DNA of 32,000 nucleotides, from positions 2,927,273-2,959,272 of the forward strand of contig NZ_JABRVS010000001.1 of assembly GCF_013248905.1 (NCBI RefSeq), in the 5' to 3' direction. Positions 1 through 32,000 of the stretch are shown one piece after another. The translations under genes were made by a program, and so were the position numbers. The notes beneath the pieces are model-generated. The model saw only the letters and a program-made list of their open reading frames with translations, searched no databases and was not told where the DNA came from. Within the stretch, counting starts at the first letter, position 1; every line of letters starts with the position of its first letter. The DNA comes from Shewanella sp. VB17 (GTDB taxonomy: Bacteria; Pseudomonadota; Gammaproteobacteria; Enterobacterales; Shewanellaceae).

Positions 1-96
1 AAAACGTCCTCATTTTGATTGATTTTCGTTGGAAAAAGTTCTATTTATATTATGTGAAGCTATTGCTTCTTTGTATTTAAAGCAGAGGATTTTTGC

Positions 97-273
97 ATGA
101 AAAGACAAAAAAGAGATCGTTTAGATAGAGCTTTTTCAAATGGATTTCAAGCAGGGGTTGGCGGTCGCTCAAAGGAAAACTGCCCTTATTCTACACTTGA
201 GCCAAAGTCACAATGGTTAGGAGGCTGGAGAGAGGGAGTCGACGGTCGACTGAGTGGAGCTTTCAATAAATAA
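97..273 (+). CDS. rmf: ribosome modulation factor
   Basis: 58-codon ORF below the track cutoff, translated by hand: MKRQKRDRLDRAFSNGFQAGVGGRSKENCPYSTLEPKSQWLGGWREGVDGRLSGAFNK. The N-terminus and SQWLGGWRE block match E. coli RMF. GAGGA RBS upstream. Conserved rmf-fabA neighbourhood. Confidence 0.85.
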   Translation: MKRQKRDRLDRAFSNGFQAGVGGRSKENCPYSTLEPKSQWLGGWREGVDGRLSGAFNK

Positions 274-287
274 CATTGAGTCATTTT

Positions 288-333
288 TGCCCTCACATTC
301 ACTGTATAGAGTAGAATTATGAGGGCATTTTTA
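288..333. terminator. hairpin between convergent rmf and fabA
   Basis: TGCCCTCA (288-295) pairs with TGAGGGCA (320-327) and is followed by TTTTTA. The loop is long (24 nt), so confidence is only moderate. Confidence 0.4.
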
Positions 334-350
334 TGCCTTAATATGCCAAC

Positions 351-866
351 TTAGAAAGTTGATGTATCTTTGAATATTCCCACTTTCAGATCTTTTGCGC
401 TATATATCTCACGGCCATCGACTTCCATAACGGCATCAGCAATACCCATGACTAACTTTCGGTAAACTTTACGTTTAATCGTGAGCTTGTAAGTTACTTT
501 CTTAGCGTCAGGTAATACTTGACCGGTAAATTTAACTTCACCGACGCCTAATGCACGTCCTTTACCTTCCGCACCTTCCCAACCTAAGAAAAATCCGACA
601 AGTTGCCATAGTGCATCTAAGCCAAGACAACCTGGCATGACGGGATCCGATTGAAAGTGACATTTAAAAAACCAAAGTTCGGGATTGATGTCGAGCTCAG
701 CAACTATTTCACCTTTACCAAACTCTCCGCCATCCGCGTTGATATTAATAATACGATCTATCATCAACATGTTATCTAGGGGAAGTGGTGGCGAGTTTTT
801 ATTGAATAACTCTCCTTTACCACAGGCGATAAGGTCTTCTTTATTGAAATTATTTGCTTTACTCAT
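351..866 (-). CDS. fabA: 3-hydroxydecanoyl-ACP dehydratase/isomerase
   Basis: 171 aa, collinear with E. coli FabA ([51 protein letters not shown]). Confidence 0.95.
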
Positions 867-933
867 TATTTATACCACTTCAGCAATTTGAGACATCAAG
901 ATTAGCGAACACGTGTACGCTAAACAACTCCGA

Positions 934-2667
934 TCAGCTATAAAACTTCATTTTTTCAAACAATTTAGCCAAAAAACCCCTTTCTTCATCTTCATAGCCA
1001 GCTAAACGCGCTAATCTATCTTGCACTAGACCGTATAAAGAATCATCTGGGAAATCATTATTTTCATCAGGTACGCCAGCTTTCAAGTGCATCAAAAGTT
1101 CGACAGCTTCATCAATATGTTCAATGCCGTAAAGGTGAAATTGTCCAGCATTCACTGCGTCGATAATATTGATGTCTAAATTGAGTTGTTGTATGTTTGA
1201 TTTGGGGATGATCACCCCTTGTTTTCCTGTGAGACCACGTCGGGCACAGAGTTGATAAAAGCCTTCAATTTTTTCATTGACTCCACCTATGGCTTGAACA
1301 TGGCCTAATTGGTCTAATGCGCCAGTAACAGCAATAGCTTGGTCGATGGGTTTCTCAGTGATGGCAGACATTAAACTGCAGTACTGAGCCAATGAGGCAC
1401 TGTCTCCATCTGTCTCTTGATAAGATTGTTCAAACACGATATTGGCATTGAGGTGAAGTGGGGCATCTTTACCAAAAATGCGATACAGACAAGAAGACAA
1501 AATCATCATGCCTTTAGCATGAATATTACCTGCCAACTCAGACTTACGTTCAATATCGGTTACTTCACCATCACCATAATGAACCGATGCGGTGATCCTT
1601 GTCGGCTCACCGTAACAATAATCGACGCTACTGACGACGGATAAACCATTTATCTGGCCAACCATCAATCCCTCGGTTGGTAGGCTAATGGATTTATCAT
1701 CAAAATCTTGTGCAGCAAACATTTCAGATGCATTATGTCTTTTCTGGTATTGGGTTAATGCATATTGAAAGTTTGTGGCTGATACTCGTTCTGACGTACT
1801 GTAGGTATTGGCTTGAGCCAAGAGTTGACCTATGTGGTTTGACAATAAAGACAATCGGAGTTGATGATCTGCAAGCCTAGCACAATAAAGAAATAGGGGG
1901 GCCAATATTGATTGTTCAAGTTGCACGTTCACGCTTGCAGCAACGGCCATTAACCAAGTTGCATAGGCTGATTCAGGTGTGTGGGCTAAATCCAGTTCAT
2001 TTACCATCTCGCCTAAAATAGGAAAATGTTGCCCAAACCGTGTTTCCTCTCCCCAACAAACCTGATATTGACGCCCAGATCCGATAAGGATCACCTTGCA
2101 ATTAAGCGGTATCGCAGGAAGAGACGAGTGAACCTTGAATTCTCTTTTCGTCAATATATCAAACAAGAGCTCCCACAAACCGTCTCGTTTCCACAGTGAC
2201 TCAGCACAAATGAATAGATAATGACAATTAACTAAGGCGCCTGGAGTGTAATTAAGTGATGAGCTGCCTTGTGTATTATTAATGAATTGACCTACAAGGT
2301 CTGCACGCTTAATGTTACCACAAAGATATTGATAGTCTTGAACTTTACCTGCAAATCTCTCATTGTTGTTATTCACAGTAGACCAGCTAAGCATGTACTC
2401 ATTAGTGGGTCCTGCGATTTTACATAAAACCTGCTCAGGTTGATTGTCTTGACTAGAAATTAAGCTCTTGATGAATTCGGCTCTATCGATCCCAGCAAAA
2501 TCGACAAGAAACATATGTTGATTGGCAGTATGAGTCAGAAGTTCGAATGCATTTAGTACTCTTTCCTGTCCAAGTAGTAAGCTTTGATTTGTATGCGTAA
2601 GCTCGCCGAGTGTGGGGATCTTATGTTGTGGAGACAATGCAGAAACTGGAATGGCATTTGAATTCAT
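934..2667 (-). CDS. Lon-like protease family protein (YcbZ/LonH type)
   Basis: 577 aa with a C-terminal Lon proteolytic-domain-like region (GPSAG-type context DGDSASLA..., KIEGFY). It sits next to fabA, as ycbZ does in E. coli. Confidence 0.75.
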   Translation of the reverse strand: MNSNAIPVSALSPQHKIPTLGELTHTNQSLLLGQERVLNAFELLTHTANQHMFLVDFAGIDRAEFIKSLISSQDNQPEQVLCKIAGPTNEYMLSWSTVNNNNERFAGKVQDYQYLCGNIKRADLVGQFINNTQGSSSLNYTPGALVNCHYLFICAESLWKRDGLWELLFDILTKREFKVHSSLPAIPLNCKVILIGSGRQYQVCWGEETRFGQHFPILGEMVNELDLAHTPESAYATWLMAVAASVNVQLEQSILAPLFLYCARLADHQLRLSLLSNHIGQLLAQANTYSTSERVSATNFQYALTQYQKRHNASEMFAAQDFDDKSISLPTEGLMVGQINGLSVVSSVDYCYGEPTRITASVHYGDGEVTDIERKSELAGNIHAKGMMILSSCLYRIFGKDAPLHLNANIVFEQSYQETDGDSASLAQYCSLMSAITEKPIDQAIAVTGALDQLGHVQAIGGVNEKIEGFYQLCARRGLTGKQGVIIPKSNIQQLNLDINIIDAVNAGQFHLYGIEHIDEAVELLMHLKAGVPDENNDFPDDSLYGLVQDRLARLAGYEDEERGFLAKLFEKMKFYS

Positions 2668-2851
2668 ATTAGCAAGTGCTACTTAATAATAAATTGATTG
2701 ATAATATACAGATATTAGCACAGCTTGATTGGAGGCCATATTCAATTTGTCATTTAGGGACCTTAAAATAGGTGAGCTTGATTAAAGCTCCATTTATGGT
2801 GAATTAAAAATCATCAAACTGGCGCGGGTATTTTTTGCCCTCGCAAGGATA

Positions 2852-2933
2852 GCGAAGTCGTCAAATGCACCAGATCTGAAAACCGGCATAGGTTTATCGC
2901 CCATCTAGGGTTTAAATCCCTATCTCTTCGCCA
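2852..2933 (+). other. tRNA-like fragment (T-arm + 3' acceptor strand + GCCA), probably a decayed tRNA or att remnant
   Basis: TAGGG-TTTAAAT-CCCTA (2906-2922) forms a 5-bp stem with a 7-nt T-loop-like loop. It is followed by exactly 7 nt (TCTCTTC), then G and CCA (2930-2933). The expected 5' acceptor strand (GAAGTCG at 2854-2860) pairs at only 4-5 positions, and no convincing anticodon arm was found. Confidence 0.3.
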
Positions 2934-3461
2934 TATTACAACACTAAGTCTCTATTTTTGATAGCGATTTTTTTTGTATCAGTTTACCAGTTGGATCTTA
3001 TTGATGGCTAGATATCACTGAACCCTTGGCCATATTATAAAGCAAGAGCAATAGGTGCACCTGAGATAGCTAAATTGGTTAGCCTTCGAATGAAGCTTGA
3101 TTTCATTTTTACTCTTCTGGGGTAGATTTATTGGGTATTGGATGGTTTTTTAAGATCATACCTTCACTTTTATTTATCGCTTCCAGCGGGGTATGTGCAG
3201 ATACTTCTGTGGCTCGCTGCAAGTACGTCCTTGTGCTCGACGACAGCATCTGATGTGAATGGATTCACAAATGCCGTGATAACAGGGATGTTATAGAACG
3301 GCCTTGCCATCAACGGCCACTGCCGCATACACCCGTTATTTCAAGCAAACGATCTCTTCGATTTGGCTTTATCTGTGATTTATCTAGCAGAACGCTTAAG
3401 ACTCCCCATCAGTATTACAGACATATTCTAACCACGAGAATATGTTAAAGGTATTGCTGCC

Positions 3462-3756
3462 ATGCATAAACTATCAGAAATATCTCGATATACACCGGAC
3501 AAGCTTTCTAAGCATTTCGATTGTCAACACAACTGGCTCCTATCTGAATTTGTCAGTTCGGCAACAGCACAATTCATTGATGAAATATCATCGGAACTAA
3601 CTGGGCACGAGTTTATGCTTCCGAGTAGAAATTAAGGTGTTAACAAGGCCACCAGAAAAGAAATTATCAAGACTATCCAAGATAGTGGATTGTTTTTGTT
3701 CTGCTCAACATTTTAGGAAACATATTAATTATCCCTTTCGTTTCGTGCTAATTTAG
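3462..3756 (+). pseudogene. remnant of AraC/XylS-family regulator C-terminal HTH domain, split by a frameshift
   Basis: Hand translation. Frame A (3462-3635): MHKLSEISRYTPDKLSKHFDCQHNWLLSEFV... (AraC HTH1-like S/TPxxLSxxF pattern). Frame B (3637-3756): ...LSRLSKIVDCFCSAQHFRKHINYPFRF (HTH2-like GFxSxSxFxRxF pattern, truncated). The upstream 2940-3460 has no intact ORF. Confidence 0.45.
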
Positions 3757-3799
3757 TTATGATAACGTTTAATTAAGCTGTAAGAAGTGAGAGGGTAAT

Positions 3800-4617
3800 G
3801 TGCTTGTTGAAAAGTGGCTAGACATCGATGCTGATAAGCTTTATTGCTTGTCTACTGATATTGATGAGTCTCAAGAAACGTTAGTGCTAATTCATGGGCT
3901 GGGCGAATCGCATCTCTGTTTTGCGGACGCATTGGATTGGCTGCCGAATTACAACCTGATAATGTTTGATTTATGTGGTTATGGTTATTCTCCTGCTTCA
4001 GTGATATCCCACTCAACAGAAACTCAAGCAAAACGTATATTAACAGCTCTTGAGCAATTAAACATACACAAATGCTTTCTCTTATGGCACTCTTGGGGGG
4101 CGATACATCGACCTTAGTTTGTCAATACGATACGAAAGGTATAGTGCGTGGTTTGCTTAATGCTGAAGGTGGATTGCATGAAGAAAATATCATTTTATCT
4201 CAGATTATTGCCGAAAAATATTCAGAATTAAGTTGTGACGAGTTTTCAGAATGGATCAAAGGTGACGGTTTTTCAACTCGTTTTGCTATGTCTTGGAGCC
4301 ACGGAGCCGGTATCAAATACCTGTCGTCAGTTAGACGGTGTGAGCCCACAGTTCTTGGTCAGACTGCTAGTGAAATCTATGCCCAACATGCGACTCAAGA
4401 TATGCGCGGTGTTATCGGTTGGGGGAAAATATATGAAAACTTGTCTATCCCTAAAGTTTACTTCTGGGGGACGCAAAGTCTAAGAGGGTGTGATCGTGCG
4501 ATGGCATTTATTGCTACGTTAAATAATGTTTCGTTTGAGGGGGCAAACCACTGGGTACAACATAACCCTGCTACGTTTTACTCAGAAGTTGATAAATTTA
4601 TTACTAACATTTATTAA
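3800..4617 (+). pseudogene. alpha/beta-fold hydrolase interrupted by a frameshift in a G6 run
   Basis: ORFs 3800-4117 and 4072-4617 are two halves of one protein (HGLGES oxyanion region, nucleophile elbow HSWGG). The frame changes inside GGGGGG at 4095-4100; seven Gs would restore ...WHSWGGDTSTLVCQ... GTG start with GAGAGGG RBS. Confidence 0.7.
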
Positions 4618-4730
4618 TGGGACTGGTTGAGACTCACCATTGAAATTGATTCGCTCAAGCATACCATACAATGAAGGATAATCTGCTTCAACAGCGGCGT
4701 TAGGTCGCTTTCCCATTGTTCGTTTCAGCT

Positions 4731-4764
4731 TAAGACCCCCTTGCAATAATGCAAGGGGGTCTTA
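4731..4764 (+). terminator. rho-independent terminator-like hairpin
   Basis: 15-bp perfect stem TAAGACCCCCTTGCA / TGCAAGGGGGTCTTA with a 4-nt loop, followed by the T-rich TTGATTTT. Confidence 0.6.
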
Positions 4765-4800
4765 TTGATTTTACTTAATGTCTTAATTGAACTTCATTAT

Positions 4801-7800
4801 TTACGCAATTAATTCAACTTCTTTGCCATTAGTGTCCTTATTTAATTGCGCTGGAACACGAGGTTTACTGCCGATGAGCTTCTTTATATCTTCAATTGCT
4901 AAGTATAAACAAGGCATCAGTATTAAGGTGACCACGGTTGCAAACAGCACACCGAAGGCGAGGGAGGTCGCCATAGGGATCACCATTTTGGCTTGCATAC
5001 TGGTCTCTGTCATGATTGGCATTAAGCCGATGAAAGTGGTGAGTGATGTCAACATAATGGCTCTAAAGCGTCGACACCCCGCTTCAATCACTGCTGTTTT
5101 CATTACGATCCCCGCTTCCCTTGATTTGTTAATATGATCCACCATCACCAGAGAGTCATTGATGACGACTCCGGCTGCTGCGATGATGCCAAAGAGTGAC
5201 AATGCGCTGAGATCTATTCCCATGATCATATGACCCATAACAGAGCCTATAATACCAAATGGGATCACTGCCATGATCATCATAGGTTGAGAGTAAGATT
5301 TAAGCGGTATGGCCAACAAACTGTATATGATCAATAAGGAGATAATAAAGTCTCTTAATTGTGTCTTCGTGCTGTCAATTTGTTCTTGGATATTACCCGA
5401 CACTTCACTTTTTACTTTAGGATAGAGTGTTAATAATTGCGGTATAAAGTCATCGCGAATATCTTGAGCGAGTTTGAATGGCTCCGCTTGGGCGGCATCG
5501 ACAGAGGCCCAGACATTGATGGTGCGATTGCCATTTTCACGGCGAATATAACTGACTCCTTGTGTGACAGTGACATTGACGACGTCAGACAGAGGAACTT
5601 CAACGCCTTGGGGCGTGACTATCAATACATCAGAGACCTGAGCGATGGAGTTTCGTTGTGATTCTGGGTATCTGAGCATGACTTTTATTTCAGTCCCGTT
5701 ACGCAAAATTCTTTGTGCTTCAAGACCATAGAAGCTATTACTGACCTGAGAGGCAATATCAGCTAATGTAAGTCCTAAACCATAGGCTTGCGGTTTGAGT
5801 TGAAATTGTAATTCCTTCACACTAGATTGGCGGCTGTCGTTGATATCACTAACGCCTTTGAAGGTATTTAGCTTGTTTTTTAACGCGAGGGACGCAGCAA
5901 GTAATTGCGCTTCGTTCTTGCTTTCCAAGCGGAAGCTAATATCGCCATCATCACGCCCCCCGTCGAAGAGATTATCTTGAATTTCAAATGATTTTATTCC
6001 TGGGATCTGTGGTATAGCCTGACGCCAAAGTTCAGCTAATTGAAAAGTGTTCAGAGGTCTTATCTCTGGATCCACCAGTTTAGTCATGACTTTCGCTGAG
6101 GTGCGGCCTCCAAGTTCGACTTGCATGTCAGAGACCATGGCCTGATCATATTGCTCTTCAAGTTGTTTATCGACATCATAAATCGCTCTTTTGATCGCTA
6201 ATGCCGCCGTTAACGTGGCTTTTTCTGAGGCGTCGACATTCATCTCTATTTCGATTTGTGGGAAGTCATGGGGGATCTTGGGTTGACCGATAAAGCGAAC
6301 GAGACCACCTGCATAAAGGCCTGCACAGATAAGCATAAAACTGATAAAGACCATGATGGTGGTATAATGATATTTAACTGCTTTTTTGAGGGCAGGGCGA
6401 TAGACAGAGTTAATAAACAGGTGCAGAGTACGATCGACTCTATCTTGGATAGCATTGATAATATTTCTGAGCCAATCTAATGGGTTCTTTGAGCCTGGTT
6501 TGACGATGGTTTTTTGTTTCATTCTTGCTAAGTGGGCAGGCAAAATCAGCTTTGACTCTACCAATGAAAAAATAAGGCATAAAATAACGACAGTGCCTAT
6601 TGCTTTACCAAAAGCTGAGGTGGGTCCATCACTAAGGGTTAAAGGTGTAAAAGCGGCGATAGTGGTTAATACACCAAACGTGGCTGGTATAGCAACTTTC
6701 TTTACCCCGCGTATGACATTGTCTAAACTCTGACCATTTTTGTCACATTCATCATAGGCACTCTCTCCCATGACAATGGCGTCATCGACCACAATACCAA
6801 GGACCAATATAAAGGCAAACAGACTGATCACATTGACGGTGACATCTAACATGGGCATCGGCATCAATAGCAAGGCACCGAGGAAGCAAACTGGTAATCC
6901 CATCATGACCCAAAATGCTAATCGCACACGTAGGAAAAGTGCCAACATGATAAAGACTAAAATAGCCCCACTTTTCATGCTATCTAGCATGAGATCTAAC
7001 CGACCTTCGAGGTAATAGGACATATCTACCCAGGTTTCAAGTTTCAACCCTTCAGGTAAGATGTTCTGTTTTTTGGCAACGTACTTTTTCACGATATCAG
7101 CGACATCAGTCATGCTTTGATCGTTTGCAGCCCCGACAAAAAAAGTCACTGAGTTTTTGCCATTGAACTTAGAGTATTGAATGCCTTCCTCGAATCCATC
7201 AATGACAGTCGCAATATCTCCCAATAAGACATTGGTACCATCTTTTAAGGTAATTAACGGTAAATTTTCAAATTCATATCCGACATACGCTTGATTTTGG
7301 ACTCGCAAATTGATGTAACCCGTTTCTGCACGTATTTGTCCTGCAGACATGTTGCGTGAAAAGCCTTGTACCGCTTTAGCGACGTCGTTAAAATTCAGGC
7401 CAAATTCACGTAATTTATCTTTACTCACTTCAATGGCAATTTCATAATCCAGACCGCCATAGAAGTCTGTAATATTCACTGAAGGTAATTGCATCAACTC
7501 ATCGTGAATATTTTCGCCTAATTCTTTGAGCTGTCGGTGCGTTATATCACCATATAAGCTTATGTATAGCACTTCTTGTCGCAACTTAATACGCTCAACC
7601 TTAGGCAGCTCCATACCGTCTGGAAAGCTAGAAATGGAATCGATTTCAGATTTTATTTCATCCAGTACAACTTGTGGATCGTAGGAGTCTTCTATTCGAA
7701 AATACCCTGATGCTTGGCCTCGATTTGAATAAGTTATCACACGTTTAAGGCCTTGAACGCTTTCTAATGCTTCTTCAATTTTAATGGTGATCCCTTCTTC

Positions 7801-8034
7801 AACTTCTTGAGGAGCTGCACCAGGGTAGGAAGCATTAAATTCAATCCAGTTAATATCCACTTGTGGGAAAAACTGCTTTCGGATGGTATTTGCGGTTAGT
7901 AAGCCCCCTACAATGATAATGATCATTAATAAATTAGCGGCAACGCTATTACGAGCAAACCAAGCGATGATGCCGCTATTGACGTCGTCATGGGATAATG
8001 TTGATGATGAGTGGGGATTGATAGACTCAGACAT
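4801..8034 (-). CDS. RND efflux transporter permease (AcrB/AcrD/AcrF family)
   Basis: 1077 aa with a 12-TM RND layout and two large periplasmic loops. Typical motifs (VVDDAIVMGE, INDSLVMVD). Immediately downstream of an adaptor gene. Confidence 0.9.
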   Translation of the reverse strand: MSESINPHSSSTLSHDDVNSGIIAWFARNSVAANLLMIIIIVGGLLTANTIRKQFFPQVDINWIEFNASYPGAAPQEVEEGITIKIEEALESVQGLKRVITYSNRGQASGYFRIEDSYDPQVVLDEIKSEIDSISSFPDGMELPKVERIKLRQEVLYISLYGDITHRQLKELGENIHDELMQLPSVNITDFYGGLDYEIAIEVSKDKLREFGLNFNDVAKAVQGFSRNMSAGQIRAETGYINLRVQNQAYVGYEFENLPLITLKDGTNVLLGDIATVIDGFEEGIQYSKFNGKNSVTFFVGAANDQSMTDVADIVKKYVAKKQNILPEGLKLETWVDMSYYLEGRLDLMLDSMKSGAILVFIMLALFLRVRLAFWVMMGLPVCFLGALLLMPMPMLDVTVNVISLFAFILVLGIVVDDAIVMGESAYDECDKNGQSLDNVIRGVKKVAIPATFGVLTTIAAFTPLTLSDGPTSAFGKAIGTVVILCLIFSLVESKLILPAHLARMKQKTIVKPGSKNPLDWLRNIINAIQDRVDRTLHLFINSVYRPALKKAVKYHYTTIMVFISFMLICAGLYAGGLVRFIGQPKIPHDFPQIEIEMNVDASEKATLTAALAIKRAIYDVDKQLEEQYDQAMVSDMQVELGGRTSAKVMTKLVDPEIRPLNTFQLAELWRQAIPQIPGIKSFEIQDNLFDGGRDDGDISFRLESKNEAQLLAASLALKNKLNTFKGVSDINDSRQSSVKELQFQLKPQAYGLGLTLADIASQVSNSFYGLEAQRILRNGTEIKVMLRYPESQRNSIAQVSDVLIVTPQGVEVPLSDVVNVTVTQGVSYIRRENGNRTINVWASVDAAQAEPFKLAQDIRDDFIPQLLTLYPKVKSEVSGNIQEQIDSTKTQLRDFIISLLIIYSLLAIPLKSYSQPMMIMAVIPFGIIGSVMGHMIMGIDLSALSLFGIIAAAGVVINDSLVMVDHINKSREAGIVMKTAVIEAGCRRFRAIMLTSLTTFIGLMPIMTETSMQAKMVIPMATSLAFGVLFATVVTLILMPCLYLAIEDIKKLIGSKPRVPAQLNKDTNGKEVELIA

Positions 8035-8037
8035 GGC

Positions 8038-9234
8038 TTATTCCTTCTCTTCCATTGCAAGTTGAGTCTCTTTTTCTTCTGAGCCATCTTGCTGCAATAT
8101 TGTCTCATTAGGAAGCGCCAGCTGCATGCCTTCGATAGGGTAATCTAATGCAGATGTGATGATATTCATTCCCTGCTCTAATCCCGCTGAAATGACAACA
8201 TTTGCACCAGATTGACGGATCACTGTGACTGGTTTATACCTGAGTTTATTCTCTTTATCTAATACTGCAATTTTCCCATCTACGATGAGATGCCTTGGCA
8301 ACACGGTGACTTCCCCGGCGTTATTACCGGTGATTTTGGCTGTCACGTAGGTACCATACCTTAACTCATTATTATTATCTTTAAGGCCATATGGGTCTGC
8401 GACTTCAGCCACTAGATAAGTCATACGACTGGTACTGTCAATGACTCCCTCGCTGCGAACAATACGGCCTGGCCACTGTTGATTTTTACCCCCCACAGTG
8501 GCACTCATTTCGACCATTGCCCCTTTTCCTTTATGGGTGAGGTATCGAAGTTCTTTATCGGCTAAGGGGAGCCGTATCTCTGCTTGTGCTGTGCTTAACA
8601 CTTTGCCTACAGCACTGCCTTGACTGACATAAGAGCCTAACCCAACGTCTCTACTGCCAATCAATGCGTCGTAAGGCGCCCTAATGATGGTTCGCTCAAC
8701 GTTGCGTAGCGCTCGTTTTAACCCCGCTTCAGATGAATTGAGTTTTGCGATTTCATGGGCAAGTTGTGGTTTACGTAAACTCAGTTCGGTGGGTAAGCCA
8801 TCTTTAATGTTTTTCCATTCTTCCTCAGCGACTTTTCCTTGAGCGCGTTCTTGAACTAACGCCGCCTTGGCTGAGGCTAAGTTTGCTTTTGCATCAATGA
8901 GATCAGCGTCATAGTCACTGGGGTCTATTCTAGCAATGATATCCCCTTTACTGACAAACCCGCCTGAGACAAAGTTGTTAGATAAAAATATGATCTCGCC
9001 ATTGACTTGAGCGACGAGTTCAGTTTCATATTTAGGCTTGACTATTCCGTATGATCCGACCGAAAAAGTCATAGGTGCCATTTCAACTGGCTTGATAGCC
9101 ACTAAAGGAGTGTTATCTATCTGGGGTTTTTCTTCTAATGGTTTTTTTAGTGCGGATATGGCTAAAAAACCACCAGCACCGATTAGTAATACAACTATAG
9201 GGAGTATTATTTGTTTTTTGGTCGCCACGTACAC
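8038..9234 (-). CDS. RND efflux periplasmic adaptor (membrane fusion protein, HlyD/AcrA family)
   Basis: 398 aa with an N-terminal TM anchor and coiled-coil/lipoyl/beta-barrel type sequence. The stop lies 3 nt from the RND permease start. Confidence 0.85.
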   Translation of the reverse strand: MYVATKKQIILPIVVLLIGAGGFLAISALKKPLEEKPQIDNTPLVAIKPVEMAPMTFSVGSYGIVKPKYETELVAQVNGEIIFLSNNFVSGGFVSKGDIIARIDPSDYDADLIDAKANLASAKAALVQERAQGKVAEEEWKNIKDGLPTELSLRKPQLAHEIAKLNSSEAGLKRALRNVERTIIRAPYDALIGSRDVGLGSYVSQGSAVGKVLSTAQAEIRLPLADKELRYLTHKGKGAMVEMSATVGGKNQQWPGRIVRSEGVIDSTSRMTYLVAEVADPYGLKDNNNELRYGTYVTAKITGNNAGEVTVLPRHLIVDGKIAVLDKENKLRYKPVTVIRQSGANVVISAGLEQGMNIITSALDYPIEGMQLALPNETILQQDGSEEKETQLAMEEKE

Positions 9235-9578
9235 ATCCTCTTACTTAAGTCTATGTTGTTTTTATTCAATAGCTTAAGTCTATTTATTTGTTTTTATTTA
9301 GTGAAAGTTCCTTTTATCATAGAGTATGTTAATTCAAACGCGCCAATGTTACACATCCATTATGTAAATATGTATGTCGTTTGCATGATAAGTAAGCATT
9401 AATATCGATGAGTGATAAAGATAAGTGAGGTGATTAATATCAGTGATAATAAATAACAGTTTATTCAGTGTGATTAGGCATGATTTAGGCTGAGGGCGGG
9501 GGATGATATCCAGTCATATCATGTTGAACTTTGCCACAAAAAAGAAGTGAAATTTGTGGGATTGTCAGTTAAGAGATA

Positions 9579-9609
9579 AAAATCAGTCACTAAAATAGTG
9601 ACTGATTTT
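9579..9609. terminator. hairpin downstream of gap
   Basis: AAAATCAGTCAC (9579-9590) pairs with GTGACTGATTTT (9598-9609); 7-nt loop. Confidence 0.5.
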
Positions 9610-9623
9610 GTTGAGTTAGTTCA

Positions 9624-10634
9624 TTACTTGGCAGTCATCAGTGCGATTGCATTATCTAGCATACGATTGCTGAAGCCCCACTCATTGTCATACCAAGACA
9701 TTACTTTCACTAAACGACCTTTTACACGAGTCTGAGTGGCATCGAAGTTAGATGAAAAGGGATTATGATTGAAATCGATAGACACTAATGGTTCTTCATT
9801 AACAGCCAATACTTCACTCATTGGGGCGGATGCGGCGGCATTTTTGATAATGGCATTGATTTCTTCAACCGTTGTATCACGAGATGCGATAAAAGATAAA
9901 TCCACCAATGAGACGTTGACCGTAGGTACACGTACGGCTAAACCGTCAAATTTACCTGCCAGTTCTGGTACCACAAGGCCTACTGCTGCTGCAGCGCCAG
10001 TTTGTGTGGGGATCATTGACATGGCGGCTGCTCGAGCTCGACGAAGATCCGTATGATAAACATCAGAAAGACGCTGATCATTGGTGTAGGCATGGATGGT
10101 CGTCATTAACCCTGATTCAATGCCAATCATATCGTTTAAAGGTTTAGCAATTGGGGCTAAGCAGTTGGTCGTACAAGAAGCATTAGAGACAACCGTCATA
10201 TCTGCTGTGATGACGTGGTTGTTGACGCCATAAACGACAGTAGCATCAACATTTTTTCCGGGTGCTGATATCAACACTTTCTTAGCCCCTGCGTCTAAGT
10301 GAGGTTGAACAGCGTCTTTTGAGGTAAACATGCCTGTGCATTCAAAAACTACATCAACTTGTAACGCTTTCCAGGGTAGCTTTGAGGGATCTCGTTGAGA
10401 AAACGTCAGGATTTTATCTTGATTAACATAGATAGCTTCATCATCGTGTTCAACTTTTGCGTTGAAACGACCATGAACAGAGTCGTACTTGGTTAGATGA
10501 GCATTGATTGAGGCGTCACCAAGATCGTTGATAGCGACAATCTGGATCGGGTAATTTTTTTCACTTTCATACAGTGCTCGTAAAATATTTCGTCCAATAC
10601 GGCCATAGCCGTTAATAGCAACTCGGATAGACAT
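9624..10634 (-). CDS. gap: glyceraldehyde-3-phosphate dehydrogenase, type I (336 aa)
   Basis: [12 protein letters not shown]-binding motif, active site SNASCTTNC, and [12 protein letters not shown]-terminus. Confidence 0.9.
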
Positions 10635-11073
10635 CTCATATCCCTCAGGTAAGTGTAAAAATAACTTCTAGTAGTAAAATTACCAAACTGACAACTACTG
10701 TCAAGCTATATCCGATATCTCGGTGTTTTTTTCGTGTTCATCATGATTATTACGCTTTTATGGTCATTTTTTTACATGAACTGTCTAGGGTCTGTTTATC
10801 TTTTATGGTTTTCATGCTGATATTTTATACAAGGTGAAACTTGTGTAGGTTAGTTATTCTACACCAACAAGTGACAAGGTACCGCGTTCATCCCGATGGC
10901 TTTATTGCAGTGTTGCGGGATTTTTACTGAACCGATTACGCTTCATCACCCGACGCCTTACATTAAATCCATTGATATTGAGCAAAATTCAAGCTCTAAA
11001 GATACACAGTCCCTAGTATGTTGTCACAACCCCGTTTTGGGCAGTTTTGTTCGTAGTCACAAAAGTGAGAGGC

Positions 11074-11922
11074 TTATTCTTTTTCTAAAATACGCTTAAT
11101 TTCACTGGATGGGTAATGGCCCTCTCCAAGTGCATCAGCTAAGTTTTTCGCTTGTATGTCTAGAGAAGCTTGAAGTGTAGTATCCCCATCAATGATCATG
11201 AGCATTTTTTTTTCTGATACTTGATTGTCGGTCATGAGAATATTGGCCCTAGATAGAAGATACGTGAAGGCTGCATTATCTAATTTTTGATAAGTATTGG
11301 CTAAACCAAGTAACCATTCGGGTTTAAAGTTATCTTGAGAGCTTCGATTTAAGACATCTAAATAAGTGGCTTTTGCTTTGTTTAGATCGTATTTTTGAAA
11401 ATGGGAAGCGATATTGGCGAGTATGTTAATATCATCGATCAAATTTAATTGCATTGCATGCAGTACTTTGTTTTTGGCAATTTGATCATTAAAACGCATC
11501 CAATGGTAAAAGGCGAGATGAACATTGTGGCTCTCCTTAGTCAAGACTTGGAGTTCTGCCAAACTTTGTGAGCTGAGCCCAAATGCTCTTACTCTATCAT
11601 TGGTTCTTTTAGGCGCGAGAATGTGCTTTACGCCGGAGGCAAGCTCAATGCATTTATTGTATTTTTCTAAATGGATTAGTTGTGAATAGAGGGCTTTTCC
11701 TGACGTAGGTTGTTCATGTTTAGTTATTAATCTACTGCCAATTAAGTCAGATTTTTCTATCCGACACCAACTGTCTTGGTGTAAGTCGTCACAAATGTCA
11801 GGATTTTTTTTACAGATACTGCTGCTATTTACTGCGGTATCGCAGCCAAGTAGGACCGAAATAATAATAATGCTGTAAAATGATGTAAATATTACTACAT
11901 TTAGACTCAAAATAAGCTCCAA
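11074..11922 (-). CDS. hypothetical lipoprotein with helical-repeat (TPR-like) body
   Basis: Hydrophobic N-terminus ending in the lipobox LLGC. The start is a non-ATG codon (TTG), so its position is uncertain. No family recognised with confidence. Confidence 0.55.
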   Translation of the reverse strand: MELILSLNVVIFTSFYSIIIISVLLGCDTAVNSSSICKKNPDICDDLHQDSWCRIEKSDLIGSRLITKHEQPTSGKALYSQLIHLEKYNKCIELASGVKHILAPKRTNDRVRAFGLSSQSLAELQVLTKESHNVHLAFYHWMRFNDQIAKNKVLHAMQLNLIDDINILANIASHFQKYDLNKAKATYLDVLNRSSQDNFKPEWLLGLANTYQKLDNAAFTYLLSRANILMTDNQVSEKKMLMIIDGDTTLQASLDIQAKNLADALGEGHYPSSEIKRILEKE

Positions 11923-12114
11923 AACAGATTTTATGCTAATAAAATTACATTTTAACCGTTAATATCTTGCTGGCTTGAAAGCCCACTTTTCATTACAATG
12001 GCGCCGACCATAATGGGGGATACCCGATTAATAATTAAAGTATTGGTCTTTTTTTTTTGTTACTCAATCATTTCTGCGAAATAAAAGTAGATATCGTGAG
12101 ATAAAGGATCTGTA

Positions 12115-13551
12115 ATGAGCGCTGATAAACACCTACAAAGCTGGCAAGAACGTTTCGAAATGGCGGAGGCTATGCAACCTCTTCTTGGTAAATTATATCG
12201 TAATCAAGGTGTTGAGGTCGTTTTATACGGTAAGCCTCTACTGAATGCCTCTACGATAGAAATCATCAAATCACACCGTTTAGTAAGTAAGCATGTCGGT
12301 TACAAACTTAGGCTGCGTGAAAGTTTTCCTTTTGTTGAAGCTTTAAGTAAGTTAGCAGTAAAACAGTGTAAAGTGGATATTGGTAAGCTTGCGATTAAGT
12401 ATTGGCGTGAGAATGCTGATGTCAATGGCATTGAAGCATACATGAGTCAAGAGCTTGCTACTGCCATTGATCATAATGATCAAGAGAAGCCGAGAGACGT
12501 TGTACTTTATGGTTTTGGTCGAATAGGTCGCTTACTAGCTCGTTTATTGATAGAGAGAACCGGGGTCAGTAATAAATTACGTTTACGCGCAATCGTGTTA
12601 CGTGGTGGGCGTAAAGGCGACCTTGAAAAACGAGCAAGTTTACTCAGAAGGGACTCTGTTCATGGTCCTTTTAATGGCTCTGTTGAAGTTGATGAGGAAA
12701 ATAATGCCATTATCGCTAATGGTACGTATATTCAGGTGATTTATGCCAATTCACCAGACGAAATTGATTATACAAGCCATGGTATCAATGATGCCCTCGT
12801 TGTTGATAATACTGGGATCTGGAAAGATGAAGATGGATTAGGTTTACACCTTAAGTCTACAGGCGCGACTAAGGTGCTACTTACTGCCCCTGCTAAAGGC
12901 AGTATTAAAAACATTGTTTATGGCGTTAATGAGTCAGATATTTTACCTGAAGATACTATTGTTTCTGCTGCGAGCTGTACGACTAATGCCATCACACCGG
13001 TATTAAAAGCAGTTAACGATAAATACGGCATTGAAAATGGGCACGTAGAGACGATTCATTCTTATACCAATGATCAAAATCTTATCGATAACTATCACAG
13101 TGCGGATCGCAGAGGACGCAGTGCACCATTGAACATGGTGATCACCGAAACCGGTGCTGCTAAAGCGGTATCTAAAGCCCTACCGGTGCTTGAAGGTAAG
13201 TTAACGGGCAATGCCATTAGAGTACCGACACCGAATGTGTCAATGGCGATCATTAGTTTGAATTTACATCATGAAACCAATAAAGAAGAGATGAACGATT
13301 ACCTACGAAATATCGCACTCCATTCAGATCTGCAAAACCAAGTGGACTTTACTGAATCAACCGAAATTGTATCATCCGATCTTGTTGGTTCACGTTATGC
13401 TGGTGTGATTGATTCACAGGCGACAATTGCTAACGATAAGCGTGCTATTCTTTACGTCTGGTATGACAATGAGTTTGGCTATAGTTGCCAAGTGGTGGGA
13501 GTCATGCAAAAGATGCTCGGACTTAATTATCAATCTTTGCCTCTGGTTTAA
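12115..13551 (+). CDS. long-form glyceraldehyde-3-phosphate dehydrogenase (478 aa, ~125-aa N-terminal extension)
   Basis: The core from residue ~128 carries LYGFGRIGR, SAASCTTNA and WYDNEFGYS. The N-terminal extension has no match in classical GapA. Confidence 0.85.
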   Translation: MSADKHLQSWQERFEMAEAMQPLLGKLYRNQGVEVVLYGKPLLNASTIEIIKSHRLVSKHVGYKLRLRESFPFVEALSKLAVKQCKVDIGKLAIKYWRENADVNGIEAYMSQELATAIDHNDQEKPRDVVLYGFGRIGRLLARLLIERTGVSNKLRLRAIVLRGGRKGDLEKRASLLRRDSVHGPFNGSVEVDEENNAIIANGTYIQVIYANSPDEIDYTSHGINDALVVDNTGIWKDEDGLGLHLKSTGATKVLLTAPAKGSIKNIVYGVNESDILPEDTIVSAASCTTNAITPVLKAVNDKYGIENGHVETIHSYTNDQNLIDNYHSADRRGRSAPLNMVITETGAAKAVSKALPVLEGKLTGNAIRVPTPNVSMAIISLNLHHETNKEEMNDYLRNIALHSDLQNQVDFTESTEIVSSDLVGSRYAGVIDSQATIANDKRAILYVWYDNEFGYSCQVVGVMQKMLGLNYQSLPLV

Positions 13552-13576
13552 GAGTATTACACGTTATGATGAAAGA

Positions 13577-13610
13577 AGCTCCAGCCCATAATAAAGGCTG
13601 GAGCTTTTTC
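13577..13610 (+). terminator. rho-independent terminator
   Basis: AGCTCCAGCC / GGCTGGAGCT stem with a 9-nt loop, followed by TTTTTC. Confidence 0.7.
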
Positions 13611-13732
13611 ATTTTTATGGATGAATTTGATTAAGATAATATTAAAACATGAGTAAATTGTTCAAAAAATAAGGCTTTGGTTTGTTTTAACATCAGTTAG
13701 ATAAAAAATCGCTTTTAATCTCGTTTTCAGGA

Positions 13733-13760
13733 TTGACTCTGCAGCTCAAATCGGTAGAAT
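13733..13760 (+). promoter_or_regulatory. sigma70-type promoter of the tRNA operon
   Basis: -35 TTGACT (13733-13738), 16-nt spacer, -10 TAGAAT (13755-13760), GC-rich discriminator CCCATCCCG, A/T-rich upstream region. Confidence 0.45.
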
Positions 13761-13895
13761 CCCATCCCGAAGTCAAGGCAAAGAGATTAAACAAACCTTG
13801 TCAGAACAGTAAGATTGATATCATTAACTCAGTTGATAAAGAATGAAGATGTGACCTTTATTGATATTTACAGATAATGATTGTCTAGAGATTAT

Positions 13896-13971
13896 GCGAC
13901 ATTAGCTCAGTTGGTAGAGCGATACCTTGCCAAGGTATAGGTCATCGGTTCGAACCCGATATGTCGCTCCA
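13896..13971 (+). tRNA. glyW: tRNA-Gly (GCC)
   Basis: 76 nt with a cloverleaf. Anticodon loop CTTGCCAA, GGTTCGAACCC T-arm, encoded CCA. Close to the E. coli tRNA-Gly(GCC) sequence. Confidence 0.95.
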
Positions 13972-13987
13972 AATTAAACAATGAGTT

Positions 13988-14061
13988 GGCGCGATGGCAG
14001 AATGGCTATGCTGCGGATTGCAAATCCGTCCATCTCGGTTCGACTCCGGGTCGCGCCTCCA
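13988..14061 (+). tRNA. cysT: tRNA-Cys (GCA)
   Basis: 74 nt: GGCGCG...GGATTGCAAATCC...GGTTCGACTCCGG...CGCGCCTCCA. Matches the E. coli tRNA-Cys pattern. Confidence 0.95.
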
Positions 14062-14144
14062 TATTTAGATATTGATGAGTTTTCTCTCGTTAGAGAAAAC
14101 AGTATTAACTACCGATAATACGTATTGTCAATATCAACGAGTTT

Positions 14145-14230
14145 GCCCGAGTGGTGGAATCGGTAGACACAAGGGATTTAAAATCCCTCGCTGAATAAGC
14201 GTGCCGGTTCAAGTCCGGCCTCGGGTACCA
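14145..14230 (+). tRNA. leuZ: tRNA-Leu (TAA)
   Basis: 86 nt, class II with a long variable arm. GGGATTTAAAATCCC anticodon arm. Near-identical 5' half to E. coli leuZ. Confidence 0.95.
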
Positions 14231-14236
14231 TCATTT

Positions 14237-14265
14237 AAGCCCTGACATACGTCAGGGCTTTTTTG
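14237..14265 (+). terminator. rho-independent terminator of the tRNA operon
   Basis: AAGCCCTGAC / GTCAGGGCTT stem with a 4-nt loop, then TTTTT. Confidence 0.8.
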
Positions 14266-14460
14266 TTATAATCTATCGATTTATGTCTTATGATCCCGCC
14301 TAAAAACTATTTTTTCTACTAGTATAAAATCTCACTACCTCTTAGCTCCTTACAGTGGTATAAAGAGTACAATACTTAAGAAATCTCAATAGACAGAATG
14401 TAATCTGTCTGGATCATTCTAGTATCAGCCCCTACATTCAAATACTTTAGGAAAGCAGTC

Positions 14461-15654
14461 ATGATATTTACTCAGGTTGAACTTGCACCAGCCGATCCCA
14501 TTTTAGGTTTAACGGATGAATTTAAAGCAGACACGAGATCTGAAAAGGTCAATCTAGGTGTTGGGATATATAAAAATGAGGCAGGATTAACCCCTATTTT
14601 AGAGTCTGTTAAATTAGCTGAGCAGCGATTACTTACCACTGAAAAAAGTAAAAATTATTTGGGAATTGATGGCGTTCAAGCCTATAATCAGGCAGTTCAA
14701 GCGTTGCTTTTTGGTGCCGATCACCCCGTTGTTAAGCATAAAAGAGCGTTAACTGCACAAGCGCCTGGTGGCACAGGATCGCTACGTATAGCGGCAGAGT
14801 TTTTGGTCCGTAATACCCAATCGAAAACCATTTGGGTTAGCTCACCTACTTGGGCAAATCATAAAAATATCTTCCAATCGGCTTCGCTTGAAATTAAAGA
14901 GTATCGCTATTATAAAGCCGACACTCATGATAAAGATTTCGATGCTATGGTCGCTGATCTTACCACTGCTAAAGCGGGCGATCTGGTGCTACTTCACGGC
15001 TGTTGTCATAACCCTACTGGGATCGATTTAACCGAAGCACAATGGCATATCATTGCTGATCTTTGTTTGAAACAAGCATTAATTCCCTTATTTGATTTTG
15101 CCTATCAAGGTTTTGGTGCTGGTGTCGATGAAGATGCTAACGGATTGAGGATTGTGGCTAATACTGTTCCAGAGCTGTTAATTGCAAACTCCTTTTCTAA
15201 AAACTTTGGCTTATACAATGAACGTATAGGTGCGGTGACAATTGTGGCTGATACTCAGGCTTCTGCCATTAAAGCCTTTAGCCAAGTAAAAAGTACTATT
15301 CGAGGAAACTATTCAAATCCGCCGGCACATGGCGCGTTAATTGTTAGCACCATTTTAGCTGATGCAGAGTTAAAAACCATGTGGAAAGCTGAGCTGACGG
15401 AAATGCGTGAGCGTATCGCTAAAATGAGAACGCTTTTTGTGGCGACGTTAAAAGAGGAGGGAGTCACACAAGATTTTAGTTTTATCTCAAGACAAAATGG
15501 GATGTTTAGTTTCTCAGGTCTTTCTAAAGCGCAAGTCTCTCAGCTTAAAGATGAGCATGCCGTTTATATCGTAGGCTCAGGCCGGATAAGTGTTGCGGGT
15601 ATGACGAAAGATAATATGCCTGTGATTTGTAAAGCAATCGCCAGCGTACTGTAA
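14461..15654 (+). CDS. aspC: aspartate/aromatic amino-acid aminotransferase
   Basis: 397 aa, collinear with E. coli AspC (APADPILGL, HGCCHNPTG, SYSKNFGLYNERVG-type SFSKNFGLYNERIG with the PLP lysine, NYSNPPAHGA). Confidence 0.92.
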   Translation: MIFTQVELAPADPILGLTDEFKADTRSEKVNLGVGIYKNEAGLTPILESVKLAEQRLLTTEKSKNYLGIDGVQAYNQAVQALLFGADHPVVKHKRALTAQAPGGTGSLRIAAEFLVRNTQSKTIWVSSPTWANHKNIFQSASLEIKEYRYYKADTHDKDFDAMVADLTTAKAGDLVLLHGCCHNPTGIDLTEAQWHIIADLCLKQALIPLFDFAYQGFGAGVDEDANGLRIVANTVPELLIANSFSKNFGLYNERIGAVTIVADTQASAIKAFSQVKSTIRGNYSNPPAHGALIVSTILADAELKTMWKAELTEMRERIAKMRTLFVATLKEEGVTQDFSFISRQNGMFSFSGLSKAQVSQLKDEHAVYIVGSGRISVAGMTKDNMPVICKAIASVL

Positions 15655-15689
15655 TCAGCTTTTACGTCAAAGCGCTTATTCAGTTGATA

Positions 15690-15724
15690 AACCCAAAGCA
15701 TATAGTGATTCTTTGGGTTTTTTA
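15690..15724 (+). terminator. rho-independent terminator
   Basis: AACCCAAAG / CTTTGGGTT stem followed by TTTTT. Confidence 0.7.
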
Positions 15725-15733
15725 ATGATCAAT

Positions 15734-16666
15734 TTAAAAATCTGAAACAATACATGCCAGTGCTTTTGCAAGTGCTTTTCGATCATGTAGACCAATATGA
15801 TGTTGACTGACTAAAGGACGATAGAGAATGTTACCGCATTGGTAACTCTCTTCAGAATGAGCCAGTATTTTGTCGATTAATTTGATGCCGAGGATCTGAT
15901 GGCACCAGTCGACTTTTTGCGTTAACGAAAAATCTGCAGCAGAGGATGGCTCTCGGGTTAAATTATCAATTAACACCACTTCTGCACTAGAATTAGCCAA
16001 GGCATCTGCAAATTTTGGTAACAAAAGTGGTGGCATGACACTGGTTAAAAAGCTGCCTGGTCCTAGGATCACAAGATCGGCTTCACGTACGGCATCACAA
16101 GCTTCACAGGTGGCTGTGACCATTGGCTCTAATGACAGCGCAATGGGGTGTTCCGACATTTCATCTACATTCATCTCACCAAAGACTTTATTACCACAAG
16201 CTTCAATAGCCACGAGATGCGTAGGCTCTTCTGACATGGGGATAACGCGGGTTTCGATGTTAAGAAATTGGCGTATTATATTGACAGCTTCTAATGGTCT
16301 GACACACAGTTGATCTAATGCAAGTAGCATTAAGTTACCTAGATTGTGACCAGATAATTCATTTTCGCCTGTAAAGCGATATTCAAATAATAAAGAGCCA
16401 ATTGAGGGATTGCTTGCCAATTGTGATAAGCAATTACGCAGATCACCCCATGCAATGCAGTCTTGCTGTTGTCTAAGTCTGCCTGTTGAGCCTCCATTAT
16501 CCGTTGTCGCAACAATACCTGTTAATTTAGGTCCAAGGAAGGAAAGCGTTGACAGTACTCTTCCTAGTCCATGACCACCGCCAATGGCGACGACATTATC
16601 AAATTTGTTTAGTGCATTATCTTGCATCAGGGTTTTCCTTGCTAACACCCAGGGATCAATCATCAC
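15734..16666 (-). CDS. YvcK/YbhK (CofD-like, UPF0052) family protein
   Basis: 310 aa with GGGHGLG and TDNGGSTG motifs typical of the family. Confidence 0.8.
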   Translation of the reverse strand: MMIDPWVLARKTLMQDNALNKFDNVVAIGGGHGLGRVLSTLSFLGPKLTGIVATTDNGGSTGRLRQQQDCIAWGDLRNCLSQLASNPSIGSLLFEYRFTGENELSGHNLGNLMLLALDQLCVRPLEAVNIIRQFLNIETRVIPMSEEPTHLVAIEACGNKVFGEMNVDEMSEHPIALSLEPMVTATCEACDAVREADLVILGPGSFLTSVMPPLLLPKFADALANSSAEVVLIDNLTREPSSAADFSLTQKVDWCHQILGIKLIDKILAHSEESYQCGNILYRPLVSQHHIGLHDRKALAKALACIVSDF

Positions 16667-16753
16667 CGATTATAACCTAGAATAGTTATTCAAACAGATG
16701 TTTTGTCGAAAGTGAAATATGGCTTATAATCTGAACCAATAATTTGATTTGAG

Positions 16754-17587
16754 GTGCGAATGAAAACAGGAAGAGTGGGTCAATTAACCGTATCGGTAAG
16801 TGTTGTTATACTTGTCTTTATTATATTAACGCTTAATTTTGTTGTAAAAGAAGATAAAAAAGATCAACAATTAGGGCAACTCGTTGAAAATAAGCAGCCG
16901 CTTAGCTTAATCCCAGATTTTGCTTCTATTTCGCTTGTGAGTGATAAAAAGAAAGCATTCTTTGAGTATTTACGTCCGTGGATCCGGCTTCAAAATGGGA
17001 TAATAAAAGAAGAACGCCAATTTTTACAAGACTCATTGCAGCACCTAAACAACGGCTTGGCGCTGACGGAGGCAGAGAATTATCATATCGAAGAAATCGC
17101 GACCAAATACAAATACACGCCTCGCATTATCAATATTGCCACGATTGAAACATTGTTGATAAGAACTGATATCATTCCAGAGTCAATGGTGCTTATTCAA
17201 GCAGCTAATGAAACGGGGTGGGGCAGTTCAAGGTTTGCTAAGGAAGGGTTTAACTTTTTTGGTCAATGGTGTTTTAAAAAAGGGTGTGGTTTAGTACCAC
17301 AATCAAGAACCGCTGGCATGTCGCATGAGGTTGCCGTGTATGACTCAGTTGAAGATTCTGTTGCCTCATATATGAAAAATTTGAATTCTAATGCTGCCTA
17401 TGCATTATTTCGTTCAATTCGTGCAGACATGCGCGCGGAAAATAAAGAACCCAGCGCTGATAAACTCGTATATGGGTTAGTCAATTATTCAGAACGACAA
17501 GAAGCGTACATTGATGAGCTTTTAGAAATGTTACGTCATAATCAGCAATACTTGGTAGGAAATAATGAAAAGAAACCTTCTGTTTAG
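16754..17587 (+). CDS. bax: Bax-like glucosaminidase-domain protein
   Basis: 277 aa with an N-terminal TM segment. AANETGWGSSRFAKEGFNFFGQWCF block as in E. coli Bax/FlgJ-type glucosaminidase domains. Confidence 0.75.
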   Translation: MRMKTGRVGQLTVSVSVVILVFIILTLNFVVKEDKKDQQLGQLVENKQPLSLIPDFASISLVSDKKKAFFEYLRPWIRLQNGIIKEERQFLQDSLQHLNNGLALTEAENYHIEEIATKYKYTPRIINIATIETLLIRTDIIPESMVLIQAANETGWGSSRFAKEGFNFFGQWCFKKGCGLVPQSRTAGMSHEVAVYDSVEDSVASYMKNLNSNAAYALFRSIRADMRAENKEPSADKLVYGLVNYSERQEAYIDELLEMLRHNQQYLVGNNEKKPSV

Positions 17588-18194
17588 TTGTTTAATCATC
17601 GTTTGTTCTTCAGTGCAAGCTATTCCGATATCATTAGAGTACCAAGGTTTTTACCAAAGATTAAAACAGGTCAATAAGGGACATTATTCACAGGTAGAGC
17701 TGGTTTTTTCGGTACCAAATAAAGAAAAGTGCCGAATACAAAGTGGTAATATTAGCACTGAAAAAGAATCATTTCCTTTAATCATTACTAAAGAACAACG
17801 ACTATTTTTACCCTTTGATGAAAAATTAAAATCTGATAGAGCTTTGATTAATTTAGATATTCAAGGTGAAACGAAACATTGTAATATTGCGATGCAAGTC
17901 AGAGCAAAACAAACCAAAATGGAGTATACACACGGTGATATTGTTGAGATCCAAGCTGAAATGAATGCCATGCTGAGTGAAATGCAGGGGTTCCCTATGC
18001 GTTATTTCACAACCGATATTGCAGGTGTGAGTTTTTTATTCGAAGCTGACAGTGATGTTACGGTTAACATTGATGGTGTTGTACAGTCTGTTTCTGGTAA
18101 GTTGAGGCTTAGTCGAGCGCAAATTTTAACCTTAACCAACCTTAAACTATCGTTAAAACCTAAGGTTATAAGCCCTTGGACAAATGGTGACTAA
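17565..18194 (+). CDS. hypothetical secreted protein
   Basis: 209 aa with a signal peptide (MKRNLLFSCLIIVCSSVQA). Overlaps bax by 23 nt. No function recognised. Confidence 0.6.
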   Translation: MKRNLLFSCLIIVCSSVQAIPISLEYQGFYQRLKQVNKGHYSQVELVFSVPNKEKCRIQSGNISTEKESFPLIITKEQRLFLPFDEKLKSDRALINLDIQGETKHCNIAMQVRAKQTKMEYTHGDIVEIQAEMNAMLSEMQGFPMRYFTTDIAGVSFLFEADSDVTVNIDGVVQSVSGKLRLSRAQILTLTNLKLSLKPKVISPWTNGD

Positions 18195-18198
18195 ATTG

Positions 18199-18235
18199 AA
18201 TTAGAAACCAAAAAACTATTTTTTGGTTTCTAATT
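18199..18235. terminator. bidirectional terminator between convergent genes
   Basis: 17-bp perfect stem AATTAGAAACCAAAAAA / TTTTTTGGTTTCTAATT with a 3-nt loop. Confidence 0.7.
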
Positions 18236-18240
18236 AGACA

Positions 18241-19200
18241 TTAAGGTGTATAGGTATTCACCACTGCTATTTTATGCTCATCTTTTACTCTTTTAATGCT
18301 ACTGGCCGCATCGAGATCAATATGGCCATTGTTTGACACATCGACAAAGTCGAAGGCTGGGAGCACCGATTCTGCCACTTCCCCTTTTAATGGCGCATTA
18401 GGATCACGAGTTAACGACCTAAAATCAAACTGTTCTCTGTCTACCCCTTGTGAAGGTGATGTATTTTGCATCGCCGTAAAAATAGACTCTATCCGTCCAG
18501 GGTGTTCAATATCCCATTGATTAAGCATGTCTTTAACTGAAGCTCGCTTTAAATTTTCTTGAGAACCACATAAATTACATGGAATAATAGGAAATGATTT
18601 TAATTCAGCATATTCGGCAATTTCTTTCTCACGAGAATAAGCCAAGGGACGGATCACTATATTTGCGCCATCATCTGAGAGTAGCTTAGGTGGCATGGCT
18701 TTTTGTTTACCCGCAAAAAACATATTCAAGAACAGGGTTTCAATAATGTCATCCCTATGATGCCCCAAAGCAATTTTTGTTGCCCCTATTTTTTGTGCAA
18801 AGCCATATAAGGTCCCACGACGTAATCGAGAGCATAGAGAACAGGTTTTTTGACCTTCGGGGATTTTATCTTTAACGATTGAATAAGTGTCTTTTTCTAA
18901 GATATGATAAGCGACACCCAAGTTATCGAGGTAAGCAGGAAGAATGTGTTCAGGAAAACCAGGCTGTTTTTGATCTAAATTAACGGCCACAATCTCAAAT
19001 TTTATGGGGGCTCGTTGTTGTAAGTCCAGTAGTATATCCAGCATGACATAACTATCTTTTCCGCCAGAAAGGCAGCACATGATCCGATCACCTTCTTCAA
19101 TCATATTATAATCAGAGATGGCCTTACCGACTTCGCTTTTAATCTTCTTTTGAAGTTTTTTTATGCGAGTGATTTGCTGAGTTGTTTGACCGGTCGACAT
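18241..19200 (-). CDS. ttcA: tRNA 2-thiocytidine(32) synthetase
   Basis: 319 aa, collinear with E. coli TtcA ([21 protein letters not shown]-loop, [21 protein letters not shown] cysteine motifs). Confidence 0.92.
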
Positions 19201-19237
19201 AAAAACGCGCCTAATAACACTTGAATTATGGGCGCGT
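19201..19237 (-). terminator. uspE terminator-like hairpin abutting the ttcA start codon
   Basis: On the minus strand ACGCGCC...GGCGCGT (7-bp stem, 19-nt loop) is followed by TTTTT, which runs directly into the ttcA ATG. Confidence 0.35.
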
Positions 19238-19280
19238 AGTATATCCTAAAACTACAGTGTTAAAAAGCTGAGTTATCAGC

Positions 19281-20213
19281 TTAACTTTGTTCTAAAGGAG
19301 ATTTATACCCGTCAGGCTTAATGGCTAATAAATCACAGTTAATGCTATCGATCACATGTTCTGCTGTATTTCCTATCAATGCTGCAGAAAATCCAGTTCT
19401 GCCTACGGTGCCTAAAATGACCAATTCCGCATCTAATTGCATAGCAAGATCGGGGATCACATCTTCAGGTAAACCTTCTTTTATATGACAGCAATCTTGA
19501 CTAATGCCCAATGTTAAGGCGAGATCGAATACCCTTTGCTCATGTTGGAGCCTAATTGTTTGACTATAAGCATGAGCATCAAAATCGGGCAATTCGATAG
19601 CAAGATTAATCGGCGTACCTGGGTAACCGTTGACAAGATGAACTTGAGCATCAAACTGTTTAGCAAGCGCTTTTGCACACTCAATAATTTTATGATTGAG
19701 TGTAAGATGATCTTTATCCTCTGATCCAACATTAATAGCACATAATATTTTACCTGCTACAGGCCAGTCATGTTCTTTAACTAACAACACTGGGGCAGGG
19801 GATTTACGCATCAAATGCCAATCTGTTGGGGTAAAAATAACCGACTTGAGTTTATCATGCTCATGGGTCCCTTTGATAATGAGATCAAAATTGCCAGAAA
19901 TAGCATGCTGAATAATACTCTCAAAGGGGCGGTTGTGCCAAATGACTTCACTTTTAATGCTGATCTCTGGACAAGCATACTGCTCTAGCACCTCATCAAG
20001 CCAGGCTTGTCGTTGAGCAATGACGCCTTTTCTCATGGATTCACGCTCTTGGCCTGATAAAATCGAGGTCATTTCATAAGAAAAATCATAAATGGAAAGG
20101 AATACAGTTATGCTCGCTTGATTGTGGGTGGCGAGCTCAATTGCTCTTGCGAGTGCGGGTTGTGGATCACTGGTTGGATCAATGACAACTAACAGATTTT
20201 TATATTCTTTCAT
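19281..20213 (-). CDS. uspE: universal stress protein E (tandem Usp domains)
   Basis: 310 aa with two Usp domains (GTHEHDKL..., LGTVGRTGFSAALIGNTAEHV). Sits next to ttcA, and in related genomes next to fnr. Confidence 0.85.
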   Translation of the reverse strand: MKEYKNLLVVIDPTSDPQPALARAIELATHNQASITVFLSIYDFSYEMTSILSGQERESMRKGVIAQRQAWLDEVLEQYACPEISIKSEVIWHNRPFESIIQHAISGNFDLIIKGTHEHDKLKSVIFTPTDWHLMRKSPAPVLLVKEHDWPVAGKILCAINVGSEDKDHLTLNHKIIECAKALAKQFDAQVHLVNGYPGTPINLAIELPDFDAHAYSQTIRLQHEQRVFDLALTLGISQDCCHIKEGLPEDVIPDLAMQLDAELVILGTVGRTGFSAALIGNTAEHVIDSINCDLLAIKPDGYKSPLEQS

Positions 20214-20356
20214 ATTTTTGTCCCTTACTCATTTTATACCATTAATAATGGCGCATATCGCGTAAAATACATTGTTTTAGATCAAGTTAGCCCATATTGC
20301 TTAACTTGTTATACCATTGTTTTAAAATAAGTAAATTAATTATTGTCTCATTAATA

Positions 20357-21274
20357 TTAATTGATCACATACCAATGTTTACGAGGTATGAGCACCGGAT
20401 GTTTAATCGGTGTAGGCTCACGATATTGATAGTTCTTTAACGCATTAATAGTTACAGGTGTATTAAACAATATTATAGGCAATGTAGCATTAGTGCTTAA
20501 CATTCGTTTGCTGCGTGTATCACCAGTATTCTTACACCATATATCGATTAAAGGTTGAACTCGTGCAAATCTTATTTCAGTTATTTTTGCACTTGAAGAA
20601 ACTCGACTCATTAATTCTCTTTCTTTTTCGTAACGGGCTATGAGTTCTTCTTTATTTAAACCAAAGCATTCGAAGTTTTTTGCATTGATGCTGGATTTTA
20701 AAATATCAGCGGCAACATCATGTTTGACGTGATGTTGCATTTTTTTAGCGCGCCAATAAAAATTAACAGATGATATTTCATCGACGATTGTATCCATATA
20801 TTTCATTTTTCTGACGGCACTAAGAAGTACTAGATTAGGGATAAGTTCATGTAAGTTTTCATGGATGAGTTGTCGTTTCGCAAAACCCACTTTAATCGAA
20901 TCACTAAAAATGACTCGACGTTGGTTAACTTCATTGTTTAACTCGATGAATTCATCTTTCGATTTTTTAGGTAAAACAATTAATCCAGGAAAACGCTTTG
21001 CTAAATAGGTATTTTCATTGAATGCGTCAATTTTCAGTTGAGTTATTGCTTGCCGAGCATAACGCTTTGTCTGCTCGGTTATTTGCGTAAGCTCTTCCAT
21101 GACTTTAATATTGCTAGGAGTGGTATTTTCTTCACCTATTTTATTGGCGGGCAACGTGTACATACAAATATTAATCATATTGTCACAGACAAAAGTGGCT
21201 AGCTCAGAAAGGGCCTCTGCCAGTTGCAAGTGGTTGGTTTTTATATACGAATTCAGGGTAGCTCTATTGGTCAT
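20357..21274 (-). CDS. tus: DNA replication terminus site-binding protein Tus (divergent homologue)
   Basis: 305 aa vs 309 aa for E. coli Tus. Collinear blocks by eye: YTLPANK/FSLPEVK, KRFPGLIVL/VRLPGVLCY, HELIPNLVLLSAVRKM/HRHLPGLITLNAYRTL, EIRFARVQPLIDIWCK/KIKRPVKVQPIARVWYK, LPIILFN/PLIALIN, and C-terminus VLIPRKHWYVIN/LIIPRLHLYVAD. Confidence 0.85.
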   Translation of the reverse strand: MTNRATLNSYIKTNHLQLAEALSELATFVCDNMINICMYTLPANKIGEENTTPSNIKVMEELTQITEQTKRYARQAITQLKIDAFNENTYLAKRFPGLIVLPKKSKDEFIELNNEVNQRRVIFSDSIKVGFAKRQLIHENLHELIPNLVLLSAVRKMKYMDTIVDEISSVNFYWRAKKMQHHVKHDVAADILKSSINAKNFECFGLNKEELIARYEKERELMSRVSSSAKITEIRFARVQPLIDIWCKNTGDTRSKRMLSTNATLPIILFNTPVTINALKNYQYREPTPIKHPVLIPRKHWYVIN

Positions 21275-21303
21275 ATTAATTACGGCATACAGGCTAAAAA
21301 TTA

Positions 21304-21332
21304 AGTATCTACTTGATAAATAAAGCTGTCAA
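21304..21332 (-). promoter_or_regulatory. candidate tus promoter
   Basis: The minus strand reads TTGACA (21332-21327), 17-nt spacer, GATACT (21309-21304), about 30 nt upstream of the tus ATG. Confidence 0.4.
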
Positions 21333-21333
21333 A

Positions 21334-21354
21334 CGTTAATTTTCAAAATTAACG
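21334..21354. promoter_or_regulatory. 21-bp perfect palindrome immediately upstream of the tus -35 (operator candidate)
   Basis: CGTTAATTTT-C-AAAATTAACG: 10-bp arms around a single central base. Confidence 0.4.
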
Positions 21355-21496
21355 ATTAAATAACATTTAATGAGCATCCTAGCGATATCCTCGAAAATGA
21401 ACTCATCTACAGCATCTATATTACCTTTATTGGATGTTTTTCAAGCTACCGCAAAGTAAATATAACCAACTTATCCTCTCACTAAACCCAAAGCAT

Positions 21497-21512
21497 TTTT
21501 TTATGGTGACAC
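21497..21512. repeat. left copy of the 16-nt repeat TTTTTTATGGTG[A/T]CAC
   Basis: TTTTTTATGGTGACAC. Identical to the right copy except one base. Contains GTGAC (a matS-type half-site). Confidence 0.6.
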
Positions 21513-21539
21513 AGTTTAAATAGACTATTGATAAACTGC

Positions 21540-21577
21540 TCTTTATGCAACATAATTAGAGTTATGTTGCATAAAGA
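21540..21577. other. dif/lox-like palindromic candidate recombination site (16-6-16)
   Basis: TCTTTATGCAACATAA TTAGAG TTATGTTGCATAAAGA. All 16 arm positions pair and the spacer is asymmetric. The inner 11-nt arm TTATGTTGCAT matches the E. coli dif XerD arm TTATGTTAAAT at 9/11. The site can also be parsed as a 13-8-13 lox-type site. It lies in the divergent tus / recombinase-operon intergenic region. Confidence 0.6.
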
Positions 21578-21602
21578 CATAATGCCCGATGAGGCTATTG
21601 TA

Positions 21603-21618
21603 TTTTTTATGGTGTCAC
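21603..21618. repeat. right copy of the 16-nt repeat TTTTTTATGGTG[A/T]CAC
   Basis: TTTTTTATGGTGTCAC, 106 bp (about 10 helical turns) from the left copy. TGGTGTCACCA is itself an 11-bp palindrome containing GTCAC. Confidence 0.6.
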
Positions 21619-21666
21619 CATGATTGAGTGCTTGGCAAAATAATAGTATGAGATATAGGAATAGAA

Positions 21667-22215
21667 TTGTTAATAACACAAGAAAGAGTAGAACAAGATG
21701 ACAATTACACTCCGCCTAAATGGATTTATGATAACGGACGTACTGGGCGAGGTTATAACCTCAGAATGTTATCAATCACAGAGATAAAAATTTCTGCTGA
21801 TTTATTAAAAACATGGTTATCAAACATTAACATTTCAGATAATCCGTCATGGTATAAACCTTTTGCAAGTTCTACAGAATATCAATCCCATCAATCCTAT
21901 TTTTTACGTTTACTTAGAACGATTAAACAATGTGAAATTGAAGGTGAAGGTATATCAATACATGAAATGAACACCTTAAACCAAGAACTAAGCCGCATTT
22001 TTTCTGATGAGGGCTGGCGACACATGAAGCAAAAATTTAGTCAACAAGCAAAACGGAAGCGTAAAGCAAGACCAGAGATCTCGTCTTCACTACTTAGCAA
22101 GCTTCACCATGTTAAGACGACTCAAGGTTTTACTAGCCTTGATGAGGTCATTGATGAATTATTGTCTTTTTACCATGATAATCAAAATTCAAATGGTGCA
22201 TGTTGTGAAAAATAA
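21667..22215 (+). CDS. hypothetical DNA-binding protein with C-terminal ribbon-helix-helix (MatP-like linker/RHH)
   Basis: 182 aa. TTG start with AGGA 6 nt upstream. Basic patch AKRKRKAR followed by a beta-alpha-alpha pattern: PEISSS-LLSKLHHVKTTQG-FTSLDEVIDELLSFY. GWRHMKQ...KRKRK resembles MatP GWIDKHM..RMKQTIRARRKRH (E. coli sequence recalled from memory). Confidence 0.6.
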   Translation: MLITQERVEQDDNYTPPKWIYDNGRTGRGYNLRMLSITEIKISADLLKTWLSNINISDNPSWYKPFASSTEYQSHQSYFLRLLRTIKQCEIEGEGISIHEMNTLNQELSRIFSDEGWRHMKQKFSQQAKRKRKARPEISSSLLSKLHHVKTTQGFTSLDEVIDELLSFYHDNQNSNGACCEK

Positions 22216-23323
22216 TACTGAACTGACGCCATCTTATGGCGATTTACCGCAATCCATCGCACCAACATCAATTCAAGAATCACTGTTAGACACACGTAGT
22301 TTACTTGAAAAACGCCTCAAATCACAGTTGGCTTTATCCTCAGATCTGGTTGATCAAGATTTAGTACGATTACTCATTAAACATTTACTGGCAGACTTTG
22401 CGAAAAATGATAGCGGTTTATCAGATAACACCATTAAGACATTGTTTATCTATTGGCAAAGTTTTGAATTGTGGTGTCACAAACATCAATGTACTTCACT
22501 ACCAGCATCGGCGACCACATTTGTCGACTACATGAATGATAGAAAGTCAGCGGTAAAAATGAATACCTTAAGCCAATATCGCTGGGCCGTAAGTAAAATT
22601 CACTTAGCTGCCGGATTACCTTCACCCTGTCATACTCAAAAATCAATTGATGTAGTGGGCGGGATCAGAAAACAAAAAATCAGATCAAGCGAACTTGTCA
22701 CACAAGCAAGTCCATTTCGCAGTTCACACTGTGATGCGCTAATTGATTTGTGGATTGGATCTGGAACACCTTTGCAATATAGAAATTTAGCGATAATGGT
22801 AACGGCGTATGAAACGATGATGCGTGAAAGTGAGTTAGCACGAATTGAGTTAGCGCATATAAGTTATCAATCAGATGGTCGTGCGACTTTGCTTATTCCT
22901 TTCACAAAAACAAATATATCTGGTGATCCCGATACCGTCATGTTGAGTCGACAATGTGTTAAAATTATAAATAATTATTTGTCTCATACGGTGAATAAGT
23001 CTAATTTTCTATTTAAGAAAATGACACGAAATGGCAAGCCAGCACAACACAACGGTCCTATTTCTCGTTACACTGTCGACAGGGTTTTTAAACGTGCCTT
23101 TAATGATTTATGTACAAAAAATATAAATTTAACTCATGAAATAGCACCATGGTCTGGGCACAGTGCTCGAGTTGGAGCTTGTCAGGATCTATTAAGTGCT
23201 GGCTATTCTATTCTCGAAGTTCAGCAAGCGGGTCGCTGGGCATCAAGTGAAATGGTTTATCGTTATGGTAGAAATATATTAGCAAAAGAATCTGCAATGG
23301 CCAAAGCACGTTGGGGACGCTAA
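22109..23323 (+). CDS. Cre-family tyrosine site-specific recombinase
   Basis: WSGHSARVGACQDLLSAGYSILEVQQAGRWASSEMVYRYGRN vs P1 Cre WSGHSARVGAARDMARAGVSIPEIMQAGGWTNVNIVMNYIRN. RNLAIMVTAYETMMRESELARI vs Cre RNLAFLGIAYNTLLRIAEIARI. Catalytic R239 K267 H351 R354 W377 Y386 (maximal-ORF numbering). The true start is probably internal: ATG 22154 has GAGG 7 nt upstream, and ATG 22193 is the other candidate. Overlaps the upstream gene. Confidence 0.85.
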   Translation: MLRRLKVLLALMRSLMNYCLFTMIIKIQMVHVVKNNTELTPSYGDLPQSIAPTSIQESLLDTRSLLEKRLKSQLALSSDLVDQDLVRLLIKHLLADFAKNDSGLSDNTIKTLFIYWQSFELWCHKHQCTSLPASATTFVDYMNDRKSAVKMNTLSQYRWAVSKIHLAAGLPSPCHTQKSIDVVGGIRKQKIRSSELVTQASPFRSSHCDALIDLWIGSGTPLQYRNLAIMVTAYETMMRESELARIELAHISYQSDGRATLLIPFTKTNISGDPDTVMLSRQCVKIINNYLSHTVNKSNFLFKKMTRNGKPAQHNGPISRYTVDRVFKRAFNDLCTKNINLTHEIAPWSGHSARVGACQDLLSAGYSILEVQQAGRWASSEMVYRYGRNILAKESAMAKARWGR

Positions 23324-23328
23324 CAATA

Positions 23329-23365
23329 AATACAGATGCAGCATCGATCCTTTTGCATCTGTATT
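23329..23365. terminator. bidirectional terminator between the recombinase gene and fnr
   Basis: AATACAGATGCA / TGCATCTGTATT 12-bp stem with a 13-nt loop. Confidence 0.6.
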
Positions 23366-23374
23366 AACGGTTTA

Positions 23375-24124
23375 TTATCGAAGAGTCGTGCTACTTTGAG
23401 CAAGTTTATTAAGTTCACTAAAATTAATAATTGTGATGTATTTACCTTTCACTTCAATTAATTCCGCCTTTTTCAACCGGCTGATTAAGCGGCTAATCGT
23501 TTCAGCAGTTAATCCTAAGTAATTAGCAATATCTCCTCGAGTCATGGTCAATCTAAATTCTTTTGATGAAAAGCCACAGCTACCAAATCGTACGGCTAAA
23601 TTACTAATAAATGCCGCTAATTTCTCTTCGGCATTTTTTTTACTTAAGAGTAAAATCATGTCTTGATCACTGCGGATCTCATTACTCATCAAACGCATTA
23701 TTTGTTGTCTTAGTTTTGGTATTGTCCCACTGATGTCAGTAAGTGTTGAATATGGAATTTCACAGACCATTGATGTTTCAAGTGCTTGGGCAAAATTTGT
23801 ATGCTGTTGAGAATAAATAGCATCGAAACCCACGACATCACCCGCAAGATGAAACCCCGTAATTTGTTCATCACCTTGTTCTGTAATAGTAAAGCTTTTA
23901 ATCGTACCAGAGCGAATAGCAAAAAGAGAGCTTAGCTTATCCCCTGATTTAAAAATTTGCTCACCTTTTTGCAATGGCTTTTTTCTTTCAATGATATCGT
24001 CGAGGCGGTCGAGTTCAACACTATTAAGCGTAAAAGGCATACATAAAGCACCCATATTACAATTGTGACAATGAATGGCAGATCCAGAATGAATTGAACC
24101 ACGACTGTTATTACTGTCTGTCAT
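23375..24124 (-). CDS. fnr: fumarate/nitrate reduction transcriptional regulator (oxygen-sensing CRP/FNR family)
   Basis: 249 aa, collinear with E. coli FNR ([16 protein letters not shown] cysteine cluster, [52 protein letters not shown]). Confidence 0.95.
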
Positions 24125-24175
24125 AAACTTTTTTACATTCCTCTATTACGATGATGATGAATTAAATCGGTAAGC

Positions 24176-24868
24176 TTAGCTTAGTTGTGCAATTGCGATA
24201 TACAATGTTTGTAAACCAAATAAGACCAACATTGAACCACTGAACAATCTCACTACTTTATGCTGGACACATCGCGCTAATGTATTCGCTGCGACTCCAG
24301 CACTGAATAAGGCTGGCAAGGTGCCCATGCCAAATGCAGCCATAATTAATGCCCCTTGCTGTGCCGAATGGGCGGCAACCGCCCAAGTTAATGTACTGTA
24401 AACCAAACCGCAAGGAAGCCAACCCCATAACATACCACCAACAAATGCGTGATGTAAGCTTTTTATCGGGGTGATCCGTCGTGCCAAAGGGGATAATACC
24501 TGCCAGAGGATTTTGCCAAGCCGCTCTATCTGCACCACCCCAGACCAAATTTGTGCGATATACAAACCTGTGATGATCATCATCATACCAGCAAAAATCC
24601 TGAGGATGATCAGGTATAAATTCACATCAAATAATCGTCCTAATGCACTAGCAGAGCCGCCCACTAAGCCACCTGCAATTGCATAGCTTAATATTCGACC
24701 TAGGTTATAGGTCAATAAAAAGGTTAATTTAGCTGTTAATCGGTTTTGATGATCTTTTGATGGCAATTGCGATGAAAAAGCACCTATCAGACCACCGCAC
24801 ATACCAATGCAGTGGCCCGCACCCATTAACCCGACCAAAAAAGCCCCTGTTACTGAGTAATCAATCAA
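24176..24868 (-). CDS. DsbD_2/TauE-like integral membrane protein associated with cbb3 oxidase maturation
   Basis: 230 aa, polytopic, with GAGHCIGMCGG and WGWLPCGLVY motifs. Overlaps the ccoS stop by 8 nt. Confidence 0.7.
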   Translation of the reverse strand: MIDYSVTGAFLVGLMGAGHCIGMCGGLIGAFSSQLPSKDHQNRLTAKLTFLLTYNLGRILSYAIAGGLVGGSASALGRLFDVNLYLIILRIFAGMMMIITGLYIAQIWSGVVQIERLGKILWQVLSPLARRITPIKSLHHAFVGGMLWGWLPCGLVYSTLTWAVAAHSAQQGALIMAAFGMGTLPALFSAGVAANTLARCVQHKVVRLFSGSMLVLFGLQTLYIAIAQLS

Positions 24869-25052
24869 GAGGAGGCAACTTTTTATCAGTTGATTCTTTG
24901 GTTATGTTAACTTCATTTTCATCAAAAAAAATCGACATACTTTGCCTATCCAGATCATCAAACTGTTCTGATTTTACCGCCCAGAAAAACACCCCTATTG
25001 CGATGATAACGAACAGCATCGCAATAGGAATTAATACATAAATGATACTCAT
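24861..25052 (-). CDS. ccoS: cbb3-type cytochrome oxidase maturation protein CcoS/FixS
   Basis: 63 aa with a single TM and the FWAVKSEQFDDLD motif. Overlaps ccoI by 4 nt. Confidence 0.85.
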   Translation of the reverse strand: MSIIYVLIPIAMLFVIIAIGVFFWAVKSEQFDDLDRQSMSIFFDENEVNITKESTDKKLPPLD

Positions 25053-27427
25053 AAACGAACCCTTAACAGTCGTAAACTATTCGCGACAACAATGAGTGAA
25101 CTGGCGGACATGCCTAAAGCAGCAATATAGGGTAATACATGGCCTGTTACTGCCAAGGGGATTATAAACAGGTTATATCCTAGTGCCCAATATAAATTCT
25201 GTTTTATTATTTTATCAGTCAATTTTGCCACGTATATTGCATCATTGAAACGTGATAATTGATCACCAAGTAAAATAAGATCGGCACTGTTTTTCGTAAC
25301 CGCTGAGCCACTGCCCATGGCAACTGACAAGTTCGCACCTGCAAGTACGGGGGCATCGTTAATACCATCGCCAAACATGGCAATAGAGTATTGAGTTTGT
25401 AATGTGTGGATCAGTGTTAATTTGTCTTCTGGCTTAAGTCCTTTATACACATTCGAGACGGCTATTTTTTTGGCGATCTGATCAACATGTATCGAAGAAT
25501 CACCGCTGGCAATGCTGATTTCATAGCCATTTTTCTTCAGCGTATTAATGGTGTCGACGGCATCTTCTCTTATCGCATCGACAAGCGTAAATTGAGCCAG
25601 TAGTTCACCTCCTTTGGCTAAATAGACAGCTTGAGTTTGGGTATTATCAACACCCATAAATTGAGCGCTGCCTATTTGATATTCAATTCCATTGATCATC
25701 CCTGTTAAGCCTTCACCCACCAGACTTTGCTGATTGTTAGCTTGATAGGCGCTATTTTTGTATGGCTCAAAGGCATGAGCAATAGGATGTAACGAAGCGC
25801 TTTCCAAAGCTGCAGCAATAGACAATGCCTCTTCACGATTAATATCACTAAAAAGAGTAATATGATCAATAGTGAGTGCGCCGCAGGTGAGGGTGCCTGT
25901 TTTATCAAATACGACATGATCTATCTTAATCAGTTTCTCAAATACACCTGGTTTTCGTACTATTACGCCCATACGAGTAAATATACCTGTTGCACAAGTC
26001 ACCGCCGTGGGTGTTGCCAACGCAAGTGCACAAGGACAAGTGGCAACCAATATTGCTAACGTGACCCAAAAGGCATCTTCAGGCCAGTAGATACGCCAAA
26101 CGATAAAAGTTAATATTGAGATAGCTAAAATAGCCCAAGTGAAATAGTTTGATATTACATCAACATACAGCGCTACTTTAGGTTTATTATTCGAGGCTGT
26201 TTCTTGTAAACGAATGATCCCAGAGACTAATTGGTCTTGCCCTATCGCTGAAATTTCAACCTTAATAGGGTGTTCAATATTAATGGTGCCAGCATAGACA
26301 GGTTGATTTAAGGACTTGATGACAGGGAGCTGTTCGCCTGTCAGCATAGCTTCATTAAGACTCGATTGGCCCTCAATGATCACACCGTCAGCCGCGACGA
26401 TGTCACCCGGTTTAACTAAAATAATGTCCCCAAGATTAAGCTGCTTTGCTGGTACCTCTTTATTGCCAGTGCTGGTGATCAGCTGAGCAATAATAGGGAC
26501 CAATTTGTGCAAATTACTGGCACTCACGGAGGCTTTTTGTCTCGCATTTTGTTCCAAATAACGGCCAAATAAAAGAAAGAAAGTAAACATGCTCACAGAC
26601 TCAAAATACACTTCACCTGTGCCATTAATAGTGGCAATGCAGCTGGCAATATAAGCCCCTAATAGGGCAATTGACACAGAAACATCCATATTTAAGCGTC
26701 CACTGAATATTGAACGAATAGCACTAAAATAAAAGGGCTGGGCAGAATAAAAGACGACTGGAGCTGCAAATATCATGCTGACCCATCTAAAGTAATCTCG
26801 GTATTCGACATCAAGATCGCTAAAAAAATCGGCATAGAGGGCAAGGGCAAACATCATTACCTGCATGGTTGCAAAGCCAGCTAGCCCGAGTCTTAGCAAA
26901 AATTTACGGCTATTTTCTTTACTTTGTTTTTCTTGTTCGTCCACTTGGTAGGGGGCTGCTCGATAGCCTATTTCACTGATATGCTTAAGGATGTCACTCA
27001 GCTTGATTTTATTTGAAGTCCAACAAACCTGAGCGCGCTCTGTGGTCGTGTTGACTTGTATTGATGTGATACCTGCAACATGTTTCAGTTTATGCTCAAT
27101 TAACCAGGCACATGCTGCGCATGTTATTCCATCGATTGATAGGGATACCGAGGAAATGTCATTGTGGTTATAAACAAAATCTTGTTGGATTTCAGGAAGG
27201 TCAAATGCTGAAAAAGAACTCAATTCATCGGGGATCAGTGCCGTTTTTTTACTGCCTGTTTCCGTTCGATATTGGTAGTAGTCGCTCAACCCTGCATCTA
27301 TAATGGTTTGTGAGACAGCTTGACAACCAGGGCAACACATTCGCTCATGGTTATTATTGATACATGTGGTAAATTGAGAACCGGTTAACACGGGTTCCCC
27401 ACAATGGAAACAATCACAGTACTTCAT
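25049..27427 (-). CDS. ccoI: copper-translocating P1B-type ATPase CcoI/FixI
   Basis: 792 aa with an N-terminal Cys-rich region, HMA domain (GITCAACAW), CPC transmembrane motif, DKTGTLT phosphorylation site and GDGINDAP hinge. Confidence 0.9.
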   Translation of the reverse strand: MKYCDCFHCGEPVLTGSQFTTCINNNHERMCCPGCQAVSQTIIDAGLSDYYQYRTETGSKKTALIPDELSSFSAFDLPEIQQDFVYNHNDISSVSLSIDGITCAACAWLIEHKLKHVAGITSIQVNTTTERAQVCWTSNKIKLSDILKHISEIGYRAAPYQVDEQEKQSKENSRKFLLRLGLAGFATMQVMMFALALYADFFSDLDVEYRDYFRWVSMIFAAPVVFYSAQPFYFSAIRSIFSGRLNMDVSVSIALLGAYIASCIATINGTGEVYFESVSMFTFFLLFGRYLEQNARQKASVSASNLHKLVPIIAQLITSTGNKEVPAKQLNLGDIILVKPGDIVAADGVIIEGQSSLNEAMLTGEQLPVIKSLNQPVYAGTINIEHPIKVEISAIGQDQLVSGIIRLQETASNNKPKVALYVDVISNYFTWAILAISILTFIVWRIYWPEDAFWVTLAILVATCPCALALATPTAVTCATGIFTRMGVIVRKPGVFEKLIKIDHVVFDKTGTLTCGALTIDHITLFSDINREEALSIAAALESASLHPIAHAFEPYKNSAYQANNQQSLVGEGLTGMINGIEYQIGSAQFMGVDNTQTQAVYLAKGGELLAQFTLVDAIREDAVDTINTLKKNGYEISIASGDSSIHVDQIAKKIAVSNVYKGLKPEDKLTLIHTLQTQYSIAMFGDGINDAPVLAGANLSVAMGSGSAVTKNSADLILLGDQLSRFNDAIYVAKLTDKIIKQNLYWALGYNLFIIPLAVTGHVLPYIAALGMSASSLIVVANSLRLLRVRL

Positions 27428-27498
27428 CGTTAATTGAGTTCTACCTGTATTATACCGCGTTCAAATTGAGTAGGTTAGCCCACTCTTACGTGTACCCT

Positions 27499-27978
27499 TT
27501 AATTTAACCAATATTCAGTATCATCGGTTATTTGCAAACGTTTTTGGATCCGCCAGCTTTGATCATAACCTTCGATCCTCACTTCCCATGCTCCAGTAAT
27601 GGGCTTAGCCAGTGCAATACGGTAAGCACTATCACCATCAGCAGTAACAATTTGTTTAAAATCTCGGGCTTCTATTGTTGGGTGAAAAAATTCAACATGT
27701 AATGCCGCTAAATACGCATCGCCTCCGTGTTGAGTGATCGTTAATTGATTATCATTGACCTCTAGTTGAAACTGCATGCCAAGTTGCTGGGCATGCTTGA
27801 TTTTCTTGAGGTCCATGTTGATGCGTTTACCATCTTTATAATAATCTTCAGACACAAGCGCATCTTGATTGACGATGGCGAGATAGAGTAGGTTAATACT
27901 TGCCGCAACCGCACACAAAGGCAAGATAATAAGGAACCAAGGCCAGAACTGCTTATACCAGGCTTGAGGGTGTTTCAT
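27499..27978 (-). CDS. ccoH: FixH/CcoH family cbb3 oxidase assembly protein
   Basis: 159 aa with an N-terminal TM (WYKQFWPWFLIILPL). Positioned between ccoP and ccoI. Confidence 0.75.
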   Translation of the reverse strand: MKHPQAWYKQFWPWFLIILPLCAVAASINLLYLAIVNQDALVSEDYYKDGKRINMDLKKIKHAQQLGMQFQLEVNDNQLTITQHGGDAYLAALHVEFFHPTIEARDFKQIVTADGDSAYRIALAKPITGAWEVRIEGYDQSWRIQKRLQITDDTEYWLN

Positions 27979-28039
27979 GTTAAATACCTATGAGAAAATT
28001 GATGATCAGTTTAACGTTAAAAATGTGATTTATCACTTT

Positions 28040-28070
28040 AAAAAAAAGGCCTCGATATGATCGAGGCCTT
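28040..28070 (-). terminator. rho-independent terminator of ccoNOQP
   Basis: AAGGCCTCGA / TCGAGGCCTT stem with a 5-nt loop, followed on the minus strand by a T8 run (plus-strand A run at 28041-28047). Confidence 0.75.
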
Positions 28071-28088
28071 CTTATCACTTATTCATAA

Positions 28089-29060
28089 CTACTTGTGTGA
28101 CAAGCTATAAACATAAGCTGTGATCACGTGAACTTTTTCTTCACCTAACACATCTTTCCAAGCTGGCATAACACCACTACGACCATTCTTGATGGTCTGC
28201 TCAATGGTGCCACGACTGCCGCCATACAACCAGATGTTATTGGTTAAGTTGGGGGCACCCATAAACTTATTGCCTGTTGCATCCATACCATGGCAAGCAA
28301 AACAGCCTTTCATAAATGACCCTTGACCTTGTGCAGCGAGGGCTTCGTCGTGTTCCCGACCTGCTAGCTTAGTCACATATTCAGCTAGACCTTTGATCTC
28401 ACTGTCCTCGATTGGCAAACCACCTTTTGGTGGCATCATGCCATGACGTCCATTCATGATTGTTGTTTTAATCGTGGCAAGCTCACCACCATATAGCCAA
28501 TCATCATCAGTGAGGTTAGGGAAGCCTTTGCTACCACGAGCATCACTGCCATGACATTGAGAACAATTTTGTAAGAACAAGCGTCCACCCACTTTAAGAG
28601 CTTCTTTGTTCTTCACTAATTCTTCAAGCGGGGTTTCAGCATAAGCTTTAAAGATCGGACCGAATTTTTCGTCGGCACGTTCTACTTCTTGATCATACTG
28701 AACCCAACGACCTTCTTTGGTTGCCAATTCAATCGCGGCAACAGAATCAGCCTTAATGCCTTTTTCAGTCCCTATTCCTTGGTTAGAACTAGTCCAGCCT
28801 AAAAGGCCTTTATAGTTACCTAAACCTGGATAAAGCGCTAAGTAAATCACGCCAAACACAATGGTTAAGTAGAACATATAACTCCACCATTTAGGCAGTG
28901 GGTTATTTAGTTCTTCAATACCGTCAAAGCTATGGCCCATTGATTCGCCTTCTTCAACACCAGTGGTGTTTTTTGAGACGAGTCGTAATAGGATAAAACA
29001 CCCTGCGATTACCACAATAGTGAGTACGGTAATCCATATACTCCAGAAGCTTGTCATCAC
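28089..29060 (-). CDS. ccoP: cytochrome c oxidase cbb3-type subunit III (diheme)
   Basis: 323 aa with an N-terminal TM and two CxxCH motifs (CSQCH, CFACH). The start is GTG 29060 or ATG 29057. Confidence 0.92.
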   Translation of the reverse strand: MMTSFWSIWITVLTIVVIAGCFILLRLVSKNTTGVEEGESMGHSFDGIEELNNPLPKWWSYMFYLTIVFGVIYLALYPGLGNYKGLLGWTSSNQGIGTEKGIKADSVAAIELATKEGRWVQYDQEVERADEKFGPIFKAYAETPLEELVKNKEALKVGGRLFLQNCSQCHGSDARGSKGFPNLTDDDWLYGGELATIKTTIMNGRHGMMPPKGGLPIEDSEIKGLAEYVTKLAGREHDEALAAQGQGSFMKGCFACHGMDATGNKFMGAPNLTNNIWLYGGSRGTIEQTIKNGRSGVMPAWKDVLGEEKVHVITAYVYSLSHK

Positions 29061-29224
29061 TTGTTTTCTCCTGAACCCTTGTTATCTTCATCATCTGAAA
29101 AAACAAGGTTAGCCGCTTCGTCAAATTGGTCCTTACGACGAGAGCTGTAAGCCCATGCAAATATACCGATAAAGGTTAACATCACGACAAGAGTAATAAT
29201 GCCTTGTATTGTTCCGTAATCCAT
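29057..29224 (-). CDS. ccoQ: cbb3-type cytochrome oxidase subunit CcoQ
   Basis: 55-codon ORF below the track cutoff, translated by hand: MDYGTIQGIITLVVMLTFIGIFAWAYSSRRKDQFDEAANLVFSDDEDNKGSGENK. Its stop TGA overlaps the ccoP ATG. Confidence 0.8.
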   Translation of the reverse strand: MDYGTIQGIITLVVMLTFIGIFAWAYSSRRKDQFDEAANLVFSDDEDNKGSGENK

Positions 29225-29239
29225 ATAATTGCCTCCTAG

Positions 29240-29869
29240 TTATTTCAGTGCATGCCCAAGGGACTGCAAATAAGCGATGAGTGCTTGCAGTTCAGTTTTA
29301 CCCTCAACCGCTTTTTGTGCACCTGTAATTTCTTCATCGGTATAAAGGTCTTTACCTTTATTGCCCCCTTTATGAAGGCTACGCAAGATATCCATTTTTT
29401 TGCCTGTTAACTCGCCGTCAAGCTTGTTTTCAGCCAACCAAGGGAAACCAGGCATATTCGATTGTGGTACAACAGCACGAGGATCAATCAAATGAACTTC
29501 ATGCCATTTATCACTGTATCGACCGCCAACACGAGCCAAATCTGGTCCGGTACGTTTCGAACCCCATTGGAAAGGATGATCCCACACAGACTCCCCAGCA
29601 ACAGAATAATGGCCATAACGCTCAGTTTCAGCTCGTAAAGGACGGATCATTTGACTGTGGCAGTTATAACATCCTTCACGAACATAGATATCACGTCCTT
29701 CAATTTGCAAAGCTGTGTATGGAATTAACCCATCGACAGGCTCAGTGGTATCTTTTTGAAAAAGTAACGGAGTGATCTGTACTAATCCGCCAAAACTAAT
29801 AGCAATAACCGTTAAGATCCCCAGAAGGCCGATGTTTTTTTCAACTAACTCATGATTAAATTTCATCAA
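29240..29869 (-). CDS. ccoO: cytochrome c oxidase cbb3-type subunit II (monoheme)
   Basis: 209 aa with a single CYNCH heme motif and the conserved [22 protein letters not shown] block. Confidence 0.93.
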
Positions 29870-29878
29870 CTCTTCCCC

Positions 29879-31303
29879 TTATGCTTCTGCTAATGCAGGC
29901 AAAGATTCTTTCGGCGCTTTTACTGTCTTAAATACGTTATATGCCATGATTAGCATACCCGTTACAAAGAAACAGCCACCGAGGAATCGTACAAAGTAGA
30001 ATGGGTACGAAGCTTGAATACTTTCAACGAAGCTATAAGTCAAAGTTCCGTCAGAGTTAACTGCGCGCCACATGAGACCTTGCATCACACCAGAGATCCA
30101 CATCGAGACGATATACAGTACAGTCCCAATCGTCGCTAACCAAAAATGAATGTTAACCAACTTGGTACTGTACATACGACCATGACCATAAAGAACAGGG
30201 ATCAAGTGGTAAAGTGAGCCTATTGATATCATTGCAACCCAGCCTAATGCACCAGAATGGACGTGACCAATTGTCCAATCAGTATAGTGGGAAAGGGCAT
30301 TGACGGTTTTAATTGCCATCATCGGGCCTTCGAAGGTAGACATACCATAGAAAGACAATGAAACAACAAGAAAGCGAAGCACAGGATCCGTTCTTAATTT
30401 ATGCCAAGCACCAGATAACGTCATGATACCATTTATCATACCGCCCCAAGAAGGAGCAAATAGAATAAGAGACATCACCATACCAAGAGACTGTGTCCAA
30501 TCAGGAAGAGCCGTATAGTGGAGGTGATGAGGACCCGCCCAAATATACAGCGCGATGAGCGCCCAAAAGTGAACAATCGACAAACGGTAAGAGTAAACAG
30601 GGCGACCGGCTTGTTTAGGGACGAAGTAGTACATCATGCCTAAAAAGCCTGCAGTCAGTAGAAATCCTACTGCATTGTGACCATACCACCACTGTACCAT
30701 GGCATCCACAGCGCCAGCATACAAAGAGTAAGACTTCCATAGACTTACAGGGACAGACATTGAATTCACGATGTGCAGCACTGCGACCGTGATAATGAAG
30801 GCGCCAAAGAACCAGTTCGCCACATAAATATGCGAGGTCGTTCGTTTAGCGATTGTCCCGAAAAAGACCACCGCATAGCTGACCCAAACCAAGGTAATAG
30901 CGATGTCGATAGGCCATTCAAGTTCAGCGTATTCTTTACCGCTGGTAATACCTAAAGGCAGGGTTATCGCTGCAGACAAAATAATGGCTTGCCAGCCCCA
31001 GAAGGTAAATGCTGCCAACCTAGGTGCAAATAACTTGGTTTGGCAGGTGCGTTGGACGATATAATAGGATGTTGCAAAAAGCGCTGAAGTACCAAACGCG
31101 AAAATCACGGCATTAGTATGCAGAGGTCTAAGACGACTGTATGTTAACCATGGAGTATCGAAGTTTAGTTGTGGCCAGATTAACTGAGCCGCGATCAATA
31201 CACCGACTGACATGCCAAATATTCCCCACAAAACGGTGGTGAGGGCAAATTGACGAACAACGGTGTAATTGTAATCAGCGCCTTGAGGCTGGGAATGGTT
31301 CAT
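29879..31303 (-). CDS. ccoN: cytochrome c oxidase cbb3-type subunit I
   Basis: 474 aa, 12+ TM heme-copper oxidase ([26 protein letters not shown]). Confidence 0.95.
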
Positions 31304-31506
31304 TTTATTGCTTCCACTGCTTATTACTTATACTTAATTTGTGAGTAAAATAAATCTTTACCCGATAAAATGACATGACATTATATTCACTATGAAATAT
31401 AACAGACAATGGCAATGTATTGCCTTGTGATTTTGTTATGTTTACAAGGTAATATAATGATACTTGAGGTATGTCAAAAAAGATAGGAATTGTAGGATCT
31501 TAAATG

Positions 31507-31520
31507 TTGATCTAGATCAA
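31507..31520. promoter_or_regulatory. perfect FNR/ANR box
   Basis: TTGAT-CTAG-ATCAA, about 200 bp upstream of ccoN and about 50 bp upstream of the divergent partial gene. Confidence 0.7.
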
Positions 31521-31566
31521 CCTACTCAATAGAATGCATGATAATTTTAATTAAAGGTAAATACTT

Positions 31567-32000
31567 GTGCGGTTTGTCAAACTTCTCTCTAAATATCGAT
31601 ATTTCCAGCCATTAATCATTGCCTTTTTACTGGTAAGCTGCTCACCAGCCCCCCTAAAGCCTATTATTGCGACGATAAAAGATGACTCACTGTGCCAGTT
31701 TACTCAAGGCTATTGTGAGCAAACGGTTGATGATGTCATCATTAAACTGCTTATTACACCTATAAATACCCCGAGCGAAAAACCATTAACGGTTAATTTA
31801 ATGAGCTCAGAGATAATCAGCGACATAAATATCCGCATCGAAGGCAGAGATATGTTTATGGGGATTATCCCAATAGTGTTAAATCGTATTACTGATTATC
31901 AATATGGTGGACAATTAATATATGGCTCGTGCAGTAGTCATTACATGGTGTGGCGCGCGATAGTCTCTTTTACTTTACGTGGCCAAACCAAGATTGTTAT
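31567..32000 (+). CDS. hypothetical lipoprotein (partial, runs off the window end)
   Basis: Open frame from GTG 31567 (AAGG 9 nt upstream) to the window edge: VRFVKLLSKYRYFQPLIIAFLLVSCSPAP... with the lipobox LLVSC. Absent from the ORF track because no stop lies inside the window. Confidence 0.5.
   Translation, partial: MRFVKLLSKYRYFQPLIIAFLLVSCSPAPLKPIIATIKDDSLCQFTQGYCEQTVDDVIIKLLITPINTPSEKPLTVNLMSSEIISDINIRIEGRDMFMGIIPIVLNRITDYQYGGQLIYGSCSSHYMVWRAIVSFTLRGQTKIV

What the first reader, a model, noticed from the sequence alone, without database searches (positions are those of the whole stretch)
20214..23374. Candidate terminus toolkit cassette (tus + RHH protein + Cre-family recombinase + dif/lox-like palindrome) between uspE and fnr
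uspE and fnr are immediate neighbours in E. coli K-12, and ttcA-uspE-fnr-cco is a housekeeping block here, yet 3.16 kb separate uspE and fnr in this window. The insert has four parts. (i) A clear but divergent Tus homologue on the minus strand. (ii) A 392-bp divergent control region with a perfect 16-6-16 palindrome whose arms match the XerD arm of dif at 9/11, bracketed by two in-phase 16-nt repeats. (iii) A 182-aa protein with a C-terminal ribbon-helix-helix and a MatP-like basic linker. (iv) An overlapping gene for a Cre-type tyrosine recombinase with all six catalytic residues. I saw no phage, plasmid, transposase or toxin genes, no flanking direct repeats, and no obvious compositional jump. 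Fork arrest, Ter-region DNA binding and site-specific dimer resolution are the classic terminus activities. Candidate genes for all three, plus a candidate site, in one cassette suggests a self-contained and possibly portable terminus module. Its single-recombinase resolution system would resemble XerS/difSL or XerH/difH, where the recombinase gene sits beside its site, but with a Cre-family enzyme. I am not aware of a description of this arrangement.
Basis: partly seen in the sequence, partly recalled or inferred. Interest (0 to 1): 0.9.

Follow-up and report, generated by a model that had tools for sequence, protein, structure and literature searches.

The report
Plasmid Tus/Cre-like module captured chromosomally
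A 3-kb piece of a Shewanella conjugative-plasmid backbone has been inserted between two housekeeping genes near the chromosome terminus of a single strain: it carries a Tus fork-blocking protein with its own Ter-like site, plus a Cre-type recombinase with its lox-like site and a small partner protein. It is probably not the cell's own terminus machinery, but on the plasmids these parts form what looks like an undescribed replication-fork trap around the plasmid's dimer-resolution site.

Summary
uspE and fnr are 85-575 bp apart in 78 of 80 related genomes, but 3.16 kb apart here (Shewanella sp. VB17). The insert encodes a divergent Tus, a 182-aa protein and a Cre-family recombinase, around a perfect palindrome.

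The interpretation needs revising. The same tus / site / small gene / recombinase module lies next to traF-traH-traG and mobI on Shewanella MOBH (pAQU/IncA/C-like) plasmids. No other Shewanella examined has it at uspE-fnr.

The palindrome is a lox-type 13-8-13 site. Its closest tested relative is SCre/SloxP from the Shewanella ANA-3 plasmid. It has conserved GGTGNCACC motifs at -54 and +52.

A Ter-like motif (GTATGCCGTAA; 9-10 of the 12 core bases of E. coli TerB) sits directly upstream of tus in eight loci of three Tus lineages. On four plasmids or plasmid-like contigs a second copy lies beyond the recombinase operon; in the three where tus is adjacent it is inverted. That geometry is a fork trap enclosing the resolution site. 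VB17 kept only the tus-proximal copy.

uspE-fnr is terminus-proximal in Shewanella: canonical dif lies 4-5 kb from fnr in two species. Chromosomal use is therefore possible but unshown. I could not check xerCD or dif in VB17.

The parts
20336..23323 (.). Inserted plasmid-derived cassette (approximate limits). It runs from about 20 bp beyond the tus stop codon to the recombinase stop codon.
   Evidence: DNA homology to the plasmid loci (66-72% identity) spans 20357-23314 only. The native uspE promoter aligns with other Shewanella up to about 20335. GC is 35.9% against 39.5-41.4% in the flanks.
20357..21274 (-). [quoted passage not shown]
   Evidence: Pfam PF05472, E 2.2e-22. 72% identical to the Tus of plasmid-like contig L004, 60-61% to L007/L009, 52% to S. 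aestuarii pPN3F2_1. N- and C-termini intact.
21276..21296 (-). Ter-like site (minus strand: CCTGTATGCCGTAATTAAT) ending 4-5 nt before the tus ATG. It is the predicted Tus binding and autoregulation site. By analogy with E. coli TerB it should block forks moving towards lower coordinates.
   Evidence: An exact GTATGCCGTAA occurs only here in the window. The motif is conserved directly upstream of tus in L004, L007, L009, L001, L098, L130 and the second tus of pPN3F2_1. It has the same strand and position relative to tus as E. coli TerB.
21304..21332 (-). Predicted tus promoter (-35 TTGACA, 17 nt, -10 GATACT), immediately upstream of the Ter-like site.
   Evidence: 10/12 consensus match. An equivalent TTGAC..(17)..-10 element is visible in the tus-upstream sequences of L004, L007, L009, L001 and L130. 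Consensus match only; function inferred.
21497..21512 (+). Left accessory motif (TTTTTTATGGTGACAC; core GGTGACAC), 54 bp from the core centre.
   Evidence: GGTGNCAC(C) lies at exactly -54 in VB17, L004, L001, L007 and L009, while the surrounding sequence has diverged.
21540..21577 (+). Recombination core site. It is a perfect 16-6-16 palindrome. Read as lox-type 13-8-13 it is TTTATGCAACATA (21542-21554), ATTAGAGT (21555-21562), TATGTTGCATAAA (21563-21575).
   Evidence: The same arms occur upstream of the small gene in L004, L001, L007, L009 and L120. Different arms with the same geometry occur with more distant recombinases in L002, L006 and L099, the last being VloxP-like. The tested SloxP of the ANA-3 plasmid has the same 13-8-13 form, and its spacer ACTGTAAT is identical to that of the S. 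aestuarii site.
21528..21556 (+). Predicted promoter of the small-gene/recombinase operon (-35 TTGATA, -10 CATAAT). The -10 lies inside the left arm of the core site.
   Evidence: 10/12 consensus match. Autoregulation by recombinase binding is inferred.
21603..21619 (+). Right accessory motif (TTTTTTATGGTGTCACC; palindromic core GGTGTCACC), 52 bp from the core centre.
   Evidence: Same offset (+52) in five loci. 106 bp from the left motif.
21667..22215 (+). 182-aa partner protein (HQQ94_12605): a helical bundle plus a C-terminal strand-helix-helix (RHH-like) domain. It belongs to a rare family with no name in the libraries searched.
   Evidence: Always immediately upstream of, and overlapping, the Cre-like recombinase gene, including SCre of the ANA-3 plasmid. 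34 cluster representatives among 1.84 billion. No Pfam, PHROG or NCBIfam family. AF2 pLDDT 89. Weak RHH signals.
22193..23323 (+). Cre-family tyrosine recombinase (ATG at 22193; a 372-aa annotated product matches the GTG at 22205).
   Evidence: Full-length match to Cre, E 1.5e-36, with R-K-H-R-W-Y conserved. 68-72% identical to plasmid homologues and 39% to the ANA-3 plasmid SCre.
19281..20335 (-). uspE and its native promoter region (left flank; not part of the insert).
   Evidence: uspE is 85% identical to that of S. nanhaiensis. About 120 bp of promoter is conserved with other Shewanella.
23322..24124 (-). fnr and the hairpin just after its stop codon (23322-23372), which abuts the recombinase stop codon (right flank).
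   Evidence: Inverted repeat I6. S. atlantica has a hairpin at the same position after fnr (my reading).

Best explanation
The 3.0-kb insert is a captured fragment of a Shewanella MOBH (pAQU/IncA/C-like) conjugative-plasmid backbone: the plasmid's replication-termination and multimer-resolution module. It has two units.

(a) Fork arrest. A plasmid-type tus is preceded by its own promoter and a Ter-like site, GTATGCCGTAA. Tus is predicted to bind this site, repress its own gene and arrest forks in one direction, as at E. coli TerB/tus.

(b) Resolution. An operon encodes a small RHH-like protein and a Cre-family recombinase. Its promoter overlaps a lox-type 13-8-13 core site. The core is flanked symmetrically, at -54 and +52, by GGTGNCACC motifs that I assign to the small protein.

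On three plasmid-like contigs a second, inverted Ter-like site lies just beyond the recombinase operon. Both sites face so as to block forks leaving the module. Replication should therefore finish inside a 2.4-4.5 kb trap that contains the resolution site, and multimers would then be resolved by the Cre-like enzyme.

In VB17 only tus, one Ter-like site and the complete resolution unit were inserted, trimmed to the stop codons, into the uspE-fnr intergenic region. That region is terminus-proximal in the genus. The insertion is specific to this lineage. Whether it does anything for the chromosome is unknown.

Shown: homology, synteny, conservation and orientation of the sites, and uniqueness of the insertion. 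Inferred: Tus binding to the motif, fork arrest, which protein binds the accessory motifs, autoregulation, and the mechanism of insertion.
For: Origin
- The closest recombinase and Tus homologues are on plasmids or plasmid-like contigs.
- The order TraF-TraH-TraG_N, small ORFs, Tus, then 0-3 intervening genes, then small gene, recombinase and DUF2913 (absent in L004) is seen in L004/L005, L007/L008, L009 and pPN3F2_1. MobI accompanies it in L007/L008, L009 and elsewhere on pPN3F2_1.
- uspE and fnr are adjacent in 78 of 80 genomes, and none of them has the cassette.
- Homology ends exactly at the two stop codons.

Recombination site
- The arms are conserved with close recombinases and different with distant ones.
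- L099 carries a VloxP-like site. SCre/SloxP, experimentally validated (PMC3082901), comes from the same kind of plasmid, with a small-protein homologue overlapping SCre.
- The accessory motifs lie at identical offsets in five loci.

Ter
- The motif lies directly upstream of tus in eight loci.
- Its two variable bases differ between Tus lineages: GCCG, GCGG and GAGG.
- In the S. xiamenensis plasmid the same GCGG variant sits both at tus and next to the recombinase operon, about 70 kb apart.
- Inverted second copies occur in L004, L007 and L009.
- Orientation and position match TerB/tus in E. coli K-12.
- 9-10 of the 12 core bases match TerB (my count).

Literature
- tus is mobile and plasmid-borne outside three clades (PMC6549158).
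- tus is annotated in pAQU1, IncA/C and IncT plasmids (PMC4036041).
Against: - Nothing here was tested biochemically.
- The sampled plasmids are only 66-72% identical in DNA, so the donor is unknown and the age of the insertion cannot be set.
- No direct repeats, transposase or second site explain how a three-gene fragment was inserted so cleanly.
- The second Ter-like site is absent from VB17 and was not found in the rearranged S. aestuarii plasmid.
- SCre works without the small protein in heterologous cells, so the small protein's role is open.
- All three ORFs and all sites are intact. That is also what active chromosomal use would predict.
Confidence: 0.8

Rival explanations
1. Domesticated auxiliary terminus module. 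The captured cassette is active on the VB17 chromosome. Tus with its single Ter-like site acts as a polar barrier at or near the terminus. The Cre-like enzyme resolves chromosome dimers at the lox-like site, alongside XerCD/dif.
For: - The locus is terminus-proximal in the genus: dif is 4-5 kb from fnr in two species, and the locus lies at 52% of the DAU334 chromosome record.
- Plus-strand third-position GC skew averages about +0.17 for genes up to 18.2 kb and about +0.04 after that. Third-position T-A skew turns negative on the right, and cumulative GC skew peaks at about 17.5-23.5 kb.
- All ORFs and sites are intact.
- The insertion preserves the uspE promoter and the fnr hairpin.
- From my own knowledge (Leslie and Sherratt 1995, not in the library searched): Cre/loxP placed at the dif position can replace dif in E. 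coli.
Against: - Only this genome has it among about 45 Shewanella species.
- There is one Ter-like site only, so no trap.
- Near a terminus either orientation of a Ter site is tolerated, so orientation is uninformative.
- The skew change is weak and does not clearly change sign within 32 kb.
- Intactness may simply reflect a recent arrival.
Confidence: 0.13
2. The cassette is the chromosome's own self-contained terminus system. Its single Cre-type recombinase and palindrome replace XerCD/dif, the 182-aa protein plays a MatP-like role, and Tus provides the fork trap.
For: - No canonical dif and no matP in the 32-kb window.
- The arm matches the XerD arm of dif at 9/11 (sequence).
- Identical arms lie next to Xer-like recombinase genes in unrelated metagenome contigs.
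- The local skew change is near the cassette.
Against: - Plasmid origin and uniqueness.
- Other Shewanella have a canonical dif, and 43 of about 45 also have none within 7 kb of uspE. Its absence from this window is therefore expected.
- The recombinase fails the Xer equivalog thresholds (20-34 bits vs 220-335).
- The 182-aa protein has no MatP Pfam match. It is tied to the recombinase even on plasmids and in loci without tus.
- There is a single Ter-like site only.
Confidence: 0.03
3. The palindrome is not the Cre-like enzyme's site. It is either a head-to-head pair of Ter sites for Tus, or a site for host Xer recombinases (plasmid cer/psi-like or IMEX-like).
For: - The arm contains ATGTTG, as does the E. 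coli Ter core.
- 9/11 match to the XerD arm.
- The same arms lie next to Xer-like recombinases in contigs L109, L112, L117 and L118.
Against: - The palindrome travels with the small-gene/recombinase pair in loci with no tus nearby (L002, L006).
- Its arms change with the Cre-like enzyme's divergence: L002, L006, L099 (VloxP-like) and the tested SloxP.
- A separate, better Ter-like motif exists at the position expected from E. coli.
- The left half of the palindrome matches the XerC arm at only 5/11 (my count).
Confidence: 0.04

Closest known systems
SCre/SloxP (Shewanella sp. ANA-3 plasmid 1) and the other Cre-like plasmid/phage systems: Cre/loxP, VCre/VloxP, Vika/vox, Dre/rox
   Same: - Cre-family enzyme: 39% identical to SCre and about 30% to Cre, with all six catalytic residues.
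- 13-8-13 inverted-repeat site on the same replicon near the gene.
- Spacer of the A-N6-T type: SloxP ACTGTAAT, VB17 ACTCTAAT on the opposite strand.
- A small-protein homologue overlaps SCre as well.
   Different: - The arms are different (TTTATGCAACATA).
- Conserved GGTGNCACC motifs flank the core at -54 and +52.
- In the loci closest to VB17 the system lies next to tus and is bracketed by Ter-like sites.
- None of this is mentioned in the passages of the SCre and Vika papers that I read, which treat the enzymes as engineering tools.
- Here the system is on a chromosome.
E. coli Tus/TerB (autoregulated tus with a vicinal Ter) and the chromosomal fork trap around dif
   Same: - Pfam Ter family protein.
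- A Ter-like motif on the same strand as tus, just before its ATG, downstream of a promoter.
- On plasmids, inverted sites enclose a dimer-resolution site, as the inner Ter sites enclose dif in E. coli (established knowledge).
   Different: - The protein matches E. coli Tus only weakly (E 4.9e-7) and scores far below the equivalog cut-offs.
- The motif has CC/CG/AG where Ter has TT, and it lies closer to the ATG.
- The trap is 2.4-4.5 kb wide rather than hundreds of kb.
- The enclosed site is lox-type, not XerCD/dif.
- VB17 has one site only.
'Mobile' plasmid-borne tus genes (Galli et al. 2019, PMC6549158; pAQU1 CDS191 'ter', IncA/C and IncT plasmids, Nonaka et al. 2012, PMC4036041)
   Same: - The same class of tus: plasmid-borne, scattered across chromosomes, with no conserved chromosomal context.
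   Different: - In the passages I read, those papers report only the gene. They do not describe its Ter sites, their pairing, or the linkage to a recombinase module.
- VB17 is a concrete case of such a tus landing in a terminus-proximal chromosomal site.
Single-recombinase Xer systems (XerS/difSL, XerH/difH, archaeal XerA/dif)
   Same: - One recombinase encoded beside a nearly palindromic site.
- The inner arm bases CATAA/TTATG resemble dif arms.
   Different: - The enzyme is Cre-family, not Xer: 20-34 bits against cut-offs of 220-335.
- The site has lox geometry.
- It is not conserved in the lineage.
- FtsK dependence is unknown.
MatP/matS
   Same: - A helical bundle followed by a basic linker and a strand-helix-helix. 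hhalign aligns residues 131-171 to the RHH region of MatP, residues 89-128.
   Different: - The hhalign E-value is only 0.01, with a reported probability of 4%.
- No Pfam MatP hit.
- MatP was not retrieved by the profile search of PDB sequences, nor among the 50 Foldseek matches shown.
- No C-terminal coiled coil.
- The gene is genetically tied to the recombinase, not to a Ter macrodomain.

Membership tests
Cre/lox-type tyrosine recombinase systems | Cre-like sequence over the full length, with the catalytic R-K-H-R-(H/W)-Y residues | tested here: met
   E 1.5e-36 to Cre over residues 25-337. R, K, H, R, W and Y all align.
Cre/lox-type tyrosine recombinase systems | 13-8-13 inverted-repeat target near the gene on the same replicon | tested here: met
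   TTTATGCAACATA-ATTAGAGT-TATGTTGCATAAA lies about 110 bp upstream of the operon's first gene, about 630 bp before the recombinase start. The same geometry holds for SloxP and for the VloxP-like site in L099.
Cre/lox-type tyrosine recombinase systems | The enzyme recombines two copies of the site | not testable with these tools
   Shown experimentally only for the 39%-identical SCre on SloxP (PMC3082901).
Tus/Ter | Protein belongs to the Tus family (PF05472) | tested here: met
   79.9 bits against a gathering score of 22. The NCBIfam equivalog cut-offs are not reached (55.6 vs 323; 35.7 vs 178), so this is a divergent subfamily.
Tus/Ter | Ter site adjacent to and upstream of tus, on the same strand | tested here: met
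   GTATGCCGTAA at 21280-21290. It is conserved upstream of tus in eight loci, and 9-10 of the 12 core bases match TerB.
Tus/Ter | Oppositely oriented Ter sites forming a trap | tested here: not met
   VB17's window has one site only. The feature is met on plasmid-like contigs L004, L007 and L009, and by my orientation reading on the S. xiamenensis plasmid.
Tus/Ter | 'Resident' tus: conserved genomic context and a phylogeny that follows the species tree (Galli et al. 2019) | tested here: not met
   Absent from uspE-fnr in all the other genomes sampled, including about 45 Shewanella. The closest relatives are on plasmids.
Tus/Ter | Polar arrest of replication forks | not testable with these tools
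   Polarity is inferred from the orientation of TerB relative to tus and from established knowledge that TerB blocks clockwise forks.
Xer/dif chromosome dimer resolution | Recombinase of the XerC/XerD/XerS/XerH/XerA families | tested here: not met
   XerA 33.6 bits (cut-off 220), XerD 23 (329.6), XerC 20.9 (335).
Xer/dif chromosome dimer resolution | dif-type site with XerC and XerD arms around a 6-bp centre, conserved at the terminus of related genomes | tested here: not met
   9/11 to the XerD arm but 5/11 to the XerC arm, and 13 mismatches in 28 to E. coli dif (my count). No match within 8 mismatches in the window. The site is absent from other Shewanella at this locus.
Xer/dif chromosome dimer resolution | The genome lacks another dif/XerCD system (needed for the replacement claim) | not testable with these tools
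   The VB17 genome was not in the searchable collections: it was not among the genome-contig hits, and only a 21-kb Logan contig was found.
MatP | MatP / MatP_C Pfam domains | tested here: not met
   No hit at E <= 1 for five family members. hhalign E 0.01-0.026 over the RHH region only.
Ribbon-helix-helix DNA-binding proteins | C-terminal strand-helix-helix with a basic N-terminal flank | tested here: inconclusive
   The AF2 model (pLDDT 89) has an extended segment at 133-139, then helices 140-153 and 158-176. The best profile hit in the PDB is protein 56B, 2KEL (the SvtR RHH regulator, by my recollection), E 0.13. Foldseek gives partial matches to TCP strand-helix-helix domains, probability 0.7-0.87 but E > 1.

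The most novel reading that the evidence does not exclude
The captured module is in use on the VB17 chromosome. Tus bound to its Ter-like site would set a polar barrier at the replication terminus, and the Cre-type enzyme would resolve chromosome dimers at the lox-like site, beside or instead of XerCD/dif. That would be a fourth, ongoing domestication of a plasmid tus. It would also be a natural counterpart of the laboratory replacement of dif by Cre/loxP.
Probability: 0.12. Interest if true: 0.85.

Novelty: new variant of a known kind. Interest (0 to 1): 0.55.

Why it matters
There are two points of interest.

1. The plasmid architecture. A plasmid-encoded Tus has its own Ter-like sites arranged as a 2-4 kb fork trap around a lox-type resolution site, with a dedicated small protein and symmetric accessory motifs. 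I found no description of this in the papers I searched and read. It would link two plasmid-stability functions that are usually treated separately: ending replication cleanly, and resolving multimers. It also supplies candidate Ter sequences for the many 'mobile' tus genes. Tus-like genes occur in 1,320 plasmid records, most of them from Klebsiella.

2. The VB17 insertion. Galli et al. proposed that chromosomal tus was domesticated from plasmids. The VB17 insertion is a concrete example of the step they envisaged: a plasmid tus with one Ter site, landed in a terminus-proximal chromosomal site. It is directly testable.

In practical terms, the recombinase and its site are another orthogonal Cre-like pair.

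Tried and rejected
- MatP membership of the 182-aa protein. No Pfam hit; hhalign E only 0.01-0.026. Rejected as a family claim.
- The palindrome as a double Ter site. Rejected because it travels with the recombinase in loci without tus, and its arms change with the recombinase.
- Canonical dif in the window. None within 8 of 28 mismatches.
- KOPS (GGGNAGGG). Only two copies, both on the + strand at 6390 and 19793. Too few to mean anything.
- matP in the window. Not found by tblastn.
- Single-sequence AF2 of the small protein. Useless, pLDDT 42. The run on a 26-sequence alignment worked.
- Mapping Ter-like sites and skew on the complete S. aestuarii plasmid pPN3F2_1. The plasmid is rearranged, with a duplicated tus-traG block and many IS elements. 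No second inverted site was found, and the skew was uninformative for this question.
- Klebsiella plasmid tus. No such motif directly upstream; the gene sits within a run of same-strand genes.
- Word-indexed homologue searches found only the query itself for the small protein and six relatives for Tus.
- Exact look-ups of P0001, P0002 and P0115 found nothing. My exact look-up of Tus used coordinates that dropped the start codon, so its negative result is meaningless.
- The VB17 whole genome could not be reached. The skew switch, xerC/xerD, dif and any further Ter-like sites elsewhere therefore remain untested.
- The junctions show no direct repeats, second site or transposase. The insertion mechanism is unexplained.

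Full report
1. WHAT IS THERE

The window comes from the Shewanella sp. VB17 chromosome. The recombinase is 100% identical to a VB17 protein on a 5.16-Mb contig, and the 182-aa protein is HQQ94_12605.

The gene order is ttcA (18241-19200, -), uspE (19281-20213, -), a 305-aa ORF (20357-21274, -), a 392-bp gap, a 182-aa ORF (21667-22215, +), an overlapping 372-376-aa ORF (to 23323, +), fnr (23375-24124, -), and then the ccoS/ccoI/ccoNOQP region.

- The 305-aa protein is a Tus-family protein: Pfam Ter, E 2.2e-22. It is divergent, scoring far below the NCBIfam equivalog cut-offs.
- The long ORF is a Cre-family recombinase. It aligns with Cre from residue 25 to 337 at E 1.5e-36. My reading of that alignment shows R, K, H, R, W and Y all conserved.
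- The gap holds a perfect 16-6-16 palindrome at 21540-21577, with none in 100 shuffles. It also holds two 16-nt direct repeats 106 bp apart.

2. IT IS AN INSERTION, AND ONLY HERE

I scanned one genome per species with UspE and took the 80 best loci: about 45 Shewanella, plus Ferrimonas, Colwellia, Pseudoalteromonas and others.

- In 78 of them fnr and uspE are 85-575 bp apart. The other two have a contig end or no fnr hit.
- Only VB17's own read assembly (L010) has the 3164-bp gap.
- None of the 80 has tus, the small gene or the recombinase nearby.

Alignment of the uspE upstream region shows that native promoter sequence is retained up to about 20335. The hairpin after fnr (23322-23372) sits where S. 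atlantica also has one. The foreign DNA is therefore about 20336-23323. It has 35.9% GC, against 39.5% and 41.4% in the flanks. The rest of the window is housekeeping: fabA, a Lon-like protease, an RND pump, two gap genes and tRNAs.

3. WHERE IT COMES FROM

tblastn finds relatives of the recombinase in 4,235 plasmid records and relatives of Tus in 1,320.

The closest relatives of both proteins lie together in these loci:
- a 52-kb metagenome scaffold (L004: Tus 72%, recombinase 70%);
- a 130-kb contig of Shewanella sp. UCD-KL12 (L007: 60% / 71%);
- a 45-kb contig (L009: 61% / 72%);
- the 231-kb S. aestuarii plasmid pPN3F2_1 (L001: 52% / 68%).

The order is the same each time: TraF-TraH-TraG_N, two or three small ORFs, Tus on one strand, then 0-3 intervening genes, then the small gene, recombinase and (except in L004) DUF2913 on the other strand. 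MobI accompanies this block in L007/L008 and L009. The complete plasmid also carries MobI(A/C), a MobH relaxase and an F-type transfer set. This is the pAQU/IncA/C-like group, where a 'ter' (Tus-like) gene was annotated as early as pAQU1 (PMC4036041).

DNA identity between VB17 and these loci is only 66-72%, and it stops exactly at the tus and recombinase stop codons. The donor has therefore not been sampled, and the fragment was trimmed very tightly.

Galli et al. 2019 classed tus genes outside Enterobacterales, Pseudoalteromonas chromosome 2 and Aeromonadales as 'mobile', often plasmid-borne. They proposed that chromosomal tus was domesticated from plasmids (PMC6549158). VB17's gene fits the 'mobile' class.

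4. THE PALINDROME IS A LOX-TYPE SITE OF THE CRE-LIKE ENZYME

The same arms (ATGCAACATAA ... TTATGTTGCAT) lie upstream of the small gene in L004, L001, L007, L009 and a metagenome contig, L120.

More distant recombinases have palindromes of the same geometry but with other arms:
- S. xiamenensis plasmid (L002, 40% identity): ACTTGACATAA-N6-TTATGTCAAGT.
- A 2.6-Mb MAG contig (L006, 44%): GGTTGATATAA-N6-TTATATCAACC.
- V. navarrensis plasmid (L099, 42%): AATTTCTGAGA-ACTGTAAT-TCTCAGAAATT. By my recollection of the published sequence, this is nearly VloxP.

L002 and L006 have no tus nearby, so the site belongs to the recombinase unit and not to Tus.

The tested relative is SCre/SloxP of the Shewanella ANA-3 plasmid. 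SloxM1 is CTCGTGTCCGATA ACTGTAAT TATCGGACACGAG, a 13-8-13 site (PMC3082901). I located SloxP on that plasmid, with a homologue of the small protein (30% identical, E 3e-17) overlapping SCre.

Read the same way, the VB17 site is TTTATGCAACATA / ATTAGAGT / TATGTTGCATAAA. The S. aestuarii spacer is ACTGTAAT, identical to SloxP's.

The apparent 6-bp centre arises because the outer bases of the 8-bp spacer (A...T) are themselves symmetric. From established knowledge, Cre cleaves 6 bp apart inside its 8-bp spacer.

The 9/11 match to the XerD arm of dif is real, but the other arm matches XerC at only 5/11. The enzyme also fails every Xer model.

5. ACCESSORY MOTIFS AND THE SMALL PROTEIN

Its position is fixed at -54 and +52 bp from the core centre in VB17, L004, L001, L007 and L009. 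The sequence between these elements has diverged (alignment A1). The S. xiamenensis site has a related motif, ATGGTGG(T/A)(A/G)CCAT, at -62, +45 and +119.

The small protein is found only as the upstream, overlapping partner of these recombinases.
- Its family is rare: 34 representatives among 1.84 billion.
- It matches no Pfam, NCBIfam or PHROG family.
- With a 26-sequence alignment, AlphaFold gives a confident model (pLDDT 89): a helical bundle followed by an extended segment (133-139) and two helices.
- Weak, independent signals place an RHH-like fold at that C-terminus. The family profile's best PDB hit is protein 56B (2KEL, which I recall as the RHH regulator SvtR), E 0.13. hhalign aligns it to the RHH of MatP at E 0.01. 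Foldseek gives partial matches to strand-helix-helix TCP domains at probability 0.7-0.87 but E > 1.

I infer that this protein binds the GGTGNCACC motifs. It would then either impose a preference for resolution or regulate the divergent promoters. SCre works without it in heterologous cells, so it is not needed for catalysis. A promoter-like element has its -10 (CATAAT, 21551-21556) inside the left arm of the core, which suggests that the recombinase represses its own operon. This is inference.

6. A TER-LIKE SITE, AND ON PLASMIDS A FORK TRAP

Directly before the tus start codon VB17 has CCTGTATGCCGTAATTAAT-ATG. The motif is conserved at the same place in every Shewanella plasmid-type tus I looked at:

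| Locus | Sequence before the tus start codon |
|---|---|
| L004 | TTGACAGTATGCCGTAGCAGAC-ATG |
| L007 | TTGACAGTATGCCGTAACACAT-ATG |
| L009 | TTGACACTATGCCGTAACAGAT-ATG |
| S. aestuarii, first tus copy | TTGACAGTATGAGGTAACATAG-TTG |
| S. aestuarii, second tus copy | TTGACAGTATGAGGTGACATAG-TTG |
| S. xiamenensis | GGGTCAGTATGCGGTAGTGTCA-ATG |
| S. algae | TAGTCAGTATGCGGTAACAGAT-ATG |

In E. coli K-12, TerB (AATAAGTATGTTGTAACTAAAGT) lies on the same strand as tus, 11 nt before its ATG. Aligned on GTATG, 9-10 of the 12 core bases (GTATGTTGTAAC) are shared. The difference is TT changed to CC, CG or AG, and that pair of bases differs between Tus lineages. A promoter-like TTGACA-17-GATACT sits just upstream, so autoregulation as at TerB/tus is likely.

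A second copy lies just beyond the recombinase/DUF2913 operon:
- L004, + strand, 9453;
- L007, - strand, 5525;
- L009, - strand, 4658;
- S. xiamenensis plasmid, L002, + strand, 8942. This copy has the same GCGG variant and the same extended flank (AAAGGGTCAGTATGCGGTA) as the copy at that plasmid's tus, about 70 kb away.

A 10-mer is expected about 0.04 times per 20-kb locus, so these recurrences at homologous positions are not chance.

In L004, L007 and L009 the second copy is inverted relative to the first. TerB blocks clockwise forks (established knowledge) and tus is on the + strand. A site read 5'-GTATG..GTAA-3' should therefore block forks travelling in that direction. Applied here, both plasmid sites block forks leaving the module and admit forks entering it. 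That is the geometry of a fork trap, 2.4-4.5 kb wide, enclosing the lox-type site and its operon. By my orientation reading the S. xiamenensis pair faces the same way, with about 71 kb of inserted resistance DNA between the two sites.

I found no description of this arrangement in the papers I searched and read. The likely logic is that a plasmid which ends replication cleanly avoids over-replication, and that finishing at the resolution site puts the two sister copies of the site together when they are needed. This is inferred. From my own knowledge, loss of Ter/Tus destabilises plasmid R1 and promotes multimers (Krabbe et al. 1997, not in the library searched).

VB17 has only the tus-proximal site. 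There is no other match in 32 kb beyond chance.

7. DOES IT SERVE THE CHROMOSOME?

The locus is terminus-proximal in the genus.
- A canonical dif (GCGCACAATGTATATTATGTTAAAT) lies 4-5 kb from fnr in S. mangrovi and S. electrica.
- The locus is at 2.25 of 4.34 Mb in the complete DAU334 chromosome record.
- In the window, plus-strand third-position GC skew averages about +0.17 for genes up to 18.2 kb and about +0.04 beyond. Third-position T-A skew becomes negative on the right, and cumulative skew peaks at 17.5-23.5 kb.

This is compatible with a skew change near the cassette, but it is not proof from 32 kb.

The predicted polarity of the single Ter-like site is to block forks moving towards lower coordinates. 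That would be harmless at or to the left of the terminus. Near a terminus either orientation is tolerated, so this says little.

There is no dif or matP in the window, but most Shewanella also have no dif within 7 kb of uspE. I could not reach the rest of the VB17 genome, so xerC, xerD, dif and any further Ter-like sites remain unchecked.

Given that the cassette is confined to one lineage, I rate active chromosomal use at about 0.13 and replacement of XerCD/dif at about 0.03.

8. UNEXPLAINED

- How was a three-gene fragment inserted so precisely, with no repeats, no second site and no transposase?
- A scan of metagenome contigs for the exact arms found 26 contigs unrelated to the module. Their GC ranges from 0.28 to 0.60 and every spacer is different. 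Four of them carry mutually homologous Xer-like (not Cre-like) recombinases within 12-500 bp of the palindrome, and five more carry more distant tyrosine recombinases within about 2.5 kb. Why the same 11-bp arms recur with a different recombinase family is unknown. It leaves a small possibility that Xer-type enzymes also recognise the VB17 site.

9. VERDICT

However, the cassette is a captured plasmid module, not the chromosome's own terminus toolkit.
- The recombinase and its site are a new member of the known Cre-like plasmid systems.
- Plasmid tus is already known at the annotation level.
- What appears new is the plasmid Ter-like sites, their pairing as a small fork trap around the resolution site, the fixed accessory motifs with a dedicated RHH-like protein, and the capture of half of this module in a terminus-proximal chromosomal site.

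Noticed in passing
metagenome loci L101-L128 (e.g. L112:827-854 with a recombinase gene at 866-1783; L109:3917-3944 with a gene at 3987-4871): The exact arms ATGCAACATAA-N6-TTATGTTGCAT occur in 26 contigs unrelated to the module (GC 0.28-0.60, every spacer different). Four carry mutually homologous Xer-like recombinases (41-48% identical) within 12-500 bp of the palindrome. Five more carry more distant tyrosine recombinases within about 2.5 kb. This may be the core site of an uncharacterised Xer-like family or element.
   Followed up: partly
L044:1972 (-) and L045:1045 (-): A canonical dif (TCGCACAATGTATATTATGTTAAAT / GCGCACAATGTATATTATGTTAAAT) lies 4-5 kb from fnr in S. electrica and S. mangrovi. 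It is not within 7 kb of uspE in the other ~43 Shewanella loci, so the distance from dif to this locus varies within the genus.
   Followed up: partly
L006:7280-9149 (2.6-Mb MAG contig): A second chromosomal copy of the small-gene/recombinase pair with its own palindrome (GGTTGATATAA-N6-TTATATCAACC) lies between hrpA and an outer-membrane protein gene. It has no tus and no GGTGNCACC motifs.
   Followed up: partly
window 3800-4617: Two overlapping ORFs (3800-4117 and 4072-4617) read like one alpha/beta-hydrolase gene split by a frameshift (LVLIHGLGESH motif in the first). This is possibly a pseudogene or a sequencing error.
   Followed up: no
window 2668-3800: About 1.1 kb upstream of the Lon-like protease gene has no ORF longer than 57 aa and no Rfam match. 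In E. coli this neighbourhood (fabA and the ycbZ Lon-like gene) holds matP, by my recollection, but tblastn finds no matP here.
   Followed up: partly
window 13896-14227: A cluster of three tRNA genes lies between a gap-like gene and an aminotransferase gene.
   Followed up: no
NZ_CP050314.1 (pPN3F2_1) 122-131 kb and 168-176 kb: The block of tus, two small ORFs and traG is duplicated on this plasmid, each copy with its Ter-like motif. The copies are separated by a nar (nitrate reductase) cluster and IS elements. The plasmid also carries three iscB genes.
   Followed up: partly
L129 (Klebsiella variicola pKv8917) 4956-8725: A tus gene lies 1.7 kb from a Cre-like recombinase (27% identical to VB17's) and close to RepB on an IncFIB megaplasmid. 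The tus/Cre-like linkage may therefore extend to the many Klebsiella plasmids that carry tus. No GTATG..GTAA motif was found there.
   Followed up: partly
L131:1745-1778 vs 5421-7098 (Shewanella ANA-3 plasmid): The validated SloxP site lies 3.6 kb from SCre, with four genes inserted between them. The region between site and operon (and between tus and site in L007/L009) seems to be an insertion hot spot.
   Followed up: no

Follow-up and report, generated by a model that had tools for sequence, protein, structure and literature searches.

Phage P1 resolves dimers of its plasmid prophage via Cre/loxP, a system in which the site adjoins the recombinase gene and consists of two 13-bp arms, ending in ATA, around an 8-bp spacer (13-8-13). 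Two further systems, SCre/SloxP of Shewanella sp. ANA-3 plasmid 1 and VCre/VloxP of Vibrio sp. 0908 plasmid p0908, have been validated as 13-8-13 systems whose sites were predicted from a palindrome close to the gene (PMC3082901); for SCre and VCre, arm binding and recombination of two site copies independently of host factors have been shown. A single recombinase encoded beside its own site is also the arrangement of XerS/difSL and XerH/difH, whose sites serve chromosome dimer resolution at the terminus (PMC2731167). A tus-vicinal Ter site has been described as general in tus-bearing bacteria, and in E. coli TerB lies upstream of tus and reads toward it. Here, we analyzed a locus on the chromosome of Shewanella sp. 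VB17 in which a palindrome lies between a tus homolog and a recombinase gene. From sequence comparison, we consider it very likely that this palindrome is the lox-type core target of the adjacent Cre-family recombinase, within a plasmid-derived module.

The window, i.e., the whole 32-kb stretch of DNA that was analyzed, has the gene order ttcA, uspE, tus homolog, the palindrome-bearing intergenic region (392 bp), orfX, recombinase, fnr and cco genes (Table 1). An earlier note on this DNA had described a perfect 16-6-16 palindrome with an asymmetric center, placed between divergent genes. When the sequence was re-read, positions 21540-21577 proved to be TCTTTATGCAACATAA-TTAGAG-TTATGTTGCATAAAGA, with 16/16 arm positions pairing (100% complementarity) and a non-palindromic 6-nt center; the placement was likewise confirmed, with tus on the minus strand and orfX plus the recombinase gene on the plus strand. 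In 30 Markov-1 simulated sequences of 32 kb each, the longest perfect inverted repeat with a spacer of 4-10 nt measured 7-11 nt, compared to the 16 nt observed; the palindrome is real and far above chance expectation. Read as 13-8-13, positions 21542-21575 are TTTATGCAACATA / ATTAGAGT / TATGTTGCATAAA, i.e., 13-bp arms around an 8-bp asymmetric spacer. The closest relatives keep only this 14-6-14 (=13-8-13) part of the VB17 16-6-16, and since no more than 14 bp per arm are conserved, the two further base pairs at the outer end of each arm in VB17 are probably incidental.

Table 1. Features of the VB17 locus and corresponding Ter-like cores of three related loci (coordinates refer to the window unless a locus is named)
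Feature	Position	Strand	Remarks
Inserted module (tus, Ter-like site, lox cassette, orfX, recombinase)	20214..23374	.	~3.1 kb between uspE and fnr
tus homolog (replication terminus site-binding protein)	20357..21274	-	PF05472, E=2.2e-22, full length
Ter-like site AGCCTGTATGCCGTAATTAATAT	21273..21295	-	abuts tus start codon, reads toward tus
Left box ATGGTGACACAGT	21503..21515	.	imperfect copy of 13-bp motif ~ATGGTGNCACCAT; 49.5 bp from lox center
Putative lox-type core site	21540..21577	.	perfect 16-6-16; conserved part 21542-21575 = 14-6-14
Asymmetric 6-bp center TTAGAG	21556..21561	+	presumed strand-exchange (overlap) region
Right box ATGGTGTCACCAT	21609..21621	.	13-bp palindrome; 56.5 bp from lox center
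orfX	21667..22215	+	182 aa, TTG start; P0104; uncharacterized
Cre-family tyrosine recombinase	22193..23323	+	376 aa from ATG 22193; PF00589
Vicinal Ter-like cores	L001 3228-3240; L081 4000-4012; L005 3799-3811		TerB-like orientation to tus

The recombinase gene lies 0.6 kb from the palindrome; the NCBI annotation gives it 372 aa from a GTG start at 22205. When the protein was compared with solved structures, Cre alone was matched (E=1.7e-36, Cre residues 25-337), and each of the catalytic residues (R, E, K, H-x-x-R, W and Y) had its aligned counterpart in Cre; judged from this alignment, the enzyme looks catalytically intact. Its sequence is 100% identical to that of a Shewanella sp. VB17 protein. 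It differs from Cre in its overall identity, roughly 28% by a by-eye estimate from the alignment, and in an N-terminal extension of ~40 aa. In a plasmid comparison, identity was 67.8% to the gene product of S. aestuarii plasmid pPN3F2_1, 38.9% to SCre and 39.2% to VCre. Assignment to the Xer proteins was rejected because the NCBIfam scores, 23 bits for XerD (cut-off 329.6), 20.9 for XerC (335) and 33.6 for XerA (220), i.e., 21-34 bits against cut-offs of 220-335, fall far short. The single adjacent recombinase, which the earlier note had taken to be the likely partner of the site, is thus a Cre-family enzyme, and the layout of site plus gene recurs across the SCre/VCre family.

We examined this recurrence in relatives of the recombinase, scanning one genome per species; 80 loci encoding such relatives were obtained, and 27 of them were examined. 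In 20 of the 27 loci, the inverted repeat that scored highest as 14-6-14 anywhere in the 6-17 kb of the locus sits 0-1100 bp upstream of the recombinase gene. The score was 12-14 of 14 in real loci, compared to 10-11 of 14 in shuffled loci, and the scan also picked up SloxP and VloxP, both already published. Conservation in relatives that keep the recombinase, which the earlier note had made a touchstone of its reading, was therefore found in these 20 loci, and the lox-type 13-8-13 geometry it had proposed recurs upstream of related recombinases including those of SloxP and VloxP. The arm sequences themselves are clade-specific (for example, TTATGCAAAGTTAG, TTATCAGGGGTAAA, TTCTCGGAAATTGA, TTATATCAACCTAT and TTGACGGACATATA), with the geometry and the inner A...T constant. 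In the three closest relatives, whose recombinases are 67-71% identical to that of VB17, the 14-bp arms are essentially unchanged and the central bases alone vary: the centers in this closest clade are TTAGAG, TTAGCA and TTACAG, with TTAGCC in a metagenomic relative (L089), and the S. aestuarii center, TTACAG, is also that of SloxP. Such constant arms around a variable center make sense for a recombination site, because the strand-exchange spacer needs only to match its partner. Since tus is present in just four of the recombinase loci, and palindrome and recombinase also occur where it is absent, it is with the recombinase, rather than with Tus, that the palindrome travels. On the 231-kb S. 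aestuarii plasmid, the site occurs once.

Exact copies of the arms, ATGCAACATAA-N6-TTATGTTGCAT (11-6-11), were also found in 28 metagenomic and two viral contigs (L086-L115), of which only L105, and L089 in part, encode the recombinase and orfX. Neither tblastn nor a profile made from the recombinase alignment detected a related recombinase in the DNA covered for the ~26 other arm-bearing contigs, in many cases a short stretch, so that such a gene may lie further away. Because of these ~26 further contigs without a detected recombinase, the arm sequence is not unique to the VB17-type system; in them, the arms may be sites that other tyrosine recombinases use or inverted repeats with no relation to this system, and this search speaks neither for nor against the lox reading. 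Neighbors of the arms in these contigs include GmrSD, Fic, CzcD-like or Xer-like genes, and four contigs of differing context share the center (A/C)GGACG.

Together, a Cre-family recombinase with apparently intact catalytic residues nearby, two 13-bp inverted repeats around an asymmetric 8-bp spacer and a site that travels with its recombinase while the arms change from clade to clade (20/27 loci) would place the VB17 system among those of the Cre/lox kind, closest to SCre/SloxP, in a context that appears unusual and partly new. SCre and the VB17 enzyme belong to the same family, their identity extending over 97% of the protein; SloxP shares the 13-8-13 layout and the inner arms ...ATAA-N6-TTAT..., its center is one base off TTAGAG, and an orfX homolog overlaps the start of SCre. 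On the other hand, the arms have only ~7 of 13 bases in common, which makes the VB17 site and SloxP probably heterospecific. SloxP contains two arm mismatches, is 4.2 kb away from SCre and has neither a tus beside it nor any obvious flanking boxes, and SCre is plasmid-borne whereas the VB17 copy is chromosomal. VCre resembles the VB17 system in its 14-6-14 site 435 bp upstream of the gene and in a small overlapping upstream ORF, but this ORF has no detectable kinship to orfX, the VloxP arms end in GAA/TTC, and boxes and tus are absent. Nor does loxP have anything that corresponds to the upstream orfX or to the flanking boxes. XerS and XerH, in turn, are Xer-type and clade-wide chromosomal features, whereas the VB17 enzyme is Cre-type, patchy in distribution and mostly on plasmids, and its system sits in a genus with a canonical dif.

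The palindrome is flanked by two boxes of the 13-bp motif, which occur at the same positions in seven loci (VB17, L001, L105, L081, L002, L005 and L006) drawn from two recombinase clades with about 42% identity between them. Box-to-box spacing is ~106 bp in VB17, L001, L002 and L005, and the asymmetry of the arrangement (49.5 vs. 56.5 bp) flips along with the orientation of the spacer. In the S. algicola clade, the entire box-lox-box cassette is inverted relative to the genes, an argument that conservation concerns a ~125-bp unit and not a promoter layout. The conserved flanking boxes are a new observation; they are candidate accessory or operator sites. Their form, TGGT-N-ACCA, resembles that of GntR-type operators and is loosely like matS.

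Between the right box and the recombinase gene lies orfX, whose stop overlaps the recombinase start. Homologs of orfX precede the recombinase gene in 10 loci, and one of them is the ORF ahead of SCre. The family is very rare and unannotated, its members always directly preceding these recombinase genes and overlapping their start, with seven and 34 relatives in two large protein databases (the 34 among 1.84 billion proteins). The Pfam, PHROG and NCBIfam searches matched orfX to no family, a single-sequence search found only orfX itself, and its profile had no match among PDB sequences. The AF2 model (pLDDT 75) is helical, with a terminal segment resembling strand-helix-helix, and a Foldseek search of this model against the PDB gave nothing significant, the top match being MatP (E=0.31) and the hints of a TCP/RHH-like fold weak. 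MatP is the RHH protein of the Ter macrodomain. We hypothesize from the model that the C-terminal ~45 aa of orfX form an RHH-like DNA-binding motif, and we predict that it binds the flanking boxes. This rare upstream gene, co-transcribed with the recombinase gene, is a new observation. Since VCre and SCre function without an orfX-type partner in heterologous cells (PMC3082901), any role of orfX would be regulatory or concern selectivity.

On the other side of the palindrome, tus is accompanied by a site of its own. The VB17 Tus is a distant homolog, scoring under the NCBIfam equivalog cut-offs, and tus stands beside the same module in L001, L005 and the S. aestuarii plasmid (L081). The Ter-like element at 21273-21295 (minus strand; also written AGCCTGTATGCCGTAATTAAT) shares with TerB its place immediately upstream of tus and its orientation toward it. 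Its core, GTATGNNGTAA(C), is found at the same place in 4/4 tus-bearing loci with G6 kept (core GTATGNNGTAAC), and the window contains one exact match compared to 0.34 expected. It differs from TerB at core positions 11-12, which are CC (or AG, CG) in the VB17 type and TT in Ter, and in abutting the start codon, from which TerB is 10 bp away. A search of the window for E. coli Ter sites found none, and a second VB17 candidate, at 22193-22215, was rejected as too divergent. The suggestion in the earlier note that Tus might bind the palindrome has thus been overtaken: the predicted Tus-binding site, judging by this conservation, is 21273-21295 and not the palindrome.

In Shewanella sp. UCD-KL12 (L001), a second Ter-like site, at 7698-7710 on the plus strand, has a core 13/13 identical to that of VB17 and lies 4.46 kb from the site at 3228-3240 on the minus strand; the pair, in fork-trap orientation, brackets lox, orfX, the recombinase gene and a DUF2913 gene. 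Several observations concern Tus and Ter elsewhere. Inside its recombinase gene, L005 has an E. coli-like Ter core, GGATGTTGTAACT, at 6477 of the plus strand. In pPN3F2_1 (NZ_CP050314.1, L081 3939-4019), the annotated tus start appears too short, and a TTG directly after the Ter-like site yields the N-terminus MSNRATLNSY, matching VB17 Tus; the same plasmid carries a second tus copy (record 168048-168959) whose product is 52.6% identical to VB17 Tus. In the plasmid collection, tus homologs are annotated on 1320 records, mainly large Klebsiella plasmids, and S. xiamenensis plasmids have both tus and a Cre-like recombinase, far apart. Within the VB17 intergenic region, a second palindrome, AAACGTTAATTTT-C-AAAATTAACGATT at 21331-21357, overlaps TTGACA (21332-21327), which is the -35 hexamer of the promoter-like site that scores best for tus, and may be a regulatory site.

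We also considered how the module came to lie between uspE and fnr. In E. coli, these two genes are neighbors with a gap of 151 bp, and the G+C content of the module is 0.34-0.36, compared to 0.40-0.42 in the flanks; for both reasons, the 3.1 kb in VB17 is an insertion. Direct or inverted repeats were sought as integration scars at both ends of the island (20.2 and 23.3 kb), and none of at least 8 bp was found. The same block is present on S. aestuarii plasmid pPN3F2_1, beside conjugation genes, and on a syntenic contig of Shewanella sp. UCD-KL12. VB17 retains only tus and the orfX-recombinase pair, with the Ter-like site and the lox cassette in between, and by this comparison its module appears to be a reduced copy of a Shewanella megaplasmid-type module; it may be a decaying plasmid remnant. 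Over the 32 kb examined, the cumulative G-C apex falls at 18,117, 3.4 kb from the palindrome, and the third-position skew of minus-strand genes is +0.13 to +0.37 left of the apex and -0.09 to +0.17 right of it. Apex and third-position skew together suggest that replication forks converge inside the window, and the position of the module near the local GC-skew apex is consistent with a terminus location; KOPS, of which the plus strand has two and the minus strand none, are too few to use. The chromosome does not tolerate an ectopic non-permissive Ter at other positions, which could explain the survival of the module at this one. Between the convergent recombinase gene and fnr, an inverted repeat, ATACAGATGCA / TGCATCTGTAT, with a 14-nt loop at 23330-23365 is probably their shared terminator; a simple terminator scan did not call it.

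Several other explanations of the palindrome have to be weighed against a lox-type site. It might be mainly an operator of the divergent tus and orfX-recombinase promoters, bound by orfX or by an autorepressing recombinase and serving no recombination. Its place in a divergent intergenic region would suit this, palindromes are typical of operators, and a sigma-70-like TTGATA-17-CATAAT (21528-21556) has its -10 hexamer inside the left arm, with a similar TTGAAA-17-CATAAT in L001. However, the promoter scan returned 12 sites compared to 14.6 in shuffled sequence, the same type of palindrome stands beside recombinases without orfX, VloxP and SloxP are proven recombination sites, the inverted cassette of the S. 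algicola clade argues against a fixed promoter-operator role, and the flanking boxes are better operator candidates. We regard a purely regulatory palindrome as distinctly unlikely; the operator and recombination-site roles are not exclusive. That the adjacent Tus homolog binds the palindrome, as a Ter-type site or as its operator, is extremely improbable. E. coli TerB does lie within the tus promoter region, and the arm TATGTTGCATAAAG is superficially like Ter TATGTTGTAACTAAAG, but this alignment takes a 2-nt gap, so that the palindrome does not have the asymmetric ~23-bp form with G6 and a GTTGTAAC-type core. Moreover, members of the palindrome family are found in many loci that lack tus, and a different asymmetric element holds the TerB position in every tus-bearing locus.

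The earlier note had also set the palindrome, parsed as 11-6-11, beside E. coli dif. Its arithmetic stands, the right arm matching the XerD arm at 9/11 with the inner CATAA/TTATG in common, but the analogy does not: the left arm matches the XerC arm at 5/11 and the center at 1/6, and 13/28 positions mismatch both E. coli dif and the canonical gamma-proteobacterial dif of S. oneidensis, ACTGCGCACAATGTATATTATGTTAAAT. The likeness is confined to the TTATG inner arm and a few bases, and relatives, with arms such as TTATGCAAAGT, TTATCAGGGG and TTCTCGGAAAT, have lost it. Identity as a dif site was rejected on these mismatches to Shewanella dif and on the loss in relatives. Somewhat in favor of a dif-like site for host XerCD, or of an Xer-exploiting element, that would be the classical dimer-resolution site of the chromosome, the locus is near the local GC-skew apex, and a search of the 32-kb window for canonical dif (E. 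coli, V. cholerae and S. oneidensis) found none. Yet where XerCD/dif has distinct arms near a clade consensus and a sequence kept regardless of its neighbors, here both arms are identical, hence there is no XerC-type arm, and the site follows its recombinase even onto plasmids; nor is that recombinase of the Xer family, as an XerS/XerH-type system would have it. This explanation is accordingly very improbable. A further alternative is a structural hairpin, whether a DNA cruciform or, in RNA, a terminator or attenuator, or else a REP/MITE repeat without a dedicated protein partner. The predicted RNA fold of the palindrome is stable (-21.6 kcal/mol, z=-5.9), and the same arms turn up in unrelated metagenomic contexts. 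A terminator role, already doubted in the earlier note, is contradicted by the lack of a U-tract, the AT-rich stem and the position between divergent gene starts, and an Rfam scan of the inserted island gave no match. As for a repeat, a copy count, which the note had proposed genome-wide, found the arm once in the 32-kb window, up to three mismatches being tolerated, and the site is likewise single in the 231-kb plasmid. Finally, from one recombinase clade to the next the arms change but geometry and position do not, which points to a site bound by a protein, and we see only the slimmest chance for a hairpin or repeat.

If the palindrome is a lox-type site, then by analogy with Cre/loxP, SCre/SloxP and VCre/VloxP, one recombinase monomer would bind each arm, two sites would synapse in a tetramer, and the strands would be cut 6 bp apart within the spacer and then exchanged, with the asymmetric center TTAGAG setting the polarity of the site. 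The site would act as part of the ~125-bp cassette with its two flanking 13-bp palindromic boxes. On Shewanella megaplasmids, the module would most likely resolve replicon multimers where replication ends, and its most economical reading is that of a plasmid termination and multimer-resolution module. We infer binding, the cleavage positions, dimer resolution and any role of the boxes, orfX or Tus. Earlier nominations of lox-like sites from a palindrome and its proximity to a gene were right about half the time, and those were not backed by ortholog conservation; half-site position 7 is C here, whereas T was noted at this position for the sites found active in that study. It is possible that the palindrome resolves dimers of the VB17 chromosome, a function that is uncertain because a single copy has no partner except its sister or dimer copy.

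A wider reading, which we hold to be speculative and on balance unlikely, is that the module constitutes a transferable "terminus kit," in which a Tus/Ter barrier would end replication beside a Cre-type dimer-resolution site, orfX on phased boxes would add the resolution selectivity that Cre lacks, and the whole would have been captured at the VB17 terminus. Were this true, VB17 could have an XerCD/dif-independent or back-up route of chromosome dimer resolution and a shifted meeting point of its forks. We know of no study of the natural roles of the SCre/VCre family. Since the arms share only ~7 of 13 bases with SloxP, the VB17 enzyme and its site are probably a new orthogonal recombinase/site pair for genome engineering, for which natural spacer variants are already known. 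The box-lox-box cassette, the rare partner gene and the repeated linkage to a plasmid-type Tus/Ter suggest an arrangement more elaborate than Cre/loxP. They also suggest that, on some large plasmids, fork arrest and multimer resolution are coupled, much as they are on chromosomes through Ter and dif, and the copy at the apparent chromosomal terminus of VB17 would be a natural test of such a kit on a chromosome.

Follow-up and report, generated by a model that had tools for sequence, protein, structure and literature searches.

A plasmid-derived Cre-type recombinase with a putative lox site and an adjoining tus gene, inserted between uspE and fnr on the Shewanella sp. VB17 chromosome

Introduction

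The Cre/loxP system of phage P1 maintains its plasmid as a monomer, and loxP is not known to have accessory palindromes or a partner protein. The Xer/dif systems, including XerS/difSL and XerH/difH, also rely on tyrosine recombinases, and the genes for XerS and XerH adjoin their sites near the terminus. Enzymes of the Cre type are recognised by equivalents of the Cre residues R173, K201, H289, R292, W315 and Y324 (PMC10250229). Two such systems come from marine gammaproteobacterial plasmids—SCre/SloxP from a megaplasmid of Shewanella sp. ANA-3 and VCre/VloxP from the Vibrio plasmid p0908—and both enzymes recombine 13-8-13 sites (two 13-bp arms around an 8-bp spacer) without host factors (PMC3082901). 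Plasmids of Vibrio coralliilyticus supply a further system, Vika/vox, and vox has the same architecture as the site reported below (PMC3553980).

In Escherichia coli, the replication terminator TerB is located in the promoter of tus (PMC8707476), while plasmid-borne tus genes are known from IncA/C, IncT and pAQU1 plasmids (PMC4036041). As far as we have found, the literature holds no earlier description of a tus gene adjoining a Cre/lox unit. Here we describe such an arrangement on the Shewanella sp. VB17 chromosome, within a 3-kb block of plasmid origin. The window analysed is the whole stretch of 32,000 nucleotides at positions 2,927,273 to 2,959,272 of contig NZ_JABRVS010000001.1, and all coordinates below are those of the window.

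Results

A recombinase of the Cre family

22205..23323, plus strand: Cre-type recombinase gene (GTG start, 372 aa; alternative ATG at 22196; maximal open reading frame from 22109)

The initial annotation assigned the recombinase to an open reading frame at 22109–23323, which does exist on the plus strand and encodes 404 aa, but the start of which is over-extended. The true start is likely to be the ATG at 22196 or the GTG at 22205, giving a protein of 372–375 aa, because the annotated NCBI protein (P0001, 100% identical) has 372 aa and homologues range from 369 to 376 aa. This start overlaps the stop codon of the gene upstream, orf182, at 22215.

A phmmer search of all PDB sequences returned only Cre and Cre-derived chains, with P1 Cre matched over both domains (query 92–399 on Cre 25–337, E = 1.7e−36); no chain of Xer, lambda Int or Flp appeared at E ≤ 1. 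This bears out the similarity to Cre over both domains that had been noticed by eye, and the sequence strings quoted in its favour are present in the alignment. In a MAFFT alignment, identity to Cre is about 28–31%, and Cre R173, K201, H289, R292, W315 and Y324 fall on R239, K267, H351, R354, W377 and Y386 (maximal-ORF numbering), exactly the six catalytic residues that the initial annotation had named. Across 17 homologues, five of the six are invariant and the lysine is at least 90% conserved.

The only Pfam match is PF00589 (E = 1.3e−18). Membership of the XerC, XerD, XerS or XerH groups was rejected, as the best NCBIfam Xer scores amount to just 21–34 bits (XerD 23, XerC 20.9 and XerA 33.6) against cut-offs of 220–335 (329.6, 335 and 220, respectively). 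If the site described below is read with a 6-bp spacer, its arm TTATGTTGCAT matches the XerD arm TTATGTTAAAT of dif at 9 of 11 positions; however, the site is built as 13-8-13 rather than 11-6-11, the fifth catalytic residue is tryptophan rather than histidine, and the Xer models score far below their cut-offs.

Among characterised enzymes, SCre, VCre and Vika come closest, at 37–40% identity (37–39% for SCre and VCre). Vika-type recombinases of V. coralliilyticus plasmids match 86% of the protein at about 40% identity (H22–H24, of which H24 is a candidate for Vika itself). Shewanella plasmids supply the best annotated matches (H1–H12), and phage matches are confined to P1-like sequences, at 29.7%. 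In a distance tree, the recombinase nested within a plasmid clade. On these comparisons, the recombinase is a new, plasmid-derived member of the well-known Cre family and not a new kind of system.

A lox-like site flanked by palindromes

21542..21575, no strand: lox-like core (13-bp arm TTTATGCAACATA, 8-bp spacer ATTAGAGT, 13-bp arm TATGTTGCATAAA)
21503..21512, no strand: left accessory motif ATGGTGACAC (degenerate copy of TGGTGnCACCA, centred about 33 bp left of the lox-like core)
21609..21621, no strand: accessory palindrome on the right, ATGGTGTCACCAT (its centre about 40 bp to the right of the lox-like core and some 50 bp ahead of the orf182 start)

About 630–660 bp upstream of the recombinase start lies a lox-like core that forms a perfect 13/13 inverted repeat, within palindrome arms at 21540–21555 and 21562–21577 that are 100% complementary. 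The arm occurs as a single copy in the window, where we found no second lox site or half-site beyond chance. A 13-8-13 site precedes the recombinase gene in nearly all homologous loci examined: equivalent sites lie upstream of the homologues in L002–L016, L085 and L088, arms related to the window arm occur in L081 and L089, and L001 has identical arms around a different spacer. The arms thus co-vary with the protein, being the same at 69–71% identity (L001) and different at about 40%. Spacers vary naturally among relatives: ATTAGAGT in the window stands against ATTAGCAT in L001 and L089, and ATTACAGT is also found.

The palindrome at 21540–21577 had been put forward as the target of the recombinase. 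That assignment is much stronger now that 13-8-13 sites have been found upstream of almost all the homologues and seen to change along with the protein, and the palindrome is very probably the target. An alternative idea, suggested by a shared TATGTTG, that the palindrome might be a Ter site was rejected, because equivalent sites in Vibrio loci that have no tus carry unrelated arms. The arm is not that of loxP, nor that of SloxM1 in the form given in PMC3082901, which makes it plausible that the recombinase and its 34-bp site are a candidate new orthogonal pair.

The right accessory palindrome is the sole exact GGTGWCACC of the window, and its motif recurs at +68/+69 in L001, L089 and L081 and at +61 in L002, L005, L006 and L085. 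Equivalents of the left motif sit at −37/−38 in L001 and L089 and at −44 to −46 in L002, L005 and L085. In each locus, these accessory palindromes are restricted to fixed offsets from the lox site and are absent elsewhere in that locus.

A conserved partner gene

21667..22215, plus strand: orf182 (conserved 182-aa partner; homologues directly upstream of the recombinase in related loci)

The gene preceding the recombinase and the accessory palindromes had both been left out of the initial annotation. Homologues of orf182 lie just upstream of the recombinase in L001–L006, L014, L081, L085, L088 and L089, and SCre, too, is preceded by a gene of this family (hhalign 99.1%, E = 1.2e−18). The family is small, with 34 representatives among 1.84 billion proteins, and searches of Pfam, NCBIfam and PHROG gave no match to orf182. 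Its AlphaFold2 model is helical (pLDDT 72.7) and has no significant fold match in the PDB. The C-terminus looks like a ribbon-helix-helix, going only by sequence pattern and by non-significant matches to TCP domains. The two genes form one operon, and orf182 probably encodes a DNA-binding accessory protein or regulator.

The SCre locus resembles that of the window in having an orf182-family gene upstream and a GTGGTGTCAC motif near SloxP, and the ANA-3 plasmid that carries SCre was typed as MOBH/MPF_F. The arms differ (TTTATGCAACATA in the window, CTCGTGTCCGATA in SloxP), and whereas SloxP in ANA-3 lies about 3.6 kb from the operon, the window copy is on the chromosome, right beside tus. In the Vibrio loci examined, by contrast, no orf182 homologue adjoins the recombinase and the site is 50–350 bp from the gene. 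P1 Cre/loxP shares with the window both protein domains, an identical R-K-H-R-W-Y set and a 34-bp 13-8-13 site upstream of the gene, and it likely shares the role of keeping a plasmid monomeric, although identity is so low.

A mobile-type tus and a Ter-like site

20357..21274, minus strand: plasmid-type (‘mobile’) tus, 305 aa, at the left end of the imported block
21275..21295, minus strand: Ter-like site just upstream of the tus start codon (core GTATGCCGTAAT at 21279–21290)

On the other side of the lox-like core, the tus product matches the Pfam Ter domain (PF05472, E = 2.2e−22) over 287 of 296 profile positions. It scores far below the cut-off of the NCBIfam Tus equivalogs (55.6 against 323 bits). 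Its best annotated matches are Shewanella plasmid genes, at 33–53% identity; it is 60% identical to the Tus of L001, the gene for which adjoins traG, and 25% identical to enterobacterial plasmid Tus. The gene fits the ‘mobile’ class of tus defined by Galli et al. (PMC6549158).

A motif, (C/T)AGTATG(C/A)(C/G)GT(A/G)A(C/T), abuts the tus start in six loci (the window, L001, L005, L082, L086 and L087), much as TerB abuts tus in E. coli. It resembles the E. coli TerB core AGTATGTTGTAAC, with the central TT replaced by CC, and is a putative Ter site for this highly divergent Tus. Further Ter-like sequences in the window were chance-level matches only, and one at 11016 was dismissed as its orientation is wrong for a fork trap.

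Plasmid origin and insertion between uspE and fnr

23322..23372, no strand: inverted repeat and probable bidirectional terminator between the recombinase and fnr stop codons, at the right junction (19-nt arms, 84% complementary, 13 nt apart)

Together, tus, the Ter-like site, the lox-like site, orf182 and the recombinase make up an imported block of 3 kb at 20357–23323. Its boundaries were set by homology to L089, which at the nucleotide level runs from the tus stop codon (20357) to that of the recombinase, and the match to plasmid loci ends at 23307–23314; uspE and fnr are directly adjacent in the related genomes L003 and L004, the uspE–fnr intergenic regions of which are too divergent to align. 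The block junctions are identical in a separate Logan assembly of this strain, and the block was found between uspE and fnr in one genome only. GC content is 0.34–0.35 over 20.0–22.5 kb, against about 0.40 around it.

Locus L089 has the gene order traF-traH-traG-x-x-x-tus-lox-orf-cre, and the traFHG…tus-lox-orf-cre order is also seen in L081; L001, L005 and a Shewanella aestuarii plasmid keep the L089 order but have additional genes separating tus from lox. The genes that flank the block on plasmids elsewhere (DUF2913 and three small genes after tus) are absent from the window. All three open reading frames of the block are full length relative to their homologues. The initial annotation had held that a housekeeping chromosomal setting beside tus sets this recombinase apart from its known relatives; this did not survive, as tus belongs to the same imported block and the closest relatives lie on conjugative plasmids, by traF, traH and traG. 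One refuting condition set there, that the gene would always accompany prophage genes in other genomes, applies in spirit: the gene keeps company with mobile-element genes elsewhere, and these belong to conjugative plasmids, not prophages.

By these comparisons, the block corresponds to one uninterrupted segment of a Shewanella-type conjugative-element or megaplasmid backbone, set into the VB17 chromosome. Its plasmid origin and its insertion between uspE and fnr are shown here, as are the family membership, the catalytic residues, the conservation and co-variation of the site, the partner gene and the palindromes.

The block is bounded exactly by two stop codons, and there are no convincing flanking repeats around it. 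A phage or ICE integrase with att sites was considered and rejected, given the lack of a second site or half-site and of convincing flanking repeats, and a content of only tus, orf182 and the recombinase. Rfam gave no matches in the block, and counts from a scan for promoters and terminators did not exceed those from shuffled sequences, so that its output serves for description only.

Discussion

The account that we consider probable is that a 3-kb plasmid fragment now resides in the chromosome and encodes Cre-like recombination at its 34-bp site, which in the plasmid setting would serve multimer resolution. SCre and VCre have been shown to be active, and the window enzyme would most likely act on its 34-bp site as Cre does. 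Two recombinase monomers would bind the two 13-bp arms, two sites would synapse as a tetramer, and Y386 (maximal-ORF numbering) would cleave, with strands exchanged over the 8-bp spacer and no need for a high-energy cofactor. In the parent plasmids, a role as a multimer-resolution module beside a plasmid Tus/Ter termination unit is likely, by analogy with what Cre/loxP does for P1. The orf182 protein, for which TGGTGTCACCA is a candidate DNA target, and the two TGGTGnCACCA palindromes would regulate the operon, bias the reaction or both, and they are probably dispensable for catalysis, given that SCre, a relative, acts by itself. As for the chromosome, the cassette may be idle, since a single site leaves resolution without a task unless chromosome dimers arise or the cell contains a matching plasmid; it could also aid events at the terminus or the resolution of dimers.

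That last possibility can be extended to an unlikely but specific alternative, in which the chromosome has co-opted the plasmid Tus/Ter and Cre/lox as a domesticated terminus module in its replication termination zone: Ter would stop leftward forks, lox would serve, independently of FtsK, as a dif-like site for dimers, and orf182 with the palindromes would bias the reaction towards resolution. GC3 skew (plus strand) is positive, from +0.01 to +0.37, in all genes on either strand from −9.5 kb to 18.2 kb and about zero to the right of roughly 18 kb, and cumulative skew peaks at 18–23 kb, although to the right the GC3 skew is near zero rather than reversed. Oriented by the polarity of TerB, the Ter-like site would face leftward forks, which fits rightward replication of the left region. 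In S. oneidensis MR-1, etrA/fnr is close to the midpoint of the chromosome. Leslie and Sherratt (1995) reportedly found that Cre/loxP can stand in for dif in E. coli if it is located in the dif zone. Because E. coli does not survive a non-permissive TerB placed ectopically far from its terminus (PMC8707476), an active Tus/Ter would be tolerated only in a terminus-like position. A second, independent chromosomal lox-orf-cre lineage lies 6–10 kb from ttcA-uspE-fnr in four Parashewanella-like genomes. Yet no match to E. coli or Vibrio cholerae dif with up to six substitutions turned up across 45 kb (the window and its surroundings, from −9.6 to +3.6 kb beyond it), so that the terminus is not pinned and a canonical Xer/dif may be elsewhere; moreover, just one genome has the block at this position, and its nearest relatives are plasmid-borne. 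The boldest form of the idea strikes us as distinctly unlikely: that the pair, captured in the termination zone of the chromosome, naturally stands in for dif/Xer or backs it up without need of FtsK and also forms a one-sided fork barrier, with a resolution bias from orf182 and the palindromes that plain Cre/loxP lacks, and with the Parashewanella-like lineage reflecting repeated selection for the position.

Cre-type enzymes catalyse integration and excision alike, so the site could instead be a docking point at which plasmids or circles with an identical site integrate and excise (as Hfr-like cointegrates or in cassette capture), the block perhaps being a remnant of such an event. Related plasmids do carry identical arms (L001), and in the Parashewanella-like lineage variable genes surround the module between the conserved flanks hrpA and cvfB-speA, while the recombinase diverges faster (65–78%) than its neighbours (85–95%). 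Nevertheless, we regard docking as quite improbable: the window holds one site, without a half-site or degenerate second copy, and two stop codons, not lox-derived junctions, mark the ends of the block. The spacers also disagree (ATTAGCAT in L001 and L089, ATTAGAGT here), and for Cre-type enzymes such a mismatch normally bars recombination (Slox2272 in PMC3082901; PMC11260471). Occurrence in one genome at this position, low GC relative to the surroundings and the absence of flanking plasmid genes would also suit an inert relic, a recent neutral leftover of plasmid–chromosome recombination that is intact only through youth. This seems very improbable to us, as the three open reading frames, perfect core, both palindromes and Ter-like site are all intact, and neither an active Tus/Ter nor an unregulated recombinase would be neutral. 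Set against these alternatives, a plasmid-derived fragment with Cre-like activity remains our preferred reading.

Conclusions

In practical terms, the locus offers a candidate for a ready-made recombinase/target pair, with an intact protein, a perfect 34-bp site and arms unlike those of loxP and SloxP, which could extend the orthogonal Cre-type toolset. Three aspects are new as far as we have found. One is a Cre-type clade organised as a two-gene operon, with a partner protein of unassigned fold and a lox core bracketed by palindromes; such a palindrome-flanked lox appears more like a regulated resolution site than like plain loxP. Another is that, on marine conjugative elements and megaplasmids, a recombination site beside Tus/Ter would be the plasmid-scale counterpart of the chromosomal Ter/dif arrangement. 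The third is that a chromosome can acquire Tus/Ter and Cre/lox together in a single block, which bears on the proposal that chromosomal tus genes have been domesticated from plasmids (PMC6549158).

Features of the block between uspE and fnr

The block at 20357-23323 comprised the following features:

20357-21274, minus strand: plasmid-type tus (Ter domain, E = 2.2e-22)
21275-21295 (core 21279-21290), minus strand: Ter-like site, …CCTGTATGCCGTAATTAAT-ATG, directly upstream of the tus start codon
21503-21512: left palindrome, ATGGTGACAC, TGGTGnCACCA type, centred ~33 bp left of the lox core
21542-21575: lox-like core, perfect 13-8-13 inverted repeat TTTATGCAACATA / ATTAGAGT / TATGTTGCATAAA, laid out as in loxP
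21609-21621: right palindrome, ATGGTGTCACCAT, TGGTGnCACCA type, centred ~40 bp right of the lox core
21667-22215, plus strand: orf182 (182 aa), directly upstream of the recombinase gene and overlapping its start
22109-23323, plus strand: Cre-type recombinase, maximal ORF of 404 aa

Identity of the recombinase

The only matches to the recombinase among all PDB sequences were Cre and engineered Cre variants (best E = 1.7e-36), with residues 92-399 aligned to Cre 25-337, bearing out the similarity across both domains claimed in the initial annotation. The catalytic set proposed there (R239, K267, H351, R354, W377 and Y386 in maximal-ORF numbering) lay residue for residue opposite R173, K201, H289, R292, W315 and Y324 of Cre in a pairwise alignment, which agrees with the PDB-search alignment. 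The ORF is real and Cre-type, but its 404-aa extent is too long: the NCBI protein at this locus (Shewanella sp. VB17, 100% identical) has 372 aa and homologues have 369-376 aa, so translation starts at 22196 or 22205, overlapping the end of the upstream ORF.

Pfam returned PF00589 alone, Xer models scored an order of magnitude under their cut-offs and phage databases yielded only P1-like matches (29.7% identity). Identity was 37-40% to the plasmid-borne SCre, VCre and Vika-type enzymes and 28-31% to Cre. Both features used in the field to recognise Cre-type enzymes from sequence, namely the catalytic residues and a target palindrome no more than 1 kb away, are present (criteria following PMC10250229). 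Judged by these comparisons, the recombinase belongs to the Cre-type group, nearest to the plasmid-borne enzymes named above; it is neither a Xer protein nor a phage integrase with att-bounded cargo.

Plasmid origin of the block

In the closest relatives, traF-traH-traG and three small genes precede tus, the lox site, an orf182 homologue and the recombinase gene, usually followed by a DUF2913 gene. In the metagenomic scaffold L089, tus lies directly beside lox, exactly as in the window, with one to three extra genes separating the two in the related loci L001 and L005 and on the S. aestuarii plasmid pPN3F2_1. The window and L089 are similar at the nucleotide level from the tus stop codon (20357) to a point no more than 16 bp from the recombinase stop. 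About 140 bp separates uspE from fnr, its direct neighbour, in Shewanella sp. OPT22 and Parashewanella. GC content is 0.34-0.35 over roughly 20.0-22.5 kb, against ~0.40 nearby. An independent assembly of VB17 reads gave the same block junctions, and the phylogeny check, a distance tree, placed the recombinase inside a plasmid clade (L081, from pPN3F2_1, with L089 and L001). Together, these observations show that the block is a conjugative-plasmid backbone fragment inserted between two housekeeping genes; the housekeeping setting initially attributed to the recombinase was not upheld by synteny.

The same order (traG-tus-lox-orf-cre-DUF2913) as on Shewanella plasmids also occurs in L005, a 120-kb contig assigned to a Cocleimonas MAG, and the recombinase there closely resembles the S. 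algicola enzyme (L002). The contig may therefore come from a plasmid of broad host range, or be a plasmid contig that was mis-binned.

The lox-like site and its flanking palindromes

We retrieved 80 loci encoding relatives and scanned the 16 closest for 13-8-13 repeats; nearly all carried one upstream of the recombinase gene. In L001 (69-71% protein identity), the arms are identical to those in the window and the spacer alone differs (ATTAGCAT); the arm reads ATGATGCAACATA in L089 (68%) and TTAATGCAACATA on the S. aestuarii plasmid (65%), and at ~40% protein identity arms are unrelated to the window's (e.g. CTAACTTTGCATA, TAGATCACATATA). The site in the Vibrio locus L011 is nearly identical to what we take to be the VloxP sequence. 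Such co-variation is expected of a recombinase paired with its cognate site, and this sequence comparison across loci is much better evidence for the target than the palindrome alone, strengthening its earlier flagging as a candidate.

Read with a 6-bp spacer (21543-21574), the site resembles a symmetric dif with two XerD arms: the inner 11 bases of each arm (TTATGTTGCAT) agree at 9/11 positions with what we take to be the XerD-binding arm of gammaproteobacterial dif (TTATGTTAAAT). Because the arms differ in other family members, this likeness probably reflects coincidence or common ancestry of core sites.

The TGGTGnCACCA motif occurs at the same offsets from lox within each group of related loci and nowhere else in those loci, and a related motif, GTGGTGTCAC, lies beside SloxP.

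Offsets of TGGTGnCACCA palindromes from the lox start (left; right)
L001, L089: -38 / -37; +68 / +69 (L001 9242-9252, 9349-9357; L089 9301-9311, 9407-9417)
L081: no exact copy; +68
L002, L005, L085: -44 to -46; +61
L006: no exact copy; +61

The palindromes are likely binding sites of an accessory protein, possibly the product of orf182. This gene had no match in Pfam, NCBIfam or PHROGs. It belongs to a rare family: a search of 1.84 billion proteins gave 34 representatives at E<=1e-3. Homologues (22-51% identity) lie immediately upstream of the recombinase gene in Shewanella, Parashewanella and Cocleimonas loci, and Motilimonas carries a more distant one; S. xiamenensis plasmids also carry the family, and the gene upstream of the characterised SCre on the ANA-3 plasmid is a relative (hhalign 99.1%). 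An AlphaFold model of moderate confidence (pLDDT 72.7) was mostly helical and gave no significant structural match; the C-terminus, with a basic stretch, a short strand-like segment and two helices, may be ribbon-helix-helix-like.

Tus and the Ter-like site

The window Tus scored far under the thresholds of the curated Tus equivalogs. Among annotated relatives, Tus proteins encoded on Shewanella plasmids match it best (33-53% identity), with only 25% identity to enterobacterial plasmid Tus. Outside Enterobacterales, Pseudoalteromonas chromosome 2 and Aeromonadales, tus genes are classed as ‘mobile’ and are often plasmid-borne (Galli et al., PMC6549158). With plasmid-borne relatives, and with tus-lox-orf182-recombinase travelling alongside tra genes, tus fails as the housekeeping landmark it was taken for.

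In all plasmid-type tus genes examined, a Ter-like motif of the AGTATGCCGTAAC type adjoins the start codon (L001 ~7224-7245; L005 ~7795-7815; L082 ~5975-6000; L086 and L087 just before 5001), and these five plasmid tus loci read (A/T)CAGTATG(C/A)(C/G)GT(A/G)A(C/T) at the equivalent position. The motif resembles what we take to be the E. coli TerB core (AGTATGTTGTAAC), and is also alike in its position at the tus start. TerB itself sits in the tus promoter (PMC8707476). From sequence likeness, the motif may define the Ter consensus of a divergent plasmid-type Tus clade. Two complete predicted units, Tus/Ter and recombinase/site, are thus present in the imported block; the closeness of termination unit and recombination site on the parent plasmids echoes the chromosomal Ter/dif arrangement.

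Plasmid pPN3F2_1 carries two traG-small genes-tus modules in opposite orientation, ~45 kb apart (L081 and L082; record 117-131 kb and 168-176 kb), only one of which adjoins a lox-orf-cre unit. Being opposed, these two Tus/Ter units might act as a fork trap on the plasmid.

Related and neighbouring elements

Four Parashewanella-like genomes carry a further chromosomal lox-orf-recombinase lineage, whose recombinase shares 40% identity with the window protein, between hrpA and cvfB-speA-speD-speB-pdxH (L003 9277-11056; L004; L014 9168-11077; L088 9282-11149). Gene content beside the module varies between genomes, and sequence divergence is faster in the recombinase (65-78%) than in the housekeeping genes around it (85-95%).

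The same-strain contig L092, which extends the window rightwards, ends with a 430-aa PF00589 integrase (67-1359; ~2.3-3.6 kb past the window's right end) that directly follows ccoN and a response-regulator gene. This integrase may signal a distinct mobile element at a short-read assembly break. A tRNA-Gly(GCC), tRNA-Cys(GCA), tRNA-Leu(TAA) cluster (13896-14230) is unrelated to the recombinase block.

Proposed function

Cre/loxP resolves multimers of the P1 plasmid. By analogy, the best-supported account is that the window recombinase would carry out a Cre-like reaction at the 34-bp core, serving multimer resolution in the plasmid setting, with orf182 and the TGGTGnCACCA palindromes controlling expression or biasing the reaction. 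As SCre alone recombines SloxP in human cells and in E. coli (PMC3082901), orf182 and the palindromes are more likely regulatory or architectural than catalytic. The lox-like site is single-copy in the 32-kb window. Recombination in the chromosome could then involve the paired sites that arise when a chromosome dimer forms or when sister chromosomes coexist, or else a plasmid that enters the cell with an exactly matching site. Spacers differ at the L001 and L089 sites, and a spacer difference normally blocks recombination by Cre-type enzymes (Slox2272 result, PMC3082901).

We consider it very unlikely that the block has instead been co-opted for chromosome terminus function, even though cumulative GC skew peaks at 18-23 kb and third-codon-position skew on the plus strand is positive for every gene, in either orientation, from -9.5 kb (on L091, the leftward same-strain contig) to 18.2 kb, falling to ~0 beyond. 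By analogy with TerB, the Ter-like site would arrest leftward forks, fitting rightward replication to its left, and E. coli does not survive with an active non-permissive Ter placed far from its terminus (PMC8707476); moreover, the Parashewanella-like modules form a second, independent chromosomal lineage, 6-8 kb from ttcA-uspE-fnr where the contig reaches far enough (L003, L004). However, skew right of ~18.2 kb stays flat, close to zero, over the next 17 kb or more (to 35.6 kb, on L092) without turning negative, and no dif-like site was found within 45 kb.

Exactly at the skew change, between the convergent DUF2987 gene and ttcA, lies a perfect 17-bp inverted repeat with a 3-nt loop (18199-18235), probably a bidirectional terminator.

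Pipelines that match Cre homologues to palindromes close by are already available, and ~50% of pairs validate (PMC10250229), so another recombinase/site pair is useful and unsurprising. What is modestly new is the partner gene, the bracketing palindromes, the Tus/Ter linkage and the move of the block as a whole into a chromosome.

What the first reader, a model, noticed from the sequence alone, without database searches (positions are those of the whole stretch)
21667..22215. 182-aa RHH protein with MatP-like linker, translationally overlapped with the recombinase gene
The C-terminal 45 residues follow a ribbon-helix-helix pattern: beta PEISSS, helix LLSKLHHVKTTQG, helix FTSLDEVIDELLSFY. They are preceded by the basic stretch QQAKRKRKAR. 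The segment EGWRHMKQKFSQQAKRKRK...GFTSLDEVIDELL resembles E. coli MatP NGWIDKHM..RMKQTIRARRKRH...GKTLSETIVQLIED, where the E. coli sequence is recalled from memory. The MatP C-terminal coiled coil, which mediates tetramerisation and ZapB contact, is missing, and the N-terminal 90 residues are unrelated by eye. The gene overlaps the recombinase ORF by 23-107 nt depending on the recombinase start, which suggests coupled expression. It could be an accessory or architectural factor, or a directionality or regulatory factor, for the recombination site. It could also be a truncated Ter-organising protein.
Basis: inference. Interest (0 to 1): 0.6.

Follow-up and report, generated by a model that had tools for sequence, protein, structure and literature searches.

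The report
DNA-binding partner of Cre-type recombinase
The 182-residue gene is real and encodes a small ribbon-helix-helix DNA-binding protein from an undescribed Shewanella family that always accompanies a Cre-like recombinase and its lox-like site; it is not a relative of the chromosome organiser MatP.

Summary
The ORF (21667-22215, TTG start) is a real, conserved gene. Its C-terminus is a ribbon-helix-helix (RHH) domain. Support comes from a profile match to the solved RHH protein SvtR (E 0.0012), an AlphaFold strand-helix-helix region, and top Foldseek hits to NikR, ParD and TCP RHH domains, all at non-significant E-values.

No Pfam, NCBIfam or PHROG model reaches threshold. Only 34 cluster representatives exist among 1.8 billion proteins, and all identified hosts are Shewanella.

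Every member whose flank I could read lies beside a Cre-type tyrosine recombinase:
- On Shewanella megaplasmids it sits upstream, usually overlapping by 4-32 nt. This includes the plasmid that gave SCre/SloxP.
- On 16 of 36 Shewanella chromosomes the two genes are divergent, with strict co-occurrence.

A 13-bp palindrome, [AG]TGGT-N3-ACCA[TC], is over 100-fold enriched in module intergenic DNA. In three modules, including this window, two copies bracket the lox-like core at about ±50-56 bp, 105-107 bp apart.

Best reading: a module-specific DNA-binding partner that autoregulates the operon and builds an accessory architecture on the natural site.

MatP kinship is not supported. The N-domains are unrelated, there is no coiled coil, and there is no Ter-wide site set.

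The window's tus-site-RHH-recombinase cassette is plasmid-derived. It is inserted between uspE and fnr, 15 kb from dif. This scan had already noted the cassette, the site and the recombinase on this same window.

The parts
21667..22215 (+). Small gene, 182 aa, TTG start. It has an N-terminal helical domain (about residues 1-132, with conserved W19, Y21, G29 and N105..F112-S-D-x-G-W117..Q126..K129-R130) followed by a C-terminal RHH.
   Evidence: It is 48% identical to the homologue on plasmid pPN3F2_1. On the family tree it groups with the plasmid/operon-type members at 100/99 support.
22069..22191 (+). RHH domain proper (residues 135-175): strand R-P-E-I-S, helix 140-153, helix 158-175.
   Evidence: The C-terminal profile matches the solved RHH protein SvtR (2kel) at E 0.0012. 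The top Foldseek hits are the RHH domains of NikR, ParD and TCP, at non-significant E-values.
21609..21621 (.). Perfect 13-bp palindrome ATGGTGTCACCAT, the candidate operator or accessory site. It lies 46 bp upstream of the TTG start, and its centre is 56.5 bp from the centre of the core site.
   Evidence: The identical 13-mer occurs four times, about 100 bp apart, upstream of the homologous gene on S. algae plasmid pKC-Na-R1.
21503..21515 (.). Imperfect left copy, ATGGTGACACAGT. Its centre is 49.5 bp from the core centre and 106 bp from the right copy.
   Evidence: Both the position and the TGGTG half-site are conserved in pPN3F2_1, while the DNA between them has diverged.
21540..21577 (.). 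lox/dif-like core site: 16-6-16 perfect palindrome with spacer TTAGAG. It is unique in the 5.17-Mb genome.
   Evidence: The core in pPN3F2_1 is near-identical over the aligned core, with one change in the spacer and one in each outer arm. It has the same ...ATAA-N6-TTAT... geometry as SloxP.
22193..23323 (+). Cre-type tyrosine recombinase, 376 aa from the most likely start. It overlaps the small gene by 23 nt.
   Evidence: phmmer gives E 1.5e-36 against P1 Cre over the full length. It is 68% identical to the pPN3F2_1 recombinase and 39% to the ANA-3 plasmid recombinase.
20357..21274 (-). Tus homologue (replication terminus-site binding protein), transcribed divergently from the small gene.
   Evidence: Pfam Ter PF05472 at E 2e-22. 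It is 51% identical to the Tus of pPN3F2_1, which lies 3.5 kb upstream of that plasmid's small gene in the same relative orientation.

Best explanation
The gene encodes a sequence-specific RHH DNA-binding protein that is the dedicated partner of a Cre-type (SCre-like) recombinase module. It most likely binds as a dimer to the 13-bp palindromes of type [AG]TGGT-N3-ACCA[TC]. These lie in front of its own gene and, in this window, on both sides of the lox-like core site at about five helical turns each. From these positions I infer two functions. First, it represses the operon, so that little recombinase is made; the recombinase is translated by coupling through the 23-nt overlap. Second, it places a protein-DNA architecture around the natural recombination site that restricts or directs recombination, for example favouring resolution of replicon dimers. 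What is shown: the gene is real and conserved; it has an RHH fold; it is strictly linked to the recombinase; the palindromes are conserved and their spacing is kept. What is inferred: that the protein binds those palindromes, that it represses, and any effect on recombination. It is not needed for catalysis, because the related SCre recombines a minimal 34-bp site on its own in human cells and in E. coli (PMC3082901). The whole cassette (tus, site, small gene, recombinase) came from a Shewanella megaplasmid and sits in the chromosome's terminus region.
For: Real gene and family: 34 representatives at E<1e-3, with conserved motifs. RHH fold. Linkage to the recombinase: the small gene lies directly upstream of the recombinase on 5 of 5 plasmids inspected and on one metagenomic contig, overlapping by 4-32 nt in five of these and separated by 38 nt in one. 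On chromosomes the two genes are divergent neighbours in every locus where both flanks were held. Presence and absence match exactly in 36 Shewanella species: 16 have both and 20 have neither. Candidate operator: 23 copies in 8.5 kb of module intergenic DNA against 3 in 139.5 kb of flanking DNA. A copy lies 12-46 bp upstream of the start codon in many modules. Link to the core site: in the window, pPN3F2_1 and pHDC555-1, two copies bracket the core at 49.5-56.5 bp, 105-107 bp apart, although the core and motif sequences differ and the intervening DNA has diverged. On ANA-3 plasmid 1, a related motif occurs exactly four times in 279 kb: two copies next to SloxP and two directly upstream of the small gene. 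The strand residues of the RHH differ between subfamilies (R-P/T-x versus H-I-E), in step with the central bases of the palindrome (G-N-C versus T-N-A). Plasmid origin. Insertion between uspE and fnr: the two genes are adjacent in 9 of 9 relatives.
Against: All RHH evidence is individually weak: E about 1e-3 for the profile match and Foldseek E>1. The motif was defined on the same loci in which it was then counted. The related species and plasmids are not independent samples. In the chromosomal modules the palindromes lie 106-1480 bp from the core, all on one side, which fits plain promoter operators better than a fixed recombination architecture. On the ANA-3 plasmid, the two copies next to SloxP could equally be the operator of a distal promoter for the co-directional genes that follow. 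Promoter-like hexamers in the window are no more frequent than in shuffled sequence. L008 and L036 show no copy of the strict motif.
Confidence: 0.62

Rival explanations
1. It is mainly an architectural accessory protein for recombination, comparable to PepA/ArgR/ArcA at cer and psi, or to the accessory TnpI motifs of Tn4430. Bound on both sides of the core, it would impose a topological filter, so that the Cre-type enzyme only resolves dimers and never makes them. Transcriptional control would be secondary.
For: The core is bracketed at about ±50-56 bp with a conserved 105-107 bp (ten-turn) spacing in three modules whose core sequences differ. Co-occurrence with the recombinase is strict. Motif copies lie next to SloxP, 3.6 kb from the small gene, on the ANA-3 plasmid. 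The core is a single copy per replicon, as expected for a resolution site.
Against: SCre needs no helper on minimal sites (PMC3082901). The chromosomal modules show no fixed distance between palindromes and core. There is no direct evidence that the protein oligomerises or contacts the recombinase.
Confidence: 0.25
2. It is a diverged or truncated MatP relative that organises the terminus region of the chromosome.
For: It has the same order of parts: a helical N-domain, a basic stretch and an RHH. hhalign aligns the basic stretch plus RHH of the two families at P 8.5e-4. Both recognise, or would recognise, a 13-bp palindrome. Canonical MatP was not found in the four other Shewanellaceae genomes searched or in this genome. 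The gene lies 15 kb from dif. The invariant W-x-Y-x7-G spacing near the N-terminus is the same in both families, but this is not statistically supported.
Against: hhalign probability is only 24%, and the N-domains give P 0.4. BLASTP gives E 2.7. There is no Pfam MatP hit in any of 30 members. Foldseek returns no MatP chain. There is no C-terminal coiled coil. The palindrome occurs 14 times in the genome against about 6 expected, scattered rather than clustered at Ter, and only local pairs occur in three other complete genomes. The family is found on plasmids and in only 16 of 36 species, so it is not a core chromosome gene.
Confidence: 0.04
3. It is a plasmid-maintenance RHH of another kind: a centromere-binding protein (ParG/ParR-like), or an antitoxin that regulates its own operon.
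For: It has an RHH fold. Arrays of in-phase palindromes lie upstream of the gene, for example four copies about 100 bp apart on pKC-Na-R1. Weak sub-threshold Pfam hits go to the RHH regions of HicB-like and VapB-like antitoxins.
Against: No ParA/ParM-type NTPase gene or toxin gene is adjacent in any module inspected. The downstream or neighbouring gene is always the recombinase.
Confidence: 0.05

Closest known systems
Unnamed ORF directly upstream of the SCre recombinase gene on Shewanella sp. ANA-3 plasmid 1 (WP_011711688.1, annotated as hypothetical protein). The SCre/SloxP system is described in Suzuki & Nakayama 2011, PMC3082901.
   Same: It is a homologue (28% identity over 98% of the query, tblastn E 1e-7). 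It has the same position, immediately upstream of a Cre-type recombinase, and the same 23-nt overlap. The two recombinases are 39% identical. The core sites share the ...ATAA-N6-TTAT... geometry.
   Different: On the ANA-3 plasmid the lox site lies 3.6 kb from the operon, and the repeated motif is a longer variant. That ORF has never been studied, and the SCre paper does not mention it. That WP_011711689.1 is SCre itself (ABK50591) is inferred from the plasmid and from the SloxP position; I did not check it by accession.
MatP (macrodomain Ter protein) of Enterobacteriaceae and Vibrionaceae
   Same: It has an N-terminal helical domain followed by a basic stretch and an RHH, and a 13-bp palindromic target. 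There is weak profile similarity over the RHH part. MatP's domain plan was taken from PMC12756933.
   Different: The N-domains are not detectably homologous. There is no coiled coil and no Pfam MatP hit. There is no Ter-wide set of sites. The family is tied to a recombinase and to plasmids.
Small RHH transcription regulators (SvtR of SIRV1, PDB 2kel; the CopG/Arc/omega type)
   Same: This is the best sequence match of the C-terminal domain (E 0.0012). Palindromic or repeated operators lie in front of the protein's own gene.
   Different: This protein carries an additional conserved helical N-domain of about 130 residues. The most conserved block of the family (N..N..FSD.GW....Q..KR) lies before the RHH strand.
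Accessory factors of tyrosine-recombinase resolution systems (PepA/ArgR/ArcA with XerCD at cer and psi; accessory TnpI repeats at the Tn4430 IRS)
   Same: The proposed logic is the same: extra protein-binding sites next to a simple core site, on a replicon that needs dimer resolution.
   Different: The proteins are unrelated. Here the sites bracket the core symmetrically in three modules, and the function is untested. This comparison rests on my own knowledge of those systems.

Membership tests
MatP (Pfam PF06303 MatP N-terminal, with the MatP C-terminal RHH) | Sequence match to the MatP family model | tested here: not met
   There is no PF06303 hit for the window protein or for any of 30 family members. 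The genome-wide six-frame search of the window's own genome found nothing at E<=10. BLASTP against an enterobacterial MatP gives E 2.7.
MatP | N-terminal four-helix bundle homologous to that of MatP | tested here: not met
   hhalign of the two N-domain alignments gives probability 0.15% and P 0.4. Foldseek of the full model against PDB lists no MatP chain among 41 hits. The model does show four helices before the RHH, but their packing could not be compared.
MatP | RHH homologous to the MatP RHH | tested here: inconclusive
   hhalign aligns the basic stretch plus RHH at probability 24%, P 8.5e-4, over 55 columns. This level is also reached with unrelated RHH proteins such as SvtR.
MatP | C-terminal coiled coil for tetramerisation and ZapB contact | tested here: not met
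   The protein ends 7 residues after the second RHH helix (model helix 158-175 of 182 residues).
MatP | Many target sites concentrated in the terminus macrodomain | tested here: not met
   ATGGT-N3-ACCAT occurs 14 times in 5.16 Mb (about 6 expected), scattered along the chromosome. In G003 and G013 the only clustered copies lie beside the module; the few others, and all copies found in G023, are scattered.
Ribbon-helix-helix superfamily | Strand-helix-helix motif of about 45 residues with a basic N-terminal arm | tested here: met
   The C-terminal profile matches SvtR (2kel) at E 0.0012. AlphaFold2 gives an extended segment 133-139, then helices 140-153 and 158-175. The Foldseek top hits are the RHH domains of NikR, ParD and TCP, at rmsd 0.5-2.7 A over 30-42 columns, with non-significant E-values. 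No Pfam RHH model reaches threshold.
Ribbon-helix-helix superfamily | Dimer with a two-stranded antiparallel sheet that binds repeated or palindromic operators | not testable with these tools
   Only monomer prediction is offered. Indirect support: a conserved 13-bp palindrome is enriched more than 100-fold next to the genes of this family.
Partner ORF of SCre-type recombinases (undescribed family) | Homology to the ORF upstream of the recombinase on ANA-3 plasmid 1 and other Shewanella plasmids | tested here: met
   tblastn hits 15 Shewanella plasmids at E 6e-39 to 2e-6. On the tree the window protein sits within the plasmid/operon-type clade.
Partner ORF of SCre-type recombinases (undescribed family) | Adjacent to a Cre-type tyrosine recombinase and a palindromic ...ATAA-N6-TTAT... 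core site | tested here: met
   Window. Relatives. Co-occurrence is 16 of 16 present and 20 of 20 absent.
Recombination directionality factor (excisionase) | Works with an integrase on attL/attR sites that carry arm-type sites and flank an integrated element | tested here: not met
   The site is a single, perfectly palindromic simple site with no second copy in the genome. The recombinase is Cre-type over its full length.

The most novel reading that the evidence does not exclude
The small protein is the control subunit that turns a Cre-type recombinase into a regulated dimer-resolution device for large replicons. Selection keeps such modules in the terminus region of Shewanella chromosomes: chromosomal modules in 16 of 36 species lie 38-105 kb from dif in five complete genomes, and in this genome, which lacks that chromosomal type of module, a plasmid-type module lies 15 kb from dif. 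That would be a chromosome-terminus recombination system running alongside XerCD/dif, with its own protein-based control in place of FtsK.
Probability: 0.12. Interest if true: 0.8.

Novelty: new variant of a known kind. Interest (0 to 1): 0.5.

Why it matters
Cre-type recombinases are treated as self-sufficient enzymes acting on bare 34-bp sites, and they are mined as genome-engineering tools on that basis. Here a whole branch of them, including the source of SCre, carries a conserved and unannotated DNA-binding partner. Conserved partner sites bracket the natural lox-like site. If the partner controls expression or imposes selectivity, it shows how these enzymes are kept safe on low-copy replicons, and it could supply a natural on/off or directionality handle for the SCre family. 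The finding also settles a question: Shewanella has no hidden MatP here. Finally, it shows a second recombinase module, in two different forms, lying near dif in many Shewanella chromosomes. Why it lies there is unexplained.

Tried and rejected
1. MatP kinship: tested with Pfam, BLASTP, two hhalign runs and Foldseek, and rejected except for generic RHH similarity.
2. A Ter-wide regulon of binding sites: rejected.
3. A second copy of the core site, which would have indicated an inversion switch or an excisable element: none found.
4. The palindrome arms as Ter sites for the neighbouring Tus: half-site matches with up to 2 mismatches show no clear fork-trap polarity. I did not pursue this further.
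5. The word-indexed homologue search found only the query itself and, with the profile, two more proteins.
6. The search for related loci failed on the broad alignments. It found nothing for the window's subfamily in genome or metagenome contigs.
7. No phage homologue by tblastn, and no viral structural match.
8. No Rfam family in 20200-23400.
9. The promoter scan is no better than shuffled sequence.
10. Aligning the insertion junctions with relatives' uspE-fnr spacers was uninformative at this divergence.
12. The 300-aa long forms of the family (P0003, P0005, P0008, P0015) have no Pfam domain in their extra N-terminal part. Their genomic context could not be looked up under the tool rules.

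Full report
**Observation.** The window holds an open frame at 21667-22215 (+), giving 182 aa from a TTG start. To its left lies a minus-strand 305-aa gene that is a clear Tus homologue (Pfam Ter, E 2e-22). To its right lies a tyrosine recombinase frame that overlaps it. The whole block sits between uspE and fnr. An AlphaFold2 model built from an 8-sequence alignment (pLDDT 77, pTM 0.60) gives helices 37-53, 69-92, 98-111, 114-132, 140-153 and 158-175, with an extended linker at 133-139.

**It is a real gene of a small, undescribed family.** No Pfam, NCBIfam or PHROG model reaches threshold for it or for 30 aligned relatives. A full phmmer scan of 1.84 billion cluster representatives finds 34 proteins at E<1e-3, the best being 51% identical. 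The alignment shows a conserved N-terminal W-x-Y...G-R-x-L-x-L-L block. The strongest block lies just before the RHH: N..LN..FSD.GW....Q..KR. Six-frame searches find the family in 16 of 36 Shewanella species and in none of 24 other families of the order. tblastn finds it on 15 Shewanella megaplasmids and on no plasmid of another genus. No phage record matches.

**RHH: supported by several weak lines.**
- The family profile's best PDB match is SvtR (2kel), a solved RHH protein, over exactly the basic arm, strand and two helices. The match is E 0.098 with the full profile and E 0.0012 with the C-terminal profile.
- Foldseek of the C-terminal model gives no significant hit. Its top hits are mostly RHH domains (NikR, ParD, TCP) at rmsd 0.5-2.7 A.
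- Sub-threshold Pfam hits fall on the RHH parts of HicB-like and VapB-like antitoxins.

**MatP: not supported as kin.** I fetched 11 MatP genes from genomes of the order.
- The N-terminal domains give P 0.4.
- BLASTP gives E 2.7.
- Foldseek of the full model lists no MatP chain.
- The protein has no room for a coiled coil.
- MatP's defining behaviour is many sites across Ter, and that is absent. The candidate 13-bp site occurs 14 times in the genome (about 6 expected), scattered along the chromosome. In G003 and G013, the only clustered copies are next to the module.

Canonical MatP was not found in this genome or in the four other Shewanellaceae genomes searched. It is present in 23 of 81 genomes of the order. 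One oddity remains: both families have invariant W-x-Y-x7-G near the N-terminus. This has no statistical support.

**The constant companion is a Cre-type recombinase with a lox-like site.** The window recombinase matches P1 Cre over its full length (E 1.5e-36).
- On plasmids pPN3F2_1, ANA-3 plasmid 1, pKC-Na-R1, pHDC555-1 and pSBAL11701, and on a metagenomic contig, the small gene lies directly upstream of the recombinase. The overlaps are 11, 23, 4, none (38-nt gap), 32 and 14 nt respectively.
- Starting the window recombinase at ATG 22193 aligns it from residue 1 with the ANA-3 enzyme. The true overlap here is therefore most likely 23 nt, not 107.
- ANA-3 plasmid 1 is the source of SCre/SloxP (PMC3082901). 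SloxP lies 3.6 kb upstream of that operon.
- In the 16 Shewanella chromosomes, the small gene and a recombinase of about 345 aa are divergent neighbours. The recombinase is found in exactly the 16 genomes that have the small gene, and in none of the other 20.
- Between the two genes lies an invariant 30-bp palindrome, TACCAGTGATAA-NCGTCA-TTATCACTGGTA.

**Candidate binding sites.**
- A 13-bp palindrome, [AG]TGGT-N3-ACCA[TC], occurs 23 times in 8.5 kb of module intergenic DNA. It occurs 3 times in 139.5 kb of the flanking sequence held. A copy often lies 12-46 bp before the small gene's start.
- The window's right copy, ATGGTGTCACCAT, is identical to four copies spaced about 100 bp apart upstream of the homologue on pKC-Na-R1.
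- In three modules with different core sequences (window, pPN3F2_1, pHDC555-1), two copies bracket the core at 49.5-56.5 bp on each side, 105-107 bp apart.
- An alignment of the window with pPN3F2_1 shows that only the core and the two flanking motifs are conserved. The DNA between them has diverged.
- On ANA-3 plasmid 1, a longer variant of the motif occurs exactly four times in 279 kb: two copies beside SloxP and two directly in front of the small gene.
- The central bases of the palindrome differ between operon-type and chromosomal modules, in step with the first residues of the RHH strand.

Two caveats apply. The motif was defined on these same loci, and the modules are related to one another.

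**Mechanism.** SCre recombines minimal sites alone in HEK293 cells and in E. coli, so the small protein is not a catalytic cofactor. The evidence best fits a site-specific DNA-binding partner that sits on palindromes at its own promoter and around the natural core site. It would autoregulate the translationally coupled operon and shape or restrict recombination. Which of the two roles dominates cannot be decided by computation. The chromosomal modules, with palindromes on one side at variable distances, look more like plain operators. The three bracketed plasmid-type sites look architectural.

**Origin and place of the cassette.**
- Against pPN3F2_1, the small protein is 48% identical, the recombinase 68% and Tus 51%. 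The core site is nearly the same and the gene order matches.
- The tree puts the window protein inside the plasmid/operon clade at 100/99 support.
- uspE and fnr are adjacent (gaps of about 130-330 bp) in 9 of 9 Shewanella relatives, so the 3.16-kb block is an insertion.
- The cumulative GC skew peaks at about 2.94 Mb. A canonical dif lies at 2,964,266, and the gene lies at 2,948,939, 15 kb from dif.
- XerD and a second Xer-like gene are present, so the module is additional to XerCD/dif.
- The chromosomal-type modules of five complete genomes lie 38-105 kb from their dif sites.
- Tus is sporadic in the genus (13 of 121 species) and is partly on secondary replicons.

**Comparison with what is known.** The nearest thing is the unstudied ORF upstream of SCre. 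I found no paper that mentions a partner protein for Cre-type recombinases, but the library does not cover all journals. Earlier notes of this scan had already flagged the cassette, the palindrome, the repeats and the recombinase on this same window. One of them gave me the SCre lead, which I checked myself.

Noticed in passing
G000:C1:2964266 (about 5 kb beyond the window's right end): A canonical XerCD dif site, 3 mismatches from E. coli dif. The cumulative GC-skew maximum falls at about 2.94 Mb, so the window spans the replication terminus.
   Followed up: partly
L002-L008 and L022-L026 (Shewanella chromosomes): A chromosomal module in 16 of 36 Shewanella species: a Cre-like recombinase of about 345 aa, an invariant 30-bp palindrome TACCAGTGATAA-NCGTCA-TTATCACTGGTA, and a divergent small gene. 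It lies 38-105 kb from dif in five complete genomes. The site is invariant while the small proteins are only 46-63% identical. I did not establish why it is kept near the terminus.
   Followed up: partly
L044:6640-6975 (S. algae plasmid pKC-Na-R1): Tandem repeats of about 100 bp, each carrying ATGGTGTCACCA[TC], give four in-phase copies of the palindrome upstream of the small gene. Further upstream lies a separate GC-rich repeat of about 100 bp (6080-6440).
   Followed up: no
window 21331-21357: A 13-1-13 near-palindrome (AAACGTTAATTTT / AAAATTAACGATT) lies upstream of tus and abuts a TTGACA-17-GATACT promoter-like site on the minus strand. It is unrelated to the TGGT...ACCA motif. No candidate regulator was identified.
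   Followed up: no
window 22193-22380; L038:6494-; L039:6590-: These Cre-type recombinases carry an N-terminal extension of about 60 residues relative to P1 Cre (Cre residue 25 aligns with residue 64). The extension contains a conserved S-Y-G-[DE]-x-P block and could be a contact surface for the small protein.
   Followed up: no
Genus-wide search: G149 C2/C3, G140 C2, G021 C26: Tus is sporadic in Shewanella (13 of 121 species). One genome carries three copies on two secondary contigs. In G021, tus lies about 5 kb from a chromosomal-type recombinase, and there the recombinase and the small gene are 6.6 kb apart.
   Followed up: no
L038:7619-8197, L044:8750-9124, L045:5725-6294: A DUF2913 gene follows the recombinase on three plasmids. 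A DUF4942 gene precedes the small gene on ANA-3 plasmid 1 and pSBAL11701. Neither is present in the window's cassette.
   Followed up: no
P0003, P0005, P0008, P0015: Long forms of the family (303-313 aa) have the family domain in the C-terminal half and an extra N-terminal part of about 120 residues with no Pfam match. Their genomic context could not be looked up.
   Followed up: partly
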